Shown here one piece after another: positions 1 through 64,000 of a stretch of DNA of 64,000 bases (positions are counted from its first letter, which is position 1; each line of letters starts with the position of its first letter). The stretch covers positions 103,106,001-103,170,000 of the forward strand of contig OZ024745.1 in NCBI GenBank assembly GCA_964016885.1, given 5' to 3'. Below the pieces are notes generated by a model, which saw only the letters and a list, made by a program, of their open reading frames with translations, did no database searches and was not told the DNA's origin. The stretch is from Eledone cirrhosa. Its lineage: Eukaryota. The translations under genes and the position numbers were made by a program.

Positions 1-363
1 ACCTGGAGATAGAAATTGGAAAAATGTGGAAATTGAAAACTAAAACAATACCAGTGGTTGTAGGCGCTCTAGGAATGATACCTAAGGGGTCTAATGATTA
101 CTAATCGCAAATCTCAGGAAACCCGCGTATAGGAGAAATACAAAAGATAGTACTAATGGGAACTGCCCATATACTAAGGAAGATTCTGTCAATATAAGTA
201 CATCACAAGTCTAAAAGATGCATGTGTGTGATTGTATGTTCTTTCTTGAACATGGCAGACCTTGTTGTCTCTTGAGGTCACTGGTTGTGACTTGGTGATA
301 ACTCGTATGAACATAAAGCAAGATAAATGCAACTATAATAATAAAAACAACAACAACAACAAC
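1..363 (+). mobile_element. 3' end of R4/Dong-like RLE-type non-LTR retrotransposon (decayed)
   Basis: Frame from nt 3 reads LEIEIGKMWKLKTKTIPVVVGALGMIPKGSNDY*SQISGNPRIGEIQKIVLMGTAHILRKILSI*, a typical restriction-like endonuclease C-terminus. A short UTR and (AAT)/(AAC)n tail follow. Confidence 0.8.
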
Positions 364-991
364 ATTACCCACTGCTGCGGGGTAATTTTGATGATAGAAG
401 ATCAGTCTGAGTATGAAGGAATAATATTAATAATAAAAATATTTGTTTGTTTCTTTATTGGAGCATTATATGAATAAATTATTTAAAAAATTGTGAGGTT
501 TAAAACTGATAAGAGAATTGATAACAAAAATCCTAGCATAAAAAAAATGCTATATGAAAAAAAAAAAAAAAATGCAATGGTGCCCCAATGGAAAAGAGAT
601 TGAGATCTAGAGTCAATTAAGGAGCCCCACATATCTAGGATCACTCTGGCTCCCAAGAGAAAAATATTTTTTCCAGCTAATTTTTCCCATATTGCAGGCA
701 CATACATGTTTAGAGCTTCCACGATGATGTTGATCACGTTTGAAAAAAAGTCCATTGTTTCTGGCTCTAAGGAACTCTTGTGAATGAAGTGTTCACAGAA
801 CTGTGATTTGGAAATTGGTCTTGTTCAATATACAGAAAAGCTGTAGGTCTGAAGTCTATTCTCTGTACTCAGTAGAAACTATGGTTGTGTATGAAATGCT
901 ATAGGAAATTAGACAGGCTGATAGAGAAAGAGGACTTCATCTGAAACAGAAGCATAGGTGTATTTAACAGTCAGAGCATCTGAAAATAATG

Positions 992-1308
992 CTGTTGCTG
1001 CTGCTACTACTACTACTACTGCCGCCACCACCACCACCACTACTACTACTAACCACCACCACCACTATACTACTACTACTAACCACTACCACTATACTAC
1101 TACTGCTACTACTAACCACCACTATACTACTACTACTACTACTAACCACCACCACTATACTACTACTACTACAATACTACTACTAACCACAACTATACTA
1201 CTACTACGATACTACTACTACAACCACTATACTACTACTACTATTACTACTACTACTACTACTACTACTACTATACTACTACCACCACTATACTACTACT
1301 ACCACCAT
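992..1308. repeat. (ACT)n/(ACC)n compound microsatellite
   Basis: Seen directly; explains ORFs 958..1386, 964..1155 and 989..1186. Confidence 0.95.
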
Positions 1309-1460
1309 GATGTATTATCAAGAGCCATGGTTTATAAAGAGATGGTACTCTTATCTTATGTTCTTACATGCATATCTGACTGTTGACATTAAGCTTTGTC
1401 TCTGAACAAGACGAATTTTGTTTGCCTAAAGCTACATGGATAAATTTCAAAACATTATTT

Positions 1461-1646
1461 GGATTGGCAGTATCGGTAGGGGGTCGGACGCCATGCTTTG
1501 ATGCATAGAGTTACGGCCCTTGCCATTCTGAGTTCAAATCCCGCCGAGGTTAACTTTACCTTTCATCCTTACGGGGTCGATAAAATAAAGTACCAGTAAT
1601 GTACTGCGTAATTGCTGGCCTTGTGCCAAAAGTAGAAACAATTATT
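1461..1646 (+). mobile_element. tRNA-derived SINE, family A
   Basis: A-box-like TGGCAGTATCGG, B-box GAGTTCAAATCC, conserved body CCTTTCATCCTTACGGGGTCGATAAAATAAAGTACCAG, ATT tail; more than 10 copies in the window. Confidence 0.9.
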
Positions 1647-1841
1647 TTAAGTGATTTCTTTTTTAAAAGTTTTATTTTCATTTATTCATAAATTATTGCA
1701 TGAACCATTAAACAGCATTGACTCTAACTTATGTAAATATCTGTAGTGTTGAAGGTCAAGATCTGTGATATAAATCTGACCACAGCCCTTCTATTGTATT
1801 GCTTATCTACTGACTGTGTAGATGTAAGATTAAAAGCATTT

Positions 1842-1978
1842 CAATGTAGGCACCATATGTAACTTCACATTCTCCAATATAGGCACTGTATATAAGATTA
1901 CAATATCCAATGTAGGCACTGTATATAAGATTACATTATCCAATGTAGGCACTATCTATAAGATTGCATTATCCAATA
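1842..1978. repeat. ~33-bp minisatellite, ~4 copies, inside a degenerate dispersed repeat (family C)
   Basis: Unit CAATGTAGGCACTGTATATAAGATTACATTATC; followed by the TTTGGCTGCTATTTCT motif also seen near 7630, 8125, 38985 and 59690. Confidence 0.75.
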
Positions 1979-2464
1979 TGCTCTTCACTTTTCTTTTGGA
2001 CAGTAGGGTGTAATTTGAAAGCTATTTTGGCTGCTATTTCTTGCATGTTACCCAACTATGTAGAGTTAATGAAAAATAAAGAGTAAAAAAAAAACACATG
2101 AAGATAAAATGATTAGAGAACTATTAGAATAACAAAACAAAGCAGAAATAAATCATCATCATCATGATCATTTAGTGTCCATTTTCCTTGCTAGCAGGTT
2201 TAAAAAAGTTAAAAGCTGTCGTTTTTATATATGAAACTAAAACAAAATAAAAAGTGGACGAGGGAGATAGATGAGAAATTAGATCTAGGGTTAAAATCTT
2301 GAGTTGAAAGGAAAGTGGATTGGTTTGAAGTGAGAAATAATATAATTAAATAGAATTGGGGAAGAGAGAGAAAGAGAGAGAGAATGGAGAGAAAATTAAG
2401 GAAATGAAGGAGTATAGATGAATAAAAAGGAAAGAATAAGATAAATGATCTGCATCATTCTGAA

Positions 2465-2631
2465 CCCTTTTGCTGCCAATTCATCTGAAATAACTGCTGC
2501 TTCTATGATACAAAGCTGTTTATTTTATAGCGTTTATATTTATCTTAAACCTCCAAATTCTTGATTATTTTTCAAAATTATTTGGAAATCATACACAGTG
2601 GATTTCTTTAAAAACTATGGTAACAAAAGGG
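2465..2631. mobile_element. piggyBac-type MITE (degenerate)
   Basis: Starts TGAA|CCCTTTTG and ends GGTAACAAAAGGG|TTAA. Confidence 0.6.
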
Positions 2632-3532
2632 TTAACCTGTTTTTTTGCGTGTGGCTGGGGGAGGAGCACCATACCATAACCATTAAATGAAGATATAACT
2701 TTTTTTACTCCAGCAATTACAAAAATAAACATGTGATCTGTAAGAAGAAAGGGAGTTAAAGGCAGCAATAAAAATACAAATTAATATTTTAAAGTGAAGG
2801 TAAACAATGATTAAGAGTAAATAATGAATAATTGTTTAATCTAATCAAATTCTTAGATTTATTTATAAGTATTTTAGCCATTTTTTTGTTTTGTTTTAGT
2901 AAAAATACTAATTCTCATTTATCAAGTTTATTCAAATTTTACTTTTTTTTCTTAAAGATTTCCTATCTGAAAAAAATAATAAATATAAACAAAGAATGAA
3001 TATGTCATATTTTGATAAACATCAAAATCTGATGTTTGAGTTTTTTTCTGTATAATCTGTGATTTTATAATAATCTGCAGTGACAAATAGTGTAAATATT
3101 GATTTGTAAACATTCACGCATTCAAGTAGGAGGAGTGTAAATGATTATATCGACACCTAGTACTTGATGGATTTTGATTTTATTATCAACTCATGCCTTT
3201 TTCAAGGACAGATGAAAGGCAATGTTAATATTAATGAAAATGGAACTCAGAATTTAGAGGGATGCAGTTAAATACTGCAAGGAATTTTGTTTAATTTTCT
3301 ACTAATTCTGCCAATACTCAACACTTAAAGAGTTGCCCCTTTCTCAACTTTGAGGACTTGAGCCTATCTTAGAAATCAATTATTCTGCTGCTGCTATGGA
3401 TGATGATGATGATGATGTATCAAAGAATGCAGCTATTATTAATTGCATGTGAAATGTGGACTCAGGCTATTGTTCAGTTATATAATTGTGTGAAGAAGTC
3501 AAAACATTATTTCAAGTTTATTTGTTATTTAT

Positions 3533-3690
3533 TTATATGAATGAGTCAGAACTCTGACAGCTGAGCTCTTGCCATTTCAACAGCTAGTTCCAGACTGGGG
3601 TCCTGACTCGTTCATATAACCATACTTTACTACCCCAAGTACTCTGGTGAGTAATGGCCTAACCAGCTTCTCACTGGATCCATCCTGATT
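3533..3690 (+). mobile_element. Diverged copy of hammerhead-remnant fold-back family H3
   Basis: Inverted arms 3533-3554/3597-3619; homologous by eye to 41019-41244 and 58703-58904. Confidence 0.65.
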
Positions 3691-3745
3691 ATTATTATTA
3701 TTTATTTATTTATATGTAGAGCTATCCATCTCCTTTACTGACCAA

Positions 3746-3747
<2 letters not shown>

Positions 3748-3819
<72 letters not shown>
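3748..3819. repeat. (GT)n microsatellite
   Basis: Seen directly. Confidence 0.98.
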
Positions 3820-3820
<1 letters not shown>

Positions 3821-3952
3821 GCCTCCATTGGACCTGATTTTGTACCAGTAATTCACATGTCAAAAGCACCAGTTTCAGATACCCTCAGACATTGTCTTGT
3901 TATTTCTTTCATGACCTGCCTCATTTTCTCAGGCCTTATAATGCTCCTTTAA

Positions 3953-4155
3953 CCCTTTATTTAAACCAGCCATTTCCGGCCAGAATTCTCTCACCTCTTT
4001 CTGTTCAAACCAGCTGTAACTGGCCACTCATACTGATGTTAAGGCATTTTCCTCGAAATGAATAATATCAAAATCATAGATTCAATATTTTGTGAGCTAA
4101 AGCCTTTACTGAGAAAATAAAAGAGTAAATATGGAATAATGTAAATGCTAAAGGG
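3953..4155. mobile_element. piggyBac-type MITE
   Basis: TTAA|CCCTTTA...GCTAAAGGG|TTAA; a related partial copy lies at ~61740-61922. Confidence 0.75.
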
Positions 4156-7094
4156 TTAAATATTTGGCCAACCATAGATGTCTCTGGTTGGTGACTAATT
4201 TGGCCAAATCAATGTTAGAGTTGACACTTCTGGATAATTTGTATAATTGCAATATTAGCTCCTTGCTTCTCTTTTACTGTACATTTGTTTTTCTGACTCT
4301 CGGCATTACTCTTACTATAGAGCTCAGGCATTGCCGCTCAGTTTTACAAGATGATATTTTGACTCAAGAAAAAAAAGGAAGATTTTAGATCTCTAATTAG
4401 AAATGGGATATTGTCAATGGATTCTATCGTATCTGATTACTTTTACTAACAACAACTGGGTTTAATGTTGAAACTGTTTATAAAAAAATGGGATGTCACT
4501 CAAATAAGAAGACATTGAAAGTATAAATCAGAACTGGATTTGTTTTAATGTATATACTTTCATTGCTAAGCAGTATAGTCAGAGTAATGTAGATAAGTAA
4601 TTCTTTTATAGTTTATTTTTTAATATTTATTATGATTTTTTAAATATATTTTGATATTACTTTGTTTTACTACACCTTAGCCAGATTGGGAAGGGCAACA
4701 CCCTTTACTTTTTCGGAGTCTCAAAAACTGTTGGGAAAAAAAGATAAAGTTATCTTCAAACCAGGAGCCTAGCCTCAATGCTTGTAACAGTGAAATTTAC
4801 TTAAGATGGTCAAGGACTAGGTGTTAATGTTAAACTGGGCAATTCAGAGTACTACAAGATTGAATAAATACTGCAAGCCATCATGGACTGGTACTTTATT
4901 CAACCTCAAAAGCAAAATTTGAATTCAGAATGCAGAGAACTGGGCAAATATAACAAGGTATTTGGTCTTATACTCTAACAAGCCTGCTAATACACAGTTG
5001 CTGATACTGAAAAAAGAAATTAATTGTATTTAGGAATTTCAGAAATTATGGCAGACGTAGTAAAAATATTCAACTAGTCAGTAATAATTTGCTATTTTTT
5101 CTGCTATTCTGTTGAGTTGTTTATAGATCACTACTCTATTAGTTAATATGTTGGCTGAAAGTCATGAGATCTGGCCTCGTGAGAGTTCAGTATGTTTGTA
5201 TCTTTGAAATAAATATTTCAATAATAAATTTATGTTTGTTAAGAAGATAGATTATTATTTCAGATTTATTAATGTTTAGTTTCAGACAGTAGTCATCCAT
5301 CCATTTCTTAATAATAATGTACAGGCACAATATAAGAGTTTTATATTGAAGAAATTATGAAATATATTAAGGACAATATAATGATCAGGATAACTATTGA
5401 ATCTTAGTCCATTGGGATTAAAAAGATCACAAACTTAACACAACTGAACTTCATAATACACAACATACAATAGTGAGTAACACTGGTTTTATTTTGTTTG
5501 TTGTGACTGTTTGAGAGAAACCTTTTTAATATAAAAGGAAATATTTCAAATAAATATCATTGATATCTAAATACAAGTTATTCAAAAAGAATTGCATGAA
5601 GTGATGCAGCCAACAGATTTAAGTGATACAACAATAAGCATTGTAAGGAGAATTTCCCTGCTAAAGCAGAGGTTCTATGGCCAAATGCCCTTCCTGTCTG
5701 CCAACCTTTTTAGTTGCCACTTAAAACATACAGAGATACAGATATTTTAAACTAGATATATACATCAGAATGAAGAAATAAAATGTAGATAATTATGGAC
5801 GTTGCAACCTGAGAAGAGAAGTTTCTCATCTCTGTCATCTCTACCCATTATATCCTTATTGACTTTAAGAATGTAAGCTACTTTATTTATGGAGATGGGA
5901 TGATTTCTCACATAGCTGGCTTCAGGAAAAACACTAATAATTAGTCAATAGTAACTTGTCAAGGCTTGGTTATATTTTCAATCACAAATCAAATGGTATT
6001 AATATTGAAAATAACAATAGTTTTTCCGAGTGAGTTTTAAAATATAGATTTATAATTTTACCAAATAGGAGCAATAGAACTGAAAAGGAGACCTATTGTA
6101 TATTCATCTTTTAATGGTTTCACTCAATGGACTGAGGTCATATTGAAATACCAACTTCAAGAGTTTTAAGCAACTACATCAAACCCTATTTTCTCTGGTA
6201 CATTTTTCTTCATTCCTGTGAAGATACAAAAAAGTTAATTATTCATTGATGCAAGGGGAGATTACTGAGTTGATTATCATAATGTACCTCCTTTTTACCC
6301 ATAGTGATATAAACATATATACACTTATGGCACAATTTTTCCTGGAATGACATTTCATCAAAATTATCAAAATACCTTTTTATGAAAATGACTTTTCATA
6401 GAATTGTTTTGTAGAATAATTTAAAATAAAAAGTAAAAATAGAATTTCTATCCAAAAATTTAGTTAAAAGGCAACAACTAAACTTCAAATATTTATTTCT
6501 ACCTGTACCAGTTTTTACAAGATCACAGATAATTAATTATTTGATCATTAACGGTTAGATTGTTCTCTTGTCATTAATTCAATGCATTGTAATGTCTTTT
6601 TCTTTAGCCATCAATACTGCCAGCTAGTAGTATTACATTTGAATTTTATGATAACAACACTGTTAAAAATAGAAAAAGGAACCAACATTTTCTGCTGCAG
6701 GAAAGTTACTTTAAAATGCATTGAATACAGTCATTTTAAAATCAATGGTTGCTGACTCGTGATGAAATATCAGCTCTTTGTTATTTGATAACTCAGCAAA
6801 TTTCATTGTAAATTGCATAAAATTTACCATGAGCAACAAGAACATGAAAAGAACTATGTTGGAGCCATAGCATGGATGGTATATAACTGATTACCAGATG
6901 GAGTGACATCAAATATTCCATTATTGTATTAGTTACCACTTTGAGCAAGCAAGTTTAGATTTCTTTCAGATGCCAAAATATCCATCAATTGTCTTCAATG
7001 CAAATTATTTTCCTCTTATTGCTAACTTATGCAAATTCATCAACAGTTAGCTCACATTTTTCTCTTCTACACACCTCAAAATAATTAATATGTT

Positions 7095-7390
7095 CCCAGT
7101 ACACTCTGTAAACTAGTTAGTGTTAGAAAGGGCATCTTGTAGTAGAACCCATACTCCCAGTACATGCTGTAAAGTGGTTGGCATTAAGAAGGGCATCCAG
7201 CTGTAGAAACCATGCTCCTAGTACATGCTGTAATGTGGTTGGTATTAAGAAGGGCATCCAGATGTAGAAACCAAGCCAAAAGCAAAGGTATGAACTGGAC
7301 CTAGTCACCTGACCAGTCTGGCCTCAGTATGTGACAACTGTCTAAACCATGCAAGCATGGAAAATAAACATTAAACTGATAATGATGATG
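7095..7390 (+). mobile_element. RTE-type 3' tail fragment with internal triplication
   Basis: Three copies of ...GTAAAGTGGTTGGCATTAAGAAGGGCATCCAGCTGTAGAAACC, ending in (GAT)n. Confidence 0.75.
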
Positions 7391-8637
7391 GCTGAACTTG
7401 ATTAAATTGAGCAACATGTCTTTTGTGGGTAGTCATTTGTTCCTGTAGTTGCTTTATCTCTGAATCTTGTTACTGTTGTTGCTTTTATTTAAACCCAATT
7501 CAGTCTTGATCAATCAGACAGGTAATCAAATGTTCCATCTGTGACCACCTCGTTTTTTTATATCGATGCTGACATTATTCAGGATGACCTCTCTTTTTTA
7601 AGATGGCAGGATGTGGTTTGAGGATATTTGACTGCTATTTCCAGCAAGTTGAGTGATCACAAAGAGTCTCCCTCAGTGACTTATTAAACAGTGTAGAAAT
7701 ACATTTCAAAATATTTACAACTGTGAACTTACTAGTTGTTAACATCTTATATAGAGAGATACTCAGTGTTAATGTTATTCATTTTCTGGAAACATTTGGT
7801 CTTTCTGACTCATCTTTATTGATCTGTCTCTTTTATTGATTTGTTTCTCTTGTAATAATTAACTGAAAATTGTGCTTAAAATAAAATTGGCAATTACATT
7901 TGGGTCAAAGAACAATTCAAATTATAGTTATCTAATTGTTTTGTCCAGCTCTAGATCAGCTCTAATCGACCAAATCTATGGTAGAATGTATTTCAGTTGT
8001 AACCATCCTGTCTTTTCCCTGGGTATGATGCACCTAGAAGCACATTATCCAATATGTTGCTTATTTTTTGTTGTTGTTTTTTGTTGTTTTTTTATACAGT
8101 GAGTTGAGTGTAGGTTGTGGAGATTTGGCTGCTATTCTCTGCATGTCAAGTGACTGCATAATCAGTTAAATTGTTGATTTGGTAGTCATCTAATTGGTGT
8201 AGGTAGTGGAGCAGGTGAGGGTGTCAATGACAAGAGCTGAATAAAGATAATTTCATAGAAGCTCTAACAGCAAGCAGTATGATAAGTGTGTTAAAAATGT
8301 TACACAACTGATATAGTGAATTGTCAAAGTAGAAGACCTATAAGCCATAGAAAGAGATATAATGAATATAGTTTTCTGGATATGTAATCATACACTGAGA
8401 AGTTTTGTTTCTTGTTTGTATTTATTACATTTTCTTTCTTTCTGTTTTTTGGTGTTTTTTTTCAACAAGTTTTATTTCTAATATTCCATGTGTACGTACA
8501 TCTGATATTCCATTTATACAATTTATATTGAAAGTTTGTGTATTTTCAATGAATAGTTGTTGTATATTCATGTGCAGTTGTGTCCAAACAGACAAATGGC
8601 ACAAAGATTTTATCCTACATTTTACCTTTTGTACAGT

Positions 8638-8852
8638 AATTGTTTCTGCATTTGGCACAAGGCCAGCAATGTATTTGGGGGGAGAGATAGTTGATTAAAT
8701 CGACACCAGTGTGTGACTGGTACTTTATTTTATCAACTTTGTAAGGATGAAAGGCAAAGCTAGCCTTGATGGGATTTGAACTCAGATTGTAAAGGGCTGT
8801 AACTCTATGCTGTAAAGTATATTGTCTGATGCTCTACTGATACTGCCAATGC
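8638..8852 (-). mobile_element. SINE family A
   Basis: Reverse complement of the family A body and head. Confidence 0.85.
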
Positions 8853-9029
8853 ACGCTTGCAGTCATTTTTAACGACACCTACTTCTATGCAGATAAGACC
8901 TTACTTCAGTCTTCAGTATTGTCCCTGTACATATGTCATCCAAACAGAACCTGGCTATCTCACTATGAATAGGTATCAACTGGTAGAAAGAATATTAGGA
9001 AAACATTCAAATCCTGTACCCTCTCATAT

Positions 9030-9245
9030 CTAAAGTCTGGCTGGTGCTTATCCCAGTTTCATGGCATGAATCAACTGAATGTACAAGACTTCCCCCTGGA
9101 CAGGACACCAGTCCATTTCAGGATTAAAACCCCAGCTATTGCTGGTACTCATTTTCAGCTGAGTATGCAATGCTGCCCAGGAATCGAACCCATGACATTA
9201 TGATCATAAGTCCAACACCCTTACCACTAGACCCTGTGCCTCCCT
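9030..9245 (-). mobile_element. tRNA-derived SINE with CORE/V-domain-like body
   Basis: Minus strand has GGTTCGATTCC B-box, then CTCAGCTGAAAATGAGTACCAGC and ATGGACTGGTGTCCTGTCCAGGGG. Confidence 0.7.
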
Positions 9246-9511
9246 ATAGATATAATATTTTCTTAATATTTCTTCTTTAATTTGTTTAATCAATAACTAA
9301 CAAAATCACAATTATGACATACCACAAAAATGATTTGGCAGACAACAACAATCATTGTCTGTTCTGCCTTATTGGCTATGTAATTCAATGTGTTGTCTTC
9401 TCAGTGTGGCAGTACATATCATCTCTTTCTTCCTCTCTGATTCTTTTGGTAGGATCCTCCGTCTCTTCCTTTTATATCCCCTCTTTATTGGCAGCAATAT
9501 CTGCTTCGCAT

Positions 9512-9545
<34 letters not shown>

Positions 9546-9765
9546 TGCACACATAAACACACAGAGATATCTTTTGTTTAGCAATCAAGAGGAAGCACAC
9601 TCTGTATATGCAGAATATATTAATTTGTACAAAGCTGCCAATTCACTCCCAAATTACACCCTGCAATCTTTTAGGCAACAATAGAAATATGCTATATCAA
9701 GCGTTAACCTAATTTATACCTTCCATATACTCTACCGATTGTGTTGTTATTTCTGTTTACTTTTT

Positions 9766-9806
<41 letters not shown>

Positions 9807-9830
9807 ATTAACCTAAAATATATATATATA

Positions 9831-10219
9831 CAGAACTTATGTTTACCGAATTCACAGACTAGACCCCTTCTTCCTCCCGTTAGACCTGTGCGAAATTCCT
9901 TCCTTGCTCACATTTCAACCAGGTTTGATGGTCTTTATTCTCTCTCGTTCACGATTTCACCAAACTTATATTCATGGAAATTTTTGGACTTGACTCGCTC
10001 TTCCTCACTTTTCGTTGCTTCACCATCTTTGTTTGTTTACACTCTCGCTGTTCCCTTTATTTACATGTCCCAACGACTTTCCTTAGCCATTGCTCGCACC
10101 AACCGGAGGTATATGGTCTTTAAAGCGAAGAAATACCAATGATGGTTGGAAGATCACTGATGAAGGACCACTTTATTCATATGTAACCCATTTGCAACTC
10201 CGCAGCACGTTTATTCTCA
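9831..10219 (+). mobile_element. Unclassified insert in (TA)n, possible PLE pLTR remnant
   Basis: GC-richer island bounded by TA runs; CTGATGAAGGACC at 10157 resembles a hammerhead 5' half, but no GAAA half follows. Confidence 0.35.
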
Positions 10220-10403
10220 TATATATATATATATATACAATTAAATCCCAATAGTAGGCCCTTTGAATTTCAGCAAACTTACATGGCTCACAGTTTGAAT
10301 TTTACCATATCTCTATATCTACTGCATTTAAACATATATTTTTATCTTGCTCTCTCTCATTCACTCTCTCTCTCACTCACTCACACACACACTCTCTCTC
10401 CCC

Positions 10404-10434
<31 letters not shown>

Positions 10435-11198
10435 TCTCTCTCCATATATATGTGTGCATGTGTGTGTTAAAAGTGAAAGAGAGAATGAGAAAAAGACATA
10501 AATCTATATTATCTGATTGTAAGAGATATGTTTACGATAATACATTTTATTTTAGATTTATTTCTCATTACAACTTGAGACGTAATTATAATAGTGCATA
10601 TAATTAATGAGGAATGAAGCAAAACAACAAGACAAAAGTAAAGACTGGATAAACAAGTTCTATATAGATATGTTTAGGTATTAAATTAGAGTAGTAAAAA
10701 AAATGGTAATGCTCTTAATACAAAGGAAATAAAAGAAAGGTAAAAGTAGGAAGGTGGGGAGTGAATAAAAGAAATATTGATTTGGCAAAGAAAGGAAGGT
10801 TTGATGAAGAAAAACCAATAAATAAGTAAATAGAAAGAAGACTGTCTTTCTATCAATCCTCTGGCTCCTGTCTACTTATGATTTTATCTAATTTACTTAT
10901 CTACTATTTAGTTTTAGAGACAATATTTTACAGCTGTTTACCCTTCCTGAATTCAACCATTTTAGTCACATCTTTCGCCACACAGAAATACAATGTACTT
11001 ATTCTAAAAACTAGGACAGAAATGGCGGTATATATATAAATATATATATTTATATTCTATATAAATATATATATATATATAATAAATGAAATCTCTGTTT
11101 TTCGAATATTAATAATAATATTTGATTCGTTTGCAATTATGCAAACAACCTCTTTAAGGCCACGTCAGTATGACCCCCATCATTCTTGCTCTTATGTG

Positions 11199-11244
<46 letters not shown>

Positions 11245-11399
11245 TACAATAAATAGTCATTCAACAGTGTTGAATGACTATTTTTTGCATTTACAATATA
11301 CCATATATTTTGAATTAAGACTATATAGGTCGGTCCATCTTGGTGGGTTTTGATTGAAATATCAGACAAAATACTGCTGGACAATTGTTAGTGACCACC

Positions 11400-11850
11400 T
11401 GTAAAAGAAAAAAAAAAAAAAATCATTCTGGAAAACCTCCATGTAACAAAATTAGATAGAAAAACGTTAGAGCTCTCTATATCATTTGATGGCCTTAAAA
11501 AGGCCTTTGACAGAAACCTACTCTCAGTAATCTGGTATGAGCATAGGAAGTTGAGGATAGATGAATCACTTGTGAAGCTTGTACAAGCCATATATAATGA
11601 GTACAGCAATGAATTTAGTGTGCAGTTAAGAGCCTACAAAGTCTGTTTTCAGATCCCTCCTGTTTATTATAATTTTCTAGGCCATAGCAGAAGAATTCAG
11701 AATTGGTTGTCGAAGGGAACTCTTAATGTTGAGGATCTAGCACTCATAGAAGAAACCACAAAAGAGTTGCAGACATGGAAAGAAAATCTAGGATCAAAGT
11801 GTCTCAAAGTAAAGTTAATAAAGACTAAAGTTTTATTTAGTAAGTAGGAA
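11400..11850 (+). pseudogene. Decayed RTE reverse transcriptase fragment
   Basis: LKKAFDR..VIW..RKLRIDESLVKLVQAIY...WKENLGSKCLKVKLIKTKVL matches the RT of the RTE at 17583-21126. Confidence 0.85.
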
Positions 11851-12116
11851 AGAGGATAAGACTCATAGATAGTGTTTTAAACAGAAGATGTATAAGGTTT
11901 AACTGATCGGTTTACTGAAGGGTTTACTATTATTTGTATGGAGATTTATTTTAACAGAGAGTATGTGGAAGAATATTTGGTAAAACCAGTTACAAAATAT
12001 ATTAAGAAAATCAGACAGAAACAGTGTTCAGTATATGAAAATATAGAAGGAATGAGTGAATCTTGTTCTGTTTGGAATAAGGTTTTATGATTTCATTAAT
12101 AATTTATTTAGAAACA

Positions 12117-12538
12117 ATGTCCCAGAGTTCAAGAAATTAAATAAGTCATAAATCAATAATCTTTACATGTAGGCAAGAGAAATAGTTAGTCTTTGTCAAA
12201 ATTTCTATAAGCGGAAATTTTGAAGGTAAATTATATTTGTTGTTTGAACCGAGAGGGAGGAAAAACAAAAAGTAAGAGAGAGAAGAATAGAAACACACAG
12301 ACAATAACAGTACAAAAAGGATCTATCGACTTTCGTCAAATCGGACTGAGGAAACAATGTTTTCGTCAGTCTTTCCAGTTGCTAGTACTATATATTGGTC
12401 GCAACTCCAGCTAGAAGGAGCAATGTGAAATAAAGTGTCTTGCTCAAGGACATAATGCATCGCCTGGTCCATCAATCAAACTCACAACCTCAAGTTTGTG
12501 AATCCAATTCTCTAACCACTCAGCCACACGCCTTCACT
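12117..12538 (-). mobile_element. Chimeric SINE-like unit (tRNA/CORE head plus ~290-bp unrelated body); left arm of an inverted pair
   Basis: Near reverse complement of 15762-16169. Confidence 0.8.
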
Positions 12539-12542
12539 ATAT

Positions 12543-12648
<106 letters not shown>

Positions 12649-13644
12649 CTAGCAGTAAAGCCCGGCGTTGCTCGGGGTCGCTCAGTAGCTGTGTTAAAGT
12701 TACAATGTTAAGTTTCTTTCTTGGCTTAAAAACTGTAGTGTCTACTGTGCAGACTTGCATGTGGTGTTTTTGATTAATATTCCCTCAACCAACAATATGC
12801 CTTATGAAGTTAAGAAAACATAACGATAACCCGAATGTTATAACAAAAGAGGATGCTGGGGATAGAAACTGCACTGGTTATTTATTAACAAAGATCGAAA
12901 ATGTAAACACTGCAACGCAGAGAAAAACATTAGCGTAACCAAATTATCAGATGTCTGTCTGCACGCCTATATCACCTCTCTGCACGACTGTCTGTCTGCA
13001 CGCCTATATCACCTCTCTGCACGACTGTCTGTCTGCACGCCTATATCACCGCTCTGCACGACTGTCTGTCTGCACGCCTATATCACCTCTCTGCACGACT
13101 ATCTGTCTGCACGCGTATATCACCTCTCTGCACGACTGTCTGTCTGCACGACTGTCTGTCTGCACGCCTAACGACGAAATATTTGCTTGTTTTACGTAGT
13201 CTTTAAATAGACTTGTTTTCAAGTAAAAATATTGTTTTAAAATGCTTTTAAATGGAAATGAAGCAAAACGGAAGCTTAGTGTTCGAACTGATGAATTTTG
13301 CAGGTCAATATTTTGCTGGCTCGACAACTGTTCGTGTATTGTGTTAATGTCATTTTAAACGCTGAGAAAGCGTAATTTTTTACGTAATTTTTTACGTAAG
13401 ACGCTCAATGTAAACAGAACAAAGGGAAATAACTGATAACTTACGCTCAAAAATCGATACATTATATTCGATTTCGTCACATAGGGTGGGTCAATTTGAA
13501 ATATTTTTTTTCCGATGTCTTCGCTAGGGCTCAATGTACAAGTATAGCAATTTCGGTGCAATTCCGTGAGAGATTCTAAGAGGAGATGTGTGCCAAAAAT
13601 CGATAGACAGACAGACAACCACAGTTTTATATATATATAGAAGA
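12649..13644 (-). mobile_element. Non-autonomous Helitron
   Basis: Minus strand begins A|TCTTCTATATATATATAAAACTGTGGTTGTCTGTCTG and ends with hairpin CCCGagcaacgcCGGG then CTAG|T; A|T insertion site, no TSD. Confidence 0.85.
12952..13170. repeat. 37-bp minisatellite (5 full units plus partials) inside the Helitron
   Basis: Unit TGTCTGTCTGCACGCCTATATCACCTCTCTGCACGAC starts at 12952, 12989, 13026, 13063 and 13100. Confidence 0.95.
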
Positions 13645-13940
13645 TTATATATATATATATATTATATATGTATATATTATATATATATTATATTGTATAT
13701 ATATTATATATATATATTATATATATATATATATTATATATGTTATACTTGGGGAGGGTCATATTTGCGTAATATTGCCAGAATTAATAACAGAACACAC
13801 ACACTGTTTGGTTGGTTTTCGCTTCACGCTGTCTTTTATATCTGCGATCTAACTTGCTCGGTCCTCAATGTTGCCATTGACTGACCGACGGTCAAAAATA
13901 ATACAGATACAATATAGACACAAACACATATATATAGTTT

Positions 13941-13997
13941 ACATAATTTACATAAATCTTTCGTTGCACATCTGCAACATCGTCAGTGGTGTTATAT
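13941..13997 (-). ncRNA. Candidate type-I hammerhead ribozyme in a TA-flanked insert (~13741-14250)
   Basis: Minus strand: ATATAAcacCA CTGACGA t GTTGCA gatg TGCAAC GAAA GATT TA|TG taaa TTATGT. Perfect 6-bp stem II, minimal stem III, stem I with an internal loop. Confidence 0.6.
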
Positions 13998-14253
13998 TTT
14001 TTTCCTCCTGTTGTGTTGTATGTCTACGCCATTTTTTATTCAGTCTGTCTATATATTTATTTATTTATTTGCTTGTTTGTTTATTTTATTTTGTCTTCTT
14101 TGCGCATGCGTTTGCGTGTGTGTACAGTGTTATGTGTGTGACTAGTGTGTATAGTGTTGTGTCTGCTGGGTGACTAGTGTGTGTTTATGTGCTTGTTGTT
14201 ATTGTGCTTGTGTATGTATTTATTTATCTTATTTTATTTTAATTTATTTTATT

Positions 14254-14340
14254 GTGTATATATTATATATATATTATATATATATATATATTATATATAT
14301 ATATTATATATAATTCGCTAACCAGTCAGCCACACGCCTT

Positions 14341-14397
<57 letters not shown>

Positions 14398-14539
14398 ATA
14401 TATATATTATTTTATTATGTATATATTATGTATATATTATATATATATATATATTATATATATATATATATATAATATATATATATATATTATATATATA
14501 TAATATATATATATATATAATATATATATATATATTATA

Positions 14540-14582
<43 letters not shown>

Positions 14583-14586
14583 ACAT

Positions 14587-14653
<67 letters not shown>

Positions 14654-14744
14654 CATTATATATATATATATATAATATATATATATATTATATATATATA
14701 TATAATATATATATATATATTATATATATATACATTATATATAT

Positions 14745-14778
<34 letters not shown>

Positions 14779-14812
14779 ATATATTATATATATATTATAT
14801 ATATATATATAT

Positions 14813-14846
<34 letters not shown>

Positions 14847-14847
14847 A

Positions 14848-14885
<38 letters not shown>

Positions 14886-14922
14886 TATATATATTATATA
14901 TATATTATATATATATATATAT

Positions 14923-14974
<52 letters not shown>

Positions 14975-15039
14975 TATATATATTATATATATATATTATA
15001 TATATATTATATATATATTATATATATATATATATTATA

Positions 15040-15108
<69 letters not shown>

Positions 15109-15156
15109 TATATATATTATATATATATTATATATATATTATATATATATATATAT

Positions 15157-15189
<33 letters not shown>

Positions 15190-15205
15190 ATATATATATA
15201 TATAT

Positions 15206-15281
<76 letters not shown>

Positions 15282-15305
15282 ATTATATATATATTATATA
15301 TATAT

Positions 15306-15348
<43 letters not shown>

Positions 15349-15372
15349 AATATATATATAATATATATATAT

Positions 15373-15404
<32 letters not shown>

Positions 15405-15474
15405 AATATATATATAATATATATATATAATATATATATAATATATATATATTATATATATATTATATATATAT

Positions 15475-15549
<75 letters not shown>

Positions 15550-15553
15550 TATT

Positions 15554-15596
<43 letters not shown>

Positions 15597-15607
15597 AATA
15601 TATATAT

Positions 15608-15651
<44 letters not shown>

Positions 15652-15683
15652 ATATATATATATTATATATATATATATATATT

Positions 15684-15761
<78 letters not shown>
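14254..15761. repeat. ~1.5-kb interrupted (TA)n array containing a SINE-head fragment at ~14312-14344
   Basis: Seen directly. Confidence 0.95.
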
Positions 15762-15767
<6 letters not shown>

Positions 15768-16169
15768 AGGCGTGTGGCTGAGTGGTTAGCGAATTGGATT
15801 CACAAACTTGAGGTTGTGAGTTTGATTCCTGGACCAGGCGATGCGTTATGTCCTTGAGCAAGACACTTTATTTCACATTGCTCCTTCTAGCTGGAGTTGC
15901 GACCGATAGATAGTACTAGCAACTGGAAAGACTGACGAAAACATTGTTTCGATCGATCGATCGATCCTTTTTTTACTGTTATTGTCTGTGTGTTTCTATT
16001 CTTCTCTCTCTTACTTTTTGTTTTTCCTCCCTCTCGGTTCAAACAACAAACATAATGTACCTGCAAAATTTCCGCTTATAGAAATTTTGACAAAGACTAA
16101 CTATTTCTCTTGCCTACATGTAAAGATTATTGATTTATGACTTATTTAATTTCTTGAACTTTGGGACAT
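15762..16169 (+). mobile_element. Chimeric SINE-like unit; right arm of the inverted pair
   Basis: Head GAAGGCGTGTGGCTGAGTGGTTAG...GAGTTTGATTCC...TCCTTGAGCAAGACACTTTATTTCAC, then a body shared only with 12117-12538. Confidence 0.8.
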
Positions 16170-16248
16170 ATATATATATATATATTATATATATATATAT
16201 AATATATATATATAATATATATATATATATATAATATATATATAATAT

Positions 16249-16280
<32 letters not shown>

Positions 16281-16319
16281 ATATATACATATATATAATA
16301 TATATATATATATAATATA

Positions 16320-17315
16320 TCATCATCATCATCATCATCACCGTTTTACGTCCGTTCTTCCACGCTAGCATGGGTTAGACGGGTTGTCCTGTTGTGGGCA
16401 GTGTCTGGTCAGCTGACCATGCCTTGCTCATACAGGAACTGATCTGGCTTGATTTCTACAGCTGGATGCCCTTCCTAACACCAACCTCATTTACAGTGAG
16501 TGCTGGGTGCTTTTTCGTGGCGCCTACACGTCCACTTTACAGTGTGGGCTGGGTGCTTTTTTGCCGTGGCACCTCCACGACCACCTTGCGGTGGGGGGGG
16601 GGGGGGGCATATTGTTTATATGCTTCAGCATGTACCCATGGGAGGTCGGGTACCCTGTATTACTGCGTGACGCCAGAAGTCACGGTCGTGTGTCATTGAC
16701 TTTGAGAGGTGTAGTTGGGTAAGGTCGGCTTTTATCACCTCATCCCAAGTCATCTTGGGTCTCCCCACTCCGCGGTTTCCATCAACTTCTAGTGCTCTGC
16801 ACCTTTTTATGCAGCTGTCATCCTTCATACGCATCACATGTCCATACCAGCGTAACCGCCTCTCCTGCACGCAGCATTTGATTCCTCTTATGCTCAGTCT
16901 CTCTCTCAATTCATTTATGCTTTGTCGTTCACGTATATTACTGTTACACATCCATCGGAGCATGCAGGCTTCGTTTCTCTCTAATCTACGTAAGTCTTCC
17001 ACCTTCAGCGCCCAGGTCTCACTACCATGCAACATCGCTGTTCGGATACACGCATCATACAGTCTGCCTTTCATTCTGAGGGAGAAGCCTTTTGCAGCTA
17101 GCAGTGGTAGTAGTTCCCTAAACTTCTTCCATCCCGTTCTTACCCTAGTTATTGTACTTTCTGAGCACCCACCTCCGTTGCTAATTCGGTCACCTAGGTA
17201 GCAGAAGCTGTCTACTGTTTCTACAGGGCCCTCCCAGAGATTGGTGGTACTTGTTTCCTGTGGCTGTTTGCTTGCTGTTTCAGCACAGCTGCTGCATGTG
17301 AATCCTACATTCTTA
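16320..17315 (-). mobile_element. 5'-truncated RTE LINE, subfamily B
   Basis: Open frame ..FCYLGDRISNGGG..MLHGSETW..RRLRWYGHVMR..GRPKMTW (to 16625), 3' UTR and (GAT)n tail; both flanks are (TA)n. Confidence 0.93.
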
Positions 17316-17377
17316 ATTAATATAATATATATATATATAATATATATATATATATAATATATATATATATAATATAT

Positions 17378-17411
<34 letters not shown>

Positions 17412-17582
17412 ATATATATATATAATATATATATATATAATATATATATATATATGTAATATATATATATGTAATATATATATATGTAATATATATATAT
17501 GTAATATATATATATGTAATATATATATATGTAATATATATATATATAATATATATATATATATAATATATAATATATATAA

Positions 17583-20500
17583 TCATCATCATCAACGTTT
17601 AACGTCCGTGTTCCACGCTTGCATGGGTTTGGACGGGGGTAGTCCCACTTGAGGCAAGAGTGGTTGTCTTGCTCGCATAGGACTGTCTGGCAGGTTTTCT
17701 ACAGTTGGATGCCCTTCCTAACACCAACCACATTTACAGTGTGGGGCTGGGAGGTTTTTACCGTGTTGCCTACACGGCCACATTACAGCGTGGACTGTGT
17801 GTTTTTTTGTCGTGACACCTACACGATCTCATTTATTTCGGCCTGGATGGCGCGGCACCAACATAACTTTACATAGAACGGGGTGGTGTGGATGGGGTGG
17901 GGGTGGTGGCGGGACGGGGTGTATTTTGTTAGGGATGCCTACTGGCAAGGCGGGTCTTCTCTGTTACTGAGTACCGCCAAAGGTCTCGGTCCAGTGACAT
18001 TGTCTTGGAGAGGTGTAAGTGTGTGAGGTCGGAGTTTATCAGCTCGTCCCAGGTTTTTCTAGGTCTGCCTATTCCGTGGCTACCGTCTATCTTTATTGCC
18101 CTGCACTTTGTTATACAGCTATCGACTTTCATGCGCATCACGTGTCCATACCAACGTAGCCTTCTCTCGAGTAAACAACATCTGATCCCTCTTATCTCTA
18201 ATTTTCTCCTTAGTTCGTTTATGCTTTGCCGTTCACGTATATTACTGTTACACATCCAGCGGAGCATGCAAGCTTCGTTCCTCTCTAGTCTGCGTATATC
18301 CTCTGCACACAATGCCCAGGTCTCACTGCCATGCAACATTGCTGTTCGTATGCAGGCATCGTACAACCTGCCTTTCATTTTTAGGGAGAACCCTTTAGCA
18401 GCTAATAGTGGTATAAGCTCTCTGAACTTTTTCCAACCAGTTCTGACTCTAGCTACAGTACTTTCAGAGCACCCTCCCCCACTGCTGATTTTATCACCCA
18501 GGTAACGGAAGCTGTCCACTATTTCTATAGAACCCTCTGCGCAATTGAAAGAGCTAGTATATTATGGGCACTTGCTGCTACTTATTGCACCAGAACACCG
18601 GCCACATGTAAAATCTATGTTCTTAGTTAGCTTACCTGTGATCCCACTACATCTTTTATGCACCCATACTTTGCATTTAGGACATAAAATGGAGTTTCTA
18701 CCTACGCCTTTCCTACACACCGAGCACGACCATTTCCCAGAAGGGACCGCCGCCTTGTTTTCTTTCTTACAAACTAGAACTTTGGTCTTAGCCAGGTTAA
18801 TTTTAAGTCCTTTTGACTCTAGGCCATGCTTCCATGTTTGGAATTTCTTCTCTAGCTCGGCCATTGATTCCGCTATGAGTGTCAGGTCGTCTGCGTATAG
18901 GAGTTCCCATGGGCAGCCTGTCTTGAACTCCTCTGTTATAGCCTGAAGGGCAATAATAAATAGTAGGGGGCTGAGAACAGAGCCCTGATGGACGCCAACT
19001 TTTACGCTAAACTCTTCACTATATTCGTTGTTAATTCTAACCTTGCTGACTGTTTCTTTATACATGGCTTGTATAGCCCTCACAAGCCATTCGTCAACGC
19101 CTAGTTTTCTAAGAGCCCACCAGATAATGGAGCAGGGGACTCTGTCGAAGGCTTTCTCCAGGTCGACAAAAGCTAAGTAGAGGGGTTTACCTTTAGCTAG
19201 GTACTTCTCCTGTAGTTGTCATACTATGAAAAGAGCGTCTGTGGTGCTTTTGCCTGACACAAACCCGAACTGCATTTCATCTAGGTCAATTCTCTCTCTG
19301 ATTAGTTGCGCTATTACTTTTTCCGTGACCTTCATGACCTGGTCGATTAATTTAATGCCTCTATAGTTACTCCTATCTAGGGCGTCTCCTTTACTCTTAT
19401 AACAGTTAACGATGATGCTGCTATGCCAGTCCTTCGGAACAACCCCATTCTGTACGACTTGGTTAACTATGCGGGTGACCATGGTGTGTCCCACCGTGCC
19501 AGATGCCTTCAGCATCTCAGCAACTATTTCCGAAGGCCCAGCCGCCTTACCCGTCTTCATATCCTTGATTGCCTTACTTATTATACTCCCCTCGACTAAC
19601 ACTGCTGGTCCCTCTATTGGGTCGATATGGGGGAGACTGTCTTTCTCCCATTTATTCTCCTCATTTAGTAGCCTTTCATAGTGACACTTCCAAGCTACCT
19701 TCTTATCAGTGTCGGTGATGGCAAGTATGCCATCATCGTTAAGTACACACTTCTCCCCGACAATATCACGGTTTTCCTTGACGCATTGCCTAGCAATCCT
19801 GAACACCTCACGTTTTTGGTCATCGCGTTGTAGAACATGCTTGAACTTTCTTTCCTCAGCTTCCCTTCTTGCTAAGTACACTTCTCTCCTAGCTTCCCTC
19901 CTGGCCACTTGATAGTCTACTCTACTTCCCCCATCCCGCCATACTTTCCAAGCCTGCTTTTTGGCCTTAATTGACCCCTCCACCTTACTGTTCCACCACC
20001 ATGTTACTCTCCTCCTGCCTACAGGCCTGCTCCAGCCACAGACTTCGTCTGTCGCCGTCAGCAGGTTTGCTTTCAGAAATTCCCACTGTCCCTCTATATT
20101 GTCCGACTCTAGATGCTCTTCCTTACTGTCGAAAGCATCAAGTAATATGCTTTGAAATTTATTTCTGGCTGTGGGGTCCTTTAGCTTCGATATTTTCCTC
20201 CTGAGGATAGTCCTCTTCTGCTGTCGAGTACGTCTCGTCCTGACTATGAGGTCGCTAATTATCAGTCTATGTTGGGAGGTGCATTCTTCATGGGGGAGGG
20301 ATTTAGTGTTTACAACAGACACTCTGTCACGTCTTCTGGTAAGGATATAATCTACCTGGCTTGTGTGTTCCCCGGATCTATAGGTGATCAGGTGATTGTC
20401 ACATTTTTTTAAGTTAGTGTTACAGATAGTTAGGTTATTTGCATCACAGAATTCCAGGATTCTGGAGCCTTCCTCATTTCTAGTACCAAACCCATAGCCT

Positions 20501-21126
20501 CCATGGATTTCATCGTAGCCGTCACAATGTTGTCCAACGTGACCATTTAGGTCGCCTGCAATAATTATATAGTCACTGTCAGATATTTGGGAGGTAGTTA
20601 GCAACAGTGTCTCATAGAATCTGTCTTTTATAGTGCCGGGCAGTCCGGATTGGTGTGCGTACGCAGATATTACTGTCACCGTAGTTCTATTGAGGACAAG
20701 TCGTATTTTAATTATTCTGTCGTTCACTCTATTTACGTCTATTATCTTATCTGTCCACTTTTCTGCTACCATGATTCCTACTCCACCCAGCCCATCGTCG
20801 TTTCCCACCCAGAAAAGCTTATAACATCGTTTTTTACCCTCAATGAATCTAGCAGACCCACCCCTCCACCTGGTCTCTTGAATACAACAAACATCGACCT
20901 CCTTACGTTCAAGCATTTCTACAACCTCGTTAGCACGACCCTTTAGGGTGCCTACATTTATGGTACCAACTCTGAAGTTTTGGATTGCGTTTGGAGGGTG
21001 GGGAGATGGGGTTATGTTAGCCATCCGCGGACGAAACAAAGAGGAGTGCTCGCATTCTCGTCCACGAGGTGAATTTGACTTTAACTTTGGCATTTTCGCT
21101 CTGAGCGTCCAGATTTTTCTCTCCCT
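17583..21126 (-). mobile_element. Near full-length RTE-clade LINE, subfamily A, inserted in (TA)n
   Basis: APE endonuclease, RT, PHD-type finger, RTE C-terminus, 3' UTR and (GAT)n tail. Confidence 0.96.
17929..21093 (-). pseudogene. RTE polyprotein (APE endonuclease + RT + PHD finger), one frame with two premature stops
   Basis: ORFs 19219..21405, 18562..19083 and 17929..18519 share a frame. Motifs: GTINVGTL, CIQETRW, GDLNGHVG, QVDYIL, SQHRL, NYRGI, FVDLEKAFDRV, QGSVLSPLLF, YADD. Stops are TGA at 19219 and TAA at 18562. Probable start is ATG 21093 or 21024. Confidence 0.95.
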
Positions 21127-21230
21127 ATAATATATATATATATATATAATATATATATATATAATATATATATATATAATATATATATATAATATATATA
21201 TATATATAGTATATATATATATAATATATA

Positions 21231-21268
<38 letters not shown>

Positions 21269-21449
21269 ATTATAAGTGTAAAGAGCAAATAGACAAAAAT
21301 ATACCTAACTTTTTCTTTAAAGTCCCATCTATACAAGTTTACCATTTGGTATGCAGTCAGCATGCAATTAAAATGCACTGGGGCTGTGAGGTTATTGGCT
21401 TGCAAAGAGTCTCCTCATATATATATATATATAAAACTGGGTTTAAGAG

Positions 21450-21700
21450 GAATTTGAAGTGGTGTGCAAGAGAGAAGACCGTGTTGGTTTGGACATGTGG
21501 TGCACATAGACAATGATCATTGGGTAAAGAAGTGCCAGGAAATGCCAGTGGAAGGATGTCATGGTAGAAGTAGACCAAGACAGGTTGTGAGTCACTGAGA
21601 CTCACAGAGGTGATGAAATGTGGAAAGTTGCTGTGCTGATATGGACCCATCTAACCCATGCAAGCATGGAAAAGGGAACGTAAAAACGATGATGATGATA
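21450..21700 (+). mobile_element. Decayed RTE 3' end
   Basis: RGI..GVQERR..WFGHV-like translation followed by CTAACCCATGCAAGCATGGAAA and (GAT)n. Confidence 0.75.
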
Positions 21701-21857
21701 TAAGTTTAGTATTAAGTCATGAGAATGAATACTCAATGCCATAGCAGAGACTAATAGTTTTATTTATGTCAAGTCAATGTCTTCATTGTATAATGATACT
21801 GTAAGCATATAGAAGAAATTCCAGAGAAAAGGATACTGACTTGACTGTAATAAAACT

Positions 21858-22207
21858 AGACATGGCTTAGTGGTTAGAGCATTGGGCTTGCAATCGAAAG
21901 GTTGTGAGTTCAATTCTCAGACCGGGTGATGTGTTGTTTCCTTGAGCAAAATACTTTATTCCACATTGCTCCAGTTTACTCAACTGTAGAAATGAGATGA
22001 TAGGACTGGAGTCCATATCATTCCACTGCAAAGTGGTCGTGGAGGTGCCACAGCAAAAAAGTACCCAGCACTCACTGTAAATAAGGTTGGTGTTGGGAAG
22101 GGCATCCAGCTGTAGAAATCAAGCCAGAATCAGTTCCCGTCCCACCCTTGCAAGCAGGGAAAAGCAGACGTAAAATGAAATGAAATGACGTAAAATGAAA
22201 TGATGAT
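21858..22207 (+). mobile_element. CORE-type tRNA SINE with RTE-derived tail, family B
   Basis: TGGCTTAGTGGTTAGAGC...GAGTTCAATTC head, CCTTGAGCAA...CTGTAGAAATGAG core, GGAAGGGCATCCAGCTGTAGAAA tail. Confidence 0.9.
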
Positions 22208-22313
22208 ATATATATATATATCAGTTTGAAATGATGATATATATATATATATATATCAGTTTTATTTATAAAATTATTCTAATTCTTTCATTTTTCTTTT
22301 TTTTTCTTTGTAG

Positions 22314-22403
22314 GCACTGTTGGAATATGCTACCATGGTGATGAGTCCATCTGTATCTTCGACATCCTCAAGAACTACGGGAAATGCTGTCACATATACT
22401 TAG
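22314..22403 (+). CDS. Candidate terminal coding exon of a host gene (ALLEYATMVMSPSVSSTSSRTTGNAVTYT*)
   Basis: Long polypyrimidine tract plus TAG acceptor at 22311-22313, non-repetitive composition, in-frame stop. ALLEY resembles the last helix of protein tyrosine phosphatase domains, but no other exon was found. Confidence 0.35.
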   Translation, partial: ALLEYATMVMSPSVSSTSSRTTGNAVTYT

Positions 22404-23170
22404 CAGAGTGATAACTTCAGCTAAAGTTACCAAAGTTCTTTGGCAACAGAAAAACCTTACCAAGTTAACTGTTGCATTTTACATCCGTTGCTGTTAAATG
22501 AAAATTTTACAATCACATGCTTAAAACAAACACAAACACAAACACTCATTGAGCAATATATAAAGAGGCACACATGCATATATATATATATATATATATA
22601 TATCTTGGAGTGTATGCGAATGAAAATGGAAATATACATATATACATTATGTATGTGTTTACATAGCTACATGCATCAAAATTATACAGGGACATGTAAA
22701 CATTTAATATATGTCATGTGTATGTAGACACACACACATACACACACACAAACAAACATGAATATATATATATACACACAAAAATATACACATATATGTA
22801 TGTATATATATGATTTGTGTGGCCATGTACATGTGTGTGTTCTATTGAGTGTGTAATAGAAATGTTTGTATACATATTAAGTAGTTTCACAAAGACGAAA
22901 TCTGATTGTAAAACAAACAGCTGAAAACTGCTGGAATAAGTAATGACAAGCCTTGAGCAGGGCAAAATTATCAAAATATTTTATCAAAATCAAAATCATG
23001 TAATGATAAATTATATAACTATGTCACTGCTTCCAACGAATTAACATTTCATAAATTTGTATTATATACTGGCATATGTGTATATGTGTATGAGTATATA
23101 TATATTTGTGGCATGGGTATATATGTACCTGGGGGTTTGTTTATAAATAGTTCATATATATGTATATATA

Positions 23171-23212
<42 letters not shown>

Positions 23213-23628
23213 CACACAAACACACATATATATACATATGTATCTCTATGTATGTGCATATATAAATATATAAATATTTATGTATATATATTTATACAGG
23301 CGTATTATATAGATGACTGTGTGTATGTGTGCATGTGTGAGTGTGTACTATTAGCTTGTATTTGAAAATAATTTATATAATTTATGTAGTATCTTGAAAC
23401 ATAACATTTGTTTGTGAATTATCTTATCTAGGAATAATATCACATACAAATAAATGAATAATCCATTTGATTATAAGTGTGTTTACAACTGTCAGCTTTT
23501 AGAGTTTGTTCCAGTGTGTGCATACACATACACACACACACACATATATATATACACACACACACACACATATACATACATATTATATTTATATATTCTT
23601 ATACTTACACTCACACACACACACACAC

Positions 23629-23689
<61 letters not shown>

Positions 23690-24859
23690 TACACATATAA
23701 GTATAAACCTCTTGTATTGGAGTATAGACAAGTTCAAAGAACTCAGTACTGCAAGTAGAACACAAAGATTCAGGCATGCTATAACTATAGTTTTGTCTTT
23801 CGAAATTTGAAAGATGAATCTATACTTATTTCAGCTTTATAAAATATTCATATACATATATACTTATCTATACACATACTCATATACACAGGTATCTTCT
23901 TTATCCTCATCATTGTATTTTGATGTCTGCCTTTTCTATAGTGACATGCATGGGGATGGACTGGCCTACAATGCAACATCTTTTCATTTATTTCAAAACA
24001 TGTGCCCCTGTATGTAGGTGTTCTATAATATTTAGGTTTTTAGGTCTGAATATCCAATGACTCCTTCCTAAATTTGTGTTATTCTACCTCTTCTGTTCAT
24101 ATCTTCTATTTGAAGCCCTGTTACTCAGTAAGCCATTTGCATTACATATCAATTTATTTACCCCACTTGCATGCATTGGCTAATACCATTGATATGGTAT
24201 CACTGTTTTGATTCATCGGCATTGAAAAAATTCATATTACTCATCCAGTTGTTACATATTTTCTGCATCTCGTCCATATATTTCATATATAATATATCTT
24301 AAATGTCATTTGAGAGAAACCTTTGTTACCTTTAGTATTCCACTTGGCAGCACAAGATTTCTGTCTGTATAACTCCTTCCATTCTCTTCAAACCTTGGTC
24401 ACTGAATTGTTATTAATTCCAACTAGATTATATCATGTAGGTAGCAGGACATATTTAGCATTTCCAATGAATATCTGAGCAGTTTAGGAAATATAATCAT
24501 TGCTACAATATACTGCCAGCAGTATTAATAATATTAGCAACTACTGTACAGTTTATGCATCTAAATATTGTGCTACCTAACAACCTAATGGCCTCCACCA
24601 TATATTGTTACTATTGTCTATATATTATTTTCTACTTACTCTTAATTTGCACAATGGTTAAGTCTATTTACCTAATTACTGTTGGGCTACCACACGATTA
24701 AAACATGTTACTTTCTTAATCCTGGTCATGTCAATATTCAAGCCTTTTGAGTCAAAATCCATCTAAGTTTCAAATCACCTTCAATGCTTTTCAGTTGATT
24801 CTGTAATAAGGATTGAATTATTAACATACAAAAGCTGTGTTCTAGACCTAATTCATAGT

Positions 24860-25440
24860 GTTTGTTACCTACATGACATAATTAACAGTAGAGCTAGGCA
24901 TTTCAAAAGCATAGTAACCAGAATGGAAAAATTTCAAGGAGCTTTTACATCTGCAGGTAAAAAGAAGATTCTCTGTCCAAGTGAAAGGCAGATTGTATAA
25001 TACTTGTGTATTAATTGCAATGTTAAGTTGTAGTGAAACATGGTCACTGAATGAAGAAGATATGAAAGTAATGGAAAGAAGTATAGTAGGCATACCCATT
25101 AGGTGTATAGTCTGCATAAACAACAGTGCAAAAATAATCTTAGGGAAAAACTGAGTATACGAGGAATCAAATATAGTGTGTAGGTAAGAAGACTACTAGT
25201 ACAAAAATGTGAGATATATGGTGGATGACAGTTAAATAAAGAAGTCCAAGTGATCCAAGTGGTGGGAACCTGCAGAAAATGAAGACATGAGAAGTATTGG
25301 TGAAGGCTGATCTTAAGAGGCTGAAATCAGGAAGGAGATTGCAAAAGATTGTAACAAATGGCAAGGTATTATGCTAGTGAAGACCCATCCAATCCATGCA
25401 AGCATTGAAAGTGGATATAAAAATAAATAGGATGATAATG
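24860..25440 (+). pseudogene. Decayed RTE C-terminal region and 3' tail
   Basis: WKNFKELL..KGRLYNTC...SETWSL remnants; CCATCCAATCCATGCAAGCA tail. Confidence 0.75.
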
Positions 25441-25799
25441 AAAGACTCCTATTGTTAACCCAGTTTTAAATAACTTCTAGTAGTTTCAATGAATAAAAGA
25501 CTACTAAAGATGGAATTTGACTGCATGTTAACATTTCATCAACTTACTGTTTAATCTCACTAAACATTTATCACCATTATACACGTCCTGAATAGATCAC
25601 ATAAAGCAAAATTAGGAAATTATATCTAGCTTTTTATTCTTACAAGACTCTAAAGTATGAGCCCTGATTATAAATCTTTCCTCAGTTGACAAAAGCAAAA
25701 TAAATTGTTTTTTTTTGCCAAGTACTTTCATTGCTCAATCATTCCACAAGAAATACTACAATTACTATGTCCCTATAGAAACATCAACTACACTATATT

Positions 25800-26420
25800 A
25801 AATGATACTTTCTCCTGCTTTACTCTGACTTTTTGTACTAACATTGTCTTGACTCACTTCTAATTTCTCCTCTCTACCATATCATATATTCCTTGTAACC
25901 CTTCATCTGGCTTATATATGTATATATAGATCTCCTTATCTTCTGTTATGTATGTCGTTTCAGTTATATTACTTGCTTCCCTATTCTAACACCATGTTGC
26001 CTACTGCTTAATTAGATCTATGTTCCATCCACAGAATTGGTTGGTGATATGTTATAGTTTGTCTTTTAGGAATGCCCAGCTCTCGTGTACACTACCTTAG
26101 TTCACTACTTCTCTCACATTGCCCACAAAATAATGTATGATAAAACGCTGTCTTTCACAGAAGGCATCTTCAGCTTCTATTAGCTGAGGCACTTCTATAT
26201 ATTCTTTATTTTTCATCAAAAATTGATTAACTGCTAATCTATGTTGGGTGACATATTCCTTTCTAGAGACAGCTTTTGTGTTCACAACCATTTGTTTCAT
26301 GTCAGTCTACTAAAAGTGAATTTGGTTTTTCATCCTACTGAACTAGTGTGTAGTTAGTTATAGTCAAGTTGTATTTTTAATGTTTGTGTTGTAGATAGTA
26401 AGTTCATTAGAAACATAGAG
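25800..26420 (-). pseudogene. Highly decayed RTE endonuclease/linker fragment
   Basis: VVNTKAVSRKEYVTQHRLAV aligns with VVNTKSLPHEECTSQHRLII of the RTE. Confidence 0.6.
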
Positions 26421-26787
26421 CCTTAACACCCAAAAATCTCATGCTGAAAGTCTTCCAATGTAATAAATCTGTGTGGTAGATGCTAATTTGTATATAGATA
26501 GTGTAAATACCAAAATACAAAACGAAGGTTCAAACAAGAACTGCATTTTTAAATGGAAAGAAAGCAATTGAATACAAATACTAAAATACATATCAAGATT
26601 ATTTAGCTTCATGCTGTCTCTGGTGAAGGGAATTATATATATATATATATATATATATGTTTGTGTATGTATATATATATATACATGTATGTATATATAT
26701 ATACATATATGTATGTATATATATACATATATATAAATACAGATAAACACACACAAATGCATATACACATGTACAAATATATATATA

Positions 26788-26832
<45 letters not shown>

Positions 26833-28734
26833 ACACATATATACATATATATATACACATATATACACACACTCACACACATAAAGTAATTCAAATTCAA
26901 GTATTAATGTCGTCATACAACTAACAAAGGCCAGCCTGATAAAAAATGACATTAAGTCAATGAGTGCAGGCATTTGATAGATAGATATATATATATCATA
27001 TTTGATAGGTATATATATATACACACACACAAATATATACATACTTACACATACACTTGATGTCATGGACCTGGCCATAATGACCACAAAAAGCTAAAGA
27101 TCTTACATACAAATATACACGCACTATATATGTATATATGTGTGTGTGTGTTTGCACTTGTGTGTATATGAGTAATCTAAGATTATAGCGAGCATGCCTT
27201 GATGCAAAATATTGATATTCTAAACAATAAATTTTACTTATATGAACATATATGAATTGTAGAGGATCACAAAGATGAGAGATAATTATGATAATCGATC
27301 CTCTTCCAACTAATATTTTCAACATATTGATAATAATTTCAATGTAGAAAAAGGAATTCAACATATTAACTAAAGATGTTTATATTTATTTCAAAATAGC
27401 ATTGGCTTTTTATTATTTATTTCTATAAATATTTCTGTCTGTCTTATAAAAACGTAACTGATAATGTAGATAAACAAAAAGATTGTCCAAAATCAGCAAT
27501 TCCTAAATGGTGCACTGCGTGCTATGAGTTGTTGCTAGGTAAATCATGGAAATAAGAAATTATATTTGAAAAATGTAAAAATACAAACTGAAATTCTAAA
27601 TATAAAGTTTTAAAAACTCGGCTTTATTTATTGAATAAATAATAAGTACTTAATTTTCTGTAGTTTAAATAATTTATATTTATAGCTAAAATATATAGGT
27701 ACCTTTTTTTTTAATACATTTATTGACTTTATGCACAAAATGTGCCAAAATATTTTTATCTGCTCTAAAGTGTGCCACATGAAAAAGAAAAGCTGGTAAA
27801 AATTAGTGATGCGCAATCATTTTCCAGAAGGTGGTTCACAAAATTAATTGGCCACCAAATATATATTTGCTTTTAGTTGCATTATGCAACACAGTTGGAC
27901 ACAAAATTTGCAGTGGACCACCAAAACTTTAATATGGACTATTGGTGGTCCACTTGGACCGTGTTGTGCATCACAGGTCTAAACTCTGGCTAAAAAGGAT
28001 GATATTTGGAGAGTTTGTGCTAAATAGACTGTAACAAGTATTGTTTATATATGTGTTGACATATCATTGAAACAAAATTGTTTAAAACAGTGACTTTTTT
28101 TTTCAACCATGGTCTTTCACCATCCTAAAGAGTTGCAAATTTTCTGCAATAATTTCCAATATTTGAATCTTGAAATGCAATTTCTTGCTACTGTTTCCAC
28201 TTATTTAGATTTTAACGATTACCACACAAAAATATAAAGCCAAATAAAGTTCCAACTTAAACTAAAAGAAGCAGAGGGAAATAATAATAGATAGTTGAAA
28301 ATTACTGGTATACAAAGATGTCCTAACAGTGCTGTCTACATTACCTTGAATTTCTTTCTAGAACAGTAGACAATTCTAAGACATTATTTTCTCAGTGACT
28401 GACATAAAGAGCTCAACATTTTACTGGAATTAGTGAATTATTTAAAAGGTAAATCAATGTCATTGAAAACAAATCTATATTATACAATGCACTAACCCCA
28501 CACGTATGCACACACACATACACAAACATTGAGTCAAGTACGTAAAAAATTATTGATTTATTTAAATGTTTATTTATAGCTATATATCAAATAGTATTTT
28601 ATCTATATTTTAATAGTCTATATAGATACACACACACAGACAAATATATATACATTTATATACATTCATGGCAGCATCCTAGCATAGCCACAGCTAGATG
28701 GCTGAAACCAGTATAAGAATGTGTGTATGTACAT

Positions 28735-28780
<46 letters not shown>

Positions 28781-29189
28781 ACAATCATCATCATCATTAT
28801 CACCATTTAATATCCACTTTTCTTGTTGCTAGCCAGAGTTAGATGGGTCGTCACAGACCAAATCAGTACTTAATCAATGCTCTCAGAAGAGCTGGAGGCT
28901 CACAAATTGCTTACATGCATTCTCGCACTCTATCAAGTGTATTGGTTACATTTTATCATGGCACCAGCACTAAGGAGGCTGTCATGTCTTTGACACAGTT
29001 GAATAATCTTCCTGGTCTTTTGTTTGGCAAGTTTTTTATGGTTGGATGCCATTCCTATCACCAACCATTTTGCAGAATGTACTAGATACATTTATTGTGT
29101 TGATCACCAATACTATAGAGTTTGACTGGAGGGTCTTCTCTACTTTATGTGGGGGTGGAAGTAGGGGTTGTACATATACATGTGAGTGT

Positions 29190-29530
29190 GGGTTGTCCTG
29201 TTGTGGGCAGTGTCTGGTCGGCTGACCATGCCTTGCTCATACAGGAACTGATTTGGCTTGCTTTCTACAGCTGGATGCCCTTCCTAACACCAACCTCATT
29301 TACAGTGAGTGCTGGGTGCTTTTTTGTAGCGCCTACACGTCCACTTTACAGTGTGGGCTGGGTGCTTTTTTGCCGTGGCACCTCCACGACCACCTTGCAG
29401 TGGAAGGGTGTGGGGCATATTGTCTATATGCTTCAGCTTGTACCCATGGGAGGTCGGGTACTCTGTATTACTGCGTGACGCCAGAGGTCACGGTCGTGTG
29501 TCATCGCCTTTGAGAGGTGTAATTGGGTAA
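29190..29530 (-). mobile_element. RTE subfamily B 3' fragment
   Basis: Close match to 16381-16720. Confidence 0.9.
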
Positions 29531-29907
29531 TTATATATATATATATATATGTATATATATAAAGGGTAGGATATTTAGACACAGAAAATAACTTTCAGAT
29601 ATGAGCTGACTGTTGTCAGTCATTATTTAGCTCACGGGTTAGAGCAGTGAGCTGGTATCTGAAAGATATGAAGTTCAATTCTTTGCAGTAACCACTGGCA
29701 ACTTTTGTTACATATATATAAGGGGTCTTTACCAACTGTATTTACAATATTTTTTTTAAATCCGAGTTTCCTACATTTTCTATGAGCCTCATAACCACTT
29801 AATATATATATGTGTGTGTGTGTAAAAGAGTGCTATACATATATACCTATATATATACATATATCAATGATATTAATAAATGGAAACTATATTTATAAAA
29901 CCATATT

Positions 29908-29968
29908 TATTCTATTATATATATTTCAAGGGTACCAAAATTTTGGTACGCTCTCATCAGATAAAATA
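29908..29968 (-). ncRNA. Minimal type-I hammerhead ribozyme (mirror copy)
   Basis: Exact reverse complement of 30097-30157. Confidence 0.75.
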
Positions 29969-30096
29969 CAGATCTTGTTTTATAAATATTGACATATCCA
30001 GGAATGAGACTTTAATGGTTCAAGTTTTACCTGGATAAAACTTGAACCGTTAAGGTCTCATTCCTGGATATGTCAATATTTATAAAACAAGCTCTG

Positions 30097-30157
30097 TATT
30101 TTATCTGATGAGAGCGTACCAAAATTTTGGTACCCTTGAAATATATATAATAGAATA
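30097..30157 (+). ncRNA. Minimal type-I hammerhead ribozyme
   Basis: TATTTTAT CTGATGA GAGcGTACCAAAATTTTGGTACcCTT GAAA TATATA TA|ATAGAATA. Intact core, 8-bp stem I, long stem II, palindromic stem III; predicted cleavage after 30149. Confidence 0.8.
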
Positions 30158-30290
30158 AATATGGTTTTATAAATATAGTTTCCATTTATTAATATCATTG
30201 ATATTATACTCCAGAAAACTTGTCGAGTGCTTCGAATCTGTTATAAATATATATATTTGTTGAATTACCAACAAATTAAATATCCCTTTG

Positions 30291-30328
<38 letters not shown>

Positions 30329-32344
30329 ATGGGGTAAACAAATGGTGAAAAAGGAATATTGTCAATGAAACATGGGCTTAGAAACTTGTTACATGCTCAT
30401 GATAAAGTAATCATGTTCTGGGTAAGGTATATTCCATGTAGTAGACTTCACATTTGGTATAACTTCCCTTCTATGTATAAGTTAGAGGTATTAAAGAAGG
30501 GTGATATGAAACAATATAAATATAAACCACCTTTTCTTAGAATGCCTATGAATATCTGAATTTAATAAAAAATATTCCCAGATCCTAAATAGAAGAAAGT
30601 AAAAAAAAAATTACATTAACATTAAAGAAAAACATTTCCCACAAATACATGCACACTAAAACATACATGCTATACATGCACTTGTTACTATATGTATTTA
30701 TATATACATAAAGGAAAATGAATTTATAACTCATCCAATATTCAAACCCCACAAAAAAAACCATCATGATTTCTTTTCTCCTTGCCTCGATCTCCTTATT
30801 TTTAATGATTGTAATAAAAATATATATCTCTTGATAAAAAAGAGAATGCATGTTATATCAATGTGTATTAAATTGCTTATTTTGTTTTTGTTTTTGTTTT
30901 ATTTTACACATTCAAATGTAGATTGTTATTTACATGTTTGATCATTTCCACAAATACTTCCATGCAGTTTTGTGCATGAGTCAACATATTTTTGTACATT
31001 TGTTCCAATAGAGTGTGTTTGTGTCTTGCTAGGACGGCTTCTTTTTTTATTTTAATCAAAAAATGTGTACAAAATTGTCTGACCAAACAAAACGATTTAT
31101 ATACAAATACATATGTATTATGCTTACATATATATTTTTCTTTTACACATGTATATGTCAATCTTCAAATATATGTATGACTATATTCCAGTACATATAT
31201 TTTCTCCATCAGTGACAGAACAAAAATACTCCTTTCATATCCCATTGCATATGTAATATATTGCAAATTCAATTATGTTCAGTTTTATAAATAGATCCTT
31301 AATTTAATAAAAAATAATCAAAAATAAATTTAGTTGAATTAAAAATCTAGTATTTGTTCTTCCCACTTAGAGGCTCTTTTGATATTTCTTTTTAGATTCA
31401 GCATTAGGAAATAATATGTTTTCCTACATGAATAGATATTAGGTCAAAGGAAAAAAAGAGAGGATGAAATATTTTGGTTTCCTGATTTTCTAATTTCACT
31501 TTGGCATTAAAATGCCATACAAAAAATAAAACAAAGAATTATTTTCTTTTTTATAATTAAATTACATTCAAGAGATCAAAGGATAACTCATCTTATAAAA
31601 GTTAAAAATCCTGAGTCTAATACCTAACCTGAAACTAAAATGTTATACATTTGTCATATTTCTCAGATTATATCTTATATGTGTATACATGTATGACATA
31701 TGAGTTTGACATAGTATATTTTTGACATGATCCAAATGCTTGCAATCAGAAAAAAATGTTTTTTAATATTCCAAATAGTTTTACAAGTGTTACTCAAATT
31801 TCCAATTTCTAAAAGATGTAAGAGTGCCAGTGTGTATATGTACACATGGTGCATATGTATAAATGTGTTTGTGTGTGTGTGCACACACATGCAGATAATA
31901 TGTATGTTAGCATGTAAAACATGTATACACACATTTAAAAATACATTATTAAATTATAGAATAAACAGACCAAAATGTCATGAGGGAATAAATGGAAATA
32001 AAATGTAGTATAATGGGGGAAAATATATTACGAGATAACATTTTATAGATAAACTGTTGGATTAGTGAACACATATTCAACTTAATATAATAAAATAAAG
32101 CAACAAAGTGAGTATGACAGATTTAAGAATGTATATGAAATAAAATATATTGAATAATGTAATGTGTAAAAAAATATATAAATGATACCAGAGTTGTATG
32201 TATGAATGCAGAAAAGAAGAAAAAAGGGTATATGCACCTGTGACTCACTAATACACGAGAACAAAGAAAAAAAATCAGGATTGTAGATTGATAAAAGCAT
32301 TCATCCTTGCATCGATTATTTATATTATTATTTGTTCTAGCTTT

Positions 32345-32670
32345 TTACATTCTGAGTTCAAATCCTGCCAAGGTCAACTTTGTCTTTCATCTTTCTGGGG
32401 TCAATAGAATAAAATAACAGTCATGTATTAGGGCTGATGTAATCAACTTGCCCTACTATCCACAATTGCTGCCCTTGTGTCTAAATTAGAAACCATTCTT
32501 ATTATTTGTTCTGGTTCTTTATATTTTAAGTTAAAATTCCACTGGAGTCAACTTTGTCTTTCATCCTTCCAGTGTTGATAAAATAAAGTACCCATCATGT
32601 ACTTGGGTTGATTTAATTGACGTCCCCTTCTCAAATTGTTGACCTTGTGCTCAAATTAGAAAGCGTTATT
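32345..32670 (+). mobile_element. Two tandem 5'-truncated family A SINEs
   Basis: Two CAACTTTGTCTTTCATC...AAATTAGAAA bodies. Confidence 0.8.
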
Positions 32671-33584
32671 GTTCATGCTGATATTTAGCCTCAGGTCAAC
32701 TATGATCAAGCACACCTACAATCAAAGACCTGCCAGCTATGATCATTTTGCCTTTTTAAATAGTGTATCTAGGACTTATCAACCCCCTGTGAAGATCTAC
32801 AATGTTATGGCCACTGTTCTAGTTGTTGAGTTCAGTACTTCACTTGTATATATTATATTGTCATGGAACATAGCTAACAGGCTAGGATTTGAACTCACAG
32901 TTTAAATATGGTAGCAAATAAAATACCTTAAGATACTTTCTCCACTACCATTTCAGATTAATTAATAAATATCAAATCTAATTCCCTTCTTATTCTCTCT
33001 CTCTCATACACAGACATACACACACACACACATGCAGACAAACACACATACATACATAGGAAAAATATGTAAAACATTCTAAAAATTCTGCATGTAATAA
33101 CTGCATGTACACATGTACAGACACAAAACATATGCACATGCACACATATAATTCAAAACATCCACATCCACACATATAATAACAGCCATACCTGCACATA
33201 CATGCATGCATGCAGACATATCTAGCTAGTTGATGTTGTCTAAATTCCAATAAAGGAGTCTTGTGTCTATGTTAGAAACCGACTCTCTCTCTCTCTCTAT
33301 TGGTAAAAATATATAAAATTATAAAACCAGAAATACATACATACATATTTATGGCAGAACCATTTATTGAAACCAAATTACAGATTGTCAGATTTGAAGT
33401 AGGCAACTACATAAAGAATTATGAGAATTGAAATATATATAATCAGTCCTTTGAGTTTAGATATATTTATGATTATGTTTATTTCAAATATATTTAGATA
33501 TATTTATTATTACCCATGTTTCAGTATATTTACAGATACATATGTTTCATATACGATATGGTTTCATACTACAGTCAGTAGGCA

Positions 33585-33919
33585 CCTCTAACAAAATACA
33601 CCCCATCCACACCACCCCTTTCAATGTAAAGTTATGTTGGTACCACAACATCCAGCCTGAAACAAATGAGGTCGTGTAGGTGTCACGACAAAAAACACAC
33701 AGTCCACGTTGTAATGTGGCCGTGTAGGTAACACGGTAAAAACCTCCCAGCCCCACACTGTAAATGTGGTTGGTGTTAGGAAGGGCATCCAGCCGTAGAA
33801 AACCCGCCAGACAGTCCTATGCAAGCAAGACAACCACTCTTGCCTCAAGTGGGAAAACTCCCGTCCAAACTCATGCAAGCATGGAATATGGACGTTAAAC
33901 GATGATGATGATGATGATG
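33585..33919 (+). mobile_element. RTE subfamily A 3' UTR fragment
   Basis: Reverse complement match to 17583-17900; (GAT)n tail. Confidence 0.9.
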
Positions 33920-33955
33920 CTTATTATCACGCATGTTTAGGTAAATATATGAGTA

Positions 33956-34346
33956 CATCATCATCACCGTTTTACGTACGTTCTTCCACGCTAGCATGGG
34001 TTAGACGGGTTGTCCTGTTGTGGGCAGTGTCCGGTCGGCTGACCTTGTCTTGCTCTTACGGGAACTGATTCTGGCTTGATTTTCTACAGCTGGATGCCTT
34101 TCCTAACACCAACCTCATTTACAGTGAGTGCTGGGTGCTTTTTTTTCCGTGGAACCTCCACAACCACTTTGCAGTGGAATCATAGGAACCCCAGTCCTAT
34201 CATCTCATTTCTACAGTTGAGTAAACTGGAGCAATGTGAAATAAAGTGTCTTGCTCAAGGAAACAACACATCACCCGCTCCGAGAATTGAACTCGCAACC
34301 TTTCGATTGCAAGCCCAATGCTCTAACCACTAAGCCATGCGCCTTC
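33956..34346 (-). mobile_element. CORE SINE carrying the RTE subfamily B 3' end
   Basis: Family B head and core; the tail matches 16330-16515. Confidence 0.9.
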
Positions 34347-34439
34347 ATATACATATTATTTACAGATGTTTAGGTGAACATATAATGACATATATTTATT
34401 ATTTACACATATTTAGTTATGTTTGATATTACACAGGTT

Positions 34440-34720
34440 TAGATTGCAAGCTGGAATGGTTCTTCCAGCGCATCTCCCTCGCCATCCACCGAGGAAATAC
34501 CTTCTCTATTCTGTCAGCCAGGGCCACAGGGCAGCCAGTCTGCTGGGACCTTGGAGCAACCAGCGCATGGGCCCCCACTTGCTCATAATAGTGAGAGCTG
34601 GAAAGAGTGGAAGAGATGGAGGCAGTGACAATAGGAGTTTGGTTCCTTTGTGTTCGGACCTGGTGTATATGTATATACCACACCGCACACACATTCATCA
34701 GTACACCAACTATAAAATAC
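34440..34720 (+). mobile_element. 3' remnant of CRE-like RLE non-LTR element
   Basis: Translates LEWFFQRISLAIHRGNTFSILS, the FQRLS.A..RGNA motif of CRE-type C-termini. Confidence 0.65.
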
Positions 34721-36417
34721 ATAAGTTACCTTTATTGTTTCTTATTCAACTGCTTTTTCATTGTAGTATCATACTTCTTACATATAGTTACATATGTTTA
34801 CTTTTACAAATGTTTAAATAAATATATGATTGCATATGTTTATGGCATGGGTCTATGCATATTTATGATTACAAATGTTGAGAAATATTGATGAATACAT
34901 ATATTACACTAACCAAACAATATTTATTATATGTAATATGCAATATTATTATAGACTTTATTTGAAAATAGATGAAAGACCTAAATAATTTGATATGTCT
35001 GTCATTTAGATTTTAGGTGATATTTATTTATTTTTTGTTTTGTTTTCTTAATTGACAAATCTAGGGGAAATGTGTTCAGCATAGAACAGCATAGAACAAC
35101 AAACAAATATGCAACTAATAGAAAGACAGATAGATAGATAGATAGAGAGAGAGAGACATAGCTAATGGTTGCCTCAGGAACTGGCTTGCACACTTAGACA
35201 AAATGATTCTATAATCTTATTTTCAACAATAATGATTTATAGAGTGGAGTGGAGTGGAGTGGTGGTGGTGGTGGTGGTGGGAAATGTTTTCAATTGAATT
35301 TAATCCAGTATATTGTATCAACTACTGACAAATGAAGTTCAACTCTTGTGATTTTTTTTTAGTAAAAATATGATGTTGATGATGAGCGTGAATTACTTAT
35401 TATGCATTAGGCTGTTATAGAAACATAGGAGGGGGGGATAAGAAAGGAAAGAGGGAAAGAGAAAATCAAGCAAAATAATTTGAATAAAAAATTAACCATT
35501 TCTTTTTGTTATCTAAATTTGTGTATCAGAAAAATGTCTCTAAATGGGCATGAAAATAAAAATTTGGAGATAATTAGTAATATAACTAGCTTCTTATGAA
35601 ACTGATGGAATGTTTTTAGATAAATATAATCACTTTAAAACGAGCAGTTTTGCATCAAAAGGGTTTATAATTGTTTCTACTTTTGGCACAAGGCCAGCAA
35701 TTATCCCAGTGCACTACTGGTACTTTATAAAGGGTTAATAATGATGATAATAACAACAATATAGATGTGGATGATATTCTAAAGTGATATAGCTTTCAGA
35801 AGCAATGATTGAACAAAGTGTTTTAGCCTGGAATATAAGAGAGTTTGTACAGTTGAAGGAAAGATAAGTGCTAGAAGAAACAAGAGAGAAATAAAGTGGA
35901 GTGAAATTATATGAAATATGACACTGTAAATGTGGTTGGTGTTAGGAAGGGCATCCAGCCATAGAAAACCTGCCAGATAGTCCTATATGAGCGAGACAGT
36001 CACCCGATCAATCTTGCTTCAAGTGGGACAATTCCCGTCTAACCTAAGCTAGCGTTGAAGATAGAGGTTAAATGATGATGATGATGATGATGATGACAAT
36101 CCTGGCAGTATTTTATACCCTGACATATAACTTGGATAATCTATTTCTTTACTTTGGAAGTGGCAGTAATTAAATTTCTGGTGTGAGAAAATACAGGTAG
36201 ATAAAGCTTGTACAGTATTTCCCTTATAGTTCAACAAATTTCATAGTCGTTTCTTTTTTTGATAATTTTTTTTATTGTACAAGAATACTTAAAAGGTAAC
36301 AGCTGAAACATTTTAAGTCTTTCATGGCCATTTTGTCTTTTCTTTTCTCTCTCTCTCTCTTCATAAATATACACAACTGAATATGAAATTTTATATCTTA
36401 TTATCATTATATTTGAA

Positions 36418-36657
36418 CCCTTTTATTACCACATTTCTAATGACACACACTACTTTAATTAATTGATGAAGAATTTAGAAAGATTTACTAAAATTATTAA
36501 TTATTTTATTACTAACATAGTATTTGCAATATAACTTGGTAAAAGGTTTTTGCGTAAAATTCTGTTGGAAGGTTTTAATTTAATAGGAATCCTTTAAAAT
36601 ATGTGGTTTTGTTTCATAGGATTAGAGTTGGTTTTGGTTGGGTTGATATCAAAATGG
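36418..36657. mobile_element. piggyBac-type MITE (degenerate)
   Basis: TGAA|CCCTTTTATTACC...GATATCAAAATGG|TTAA; a related end lies near 36990. Confidence 0.55.
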
Positions 36658-37573
36658 TTAAAGAAATGAAAGAAATACTGTTATAAGAAAATACTTTCTC
36701 ATATCACTATTTTATAACTTTTGATTTTTGTTATAAATGTTTTTTTTAATAAGATACATTGCTTATGTGTTTCAATTAATTTTGAAAACTAAGCAAGAAT
36801 TTGAAAGAGTTTAGGAAAATAAGGAACGTTTTTTGTTTCATTAAGTTGGTGTATGAAACATAACTTAACAGTTTCTGATATATAATTATTATGATAGAAA
36901 ATTTTAATTGAAATATGAACAATTTAAAACAAGAAGGTTTGTATCTTAGAAACAGAGGCAGCCTCAAATGGGTTGGTATCAAAAGGATTAAGTAAGCCTA
37001 ACTTAACTTTATCTAAATATCTACAATCCAGTAAAATCATTAATCCATGACAACTTACAGATGTGATTTATTCTGTAGTCGATTTGTAGCTAATATGCTT
37101 TTCATGGGAGTGGAGGATTATAACGTATGTTGTTCTCTCTTTTTGTCTTTTTTTAATAAAAAATTTCTGAAGTATGATGTTTTGTGATCATATTAATAAA
37201 TTTGTTAAGATAAATTATTTATTATTATTACTGATGGATATTTTTTTCTTGTTGAACTATTATCCGCCTATGTTCAGCTTTATAGTAAATCCCTAAATTA
37301 AAAACAAAATTAATATTCTCTTATCATCAGATACCATGTGCACATGCTCAGGCTTGGACTGAATTCTCAAAACTTGATTAGATGCAAGTTTCCATTGTAG
37401 ACAAATCCTCATCAATATTATGGTATTTAGGACCAGGAAGTTAACTGCAAAACTGTGTACACACAAAAGGAAAAACTACTTTGTAATATTGCCAAATGAA
37501 TTAATTACCTATATACGTGTATATATTTGTGTGGATGTGTGTACATTTTCTGCATTTCTACCTTCCCATACCA

Positions 37574-37574
<1 letters not shown>

Positions 37575-37607
<33 letters not shown>

Positions 37608-37755
37608 TGTATATATATATATGTATATATATGTGTGTATATGTGTATATATGTATATATATATGTGTATATATAGGTATATATATATGTGTGTATATGT
37701 ATATATAGGTATATATATATGTGTGTATATGTATATATGTGTATATATATATTTG

Positions 37756-37786
<31 letters not shown>

Positions 37787-37885
37787 ATATATATGTATGT
37801 ATATATATATATATGTATGTATATATATATATATATGTGTATATATATATGTACGTATATATATGTGTGTATATATATATACATA
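37575..37885. repeat. (TA)n/(TATG)n compound microsatellite
   Basis: Seen directly. Confidence 0.95.
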
Positions 37886-40112
37886 TTCATTATACTACAA
37901 ATGCATATATAGCAGTTTAAACCACTGCATATCCGAATGCATATATGTATGTAAATCTATTTTGTTTAAAAGTCAAAGTTGTCAATGAGAAAAAGATGTT
38001 GATTTAATCTATCTATTTATTTATTATTTTCCATACTACTTTTTTTATTGAAGCAATGTCATCTGAAAGAGTGAATGCCATGATGCCAAACAATTGTCCA
38101 AATGTATATGTAAAACAAATATTAAAATGTCATTCTGACCAATGTCAAGACTTGAAAAAAAAATTAAAAATTGATAAATAAATAATTGTAATGGTTATCA
38201 TTGTTAAGTTATTATTTAATGAATTAAACACTTACATGATAAATCACATTTTAGAAAGAAGGAAGAAAAACCAGCTGAAGGAAGGAAAATGCATTTGAGT
38301 GAGAAATGGAAGAAAATAATTTTCTCTTAATGCTGCCATCATTCTGACAGCTATACAGAAATGGTAAAGGATTTTTAAAATATTTTTTTAAAAATCCATG
38401 TCTTTTGAGCCCCATTAAATGACATATCCAAAATTGACTTTATGTTGTTTTTTTATTTCTATTCTTTAAATTCAATTTTATTATATTTTTATTTTTATTT
38501 TGCTTACTTATTTTTTATTATTTTTAGCTTGAGATGTTTTTGTTGCTAATTCTGGTGTTTGTGGATGAGGAAAGATGATAGTCAATTCTGATTGGATTTT
38601 TGTATTTTCTCTCCTGGAAAATTACTCCAAGAATCCACAAAACATGTGTGCTTATATATATTTATGTGTGTATGTGTGTGAGAGAGTAAAAGATGTTTGA
38701 GTGTTAACAGACTCGGTTGTGTTTGTGTCAATGTAAAAATGTGTGAAAGAGAAAGAGAGAACATGCATGTTTGTGTGTTTAAAAGCTTTATGTGTTTAGA
38801 TTATATGTTAATGTTTGTGCGTGAATAGGTTTATAAATATTAAAGCAAGCACAAATTTGTATATGTTGATATACTTTTTGTACTGCATGAGTTCAGTTCC
38901 TAGTTATGCCATTTCCTTGTAAATACTATTCATATTTGAGCCATTTTTTATGGGAGCATCTACATGGTTCCACGGCCTGCTAGAAATTGCAGCCAAATCT
39001 TATTCAAATCACATTTTACTATCCAAAAACATAGAAGAAAGAACACATTGGTTAATATAAGCATAGATAAACCATCCCTGAAAAATGAAATAGTATTTTC
39101 AGTGTCGTTGACACAACAAAAAAAGCGTCAAGTCCACCCTGTAAAGTGGTTATGTTAGTGACATGGCAAAAAGTGGTCAGTCCATCTTGTAACATGGTCG
39201 CTTTGGTGCCACAATAAAAAGCACCCAGTACACACTTTAAATGTAGTTGCCATTGGGATGGGCATCTAGCCATAGAAACCAAGCCAGAAACAGTTTTGTA
39301 TGAGCAAGACATGGTTAACTGAGTGACTCATCTTACTATAGGACAACTAGTCTAACCCATGTGAGTGTGGAAACATGGATGTTAAATGGTGATGATGTTG
39401 ATCATGAACATCTTTGACCTTGTTTTATGGATCAAGCTTTACCTGTAGATAAGCAACACAAAACTACCATCAACTCCACCACAAGCAGGACTACCACATA
39501 GAAGATTCTACATGGTTGCTCAACCTGTTAAATATGGTTACCAAATATCCTTCAAATCACACCTTATGGCCTTTAAAAAGGAAGAGCACATTGAATAATA
39601 TAGTTCTAGATAGACCAAGCCTAAAAAGTATGAAATGTTGATCTCATTTGAAATGTTTTTGCTCTTAAGTACGAGGAATCAAGGTTGACCTGGGTCCAAA
39701 GTAACAACATCAACAATATAAAAGGTCGTTAATCTACAGGCCAGCCTAGGTCAAGTAAATCTGACCAAATGTGTTCAAACCATGATAATTCTATTTTTGT
39801 TTCAAGTATTTGTAAATCATTATATTGGAAAATGCAAACATGTCTTTTTTTTATATAATTCTTTACCAAGAGAAAAGAGTGAATGACCTGAATCGACACA
39901 ATATATCACTCAACAAAGCATCCCTGCCCCCTCCTCTCCTATATATATCATCATCAAAGTTTTATGCTTCCATAATGGATAAAAACCATCTTGTTTCTTA
40001 GACAGGCAGGAGAATAATGAATGAGAGATAGATAAAGAGAGGGAAGGAGGGAGAGAGAGATACAGCATAGTGTTTATCATCAGAATAGGAATATAGAGGA
40101 ATATATATATAT

Positions 40113-40152
<40 letters not shown>

Positions 40153-40153
<1 letters not shown>

Positions 40154-40979
40154 ACGATAAATTAACGGAGCCATGGGCCCTCGCCATTCCCTGTAAATAA
40201 TGTGCTCAAAGGAGAAGAAATCCTGAGCTCTTTAAAATACAATATGTTGAAAAGGTAACACACCAGAGAGAGATATACAGTGTGCTATCAATAAAACAGG
40301 GAAAAAAAACACCAGTGTATGGAATCTATAACCTATGAAAGGCAGACTATAGACACGATAATTAAAAATATAAATTAAAGCGTAAATAAATACCTCTATA
40401 ACTATATAACACACGAGATGTTTCGCCAGTAATTTGTTGACAGAAATGGAATAACCCCGGTTCATCAGTGTGTGTAAGGCTATACATTTCAGACAACACT
40501 AAGAGAATTTTAAAAGTGACTGTCCAGCTACACGTGGGAGAGAGAAGTCACAGCGTGTTTAAGGGCAGTGAACCAGTGGCCTCTGAGGGACGAGCTGCTA
40601 GAAAGGGCAGCCCAAAACCACTCAGAGAAGTGTGCTCAACCAAACAATAAGGAGCGAAATATCACGATAAATTAACGGAGCCATAGGCCCTCGCCATTCC
40701 CTGGAAATAATGTGCTCAAAGGAGAAGAAATCCTGAGCTCTTTAAAATACAATATGTTGAAAAGGTAACACACCAGAGAGAGATATACAGTGTGCTATCA
40801 ATAAAACAGGGAAAAAACCACCAATGTATGGAATCTATAACCTATGAAAGGCAGACTATAGACACGTGTCTATAGTCTGCCTTTCATAGGTTATAGATTC
40901 CATACACTGGTGGTTTTTTCCCTGTTTTATTGATAGCACACTGTATATCTCTCTCTCTGGTGTGTTACCTTTTCAACAT

Positions 40980-40986
<7 letters not shown>
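40153..40986 (-). mobile_element. Fold-back insert H2: 510-bp unit present ~1.4 times plus a ~120-bp inverted arm, in (TA)n
   Basis: Direct repeat 40153-40357/40663-40866; loopless palindrome centred at 40865/40866 (arms 40747-40865/40866-40986). Confidence 0.85.
40409..40475 (-). ncRNA. Degenerate type-I hammerhead motif
   Basis: Minus strand: ACACACA CTGATGA aCCGG...CTGGc GAAA CATC TC GTGTGT. Core boxes are intact; stems I and III are imperfect. Confidence 0.55.
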
Positions 40987-41018
<32 letters not shown>

Positions 41019-41020
<2 letters not shown>

Positions 41021-41244
41021 CGAAGGAAATGTGGTAAGGAACCAGGTGGACCATAACGCACCAAAGTACTCAATACTTAGGGTAGTAGAGTGGGTAATAG
41101 GAACGAGTAGGACCCCGACGGCTGAGCTCAAGCCGTTTCGACGGCTAATTCTGGACTAAAATCTTAGTCCAGAATTATATAAAATTTTAGTCCAGAATTA
41201 GCCGTCGAAACGGCTTGAGCTCAGCCATCGGGGTCCTACTCGTT
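41019..41244 (-). mobile_element. Fold-back insert, family H3
   Basis: Arms 41102-41162/41184-41244; contains hammerhead 3' half GAAA CGGCT tgagctc AGCCG TC|GGGGTCC; (TA)n flanks. Confidence 0.85.
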
Positions 41245-41469
41245 ACTATATATATATATATAACTATATACACACACAAATACTCTGCTATTGCTGCAAA
41301 TTCCACCACCCTTAACACTAATTGATTTGATAGGTCAACAACCCAGTGATAACAACAATTCTATAGCCAGAGTCTGACAATTACCAGTCACTCATAAATC
41401 CCATTTGTATAGATATATACTTAGAATAAATGAACCCTTCAATAGTATGGGCATTTGTGTGAATGTGAA

Positions 41470-41620
41470 CCTAGACTTTTATCTGGAACTAGCTCTTGAA
41501 ACAGCAAGAGTTCAGCTGTCAAGGTCCCAACTCTTTTATATAACCATACTCTACGACACCAAGTATCTAGTACTCTGGTGAATAATAGTCTAACCAGTTT
41601 CTTACTGTATCCATGTTGAT
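41470..41620 (+). mobile_element. Diverged family H3 copy
   Basis: GAAA CAGC aagagttca GCTG TC aaggtcc followed by the family 3' segment. Confidence 0.6.
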
Positions 41621-41645
41621 GTGTGTGTGTATATATATATATATA

Positions 41646-42002
41646 CACTGTAGAAGTTTGGTAGAAAAATCCACTTAGTTCTTAGGATGAGTTTAGTACA
41701 ATAATTACAAGTGTCATAAACAGGTACTTAAGTTTGGTTAGGATCTGGACCCCACATCATTCAGCCTGTCATAAGAGAAATAAAAATAAAGATGGCCGCC
41801 AGAGATTGATTATGATTTACTCTCAGAAATATAACTTTCTAAATTACCTGCCTTTGTTTAAACTCTTATGATATATTTCTGAGAGAAAATCACAATCAAC
41901 CTCCGGTGGCCATCTTTATTTTTATTTTTCTTATGACAGACTGAATGAGTTGGTGTCCAGAACAAATGGTTAAGTACCTGTTTATGTTACTGTTGTAATT
42001 AT
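41646..42002. mobile_element. Older fold-back insert in (TA)n, ~130-bp diverged arms
   Basis: Arms ~41701-41833/41871-42002; no ribozyme core recognised. Confidence 0.7.
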
Positions 42003-42007
42003 AAATT

Positions 42008-42038
<31 letters not shown>

Positions 42039-42259
42039 TGCCATTTTGGGGACAATAGGAGTTTGTATAGAGACCTTTTTGGAAAATTCTTTCAGAAGGG
42101 TTGATACATAGCCTTTTGTTTTGCTTATTATGATAAACTACTCTATTTTGAGCTGTGTTTAACCTTTCCAACTATGGTTTTAACTTTTTATATTGCTTTT
42201 GTGAAAAACGATATATATTTCATATATATAAATAAGAAAGAGAATTAGGATGATTTATA

Positions 42260-42545
42260 TCATCATCATCATCATCATTTAACGTCCATCTTCCATGCTA
42301 GCATGGGTTGGACGGGTTTGTACCACTTGACGCAAGATTGCTTGGGAGACTGTGTCTCGCTCATACAGAACTCTTTCTGGCAGGTTTTCTATGGCTGGAT
42401 GCCCTTCCTAACACCATCCACATTTACAATGTGGACTGGGAGCATTTTTACTGTGTTTCCTACATGACTACTTTACAGTGTGGACTAGATGCTTTTTTGT
42501 CGTGTCTCCTACACGACCACTTTACAGGGTGGACTAGGTGCTTTT
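42260..42545 (-). mobile_element. RTE-type 3' UTR fragment
   Basis: (CAT)n then AACGTCCATCTTCCATGCTAGCATGGG...GGATGCCCTTCCTAACACC. Confidence 0.8.
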
Positions 42546-43076
42546 TATATGTATGTAGAAACGTGTGTGAATGTTGCCTTGTTTTCCTTATATCCATACA
42601 ACACAATATATGTCTGTATGTGTTTCTTTGGTTACCTTATATACTAAACAACATCTGTATGTATGTTCCTTTGTTTACCTTATATCCATACAACACAATA
42701 TATGACTATATGTATGTTTCGTTTCTTTGTTTACCTTATATACTACACAATGTATGTGTCTATATGTAAATATTCCCTTCTTTACCTTATATCTATACTA
42801 CACAATAATCATCAGATATCAATGTCAAGTTTTATTGTATTTTCTTCAAGTAATTTAAGTATTTCTCAAATATCTTTTAATTTCTTTGTTGAAACTATTC
42901 CTCACTTCTTCTATATCTTAACATTTTTATCTTTTTATTTCTTCAGTTTTGTCATGTTATAATCTTTCATTTTATTAAAGATTTCATTTTTATAAATGAT
43001 GATTTTGTTTCGTGACAAAAAAAAAATTATCTGATTTTGTTGAATTTTTTCTCACCACCACCTTCTTCTTCTTCTT

Positions 43077-43322
43077 CATCATCATCATCATCATCATCAT
43101 CGTTTAACGTCCGTGTTCCATGCTTGCATGGGTTTGGACGGGAGTTTTCCCACTTGAGGCAAGAGTGGTTGTCTTGCTCGCATAGGACTGTCTGGCGGGT
43201 TTTCTACAGTTGGATGCCCTTCCTAACACCAACCACATTTACAGTGTGGGGCTGGGAGGTTTTTACCGTGTTGCCTACACGGCCACATTACAGCGTGGAC
43301 TGTCTGGCAGGTTTTCTACAGC
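43077..43322 (-). mobile_element. RTE subfamily A 3' UTR fragment
   Basis: Near-identical to 17583-17800. Confidence 0.9.
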
Positions 43323-43344
43323 TGCTTCTTCACATATTTTATGT

Positions 43345-43620
43345 CACAAAGAGATTTAGCTGGAGTCTTGGGCATTACAGAATTTCTTGAGGAGGAAATG
43401 GTAGAAGTGATTTCCAGCCATGAGAGACTTTCAGCTAAGTGGTACAAGATTATAGAACAATCATAAGATTGGAGCATTGATGGTCTGAGGAGGGAGCCTC
43501 GCGAGGTTGGGTGTCTCTTGCAGTGGCTGTCACTGGCCATTGTCTGTGGGAATGCTTTTGCTGTCTTGTCCACGGGGTGCAGCACTTATACCCTCTTGCC
43601 CGAGACCCAAAGCCCAATCA
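43345..43620 (+). mobile_element. Decayed CRE-like RLE element 3' remnant
   Basis: RREPREVGCLLQWLSLAIVCGNAFAVLSTG resembles the motif at 34440. Confidence 0.55.
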
Positions 43621-43805
43621 CCCTTCACCTCTCCCCCCTCTCCTGCGACACCAGAGCTTTTGCCGTCCCCTCCCTTTCCCTTTTTTCTTCTTTCTTTCTC
43701 TTTTTTCTCTATATTTCCCTATTCTTTATTTCCTTTTGTTTCCCCTTTTTTTTTATCATTGCTGTCATTATAGTTGTCATTATAGTTGTCATTATTATTA
43801 TCATT

Positions 43806-44200
43806 AGGGCGGTGGATTGGCAGTACCAGTAGAGGGTCGGACGCCATGCTTTGACGCATAGAGTTACGCCCCTTTCCATTCTGAGTTCAAATCCTGCCGA
43901 GGTTAACTTTGCCTTTCATCCTTACGGGGTCGATAAAATAAAGTACCAGTAATGCACTGGGATAATTGCTGGCCTTGTGCCAAAAGTAAAAACAATTATT
44001 ATTATCATTAGGTGGATTGGCAGTATCGGTAGAGGGTTGGACGCCATGCTTTCTAGCATAGTTATGTCCCTTTATGGTCTGAGTTTAAATCGCATCGAGG
44101 TTAACTTTGCCTTTCATCCTTACGGGTTGATAAAATAAAGTACCAGTAATATACTGGGTAATTGCTGGCCTTGCGCCAAAAGTAGAAAATAATTATTATC
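43806..44200 (+). mobile_element. Tandem dimer of family A SINEs
   Basis: Two full copies separated by an ATT tail. Confidence 0.9.
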
Positions 44201-44758
44201 ATTATTATTATTATTATTGTAAATAATGCTTTCTTTATTAACCACAAGGGTTTACATAAAGTAGACATTAAGGAATATCATGTTTATACAGTTTTTGTCA
44301 TAAATAGATCATTGATTAACATTTAACTTCCTGTAAGAATTTGGCCAGAAAAATCTGAAAATGGATTTCTTAATTCAAATACTTACTAGTGAACAGATTG
44401 TTGTGGAAAGTTAAACCTTTCTAGTACATCCCCCGGTCCACCACCATTTTGTTGACTTTTGTGAGGGGGTGGGGGTAGGAATTGGTGGAGTATAAACTAC
44501 CTCCCCTCCATTAGTCTATTGCACTCACACCTTCAAATTTATCTGAGCTCCCACCTCCTCAGCCAACCATGGCAACATGGAAGGTCACGTGCACTCTACA
44601 ATATTACCAGAAACCATCCCCACCCTCCTTAAAGCCACTCTTTCTTCCCTCTCTTCACAACCATCATGTAGCCTGCCCTCCTTCTTGCACACCCCACTCC
44701 CCATCACTCTCCTTCCATCCTGGTTGAAGACACTAACACCCTAGCATTGGAATATAGA

Positions 44759-45103
44759 AGTGCTAGTGTACCAATAAAATGCACTCAGCCCACACTATAA
44801 AGTGGCAGTGCTAGTGTACCAATAAAATGCACTCAGCCGACACTATAAAGTGGTAGTGCTGGTGTCACAATAAAATGCACTCAGCCCACACTATAAAGTG
44901 GTAGTGCTAGTGTACCAATAAAATACACTCAGCCCACACTATAAAGTGGTAGTGCTGGTGTCACAATAAAATGCACTCAGCCCACACTATAAAGTGGTAG
45001 TGCTAGTGTACCAATAAAATGCACTCAACCCACACTATAAAGTGGTAGCGCTGGTATCACAATAAAATGCACTCAGCCCACACTATAAAGTGGTAGCACT
45101 AGT
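44759..45103. repeat. 48-bp minisatellite (7+ units) derived from the RTE/SINE tail unit; resumes at 45444
   Basis: Units start at 44761, 44809, 44857, 44905, 44953, 45001 and 45049. Confidence 0.95.
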
Positions 45104-45443
45104 CATCATCATCATCATTTCATTTTACGTCCGCTTTTTCCCTGCTTGCAAGGGTGGGACGGGAACTGATTTTGGCTTGGTTTCTACAGCTGGATGTCCT
45201 TCCTAACACCAACCTCATTTACAGTGAGTGCTGGGTGCTTTTTTGCTGTGGCACCTCCACGACCACTTTGCAGTGGAATGATAGGGACCCCAGTCCCTAT
45301 CATCTCATTTCTACAGCTGAGTAAACTAGAGCAATGTGAAATAAAGTGTCTTGCTCAAGGAAACAACACATCACCCGGTCTGAGAATTGAACTCACAACC
45401 CTTCGATTACAAGACCAATGCTCTAACCACTAAGCCATGTGCC
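45104..45443 (-). mobile_element. Family B CORE SINE inserted in the minisatellite
   Basis: Full copy; CTAGT is present on both sides. Confidence 0.92.
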
Positions 45444-45719
45444 TGCTAGTGTACCAATAAAATGTACTCAGCCCACACTATAAAGTGGTAGTGCTGGTGC
45501 CATGATAAAAAAAGCACCCATTCTACGCTATTAGGTGGTAGTGGTGGTGTCATAGTAAAAAGACATTTGATACACACTGGGAAGTGGTTGGCATTAGGAA
45601 GAGTATCCATGCATAGAAACCATGTCAAAATGGAACATATGAGAGAGAGAAACCTGTCCAACCCATGGAAGCATAGAAAATAGAGGTAAGATAGTGACAG
45701 TCGGTGGTGATAAACATAC

Positions 45720-46233
45720 ATGTAAGTGTGTCTGTGTGTGTGTCTGTGTGTGTGCCTGTGTGTGTGTGTGTGTTTGTGTATGTCTGTGTGTGTGTCTGTG
45801 TCTGTATGTGTGTTTGTGTCTGTGTGTGTCTGTATGCGTGTGTGTGTGTTTGTGTCTGTGTGTGTCTGTGTCTGTGTGTGTGTGTGTTTGTGTCTGTGTA
45901 TATGTGTGTGTGTATGTGTGTGTGTCTGTTTGTGTCTGTGTGTGTGTGTCTGTCTGTGTGTGAGTCTGTGTGTGCCTGTGTGTCTGTGTAGGCGTGTGTA
46001 TGTGTGTCTGTGTGTGTGTCTGTGTGTGTGTCTGTATGTGTATCTGTGTGTGTGTGTCTGTGTGTGTGCCTGTGTGTATGTGTGTGTGTGTGTCTGTGTG
46101 TGTGCCTGTGTGTCTGTGTAGGTGTGTGTATGTGTGTCTGTGTGTGTGTCTGTGTGTGTATGTGTATCTGTGTGTGTGTGTCTGTGTGTGTGCCTGTGTG
46201 TCTGTGTGTGTGTGTGTATGTGTATCTGTGTGT

Positions 46234-46265
<32 letters not shown>

Positions 46266-46450
46266 CTGTGTCTGTGTGTGTCTGTGTGTGTGTGCGTGTC
46301 TGTGTGTGTTCCTGTGTGTCTCTGTCTGTATGTGTGTGTATGTATGTCTGTGTGTATGTATGCCTGTGTCTGTGTCTGTGTGTGTCTGTGTGTGTGTGTG
46401 TGTCTGTGTGTGTGTGTATGTGTGTGTCTGTGTGTGTGTGTGTGTGTGTA
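45720..46450. repeat. (GT)n/(GTCT)n compound microsatellite
   Basis: Seen directly; explains the CV- and TH-rich ORFs. Confidence 0.97.
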
Positions 46451-46559
46451 TTGTTCATGTATTTATTTCTATTTTGGAAAACTAAATCTGTGGCAGCAAT
46501 ATTCAGAGGAGGAAAGAAAGAAAATGTTAAAAAAATATAAATACATAAAAATGGTAAAT

Positions 46560-46990
46560 GGTTTCTTATTTAGGCACAAGGCCAGCAATTTGGAGGGAGA
46601 GGGAAAAATTCGATAAAATTGACCTCACTTCATTACTGGTACTTTATTTTATCAACCCTGTAAGGATGAAAGGCAAAGCTAACCTCGGTGGGATTTGAAC
46701 TCAGAACGTAAATGGCCGTAACTCTATGTCGTGAGGCATTATGTCCAACACTCAACCAATTCTGCCAATTCACCACCATTAAAATTATAATAATAATAAG
46801 GGCGGTGGATTGGCAGTATCGGTAGAGTGTCGGACGCCATGCTTTTCAGCATAGTTACGTCCCTTTACAATCTGAGTTCAAATCCCGCCGAGGTTAACTT
46901 TACCTTTCATCCTTACGGGGTCGATAAAATAAAGTACCAGTAATGTACTGGGTAATTGCTGGCCTTGTGCCTAAAGTAGAAACAATTAAA
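46560..46990. mobile_element. Head-to-head pair of family A SINEs
   Basis: Minus copy 46560-46780 and plus copy 46799-46990. Confidence 0.88.
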
Positions 46991-47719
46991 ATTATAATAA
47001 TAATTCTATAGTTGAGTCAAGAGATCAGATCCATTAATATCCCTATTTTCTTGGTACTGAAACTTATTCCCAAAATTTTGACATACTTAATCTCAATTTA
47101 TTTTTATCTGGAAAATCTTTCATGTTATTTATCAATCCTCTTCTGTTATTGAAACTTTATAATTATTCAAATCTCTCTACTAGTTGTGTCAAATATTACA
47201 TTGAGTAGATGATTTTTTTTTAAATCTTTTTTTCTGGGTCAATAACTGTATTTGAAATTATATCTATACACACACATTAAAATTGTTTTTTTGTTTTAAT
47301 ATATTGTTTTTACTTTAAAAATGGTTTCTACCTCAAATTCTATGGCTTATTATTTTACTGATGTTAGTGCTCTTTTATATCTATTTGCATGAGCAGTTAA
47401 ATGATTAGTGACACTATTTATTAATAAAACTACAGTAGACAGTTTCACAGAGATATTCTACATAGTGTGGCTGATAATATATACTTTCTGCTCTCACACT
47501 CACCTACACATTTTAAAATAATCTTCACTCCATTCAAACAAATTTGTCATATTTTGTTTTCATTTCATTGTATTGTTGAATTTTTGCTTTTTACTTTAGT
47601 CTTTGAAAGATCCAAACACAAGCCAGCCACCCCCTTCTTCGAGAGATTACCTGCAATATAAAGTATCTTTAGATTGCACTGTGTATATAATCTGATGTAC
47701 TAACAATATATATATTCTG

Positions 47720-48045
47720 TGAAGGTGCGTGGCTTTGTGGTTAGGTTATTGGGTTCACAATCATAAGGTCTTGAATTCAATTCCCGGTGGTGCATTGTGT
47801 CCTTGAGCAAAGTACTTTATTTCCCGTTGCTCCAGTCCACTCAGCTGGCAAAAAATGAGTTGCACATGTAATTTGAAGGGCCAGCCTTGTCACATTCTGT
47901 GTCACGCTGAATCTCCCTGAGAACTATGTTAAGGGTATGCATGTCTGTGGAATGCTCAGCCACTTGCATGTTAATTGCATGAGCAGGCTGTTCTGTTGAA
48001 CGGACCAACTGGAACACTCATTGTCATAACCAACGAAGCGCCTTC
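47720..48045 (+). mobile_element. CORE-type tRNA SINE with a different, non-RTE body and tail
   Basis: GAAGGTGCGTGGCTTTGTGGTTAG head, CCTTGAGCAAAGTACTTT core, GGGCCAGCCTTGTCACATTCTG body. Confidence 0.8.
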
Positions 48046-48081
48046 CTATATATATTCGGTGTGCATTTAAAAACATACATA

Positions 48082-48388
48082 TCATCATTTCATTTTACGT
48101 CTGCTTTTTCCCTGCTTGCAAGGGTGGGATAGGAACTGATTCTGGCTTGATTTCTACAGCTGAATGCCCTTCCTAACACCAACCTCATTTACAGTGAGTG
48201 CTGGGTGCTTTTTAGCCGTGGCACCTCCACGTCCACTTTACATCTCATTTCTACAGCTGAGTAAACTGGAGCAATGTGAAATAAAGTGTCTTGCTCAAGG
48301 AAACAACACATCACCCAGTCTGAGAATTGAACTCACAACCTTTCGATTGCAAGGCCAATGCTCTAACCACTAAGCCATGTGCCTTCAT
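48082..48388 (-). mobile_element. Family B CORE SINE
   Basis: Matches 45104-45443 with a small internal deletion. Confidence 0.92.
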
Positions 48389-48601
48389 ACAATTTCGATA
48401 CAAATATTGTTTATTGGACCATGGGATCTCAGGTTTTATGTAAGCATATATTCATCAGTGAAGAAGAAGAAGCTATTAGTGGGTTGACAGAATTCTTAAC
48501 TTACCAAATTGTAGAAATGTCAGATTGAAAGACAAGTATAAAGTACTCTGCTTCTTGGTTACTTAGATACATTTCTAAATAATTCAACCACCCACCTGTT
48601 A

Positions 48602-48850
48602 GTGTGTCTGTATGATTGTGTGTCTGTATGTCAGTCAGTATGTCCAGCTGTCTGTCTGTCTGCCTGCCTGTCTGTCTGCATGCCTGCCTGTCTGTCTGTC
48701 TGCTTGCATTTCTGTCTGCCAGCTTGTCTATCTGCCTGCTTACCTGTCTACCTCTCTGTCTGCCTGTCTGCCTGCCTGTATGTCCATCTGTCCATCTGTC
48801 ATCTATATATATTTATCCATCCATCTGTCTATCTAGCTATCTATTTATTT
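48602..48850. repeat. (TCTG)n/(CCTG)n/(TCTA)n low-complexity tract
   Basis: Seen directly. Confidence 0.9.
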
Positions 48851-48854
48851 TATT

Positions 48855-51800
48855 CGGGTCAATGCGGCCGGACTTCTTCCATCGTCTGGAGACTTTTCTA
48901 GGGACGTCCCGCTCCTTGCTATTAGTGGGGGACTGGAATGGTATCCTAGATGCACGCTGGGACTACGTAGGGGCCTGCCCCGATAGAGAGGGGTGTAATA
49001 GCCTCAAAGGGTTTATCGGTCGATTTGACCTGGCCGATAGATATCGACTAGATTTTCCGACTGCGCCAACCTGGACTTGGGCAAATCGTAGCGGATCATC
49101 TAGGTCGTACCTAGATAGGTTCTTAGTTAGAATTAAGGATAAGGACTTTTTAAGTTGTCCAAAAATGCGCATGGTTGGCTATTCAGACCACAAATTAGTG
49201 ACCTGCATGGTCAACCTTGACAGAACTCATAGACAGGGCCCCGGTTACTGGAAGCTCAACTTGTCCTTGCCGGCAAGTAGAGCCTACAGGAATCGGATTA
49301 GTACGTTAGTTAAGGAACGGTTGACTGGAGCGATCGTCAACAGCAGGTGGTGGGTATCTCTAAAGAGAGAGATTAGATTAGTCTCGATAGAATTTAGTAA
49401 GGTTCTAGCTGCGGATAGGAATAGGAAGGAAAGGGAGCTAATAGATAGAGTAGAAGAAGCAATTAGAAGCGGCGACGTGGCCAGAGTGCTAGCGTCGAGA
49501 ACGGCTTTGAGCCAGTTTTTCGACGCGAAGCACGAAGGCTGCGTTGTCCGAAGTAAAATACGTGCTCTAGGGAACGAGGGGACCAAAGCTGTTAGCTGGG
49601 CCCGCGTGACAGAGGCCAACAGTGGAACTAAATCCACCATCCGGTCTTTGCGAGACCTGGATGGACGGGCGATTCTTGAGCCTAAGCAGATGTGTGAGGC
49701 CTTTCAAAGGCACTTTGCCTGACTGTTCGGGAGGGGCGGGGAGCCGGTTGGGAACGTGGACTTCGGTCCATACCTCGACGGCCTGCCGCGCCTCTCGGAC
49801 AGGGAGGCGAAGTCCTGCGAGGAGCCGATTTCGGCCGCTGAGATAGAGGACGTGCTGAGCCAATGCGGCAAACGCAAATCCCCGGGTCTCGATGGTCTTC
49901 CTTACGAATTATATCTAGCTATGCCGGACTTGTTCCCCGATCTCCTCGAGGCGGTCTACTGCAACTGGCAACAGAACGGGAGAATTCCCTGTACTGTGAC
50001 CAAGGGCGTAGTCACGCTAGTGAGGAAGGACGAGAACAAGGGGGACGAAATAAGTAACTTCAGGCCCATAACACTGCTAAATACAGAGTTACAGATTTTG
50101 GCCAAGGTGCTAGCAAAGAGGTTGGCGCTTGTCGTGGGCAACCTGGTGGGAGATGCGCAGACATGCGCTATCCCGTCCAGGTCCATCCATGACAACCTCC
50201 ACCTCATGCGATACATCATAGAGAGGGTTGGGAACGAACCCGGCTTTGGTGGGGCTCTGATCAACTTGGATCAATCTAAGGCGTTCGATAGGGTCGACCA
50301 TGGTTACCTGGATGCGGTGCTAGCGGCGGCAGGCTTCGGACCCGTTTTCAGGGGCTGGATCACTGCTATGCACAGCAGCCGCATCTGCTCTAGGGTCAAG
50401 GTGAACGGCTACCTCTCGGAGCCGTTCAAAATCGCGCGGTCCATCCGACAAGGGTGCCCTCTCTCCTCCCTTCTGTATGTGTTGACTCTCGAGCCACTAC
50501 TGCGGAAGTTGGAGTTGTTGCAGGGCATCCCTTTGGAACCGGGATTGCGGAAAGCGGTGTCGGCCTACGCCGATGACGTGACAGTAATGGTGTCGACGGC
50601 CTCCGAAATCGAGGCGGTCGGCACCTTACTGGAGGAGTACGAAAAGTTCACAGGGGCTAAGCTGAACCGGGACAAGTCGATCGGTTTGCAACTCGGCACG
50701 TGGAGGGGCAGACCGATGCCCACCGATGGCGTCGTCGGACGCTGGACGGAGGGCCCGGTGAAGTTGCTCGGGGTCTGGTTCGGACCGGACCTCCAGGTGG
50801 AGAAAAACTGGGCGGAGGTTACGAACAGGGTGTTTGCACTGACCCAGAAGTGGGCCAGTTGCAAACTATCCCTGAAAGGTCGGGCGGAGGTGGCGAACAC
50901 CTACATAGCGTCCGTCATCTACTACCGCCTGACCGTAGTGCCCTGCCCAAGGGAAACCCTCACCAAGATGGAGCGCGCGCTCTTCCAATTCCTTTGGAAG
51001 AGGCGGGCTCCTATGGTGAGGAGATCCATCTGCTGTCAACACCCTTCGAAAGGAGGGCTGGGGATGCCGTGGCTAATGATGCGTAAAAACGCATTAAGGC
51101 TACGGCACCTCTACGTATTCCTCACCGGACAACCGGTGTGGGCCTCGTTTGTGAGACGAACCTTTCCCAGACTCGTCTCACTCACCGAGCTGCAATCCTG
51201 GGTCAAGCAAAGACCGAGAAAACTGGGCGCCTGGCACACTGAGTGTGCCCAGGCGCTCACCGCCCTCTGGCAGGCGGATCCGGTTATCAGTGGAGACTCC
51301 ACCGCAACATTCTATAGAGGGCTGGTACGCAGCAGGTGCGACAACGCCCTCGGAGAAGCCCTAGACATGGAGGAGGACGAACTGGCCAGCCTGTTCGGTA
51401 GGACATTCAGCCCGGGACCTATGGACAACTTCTAGAAGTCCCTGGCCTGGCAGTGCTACCGAGGGGCTTTACCCGTTCGAGAAAGGCTCTACAGACACGG
51501 GCGCCCGGGTAGGGACCCCGCCAAAAAGATCTGTCCCAGATGCGTGTGCGACGAGGAAACCGTTGCACACGCATTGGTACACTGCTCGGGCGTAGCCGAT
51601 CTGTGGGGCTATGTCGAACAACTGCTGTCAAGGGTGGGACCGATCCGGTTGACCACCGAGTCTATTGTAATGATCAAGCCGCCTCCCCCCTTCAAAGATG
51701 AAGCAGAGGCGGTGTTTCTGTGCGTAATAGCCATGGCGAAAGAGGTTGTATGGTGGACGCGTCTGAAAGGACTGAGGTCAGGCACCTTTCTCTCTGGCCA

Positions 51801-52212
51801 ACAACTGGTCCGTTTCTTCCGATATCATTTCGGAAGAAGGATCAGGATGGAGAGAGAGGTGCTGCACCCCAGCCGTTTCTATGAAAGATGGGTGAAAGTG
51901 GCGAGAATGGCCCGTGTGAATGGGCCTTCACTCTACATCAGACTATAGGTGAGGAAGATGAAAGACCAAGGGAGCACCCCTTCTCTGTGCTCCTGAGGAG
52001 AAGGGTTGCACACTTTTTTCGGGGGTGTGTGCGACCCCCCAAGGCGCCTCCTCTCTATTGAGGATTTTGTTAAAAATTTTATTTTTTGTTATATCTTATT
52101 TTATTTTTATATTTTGTTATTGCCTCCTCCTTATTGAGGACGCCTTTTTGTGTAAACTCCCCCCTTTGTACTTGTCCCACTTTTGATGCCCTAGTGGCAA
52201 ATAAAAGAAACA
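48855..52212 (+). mobile_element. 5'-truncated L1/Tx1-clade LINE with 17-bp TSD
   Basis: TSD TATCTATTTATTTTATT at 48838-48854 and 52213-52229; GC- and CpG-rich relative to flanks. Confidence 0.93.
48856..51948 (+). pseudogene. Tx1-type ORF2 (partial APE endonuclease, RT, C-terminal CCHC), two in-frame stops
   Basis: GDWN, YLDRFL, SDHKLV, GPGYWKLN, KSPGLDGL, NFRPITLLN, LDQSKAFDRV, RQGCPLS, YADDV, CPRC..EETVAHALVHC, all in one frame. Stops are TGA 49720 and TAG 51433. Confidence 0.94.
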
Positions 52213-52863
52213 TATCTATTTATTTTATTTGATGTTTGCCCATGTCTTTTCTCTCTCTTCAATATTTTTTTAATCATTTTCTTCCAGTCTTCTCTTTTCT
52301 TCTCCCACCAAATCAATCTTCTCTTCTTTCTGTATATATTTTTTTTTTTTTTGTTGAAGAAAGATCTAGTATTCTGAAACATGTTAAGACTCTTTGTTAC
52401 TACTTTTAAGCATTAAACTAATACCATTATTGTAATGCATTGTCCTCTGGTGGTGTTTTATTCATTATTTTACTTTTATCTATCTATCTACTTATCTATC
52501 TATTTATCTATTTATCCATCTATCTATCTATCTATTTATCTCTATCTCTCTCTCTTTTTATCTATCTGTCTGTCTGTATGCATGTATGTCTGTCTATCTA
52601 TCTAATTATTTATTTATCAATAGATACTATATGTCTACAATAACTCCTGAGCTGGAGCTTAGCTTGACTAACTCAAATGTCAAGTCTATGTTTCAACCCA
52701 ACAAGAAATATCTCTCTCAGCAGAGAACGACTTATAACATTTAATGGGATGCAAAGGTGTGACTCAAGCTGACAAATTCCTTATTGCAATATTAAGTATA
52801 AGATAATCCTGAATTGCTTTAATTCACTATTCTTCAAGGAAATATACCTTTAATTCAACTTTA

Positions 52864-53040
52864 TAATTGTTTCTACATTTGGCACAAGGCCAGCAATTAT
52901 CCCAGTGCATTACGGGTACTTTATTTTATCGGCCCTGTAAGGATGAAAGGCAAAGTTAACCTTGGCGGGATTTGAACTCAGTTCGTAAAGGGACGTAACT
53001 CTATGCTGGAAAGCACGGCGTCTGACACTCTACCAATAAT
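52864..53040 (-). mobile_element. SINE family A
   Basis: Reverse complement of the family A consensus. Confidence 0.9.
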
Positions 53041-53643
53041 GTTATATAAACAGGGTTTATTGAGGCTATCATGGGCTCATAACATTTTGCCTGGTGGAAT
53101 AAACAAACAGCATGATCAAAAAGGAGCAATAAGTGAAAAGGTTTGAAAAACCTTGGTTTAATGTTTCAAATTTGGGACCTACTAATTCTGTGTAATATTG
53201 ATGATAGAGTTGCCCCTGTTGTGTGTGTGTGTGAATCATAATAAATAATATCAGCTTTGTTTATGTAGAATAGAGAGTGCTCTTTCTTCTTGTTAATATT
53301 TTTGTGGCTCTTTACCTGAATTTTTTGAAGCAGAGTTACTTTTCACTTCAAAGGATTGGTATCAATTAGTCAAAGAAATTTAACACTGTACAGATACAAG
53401 GATTAACAATGATACAACAATATGATGAACCAGTTCAGGATAAACTACTCTACTAAAAACATTCCTACACCAACAACAAACTCTATTTTAAAACATTACT
53501 GGATAAAGTGGAAAATGTTGTTCACATGGTTGCATGGAGAAATTACCATCACAGCCACAGATCATTTTAATATCAAGCCCTATAAATATCATCCTAGAGT
53601 CAAAGATTTAGCACCATTTGAAACCAATCTCTTAGGTATGTTA

Positions 53644-54649
53644 TTTATATATTACTAAAAGTTTGTCATTGCCTGCTTGCTTGTCTGTAATGTAGTACAG
53701 CCAAAAGGGTGCATAATGGTAAAATACTTTGAAAGGAAGTTACCCCTGAAATGGAAATACAAATGGAATGAAACAAGTTTGGCGTAAATCGAAGCATGGG
53801 TTCCTGAGATGCAGGGTTTTCTGGGTACCTTCATAAACACAGTGAGAGAGAAAGATAGAGAGAAAGAGATAGTAGCTATGAGAGAGTAGATTGAAAGGGA
53901 GACAGAGAAAGGAGGAGAGGAGACAGAGAAGGAGAATGAAAGAGAGAGAGAGAGCTGGTGGGTGATGTTGTGTGTACATATATATATGTGAGTATGTGTG
54001 TATATATATATGTGTGTATATGTGTGTGTGTCTATGACCAGTGTATATAGATCACAGACACCCACATATATATACACACACACACATACATACATCATCA
54101 TCATCATCATCATCATCATTTTACGTCCGCTTTTCCCTGCTTGCAAGGGTGGGACAGGAACTGATTCTGGCTTGATTTCTACAGCTGGATGCCCTCCTAA
54201 CACCAACCTCCTTTACAGTGAGTGCTGGGTGCTTTTTTTTTCCGTGGCACCTCCACAACCACTTTGCAGTGGAATGATAAGGACCCCAGTCCTATCATCT
54301 CATTTCTACAGCTAAGTAAACTGGAGCAATGTGAAATAAAGTGTCTTGCTCAAGGACACAACACATCACCCGGTCTGAGAATTGAACTCACAACCTTACG
54401 ATTGCAAGGCCAATGCTCTAACCACTAAGCCATGTGCCTCCATCATATATATATATATATATATGTATACAAACACACATATTTATATATATATATACAC
54501 ACATGTATATATATGGGCCTTCCAGTTTCATTTCACATTATATACATGTCTGTGTATATTTTAATTATTTAAAAATTATTTTTAAGTGAACATGATTTTT
54601 AAAAAATATCTTGAAGTGAACGTCACCCAACGGGTCATGGGTGGTCTAG
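53644..54649 (+). mobile_element. Non-autonomous Helitron with nested SINE
   Basis: A|TTTATATATTACTAAAAG start (TC changed to TT), CACCCA/TGGGTG hairpin at 54624-54643, CTAG|T end. Removing it restores the flanking frame. Confidence 0.75.
54094..54440 (-). mobile_element. Family B CORE SINE
   Basis: Full copy with (GAT)n tail. Confidence 0.92.
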
Positions 54650-55457
54650 TTTAATATAACATTCTGTAAATACAATAATTCCTTTCAAAATAAGTTCACT
54701 AATGATGTAAGAAAAATTAAATCCTCTAACAATGTATTTGTTTTCTCTAAGATGAAGAATCTGTATGAAGTCGATAACGATAGATATAATTAACTAATCC
54801 TGAATAATGTTACTAATAAACATCAGAACGCTAGAGTATATTTCTGTAATGATATAAATTACAAAGATAATTCTATCACTAAAAAGTTGAAAATCAATAT
54901 GAAGTTGGAACACCTAACTAAATGTAAATCTTTCATCACCTTAAAGGACCACAAGACCGACATTTCTAGCAGGCATAGTTGTCTTGTACTACTAAATAAA
55001 ATACAAGCTATGAAAGTTAAGCTTAGGTCTGGGTGTACAATATTTGTTTATTTCAATATATAATATTGGTGTAGATATAGCTGTGTAGTTGAGAAGTTTA
55101 CTTCAAAACCAGAGGGTTTTGAGTTTGATCCTACAATGTGGTATCTTAAAAAAATGGTTTTAATATAGCTTTGTAAATGAGATTTTGTAAATAGAAACTG
55201 TGTAGAAGTCCATTATTTATATGTGTGTATGTACCTGTGATTTTTCTTCCTGTGTCTTCATGTAACTTCATGTTGACACTGCTAGAGTAGCCAGTGATAT
55301 TTGTTTATGTTCTGCATAAACAATCTACCCTGCAGTCCAGCAGTTGAAGATCAATGGAATAAGCACCATACCTAAAAACAAATAAGGATAAGTGTCAGAA
55401 AATTGCCTCAAAATGTCTCATCCAACCCATGCCAGCATAGAAAAAGCAGACCTAAAA

Positions 55458-55499
<42 letters not shown>

Positions 55500-56111
55500 G
55501 TGGTGGTTGGTGGTTTGTTCTATGACTCATTGTTAACATTATCTTTGAAATATATCCAATATTTTCATATGAATTTATTGATCACTCATGAAAACTGATA
55601 CCTGAGATGTAATTAAAGATAGTAAAACAACAACAACAGTACAAATATAATAAGAAAATCTCAAACTTCAACATAGAACAAGAAAACAGTTTGTGTGGCT
55701 CTGTTACAAAAAATAAAAGTAAGATAAAAAAAGAAAAATACCCTTTTGTTTCTCCTTATTTTCTGTATCGTGTGAATGTGTGGGGGTAAATTGTGATTTA
55801 AATAATTTACCTAAAACTTTAAAATAAATATGAGAAATCTGGTGTATATTGTCATTGTATTCTAGGAATAAGAGAATTTGTTGATAATTTATTATACCTA
55901 CTGTCCTCCCTGAGGTTTTATTATCATATACATTAGTACCAGCCCTCTAATCCATTAAAAGCTGCATGTCCCAGTGTCTGAGGACTAGGTCACAAATTTG
56001 ATCACTCCTCCATGCATTCTATATCACCATGTGCATTTTGGGGAGATGGCCATAACTGGACCCTGACACCTAAGGTACCATTTTTTTGTTCTATGTATGA
56101 ACATAAATAAA

Positions 56112-56293
56112 TAATTGCTTCTACTTTTGGCACAAGGTCAGCAATTGACCAGTGCATTACTTGTGCTTTATTTTATCAACCCCGAAAGGATGAAAGGTAA
56201 AGTTAAGGTATTTGAACTCAACGTGAAGGGCCGTAACTCTGTGCTGCAAAGCATGGTGTCTGATGCTCTACCAATACTGCCAATCCACCACCC
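56112..56293 (-). mobile_element. SINE family A
   Basis: Reverse complement of the family A consensus. Confidence 0.85.
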
Positions 56294-56374
56294 ATAAATA
56301 ATGACAGCTGATAAATAGGAATTGTCTATATGTTTGTCTCTTCCAAGTTTTCTATTTCCTGTATTTGTCCCAGG

Positions 56375-56917
56375 TCATCATCCTCACCGTTTTACGTCCG
56401 TTCTTCCACGCTAGCATGGGTTAGACGGGTTGTCCTGTTGTGGGCAGTGTCTGGTCGGCTGACCATGCCTTGCTCATACAGGAACTGATCTGGCTTGATT
56501 TCTACAGCTGGATGCCCTTCCTAACACCAACCTCATTTACAGTGAGTGCTGGGTGCTTTTTCGTGGCGCCTACACGTCCACTTTACAGTGTGGGCTGGGT
56601 GCTTTTTTGCCGTGGCACCTCCACGACCACCTTGCGGTGGGGGGGGGGGGCATATTGTTTATATGCTTCAGCATGTACCCATGGGAGGTCGGGTACCCTG
56701 TATTACTGCGTGACGCCAGAAGTCACGGTCGTGTGTCATTGACTTTGAGAGGTGTAGTTGGGTAAGGTCGGCTTTTATCACCTCATCCCAAGTCATCTTG
56801 GGTCTCCCCACTCCGCGGTTTCCATCAACTTCTAGTGCTCTGCACCTTTTTATGCAGCTGTCATCCTTCATACGCATCACATGTCCATACCAGCGTAACC
56901 GCCTCTCCTGCACGCAG
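56375..56917 (-). mobile_element. 5'-truncated RTE subfamily B
   Basis: Nearly identical to 16330-16874. Confidence 0.95.
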
Positions 56918-56993
56918 AGATTAGATGGATGGCTGGCTGGGAAAATTTGAATCAGCTCTAGTGGTACATTTGTTAGTGGTACAGGTGTTTATA

Positions 56994-57009
<16 letters not shown>

Positions 57010-57025
<16 letters not shown>

Positions 57026-58200
57026 GATAATAATAATAATGAAATTATTGTGTACAGTGCTCTTGTGCATTACAACTCATCAAAGGTGCATGTATAGTAC
57101 ATAGAATAATGTACAAATATCAGGAAAATGAACAGTGTGTGAGTCATGAAATACATGTGTGCGTGTGTATGGGGGAGGGATATCAGATATAGTGTTGGCG
57201 AATCTCAGGAAGCATGGAGATTTTAAAGGATGCAGTGTCTCGACAACTAATAACTGATACAGGTAGTTTGTTCCATGCTTCAGCAACTCTGAGCATGAAA
57301 AAATGTTTCCAAAAGTCATGGGGGCTGTGCTGTTTTCTGACTTTGTTGGCATGCCCATGTGTGTTAAACACATGGAAATCAAAAAGGTGCTCAAGGTTGT
57401 TGTTGCGAGATGGTTAATAATTTTGTGGGTGTTTACCAAGTCAGTTGCCAGATGTCGGAGCTTCAATGTATCCATGCCCAGGGAAGCAAAGCGTTCAGAG
57501 TATGGTAGATGCCTGATGGAGGGTATTTGCTTGGTTGCACGTCTCTGAACAGTTTCCAGGCGATCAATGTTCTGAGCAAGATAGGGGTTCCAGACTGGTG
57601 ATGCAAATTCTAAGTGTGGCTGCACCATAGCTATATACAGCTTTAAATAGATAGCTGGAGAGTGGCTGACAAAGGTCTTGCTGAGTGATGCTAAGACACC
57701 CTCGGCCTTCTTGACAATTTTAGAGACGTGCTTCATCCAATGCAAATCGCTGCTGACAGTAATGACCAGGTCGCGTTCACAAGAAGACTTCTTGATATTA
57801 GTGTTGTGGAGGGAGTATGTGGACGCTGGGTTTTTACTCCCAAAATGCATGGTGGTACACTTATCCACAGCCAACTTGAGTTGCCAGTCCGTGATCCATT
57901 GCTGCATTGTGTCCAGGTCAGATTGCAGGAAAGATCTATAGTGTTCAGGATCTGTCCATTTTATCTCAAGGTACAGCTTGATGTCATCTGCATATTTCAG
58001 TACTGTGACATTCTTTAATTTGGCACCTATGTCATTAATATATGCCACAAACAAGCATGGGCCAAGAACAGATCCATGTGCTACACCAGATGACATCTCA
58101 TACGGTGAGGAATGCTGTCCTAGAACTGTAACTACCTCTCTTCGACTGAAAATGAAGGACTTCAACCAGTTAAAAAGATCATCCTTCAACACCCATTTCA
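57010..58200 (-). mobile_element. 5'-truncated CR1/L2-group LINE (RT remnant)
   Basis: SGVAHGSVLGP, YADDIKLY, ERDL, PHLEFASPVWNPY, LETVQRRATK, then a frameshift into FFMLRVAEAWNKLP; (ATT)n tail. Confidence 0.9.
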
Positions 58201-58202
58201 TA

Positions 58203-58276
<74 letters not shown>

Positions 58277-58281
<5 letters not shown>

Positions 58282-58640
58282 AGAAAACGAAAAATCAGTG
58301 ATGCATCTGGACTTAGTTTATTTTGTGTTACAAATGTTTCGCCGGCATGTAGCTCGAGTCATGGTCCTTGTATGGATCTGGCTGATTCTACTTCTGATAA
58401 AATTTGCTCCGGACATAACATCCGTGTCTGAAAGAACCTGCAGAAGTAGAATCTGCCAGATCTATACAAGGACCATGACTCGAGCTACATGCCGGCAAAA
58501 GATTTGTAACACAAAATAAACTAAGTTCAGATGCATCACTGATTTTTCGTTTTCTTGATAATATCTACACTCTACTCTGATGAATATCAAGTGCTAATTT
58601 TGGCATACCGCCTACGGAAGCACCATAGCTACCTCTATAC

Positions 58641-58645
<5 letters not shown>
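58277..58645 (+). mobile_element. Fold-back insert H4 with 120-bp arms, in (TA)n
   Basis: Arms 58277-58396/58441-58560 with 5 mismatches; 44-nt spacer; unique 3' extension. Confidence 0.85.
58424..58512 (+). ncRNA. Degenerate hammerhead with long stem II insert
   Basis: GTGT CTGAAAGA aCCtGCA...TGCcGGc AAAA GATTTG TA|ACAC; the inverted arm preserves GAAA CATTTG TA. Confidence 0.5.
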
Positions 58646-58690
<45 letters not shown>

Positions 58691-58702
58691 GTATATATAT
58701 AT

Positions 58703-58904
58703 ATAGGAATGAGTAGGACCCCGACGGCTGAGCTCAAGCCGTTTCGACGGCTAATTCTGGACTAATAGTCCAGAATTAGTCGTCGAAATGGCTTGAGCTC
58801 AGCCGTCGGGGTCCTACTCGTTCCTATTACCCACTCTACTACCCTAAGTATTGAGTACTTTGGTGCGTTATGTCCACTTGGTTCCTTACCACATTTCCTT
58901 TGTT
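58703..58904 (+). mobile_element. Fold-back insert, family H3
   Basis: 62-bp arms 58703-58764/58766-58827 with a 1-nt loop; (TA)n flanks. Confidence 0.85.
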
Positions 58905-59423
58905 ATATATATATATATATATATACACATACATATATGTGTATCTATATATATACTACCACCCAGTAAATTAGTAACATTGGGGCCCACAATAAAATGT
59001 ACCCACTACATTCTGTAAAATAGCAACCATACCAATATATGAAATATATGAAAATCATTCTTCAGCCCATTTAGTCTCAGACAGTGATGATCTGTACAAT
59101 CCTTGCCTGCATGGAAATACTGGTGCAAAACTATAATGATAATGAGGAAATATATATATATGTGTGTGTGTGTGTGTGTATGATCATAAGAGATTGTAGT
59201 CCTGGAATCATAATTTGTGCAAATTTGGGAATTATGAGTGATGAATGATTGTTTCATGTGTCTTAGCTTTGTCTCTTCCCATCTTCATTGCTGAGGGTTA
59301 GAGACCATAAATAATTGTACCGTTGCTCATTGTTTTATCTATATATTACTACTATGTAGGGCTACATTTGATATTTACTTCACTTCTATTTTAATTTAAT
59401 CAAAAAGATATACTTTATCAAAC

Positions 59424-59605
59424 TTGGCAGTATCGGTAGAGGGTCAGACACCATACTTTCCAGCATAGTTACGTCCCTTAACGATCTGAGTTCAAATCCC
59501 ACCGAGGTTAACTTTGCCTTTCATCCTTACGGGGTCGATAAAATAAAGTACCAGTAATGTACTGGGTAATTGCTGGCCGTGTGCCAAAAAGTAGAAACAA
59601 TTATT
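59424..59605 (+). mobile_element. SINE family A
   Basis: Matches the family A consensus. Confidence 0.9.
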
Positions 59606-59996
59606 AAACAAAAACAAAAACATTACTAAAAAATCTAGACAATGATGAATCAATAGAGGAACCTCCATTTGATTGTTCAACCTGCTAGAAATAGCAGACA
59701 AATATTTCTCAAAAACACTCTATTATCTTAAAACAAGAATCCTAAATTGGCCATTACTTTTCATCGTCGTATAATGTGTGTGTTTGAACAAAATACAAGA
59801 TGGACATAGTTAGAATACTTTTTATCATAGGTGTGCTTTATCAGGACTAATCTAGAACCAAAGAACAATGACGATGAAAGGAAACAATGTGTAGATGATT
59901 TGTAAGATGACTCTTGAGAACATTTAGAACAAGATAGCATGAGGCTATGTCAGTTTTGTGGAAGATAGCTTATTTATCTGCATTATTGTTTCTAAC

Positions 59997-60400
59997 AAGG
60001 GCGGGGGAGTGGCAGTATTGGTAGAGAGTCAGACACCATGCTTTGAAGGATAGAGTTACGTTCCTTTATGATCTGAGTTCAAATCCCGCCGAGGTTGACT
60101 TTGCCTTTCATCCTTACGGCGTCGATAAAATAAAGTACCAGTAATGTACTGGGTAATTGCTGGCCTTGTGCTTAAAAATAGAAACAATTATTGTTTCTAA
60201 CAATGAGGCAGGGGATTGGCAGTATCAGTAGAAGGTCGGACGCCATGCTTTGCAACATAGAGTTACACCCCTTTATGGTGTGAGTTCAAATCCCGTCGAG
60301 GTTAACTTTGCCTTTCATCCTTACGGGGTCGATAAAATAAAGTACCAGTAATGTACTGGGGTAATTGCTGGCCTTGTGCCAATAGTAGAAACAATTGTTG
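59997..60400 (+). mobile_element. Tandem dimer of family A SINEs
   Basis: Two copies; ATT(A/G)TTGTTTCTA(A/G)CAA recurs before, between and after them. Confidence 0.9.
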
Positions 60401-60419
60401 TTTCTAGCAATGGTAGCCT

Positions 60420-61530
60420 TGTGGTGTTAAATTCAGTACTGAAGTAGAAGCATTCCATTAGTTCTGCAAAAAAAAAAAAAAGAAATAACAATAGATAAAT
60501 AAATAAATTACTTTTATGCAACAGCTGAAAAGCTGGAGGGAGCTGAAAGATTTAAGATGCTTCTTCCCAGAGTTAAAGAGGGAGATATACATGGTAATCT
60601 ATATAATCAAGATCTTTGAGAACAAATACCAAACTTTGGCATTGAAAGAAAGGGTGCAAGGAAAATAACTGAATCTTGGAAAACATCAGAGTTGGCAGAG
60701 ACTTGTCAGCACATTCTACAAACCCATGAGCTTCCAATCCAAGAGTGGGGAGGTAGGAGAAGTACATAGAGAGAGACAACCAAGTTAAAAGTATCTCTTG
60801 CAAGAAATGATCAAAAGATTTTACTAAAATAAACATCATTGCTCTCACTAAAGTTCTCAACAATGGAGTGGCAGAGGAATGACATAGGAAAGAAGTCTCC
60901 AGTAAATCTGACTTAATGGAAAATATATTGGTTTTCTCTATAGAGAACAACTGGCATAAGGCAAGGATGCTAGTGATTGTTATCTGTTTTCACCATATAT
61001 AATAAGTTGCAAGTGTCCTTTTTTTTTTACTGTTTAGTTAAAGAGTAAAGGGCAATGTTCTTGACTCTATTTAGGGTCTCCAAAACTGCTGAGAGAAGAG
61101 AAAAAGGATCCTCAAATTGGAGGCATGGTAGAAATGTTGGTAATAGAAGACACTTTGTTAAATGCATCTAGACAATGGGTTAATTCTTGTACAAAAAGAG
61201 GCAATAGTAGGATTTGAACTCAGAAAGTAAAGAGCATATACTGGTACCTTATTTTATTAACCCCAAAAGGATAAAAGGCAGAGTTGACATTAATGTGAGA
61301 GATAGAACAATTACTACAAGACATGTTGTCCCATGATCTAGTTACTATTAATTAGTGATAAAAGAAATAAATTGGTTGTTGGTAAGATCAGAGAAGTTGC
61401 TCTTTTTGAGGATGGGACACATGTAGCATATTTCCAAAGATTGGGAAATATTCCTACAGAAAGATAAAAAGATGGGAGAGTTTGGTGAAATGCATTGTTT
61501 GAATGTAATGTAAAGGATATTGGTAAGCCA
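60420..61530 (-). pseudogene. Highly decayed CR1/L2-like RT remnant
   Basis: CPILKKSNFSDLTNNQFISF resembles PVPKKGD.S..SNYRPI; MFILVKSFDH resembles LDISKAFD. Confidence 0.45.
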
Positions 61531-62364
61531 GTTGCCTTGTATGGTTGGAGCTAACAAAGAAACATTTTAAACTTGTCTAATGTACATGTGTGGTGATGAG
61601 CAATGTTTGTATTAATGAAATAGATCTAATTATACTCAAACACACACTTACATGCACATACACATGCCTGTACATACATGCATGCACATACATACATGCA
61701 CACACTTACACATGTAGTTTGACATATTCACTTATGTTCTACCTCTTTCTGTTCAAACCAGCAATAACCGGCTGCTCATATTTATGTTAAGGTATTGTTC
61801 TCAAAATAAATAATATCAAAATCTCATAGATTCGATATTATGTGAAATAATTATGTGAGATAAAGCCTTTACCATGAAAATACAATAGTAATTATACAGT
61901 AATATAAATGCTAAAGGGTTAAACCTGTATGTATGTTTATGTTTCTCTTAAAATACTTCCTTGAAGAGGGCTACAAGTAAAGTAAACAAAATGAGTTCTC
62001 TGTCCTTAGTTTAGTTTAACATCTGTACATTTATTTCAGCATACTCTCTAAGTTGTTCATACTTCGAAAAAAAACTTAATTCTAGATTTTAATAAAAACT
62101 TAAATAGCATAATTAGTTAATAGTTAATTGATTTTGTAGTGAGGAATTCACTAATAAAGTGTGTGTGTTGTGTGTTTGTTGTGTGTTTGTTGTGGTTTGT
62201 TGTGTGAGTATGTTATGTATTTGTGTGTGTGGTTGGATGTTTATGTATTGTGTGTGTTGTGTGTGTGTGTATGTGTGTGTGTGTGTATATATATATATTT
62301 ATTAAGAAGTGTGATAGAAAACGATGTCTACATTAAAGTTAAATCTGCTACATTTTAAGCTATA

Positions 62365-63040
62365 TCATCATCATCTTCGTTTAACGTCCATTTTCCACGC
62401 TAGCATGGGTTAGATGGGAGTTGTCCTGCTTAAGGCAAGGCTGGTCTAGTGACCATATCTCGCTCATATAGGACTATCTGGCAGGTTTTCTACGGCTGGA
62501 TGCCCTTCCTAACACCAACCACATTTACAGTGTGGAACTGGGAACTTTTTACCGTGTTACCTACACGGCCACATTACAGCGTGGACTGTGTGTGTTTTTT
62601 GTTGTGACACCTACACGATCTCGATCTCATTTTCTCGTGCTGTTGGTGGGAGTGAGAGGATAGGGTAGGGGGTAGTGGATTGGGGTGTATATTTGGTTAA
62701 GAGGTGCCTACTGACTGTAGACTTCGCTTTGTACATAGGCAAAGCGAGTCTTCTGTATTACTGCGTAGCGCCAAAGATCTCGGTCCAGAGACATTGTCTT
62801 AGAGAGATGTAAGTGCGTGAGATTGGAATTTATCAGATCATCCCATGTTTTTATGGGTCTACCTACTCCATAACTACCATCAATTTTGATCGCCCTACAC
62901 TTTTTTATGCAGCTGTCATCTTTCATGCGCATCACATAACCATACCAACGTAGTCTTCTCTCAAGTAAACAGCATCTGATCCCTCTTATTCCTAATTTCT
63001 CACTTAGTTCATTTATGCTTTGCCGTTCACGTATATTACT
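62365..63040 (-). mobile_element. 5'-truncated RTE (subfamily A-related)
   Basis: SNIRERQSINEL..RRLRWYG..GRPIKTW plus 3' UTR and (GAT)n tail; the 5' end lies in (TA)n. Confidence 0.92.
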
Positions 63041-63067
63041 ATATATATATATATATATATATATACA

Positions 63068-63288
63068 TAATGAAGGAGTTGTGGTAAGGAACCAGATGGA
63101 CCATAACACACCAGAGTACTCAATACTTAGTAGTATTGAGTACTCTGGTGTGTAGTGTAGTAGAGTGGGTAATAGGAGAAAGTACGACCCGGACGGTAGA
63201 GTTCAAGCTGTTTCGATGGCTATTTCTGGACTAAAGTAAGAGTTTTTAGTCTGGTAAGTAAATTACTTACGAGACTAAAAACTCTTAC
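63068..63288 (-). mobile_element. Family H3 copy with two short fold-backs
   Basis: Palindromes at 63106-63127/63132-63153 and 63236-63261/63263-63288. Confidence 0.75.
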
Positions 63289-63336
63289 ATATACATACAT
63301 ATAAATATATATATATATATACATATAAATATATAC

Positions 63337-63669
63337 ATCATCATCATTTTACGTCCGCTTTTCCCTGCTTGCAAGGGTGGGACAGGAACTGATTCTGGCT
63401 TGATTTCTACAGCTAGATGCCCTTCCTAACACCAACCTCATTTACAGTGAGTGCTGGGTGCTTTTTTTCCGTGGCGTCTACACGACCACTTTGCAGTGGA
63501 ATGATAGGGACCCCAGTCCAATCATCTCATTTCTACAGCTGAGTAAACTGGAACAATGTGAAATAAAGTATCTTGCTCAAGGAAACAACGCATCACCCGG
63601 TCTGAGAATTGAACTCACAACCTTTCGATTGCAAGCCCAATGCTCTAACCACTAAGCCATGTGCCTCCA
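63337..63669 (-). mobile_element. Family B CORE SINE
   Basis: Full copy. Confidence 0.92.
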
Positions 63670-64000
63670 TATATATATATATATAAAATTTAAAGGGTAT
63701 ATACATATAAACTAGACAGAGTCATAGATATATATTATATGTTTTTGGCAACCATTCACGATGTGGCTCAATGACAAATTAATTAAATAATTAATAATCA
63801 GAGCAAGATATAAAAAGTAAGTCCATAGAATCATTAGATAAAATATATACAGTATTTCTTCACCCAATCAGCATAAATCAACCACACAAAATATCATTTA
63901 AACGAGGCTGTAAGTTTAAAATATACTTATGAAGAAACAATAGATAAATGATATAGCTTTTTATCCGCGACTCACAGTTACAAAAAATTTACCTAGTATT

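What the first reader, a model, noticed from the sequence alone, without database searches (positions are those of the whole stretch)
29861..30293. Intact minimal hammerhead duplicated on both strands of a 169-bp-arm palindrome
Seen: complete CUGAUGA/GAAA core, 8-bp stem I (one G-U), stem II closing on GTACCAAAA/TTTTGGTAC, palindromic TATATA stem III and an AUA cleavage triplet, identical in both arms. Established: such short palindromic stem IIIs usually cleave as dimers. Inference: transcription through the locus in either direction gives a long hairpin RNA that would sequester the ribozyme and could feed dsRNA pathways (ADAR editing, small RNAs).
Basis: partly seen in the sequence, partly recalled or inferred. 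Interest (0 to 1): 0.75.

Follow-up and report, generated by a model that had tools for sequence, protein, structure and literature searches.

The report
Penelope retrotransposon stub with mirrored hammerhead
The palindrome and its hammerhead ribozyme motif are real, but they are likely the ordinary stub left when a Penelope-like jumping gene inserts, one member of an abundant repeat family, and any read-through RNA is predicted to fold into a long hairpin that keeps the ribozyme off.

Summary
Confirmed: 169-nt head-to-head arms (3 differences, 6-nt spacer), each holding the same minimal type I hammerhead motif, beyond chance. That is the published insertion structure of Penelope-like elements (pseudo-LTR, inverted 5'-truncated copy, one-sided tail, minimal hammerhead); opposite-strand hammerhead pairs 100-700 bp apart were reported in 2014. 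At least four more such palindromes lie in this window. No RT/endonuclease ORF was found, so membership is inferred. 'Intact' is overstated: the core-closing stem II pair is G·U, not G-C; cleavage is untested. Sequestration in a hairpin is predicted in both directions; transcription of this locus is not shown. Two leads from relatives: 2 of 3 head-to-head junctions seen start at the predicted cut site, and one run of unrecorded kind shows editing-like A>G excess. Both have ordinary rivals. The scan has found this architecture before in other genomes. Interest low.

The parts
29834..29860 (.). TA-rich left flank (likely insertion target; no target-site duplication can be resolved)
   Evidence: sequence
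29861..30029 (-). left arm: inverted, 5'-truncated copy of the element end, stopping at the shorter 3' end (equivalent of 30204)
   Evidence: relatives' contigs leave the reference at 30187-30196 into AT-rich letters (table 7)
29908..29968 (-). hammerhead motif of the left arm, predicted cut 29916/29915
   Evidence: mirror axis
30030..30035 (.). 6-nt non-palindromic spacer at the head-to-head junction
30036..30204 (+). right arm: direct copy of the pseudo-LTR-like element end
30076..30176 (+). 13-bp helix 30076-30088/30164-30176 that extends stem I; holds 3 of the 5 strongest A>G excess sites of run X4, with a fourth at 30177
30097..30157 (+). minimal type I hammerhead motif: stem I 30097-30104/30150-30157; core 30105-30111 and 30138-30141; stem II 30112-30137; palindromic stem III 30141-30148; predicted cut 30149/30150
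30205..30292 (+). 88-nt one-sided tail (family sequence, present on the right arm only)
   Evidence: covered by family contigs in runs X1, X4 and in part X5
30293..30324 (.). (TA)16 microsatellite, right flank

Best explanation
This is most likely a short, dead-end insertion of a Penelope-like retroelement family: the ribozyme-bearing end of the element plus an inverted, truncated copy of it, likely made in the same insertion event, landed in a TA microsatellite. Shown: head-to-head arms, one-sided tail, TA flanks, a hammerhead motif in each arm, and an abundant dispersed family. Inferred mechanism: an RT/GIY-YIG protein supplied by an autonomous relative nicks TA-rich DNA and starts reverse transcription at two sites on the element RNA (the ends at 30204 and 30292; the 88 nt between them is the tail); two cDNAs primed from the two nicked strands, or one cDNA that folds back on itself, stop near the same 5' point (30030-30036) and are joined head to head. 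The hammerhead is cargo of the pseudo-LTR; in the parent element it would cleave poorly, as a dimer or with protein help. At this locus a read-through RNA in either direction would make the antisense arm first and is predicted to bury the ribozyme in a 169-bp hairpin, a likely ADAR/small-RNA substrate if the locus is transcribed; one transcript never carries two sense ribozymes.
For: Structure matches the published one point by point: inverted 5'-truncated copy at the 5' end, tail at one end only, hammerhead in the pseudo-LTR, microsatellite bias (PMC8557442); head-to-head palindromic junctions and optional tail (PMC3846280); dual minimal hammerheads 100-700 bp apart on opposite strands (PMC4209133); both strands nicked and extended from two start sites that delimit the tail (PMC11167929). 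Family: 7,926 contigs of run X1 and 694 of X4 lay on 30030-30292, and a 118-nt piece with 4 differences lies in another organism's run X5. 107 X1 contigs in the four rows shown leave the reference at 30187-30196 into AT-rich letters, near where the left arm stops. Other copies invert elsewhere (30036/30150 in X1; 30061/30149 in X5), so the palindrome is not a fixed unit. Both arms share minority alleles of the family (G30091, 7%; C30094, 9%; G30153, 30%), as expected from one source copy. At least four more TA-flanked palindromes with one-sided 77-88-nt tails lie in the window, one with the partial tandem too.
Against: No RT or GIY-YIG ORF of this family was found: no genome is held, Pfam on 150 window ORFs gave no GIY-YIG, and the ATG inside the core opens only 16 codons. 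The tail is 88 nt, not the 30-40 nt described. No target-site duplication or empty site was seen. The window's own junction was not among the joints listed (the laid stretch began at the spacer). No partial tandem in this copy. The route that makes the inverted arm is unsettled in the literature itself.
Confidence: 0.88

Rival explanations
1. A host-selected two-strand ribozyme switch or dsRNA locus.
For: Motif unchanged in both arms; very stable hairpin; editing-like A>G excess on family sequence in run X4.
Against: Arms are only 1.8% diverged, so an unchanged 61-nt motif needs no selection; same architecture recurs several times in 64 kb from unrelated families; no exon or transcript tied to the locus; the antisense-first order leaves the ribozyme no folding window.
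Confidence: 0.03
2. A palindromic non-autonomous DNA element (MITE or fold-back) that captured a hammerhead and moves as a unit.
For: Long near-perfect inverted repeat with TA at both ends; high copy number.
Against: One-sided 88-nt tail breaks terminal symmetry; relatives invert at other positions (tables 5 and 8); depth is very uneven along the arm.
Confidence: 0.04
3. A monomer of a non-LTR retrozyme-like, non-autonomous family mobilised by Penelope proteins.
For: No ORF seen; type I hammerhead; retrozymes are argued to derive from pseudo-LTRs (10.64898/2026.07.22.740005). Partly overlaps the best explanation.
Against: Retrozymes are head-to-tail tandem repeats (PMC7229834); no tandem unit here; among the joints listed none joins the 3' end back to the 5' end (one contig shows a short go-back, 30161 to 30130).
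Confidence: 0.1
4. An assembly or library fold-back artefact.
For: Own junction not listed; palindromes are a known artefact class (own knowledge).
Against: Three arm differences (one at a CpG), a non-palindromic spacer, different flanks and a one-sided tail; similar head-to-head joints occur in contigs of two other runs.
Confidence: 0.02

Closest known systems
Insertion units of endonuclease-positive Penelope-like elements (Penelope/Poseidon, Neptune, Nematis, Hydra clades; PMC8557442 Fig. 2 legend, PMC3846280)
   Same: Head-to-head inverted 5'-truncated copy, one-sided tail, hammerhead in the repeat, TA/AT-rich target without clear duplication, many dispersed truncated copies.
   Different: No ORF or partial tandem in this copy; tail 88 nt instead of 30-40; clade not determined.
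Minimal type I hammerheads of metazoan Penelope-like elements (PMC4209133)
   Same: Conserved core, long stem II, tiny palindromic stem III suited to dimers, pairs on opposite strands within 100-700 bp.
   Different: 10.1-11.1 is G·U (A-U in 55% of family depth) rather than G-C; no clear unpaired base between 9 and 10.1; stem I is 8 bp plus a 13-bp extension rather than 4-5 bp.
PAc (Poseidon, green anole; PMC11167929)
   Same: ATG embedded at the core/stem II border; two 3' ends that define a tail downstream of the ribozyme; AT-rich target.
   Different: There the ATG opens the RT-EN frame; here it closes after 16 codons. Cut-to-end distances 55 and 143 nt here against about 85-92 nt for the main start there.
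Non-LTR retrozymes (PMC7229834)
   Same: Small non-coding unit with a type I hammerhead in an animal genome.
   Different: Retrozymes are head-to-tail tandem arrays with mostly canonical ribozymes; this is a head-to-head pair with a tail.

Membership tests
Endonuclease-positive Penelope-like element | ORF with telomerase-like RT and GIY-YIG endonuclease | not testable with these tools
   Fragment of 432 bp; no genome held; no GIY-YIG among 150 window ORFs scanned; metagenome scans gave no relative.
Endonuclease-positive Penelope-like element | Inverted 5'-truncated copy joined head to head at the 5' end | tested here: met
   similar joints in relatives.
Endonuclease-positive Penelope-like element | Tail at one end only | tested here: met
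   30205-30292 on the right arm only; longer (88 nt) than the 30-40 nt described.
Endonuclease-positive Penelope-like element | Hammerhead motif in the pseudo-LTR | tested here: met
Endonuclease-positive Penelope-like element | Dispersed, mostly truncated copies in AT-rich or microsatellite targets | tested here: met
   (7,926 contigs; loose ends into AT-rich letters); flanks.
Endonuclease-positive Penelope-like element | Partial tandem forming direct pseudo-LTRs (usual, not obligatory) | tested here: not met
   No direct copy in this insertion or elsewhere in the window; present in the unrelated neighbour at 40149-40986.
Minimal type I hammerhead ribozyme | Core boxes and UH cleavage site in order | tested here: met
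   none of the 28 of 31 X1 family variants that I could place falls in the 13 core positions, weak on its own (about 0.1 by chance, hand calculation).
Minimal type I hammerhead ribozyme | Stems I and II and a short palindromic stem III | tested here: met
   8 and 10 pairs, 8-nt palindrome.
Minimal type I hammerhead ribozyme | G10.1-C11.1 closing pair (highly conserved per PMC4209133) | tested here: not met
   G·U here; A-U in 55% and U·U in 7% of X1 depth. Filed as a variant motif that likely works like the class, not as a proven ribozyme.
Minimal type I hammerhead ribozyme | Covariation of stems among copies | tested here: inconclusive
   Stem I and III variants keep pairs but are one-sided A/G changes; one loose-end consensus (11 contigs in X4) shows a two-sided U-A to C-G change in stem II; other stem II variants break pairs unless linked, and linkage was not visible.
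Minimal type I hammerhead ribozyme | Mg-dependent self-cleavage | not testable with these tools
   Needs bench work.
Rfam hammerhead families | Covariance-model match | tested here: not met
   No hammerhead family.
Non-LTR retrozyme | Head-to-tail tandem units of 150-450 bp | tested here: not met
MITE / fold-back DNA element | Symmetric terminal inverted repeats, fixed unit across copies | tested here: not met
   One-sided tail; other inversion points in relatives.

The most novel reading that the evidence does not exclude
In this family the hammerhead cuts in living cells and the cut RNA is used as template, so that genomic copies and inversion junctions pile up exactly at the cleavage site: a fossil record of in vivo activity for a Penelope ribozyme, which the papers read say has not been shown, in a family whose RNA is also A-to-I edited along the extended stem I. 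Basis: 2 of the 3 head-to-head junctions seen (X1 30036/30150, X5 30061/30149; not this locus) have an arm starting within 1 nt of the cut (0.002-0.005 by chance, post hoc). Rival: the TA run of stem III ends at the same base and is a ready target for the element's own endonuclease.
Probability: 0.2. Interest if true: 0.55.

Novelty: new member of a known kind. Interest (0 to 1): 0.15.

Why it matters
As it stands, little: it adds one more Penelope-type stub to a known pattern and explains a share of the long perfect hairpins in this genome. It would matter if the family-wide survey showed copies starting at the cut site beyond what the TA run explains, because the in vivo role of Penelope hammerheads is an open question (PMC8557442, PMC11167929), and an abundant young family would make it testable by counting junctions.

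Tried and rejected
Own genome: none held. Sequencing runs: no RNA holder listed; 4 of 13 listed runs were laid; X7 gave 2 contigs at depth 2-3 and was not used; table 6 (places where many molecules begin or end) was empty, which contigs cannot decide; no loose-end row at 30141-30150 was among the 15 shown (250 hidden), so mass truncation at the cut site is not shown, and the depth step between 30132 and 30145 is equally explained by divergent stem II sequences. Rfam: only tRNA-like SINE hits at gathering level; the miRNA matches over the hairpin are all below their gathering scores and reflect any long hairpin. Metagenome scans: 0 hits; 65 hits to a looser pattern, 0 of 65 with both stems, best alignments E 0.006: chance. 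Host gene: 150 of 194 high-complexity ORFs of 52 aa or more scanned (43 inside LINE spans and 1 more left out); only RVT_1 passed a Pfam cut-off; short exons would be missed. The two A/G differences between the arms are not template editing: G is the family state and the left arm's A is private (all 5 G>A rows of X1 are shown, neither position is among them). Bacterial promoter scan: at chance level and not applicable to an animal. The 2017 paper on dimeric cleavage of Penelope hammerheads could not be read; it is cited only through a review. Earlier scan notes: none for this sequence or genome.

Full report
Observation. The inverted repeat is as described: arms 29861-30029 and 30036-30204, 169 nt, 6-nt spacer, 3 differences in 169. 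Each arm holds the same 61-nt type I hammerhead motif, 30097-30157 on + and 29968-29908 on -, both pointing outward from the centre. The bare core pattern is common by chance (6 matches, 2.96 expected), but a descriptor with stems finds only these two in the window and, at their stem lengths, in 0 of 200 shuffles. Rfam does not recognise the motif. Two details need correcting. The palindrome quoted for stem II is the tip of that stem; the pair next to the core is G30112·U30137, not the G10.1-C11.1 pair that PMC4209133 calls highly conserved, and a C×C mismatch follows three pairs later. Stem III is an 8-nt AU palindrome, 30141-30148.

Surroundings. The right arm continues for 88 nt (30205-30292) that have no mirror on the left and ends at (TA)16; the left arm ends in TA-rich sequence. 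The window is AT-rich animal DNA full of microsatellites, LINE ORFs and tRNA-derived SINE copies; it resembles what I recall of octopus genomes, which I did not test. No host exon was found, so transcription through the locus is not shown. A self-comparison shows the same build at other places: head-to-head arms, a 77-88-nt tail on one side, TA at both ends, at 40149-40986 (with a partial tandem and a degenerate hammerhead-like core on the minus strand), 41020-41249 and 58703-58905 (one family, different centres) and 58269-58645.

The family. No genome is held, so I used public runs: 13 listed, 4 laid on 30030-30292 at 80% likeness. In X1 (same organism label as X4, 95% of words held) 7,926 contigs lay on the stretch; summed depth is 0.5-0.8 million over the core and 3.4 million at 30165-30173, against 6-12 for the single contigs listed. 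The tool warns that this is no copy number; even divided by 31 for overlapping short contigs it implies on the order of a thousand copies or more (my inference). In the four rows shown, 107 X1 contigs leave the reference at 30187-30196 into AT-rich letters, close to where the left arm stops, while the tail is also covered at lower depth: two 3' ends. Other copies invert at other points: 30036 joined to 30150 on opposite strands (2 contigs, X1) and 30061 to 30149 (1 contig, X5, another organism label). Both arms of our copy share minority alleles (G30091 7%, C30094 9%, G30153 30%), so both came from one source copy; at 30049 and 30054 the left arm carries the private letter. Of 31 X1 variants at 3% or more I could place 28 (12 table rows were hidden); none is in the 13 core positions, which is weak evidence (about 0.1 by chance within the motif, hand calculation). 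Stem I variants (30152 A>G 29%, 30153 G>A 70%), 30112 G>A (55%) and 30145 A>G (17%, a wobble in the dimer) keep their pairs but are one-sided; 30112 G>T (7%), 30116 G>A (6%) and 30122 A>T (29%) break pairs unless linked; one loose-end consensus shows a two-sided change at 30117/30132. Covariation is therefore inconclusive.

Folding. The whole palindrome folds at -257.5 (+) or -250.9 (-) kcal/mol; enforcing the hammerhead costs about 80. In either direction the antisense arm is made first, so the ribozyme has no folding window, and no transcript holds two sense copies. Closing stem III in a monomer is unfavourable (-7.6 against -11.1); the stem III dimer scores -27.8, but a dimer through this copy's stem II palindrome is better (-33.8). 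So weak, dimer- or protein-dependent cleavage at best (inference).

Comparison with what is known. PMC8557442 (passages) describes 5'-truncated insertions with an adjacent inverted truncated copy, a 30-40-bp tail at one end, hammerheads in pseudo-LTRs, microsatellite bias, and says the ribozyme's function is unclear. PMC3846280 (passages) reports abundant head-to-head inverted structures, the optional tail, self-priming as a likely origin, and small RNAs against Penelope. PMC4209133 (parts 1-2 of 4; figures and supplements not seen) defines the minimal motif, notes pairs 100-700 bp apart on opposite strands, and finds no monomer and low dimer activity. PMC11167929 (parts 1-2 of 4; the 3 supplements held as text gave no hits; Fig. 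S2 not seen) shows nicking and extension of both strands at AT-rich DNA, two internal RT starts that delimit the tail, a protein-assisted ribozyme, and no RNA-seq reads ending at the cut. PMC6765202 (passages) reviews dimer cleavage; the primary 2017 paper was not held. Editing of Penelope RNA is reported in lizard (PMC5625713, passages) and Xenopus tropicalis (PMC10636886, passages). PMC2377424 (passages), PMC7229834 (passages) and 10.64898/2026.07.22.740005 (part 1 of 5) cover inverted repeats and promoter, retrozymes, and their descent from pseudo-LTRs. Every structural feature and both dsRNA inferences thus have precedent. What differs: the 88-nt tail, the non-G-C closing pair, the long stem I extension. 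The defining ORF could not be tested, so membership is inferred from architecture.

Mechanism. Most likely (0.88) an insertion by-product: a trans-acting Penelope-type protein nicked a TA run, reverse transcription began at two sites on the element RNA, the products stopped near 30030-30036 and were joined head to head, either as two cDNAs from the two nicked strands or by fold-back copying; these steps are inferred from the papers above, not shown here. With arms 1.8% apart the event is young, and an unchanged motif needs no selection.

Two leads. (a) Two of the three head-to-head junctions seen have an arm that starts within 1 nt of the predicted cut (0.002-0.005 by chance, post hoc). Searches listed no paper reporting such an excess. 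(b) Run X4 (same study, other sample, kind not on record, 88 million letters) shows, among 38 tabulated rows, 6 with a more than fivefold excess over X1 in 8 or more contigs: 5 are A>G (30076 7%, 30132 36%, 30169 31%, 30175 41%, 30177 22%, against 0.03-0.8%; four with a 5' U) and 1 is T>C; 6 further excess rows of mixed kinds rest on 1-3 contigs. This looks like A-to-I editing of family RNA if X4 is an RNA run, but no DNA of the same individual is established, a few expressed loci could mimic it, and it cannot be tied to this locus.

Verdict. Real, well above chance, and explained: a likely Penelope-type pseudo-LTR stub with its inverted copy. New member of a known kind; interest 0.15. The scan has described the same architecture in other genomes (e1-7858806, e1-9995956).

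Noticed in passing
window 40149-40986: A fuller Penelope-type unit of another family: 208-bp direct repeats (40149-40357, 40659-40866) in partial tandem on the minus strand, an inverted 120-bp copy at 40867-40986, an 88-nt one-sided tail, TA at both ends, and a degenerate hammerhead-like core at 40468-40421 (-).
   Followed up: partly
window 41020-41249, 58703-58905, 63064-63288, 3526-3596: One family of short TA-flanked elements; two copies are head-to-head palindromes with different centres and the same 77-78-nt tail on one side; they keep only a GAAAC-bearing half of a possible hammerhead.
   Followed up: partly
window 58269-58645; 41701-42002; 11226-11308: Further TA-flanked palindromes, older; 58269-58645 has a 78-nt one-sided tail. 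Tails in this genome run 77-88 nt in four families, longer than the 30-40 nt in print.
   Followed up: partly
window 30145 and 30152 (family variants): A>G variants at UA sites are common in the genomic pool (17%, 29%) and higher still in run X4 (62%, 66%); edited RNA retrotransposed back into the genome would give this pattern, as would plain subfamily structure.
   Followed up: no
window 30030-30037 and 30063-30070: The spacer plus the next 2 bases repeat 8 nt found 33 nt downstream inside the arm, possibly a template slip at the junction.
   Followed up: no
window 29588-29682: Degenerate tRNA-derived SINE-like stretch framed by a short imperfect inverted repeat, 200 bp left of the finding.
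   Followed up: no
window 17929-21414 (-), 48616-51948 (+), 57080-58294 (-): LINE retrotransposon ORFs (endonuclease and RT), the first two near full length with in-frame stops; unrelated to the finding.
   Followed up: no
window 21863-21920, 34280-34337, 48316-48379, 63602-63659: Four near-identical tRNA-like heads of a SINE family (Rfam tRNA, 30-31 bits).
   Followed up: no

Follow-up and report, generated by a model that had tools for sequence, protein, structure and literature searches.

A partial tandem with a loopless terminal inversion and one imperfect hammerhead motif in Eledone cirrhosa: a probable insertion by Penelope-like machinery

Results

Layout and boundaries of the element

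The element occupies positions 40153-40986 of a 64 000-nt stretch (the window) of Eledone cirrhosa contig OZ024745.1, with a (TA)n tract on each side (Table 1). Its parts are ordered A-B-A-inverted part of A, where block A measures about 201-205 nt and block B about 305-309 nt, and the GC content of the unit is 0.40. An earlier sequence-only reading had described a direct repeat of about 205 bp at a 510-bp period, flipping without a loop into an inverted arm of about 120 bp, and alignment confirmed both. The direct repeat (40153-40357 versus 40663-40866) is 97.6% identical over 205 nt (E 1e-96, BLAST against the window), with a spacing of 510 from start to start; a 1-nt indel reduces this to 509 at the far end. 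The palindrome centre lies exactly at 40865|40866 with a spacer of 0 nt, and the arm, 121 bp long, reaches 40986; the inversion matches itself at 97.5% over 242 nt. We set the orientation of the element by the strand of its hammerhead motif; read in that sense, it presents an inverted piece, a truncated copy, a longer copy and (TA)n.

The two copies of block A (A1 and A2) differ by four substitutions and one indel in 205 nt. The inverted arm has a private 2-nt expansion, shares an A-tract with A2 and shares one base with A1. A1, A2 and the arm are equally diverged, with private changes only, and the arm has one allele of each copy; these differences fit a single event followed by about 1.2% decay per copy.

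The left junction reads ...ATATAC|CACGAT and the internal one ...AAATAT|CACGAT. At each outer junction there are 3-4 nt of TA microhomology, and the inverted arm is without the terminal 84 nt. Copy 1 has at most one extra base (40152), and the 30-40-nt tail that is an optional feature of Penelope-like (PLE) insertions was not seen there. A 10-bp stem-loop (40186-40163; helix probability 0.96) is predicted about 10 nt before the 3' end of copy 1.

Table 1. Coordinates of the element's parts and of two dispersed repeat families in the window
Feature	Position	Strand	Basis or remark
Left-hand (TA)n target flank, on the element's 3' side in RNA sense	40101..40151	.	sequence
First copy of block A, forming the unit's 3' part in RNA sense	40153..40357	-	repeat alignment
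Block B, single occurrence, holding the hammerhead and a strong hairpin (40627-40581)	40354..40662	-	helix probabilities 0.98-1.0
Variant, with one indel, of the 13-mer at the start of block A	40354..40365	+	position equivalent to the inversion centre
Type I hammerhead-like motif, PLE minimal kind, core letters intact	40409..40475	-	putative cut between 40415 and 40414
Unit junction 40662|40663	40654..40666	+	11/13 nt identical to the minus-strand GAAA/cut-site segment
Block A copy 2 (5'-truncated second pass, pseudo-LTR)	40663..40865	-	repeat alignment
Inverted arm, palindrome centre perfect	40866..40986	+	3-nt microhomology to the TA tract at its end
(TA)n tract, right target flank	40984..41019	.	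unrelated palindromic element next, 41020-41249
SINE (about 320 bp) copies	21860-22172, 34058-34348, 45120-45444, 48083-48388, 54120-54443, 63344-63668		
185-205-bp family	59424-60412, 43807-44188, 46631-46998, 1460-1646, 52860-53041		

One imperfect hammerhead-like motif

The single hammerhead-like motif already noticed on the minus strand stood up to closer analysis. It comprises CUGAUGA at 40468-40462, GAAA at 40424-40421 and C17 at 40415; the arms of stem I lie at about 40475-40470 and 40414-40409 (6 bp), and stem II has 4 bp, by eye extendable to 8 bp with a bulge; GAAA is followed by a 4-nt loop and then UC. The motif with its stems occurred in 0/20000 dinucleotide shuffles of the unit, an optimistic figure in that the descriptor was relaxed to fit the motif after it had been seen; the core letters alone occurred in 830/20000. 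Rfam found no ribozyme at its gathering threshold in the whole window, none among the 42 matches at E<=5 in 39900-41400, and 0 matches at E<=10 in 40360-40662. The 42 matches were mostly to hairpin-driven miRNA models, which we dismissed as reflecting hairpins only.

Minimal hammerheads of PLEs are described as having an extra base after A9, a G10.1-C11.1 pair and a palindromic loop III (PMC4209133), and the motif resembles these in its extra nucleotide after A9 and its 4-nt loop III spacing. It departs from the consensus in three ways: an A10.1/C11.1 mismatch, a non-palindromic loop III, and a stem I that is one nucleotide out of register; two of these defects could be single-base indels. The active hammerhead fold lies 6.3 kcal/mol above the predicted minimum. 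Three departures in about 30 constrained positions compare with 0.36 expected at the age of this copy (P about 0.006, or about 0.05 if two departures are counted instead of three). Since the departures exceed what the age of the copy predicts, the parent ribozyme was probably already imperfect, unless assembly indels contribute.

The motif sits in the unrepeated block B, so the locus has one ribozyme copy; with one ribozyme, placed outside the repeat, this copy cannot cut out a monomer or release a circle. Measured from the cut site, the left end lies 262 nt away and the position equivalent to the fold 61 nt away, and no end or junction of the element falls on the minus-strand cut site.

On the plus strand of the unit the relaxed descriptor found no hammerhead motif. 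The 3' half of one is present at 40634-40663 (a 4-bp stem II, GAAA, a palindromic UA, and UC), with no 5' core or stem I; it would cut one base from the unit junction. We rejected a plus-strand RNA as the main reading: that orientation offers no CUGANGA and no stem I, and would place the inversion at the 3' end. Solo hammerhead-like cores occur elsewhere in the window at 48458 (-), 13986 (-) and 26173 (-), that at 48458 passing the relaxed descriptor with stems.

Coding content and further copies

The element had been described as free of any protein-like ORF, and we agree. Its longest wholly internal frame is 88 aa from stop to stop, and none of its 11 frames has a Pfam match above cut-off; a TGF_beta_GS match was dismissed at 17 bits versus the cut-off of 21.3. 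A search of 1.84 billion proteins returned one match to the 88-aa frame (E 1e-5, 919 aa, 12 short stretches all falling on query residues 23-41), a pattern that suggests composition. The 51-aa frame across the unit junction, used as a probe for copies recorded as spurious proteins, found no candidate at 28-90 aa. No coding homology was found in the 194 nt upstream or the 262 nt downstream of the ribozyme. The telomerase-like RT and GIY-YIG ORF of an autonomous PLE was found neither in the element nor among the 278 non-low-complexity window ORFs of at least 55 aa, which do include RT and endonuclease domains of LINE type.

A BLAST search of the 64-kb window with the element as query returned only the element itself. 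One exact 22-mer found no copy in the GTDB genomes, which are prokaryotic, and blastn of the unit found none among plasmids and phages; none was expected in either set. Simple patterns found no Pol III boxes in the element.

Broken LINE ORFs with endonuclease and RT domains lie at 16628-21414 (-; with a PHD finger), 48616-51945 (+; with a zf-RVT domain) and 57083-58294 (-); among the 120 matches listed for the window's LINE RT, Octopus vulgaris, at 68%, is the one named eukaryote, which hints weakly at a cephalopod. The host DNA is rich in AT and in microsatellites. A weak SMN Tudor match at 1834-2010 (+; E 0.003, below cut-off, 28 residues) could be a host exon.

Palindromes and other repeats in the window

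Near-loopless inversion in TA tracts is a common signature of this region, so that the loopless flip of the element is not special in itself. Our palindrome catalogue has 13 rows at 11 loci; leaving out three loci made of simple repeats, it holds this element and seven others. Spacers are at most 6 nt in four of these seven (1, 1, 4 and 6), and an arm ends within 5 nt of a TA tract in five, with 10% of the window lying within 30 nt of such a tract. Two of the seven bear hammerhead cores, directed away from the centre in both, as in the element.

One of these palindromes, at 29861-30295, has 169-bp arms, a 6-nt spacer, a right extension of about 85 nt and (TA)n on both sides, each arm containing an outward-pointing type I hammerhead core (29861-30204). 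Another, at 58277-58645, lies between TA tracts with 120-bp arms and a 44-nt spacer, and its right extension holds a degenerate hammerhead-like core at 58577. The palindromes at 41020-41249, 58703-58903 and 63068-63290 form one small family, each copy in (TA)n and with one end shared; their fold-back sites nearly coincide, their loop remnants differ, and no complete hammerhead was seen in them. The first of the three shares a TA tract with the element. Further decayed palindromes lie near TA tracts at 41704-41999 and 11247-11287.

The SINE of Table 1 is 84-94% identical between copies and has a tRNA-like head (Rfam tRNA in four copies). The dispersed family of about 185-205 bp, SINE-like by eye, also occurs as head-to-tail dimers and as a palindrome. 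A 534-bp repeat (16341-16874 versus 56387-56917) is 99.3% identical, a very recent copy.

Unit junction, predicted fold and a 12-13-mer at the boundaries

The similarity of the unit junction to the opposite-strand cut-site segment (Table 1) means that, in the RNA, the junction could pair with the ribozyme core. The post hoc chance of such complementarity is about 0.005 for these two places; about 1.2 matches of the 11/13 kind are expected anywhere in the unit, and many features were looked at. The ATAT before the junction continues the TA microhomology of the target. No helix of note is predicted across the junction (2.7 expected pairs; 37% of the circle's cut points have as few), and we found in the predicted fold no structure there that would serve as proof of a circle.

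Folded as a circle, the minus strand of the unit has a z of -3.6, the copy-2 permutation -2.6 and the plus strand -1.5, the unit being 62% paired versus 57% in shuffles. A z of -3.6 was matched by 5/48 control strand-windows, controls that had only 12 shuffles each and that include other repeats. The predicted fold is branched, not rod-like.

The 13-mer that starts block A recurs in a 12-nt variant at the start of block B. Only three of 127970 window positions score as well for this 12-13-mer, and all are boundaries of the element: 40153, 40354 and 40663. Ancient homology of blocks A and B was rejected, their best local score being reached by 526/1000 shuffles; they share nothing beyond the 12-mer, whose placement alone is odd. 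The 12-13-mer may be an RT start/stop signal, a nick signal or an old target-site duplication. A long hairpin is predicted at 40424-40306, and its tip is about 7 nt from the inversion centre. By inspection, an intramolecular snap-back without loss of a loop cannot yield this centre from the native sequence; a fold-back with loop loss between two CG dinucleotides would give it.

Discussion

Insertion by PLE machinery

We take the element to be a PLE-type insertion, at a probability of roughly 0.9. It shows a partial tandem (pLTR) with a shared 3' end, an inverted 5'-truncated copy at its 5' end, a (TA)n target, and a type I (minimal) hammerhead in the pLTR with the three departures given above. 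Partial tandems, inverted 5'-truncated copies and (TA)n targeting are the reported anatomy of PLE insertions (PMC8557442), Octopus Naiad and Hydra families are listed as preferring (TA)n (PMC8557442 supplement), and 31 PLE families are reported as recently active in O. vulgaris (PMC13282606). In vitro, the anole PLE protein nicks AT-rich DNA on both strands, starts reverse transcription at internal RNA sites, and inserts without ribozyme cleavage and with target homology unnecessary (PMC11167929).

The analysis supports the sequence-only reading in giving the locus a reverse-transcribed origin, to which we add the PLE-type machinery; its further step, from the 1.4-mer to a circle, is not supported. 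A partial tandem with an inverted 5'-truncated copy is an ordinary PLE insertion (PMC8557442), and an RT that restarts at a fixed internal site, such as was shown in vitro for the anole PLE (PMC11167929), would leave the same trace. A 1.4-mer is expected under three models: a circle, a tandem transcript, and truncation followed by re-priming from one and the same start. That PLE copies of more than one unit are made on circular templates was already proposed in 2014 (PMC4209133).

The account that we prefer, to which we give about even odds, is that the element is a dead copy of a unit that lacks ORFs, derives from a pLTR and was moved by PLE enzymes. A single retrotransposition event would have been carried out by a PLE RT/GIY-YIG protein supplied in trans. 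From what is known of PLE biology, the endonuclease would nick the (TA)n tract. On a minus-sense RNA, the RT would start at a point 262 nt downstream of the cut site and copy block A, then block B, then block A a second time; this anatomy is plain in the DNA, and the order of copying is our reconstruction. The template would carry a ready-made junction, being either a head-to-tail transcript of the 510-nt unit or a circle of it. Near the tip of the long imperfect hairpin, the cDNA would turn back or meet a sister cDNA to give the 121-bp inversion, which would be joined to the other TA end through the 3-nt microhomology. The copy is dead offspring: with its one imperfect ribozyme it can release neither monomer nor circle. 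That the junction was already in the template, i.e. that there is a real 510-nt unit, we hold a little more probable than its opposite; that this template was a covalent circle is doubtful. Weakly in favour of a templated junction are the ATAT that continues the target microhomology, the complementarity to the ribozyme core, the 12-13-mer at all three boundaries and the lack of coding homology on either side of the ribozyme, the junction evidence being post hoc. Our search of the literature on PLE fold-back mechanisms gave nothing specific among the matches listed.

Alternative origins

The strongest competitor, which we credit with somewhat less than even odds and place not far behind, makes the element the ordinary truncated end of an autonomous PLE and the 510 period an accident: the first cDNA would stop after 510 nt, within the non-coding pLTR, and its AT-rich 3' end would re-prime at the same internal start for another 205 nt and then invert. 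Most PLE insertions are reported to be 5'-truncated (PMC8557442; bioRxiv 10.64898/2026.07.22.740005), there are fixed internal RT start sites and ribozyme cleavage is dispensable in vitro (PMC11167929), no predicted structure encloses the junction, and truncated palindromic remnants are abundant in the window. This account leaves the complementarity of junction and core to chance (about 0.005 before correction for many looks), and there is no trace of an ORF on either side of the ribozyme, where the ORF of the anole PLE starts inside the ribozyme (PMC11167929). The 3' UTRs of two Hydra-clade PLEs, with 146 and 177 nt from stop codon to ribozyme (hand count, PMC8557442 supplement), nearly cover the 194 nt without an ORF, which counts against an ORF-less unit. 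On balance, an ORF-less 510-nt unit is the slightly better reading than a truncated PLE end.

As a special case of the preferred account, the unit could be the non-LTR retrozyme offspring of a ligated 510-nt circular RNA, with active ribozymes elsewhere in the family; this is the sequence-only reading in its strongest form, and we regard it as unlikely. Copied from a circle, an insertion can exceed one unit and have its ends elsewhere than at the cut site; the minus strand folds better than the plus (z -3.6 versus -1.5); inactive monomers are common in retrozyme families, whose consensus lengths span 51-972 bp (bioRxiv 10.64898/2026.07.22.740005); and some natural PLE hammerheads tolerate 10.1/11.1 mismatches (supplementary table of PMC8557442). 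Against it, there is one ribozyme only, the three departures exceed the age expectation (P about 0.006), pairing of 62% versus 57% seems to fall short of the highly self-paired circle described for retrozymes, and the circles validated in metazoans measure about 170-400 nt and mostly have canonical ribozymes (PMC7229834). An endogenised viroid-like circular RNA with hammerheads in both polarities, the minus one decayed and the plus one surviving as its 3' half, strikes us as very improbable, and so do its two corollaries: a plus-strand cut within one base of the unit junction and left end, and a 12-13-mer that acts as a fixed start/stop signal of the PLE RT and also sets the fold-back point. 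Neither a complete ribozyme on the opposite strand nor a rod-like fold was found. A less extreme version, in which the 510-nt circle belongs to an ordinary retrozyme family of cephalopods, we regard as unlikely.

Rearrangement of the DNA after insertion is improbable. A longer tandem would have been nicked at an AT-rich 12-mer of its own and then have folded back with loss of the distal part; or else the 12-13-mer would be a target-site duplication, block A having inserted into an older 305-nt ribozyme repeat. The 12-13-mer does flank both blocks, nicking by the anole PLE extends to AT-rich DNA of its own pLTR (PMC11167929), the centre is near the tip of the 40424-40306 hairpin, where loop loss between the CG dinucleotides would give it, and all three copies of the neighbouring palindrome family fold at nearly one site with different loop remnants. 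The equal divergence of the element's three copies, which fits a single event, counts against a later rearrangement, as does the fact that blocks A and B share only the 12-mer. Least credible of all is an artefact of assembly or of read fold-back. Chimeric long reads can produce loopless palindromes, but there are two differences between the arm and its neighbour, and at one of them the arm has the copy 1 allele, which counts against read fold-back; unique flanks continue on both sides, and similar structures recur in the window with 2-14% decay.

As a single locus, the element is ordinary PLE debris, of which the window is full. Should the 510-nt junction recur, it would mark a non-autonomous PLE family whose movement went on despite an imperfect ribozyme, and would bear on whether PLE tandems need hammerhead cleavage and circles, as was proposed in PMC4209133 and found dispensable in vitro in PMC11167929. 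Work on the mechanism of PLE inversion would find convenient substrates in short copies that are free of ORFs and have a fixed start, stop and fold point.

Comparison with known systems

With the PLE insertions described for the Hydra, Neptune, Poseidon and Naiad clades (PMC8557442) the element shares the partial tandem, the inversion at the 5' end, the (TA)n target, the lack of a readable target-site duplication and a type I hammerhead within the terminal few hundred bases. Unlike them, it has no RT/GIY-YIG ORF, its period is 510 versus 2-4 kb, and its inverted arm has an internal start and abuts the direct copy at the same nucleotide. The supplement of PMC8557442, in which line breaks could hide matches, shows none of five short motifs taken from the element, and the Hydra-1_Obim hammerhead given there differs by eye from that of the element.

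Animal retrozymes have been argued to be PLE derivatives (bioRxiv 10.64898/2026.07.22.740005), and among the open-access papers listed by our literature searches no title or abstract start describes one from a cephalopod. Like metazoan non-LTR retrozymes, the element is non-coding, has a GC content of 40% (<50%), a type I hammerhead and a head-to-tail repeat (PMC7229834; bioRxiv 10.64898/2026.07.22.740005), presumably depends on PLEs, and has a unit within the 51-972 bp survey range (bioRxiv 10.64898/2026.07.22.740005). It differs in its single ribozyme, 1.4 units, terminal inversion and imperfect stems, in being known from DNA alone, and in a unit longer, at 510 nt, than the validated circles of 170-400 nt (PMC7229834). 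The working definition of an active retrozyme is two consecutive units with complete ribozymes (bioRxiv 10.64898/2026.07.22.740005). The element, with one ribozyme in its unrepeated block, falls short of this; the defects of stems I and III, the lack of any boundary at the cut site and a fold that is not exceptional also speak against the earlier label of retrozyme-like.

Non-autonomous Chlamys PLEs (MRC1, Chlamydomonas) offer another likeness, being ORF-less, with pLTRs and head-to-tail insertions made by PLE enzymes; they are described as being without canonical hammerheads and are known as families, whereas here there is one copy (PMC8557442). Schistosoma SMalpha and W-elements, which form satellites with tested activity, are likened to the element by description: they too are hammerhead-bearing lophotrochozoan repeats, dispersed or in tandem, with many mutated ribozymes (PMC8490949).
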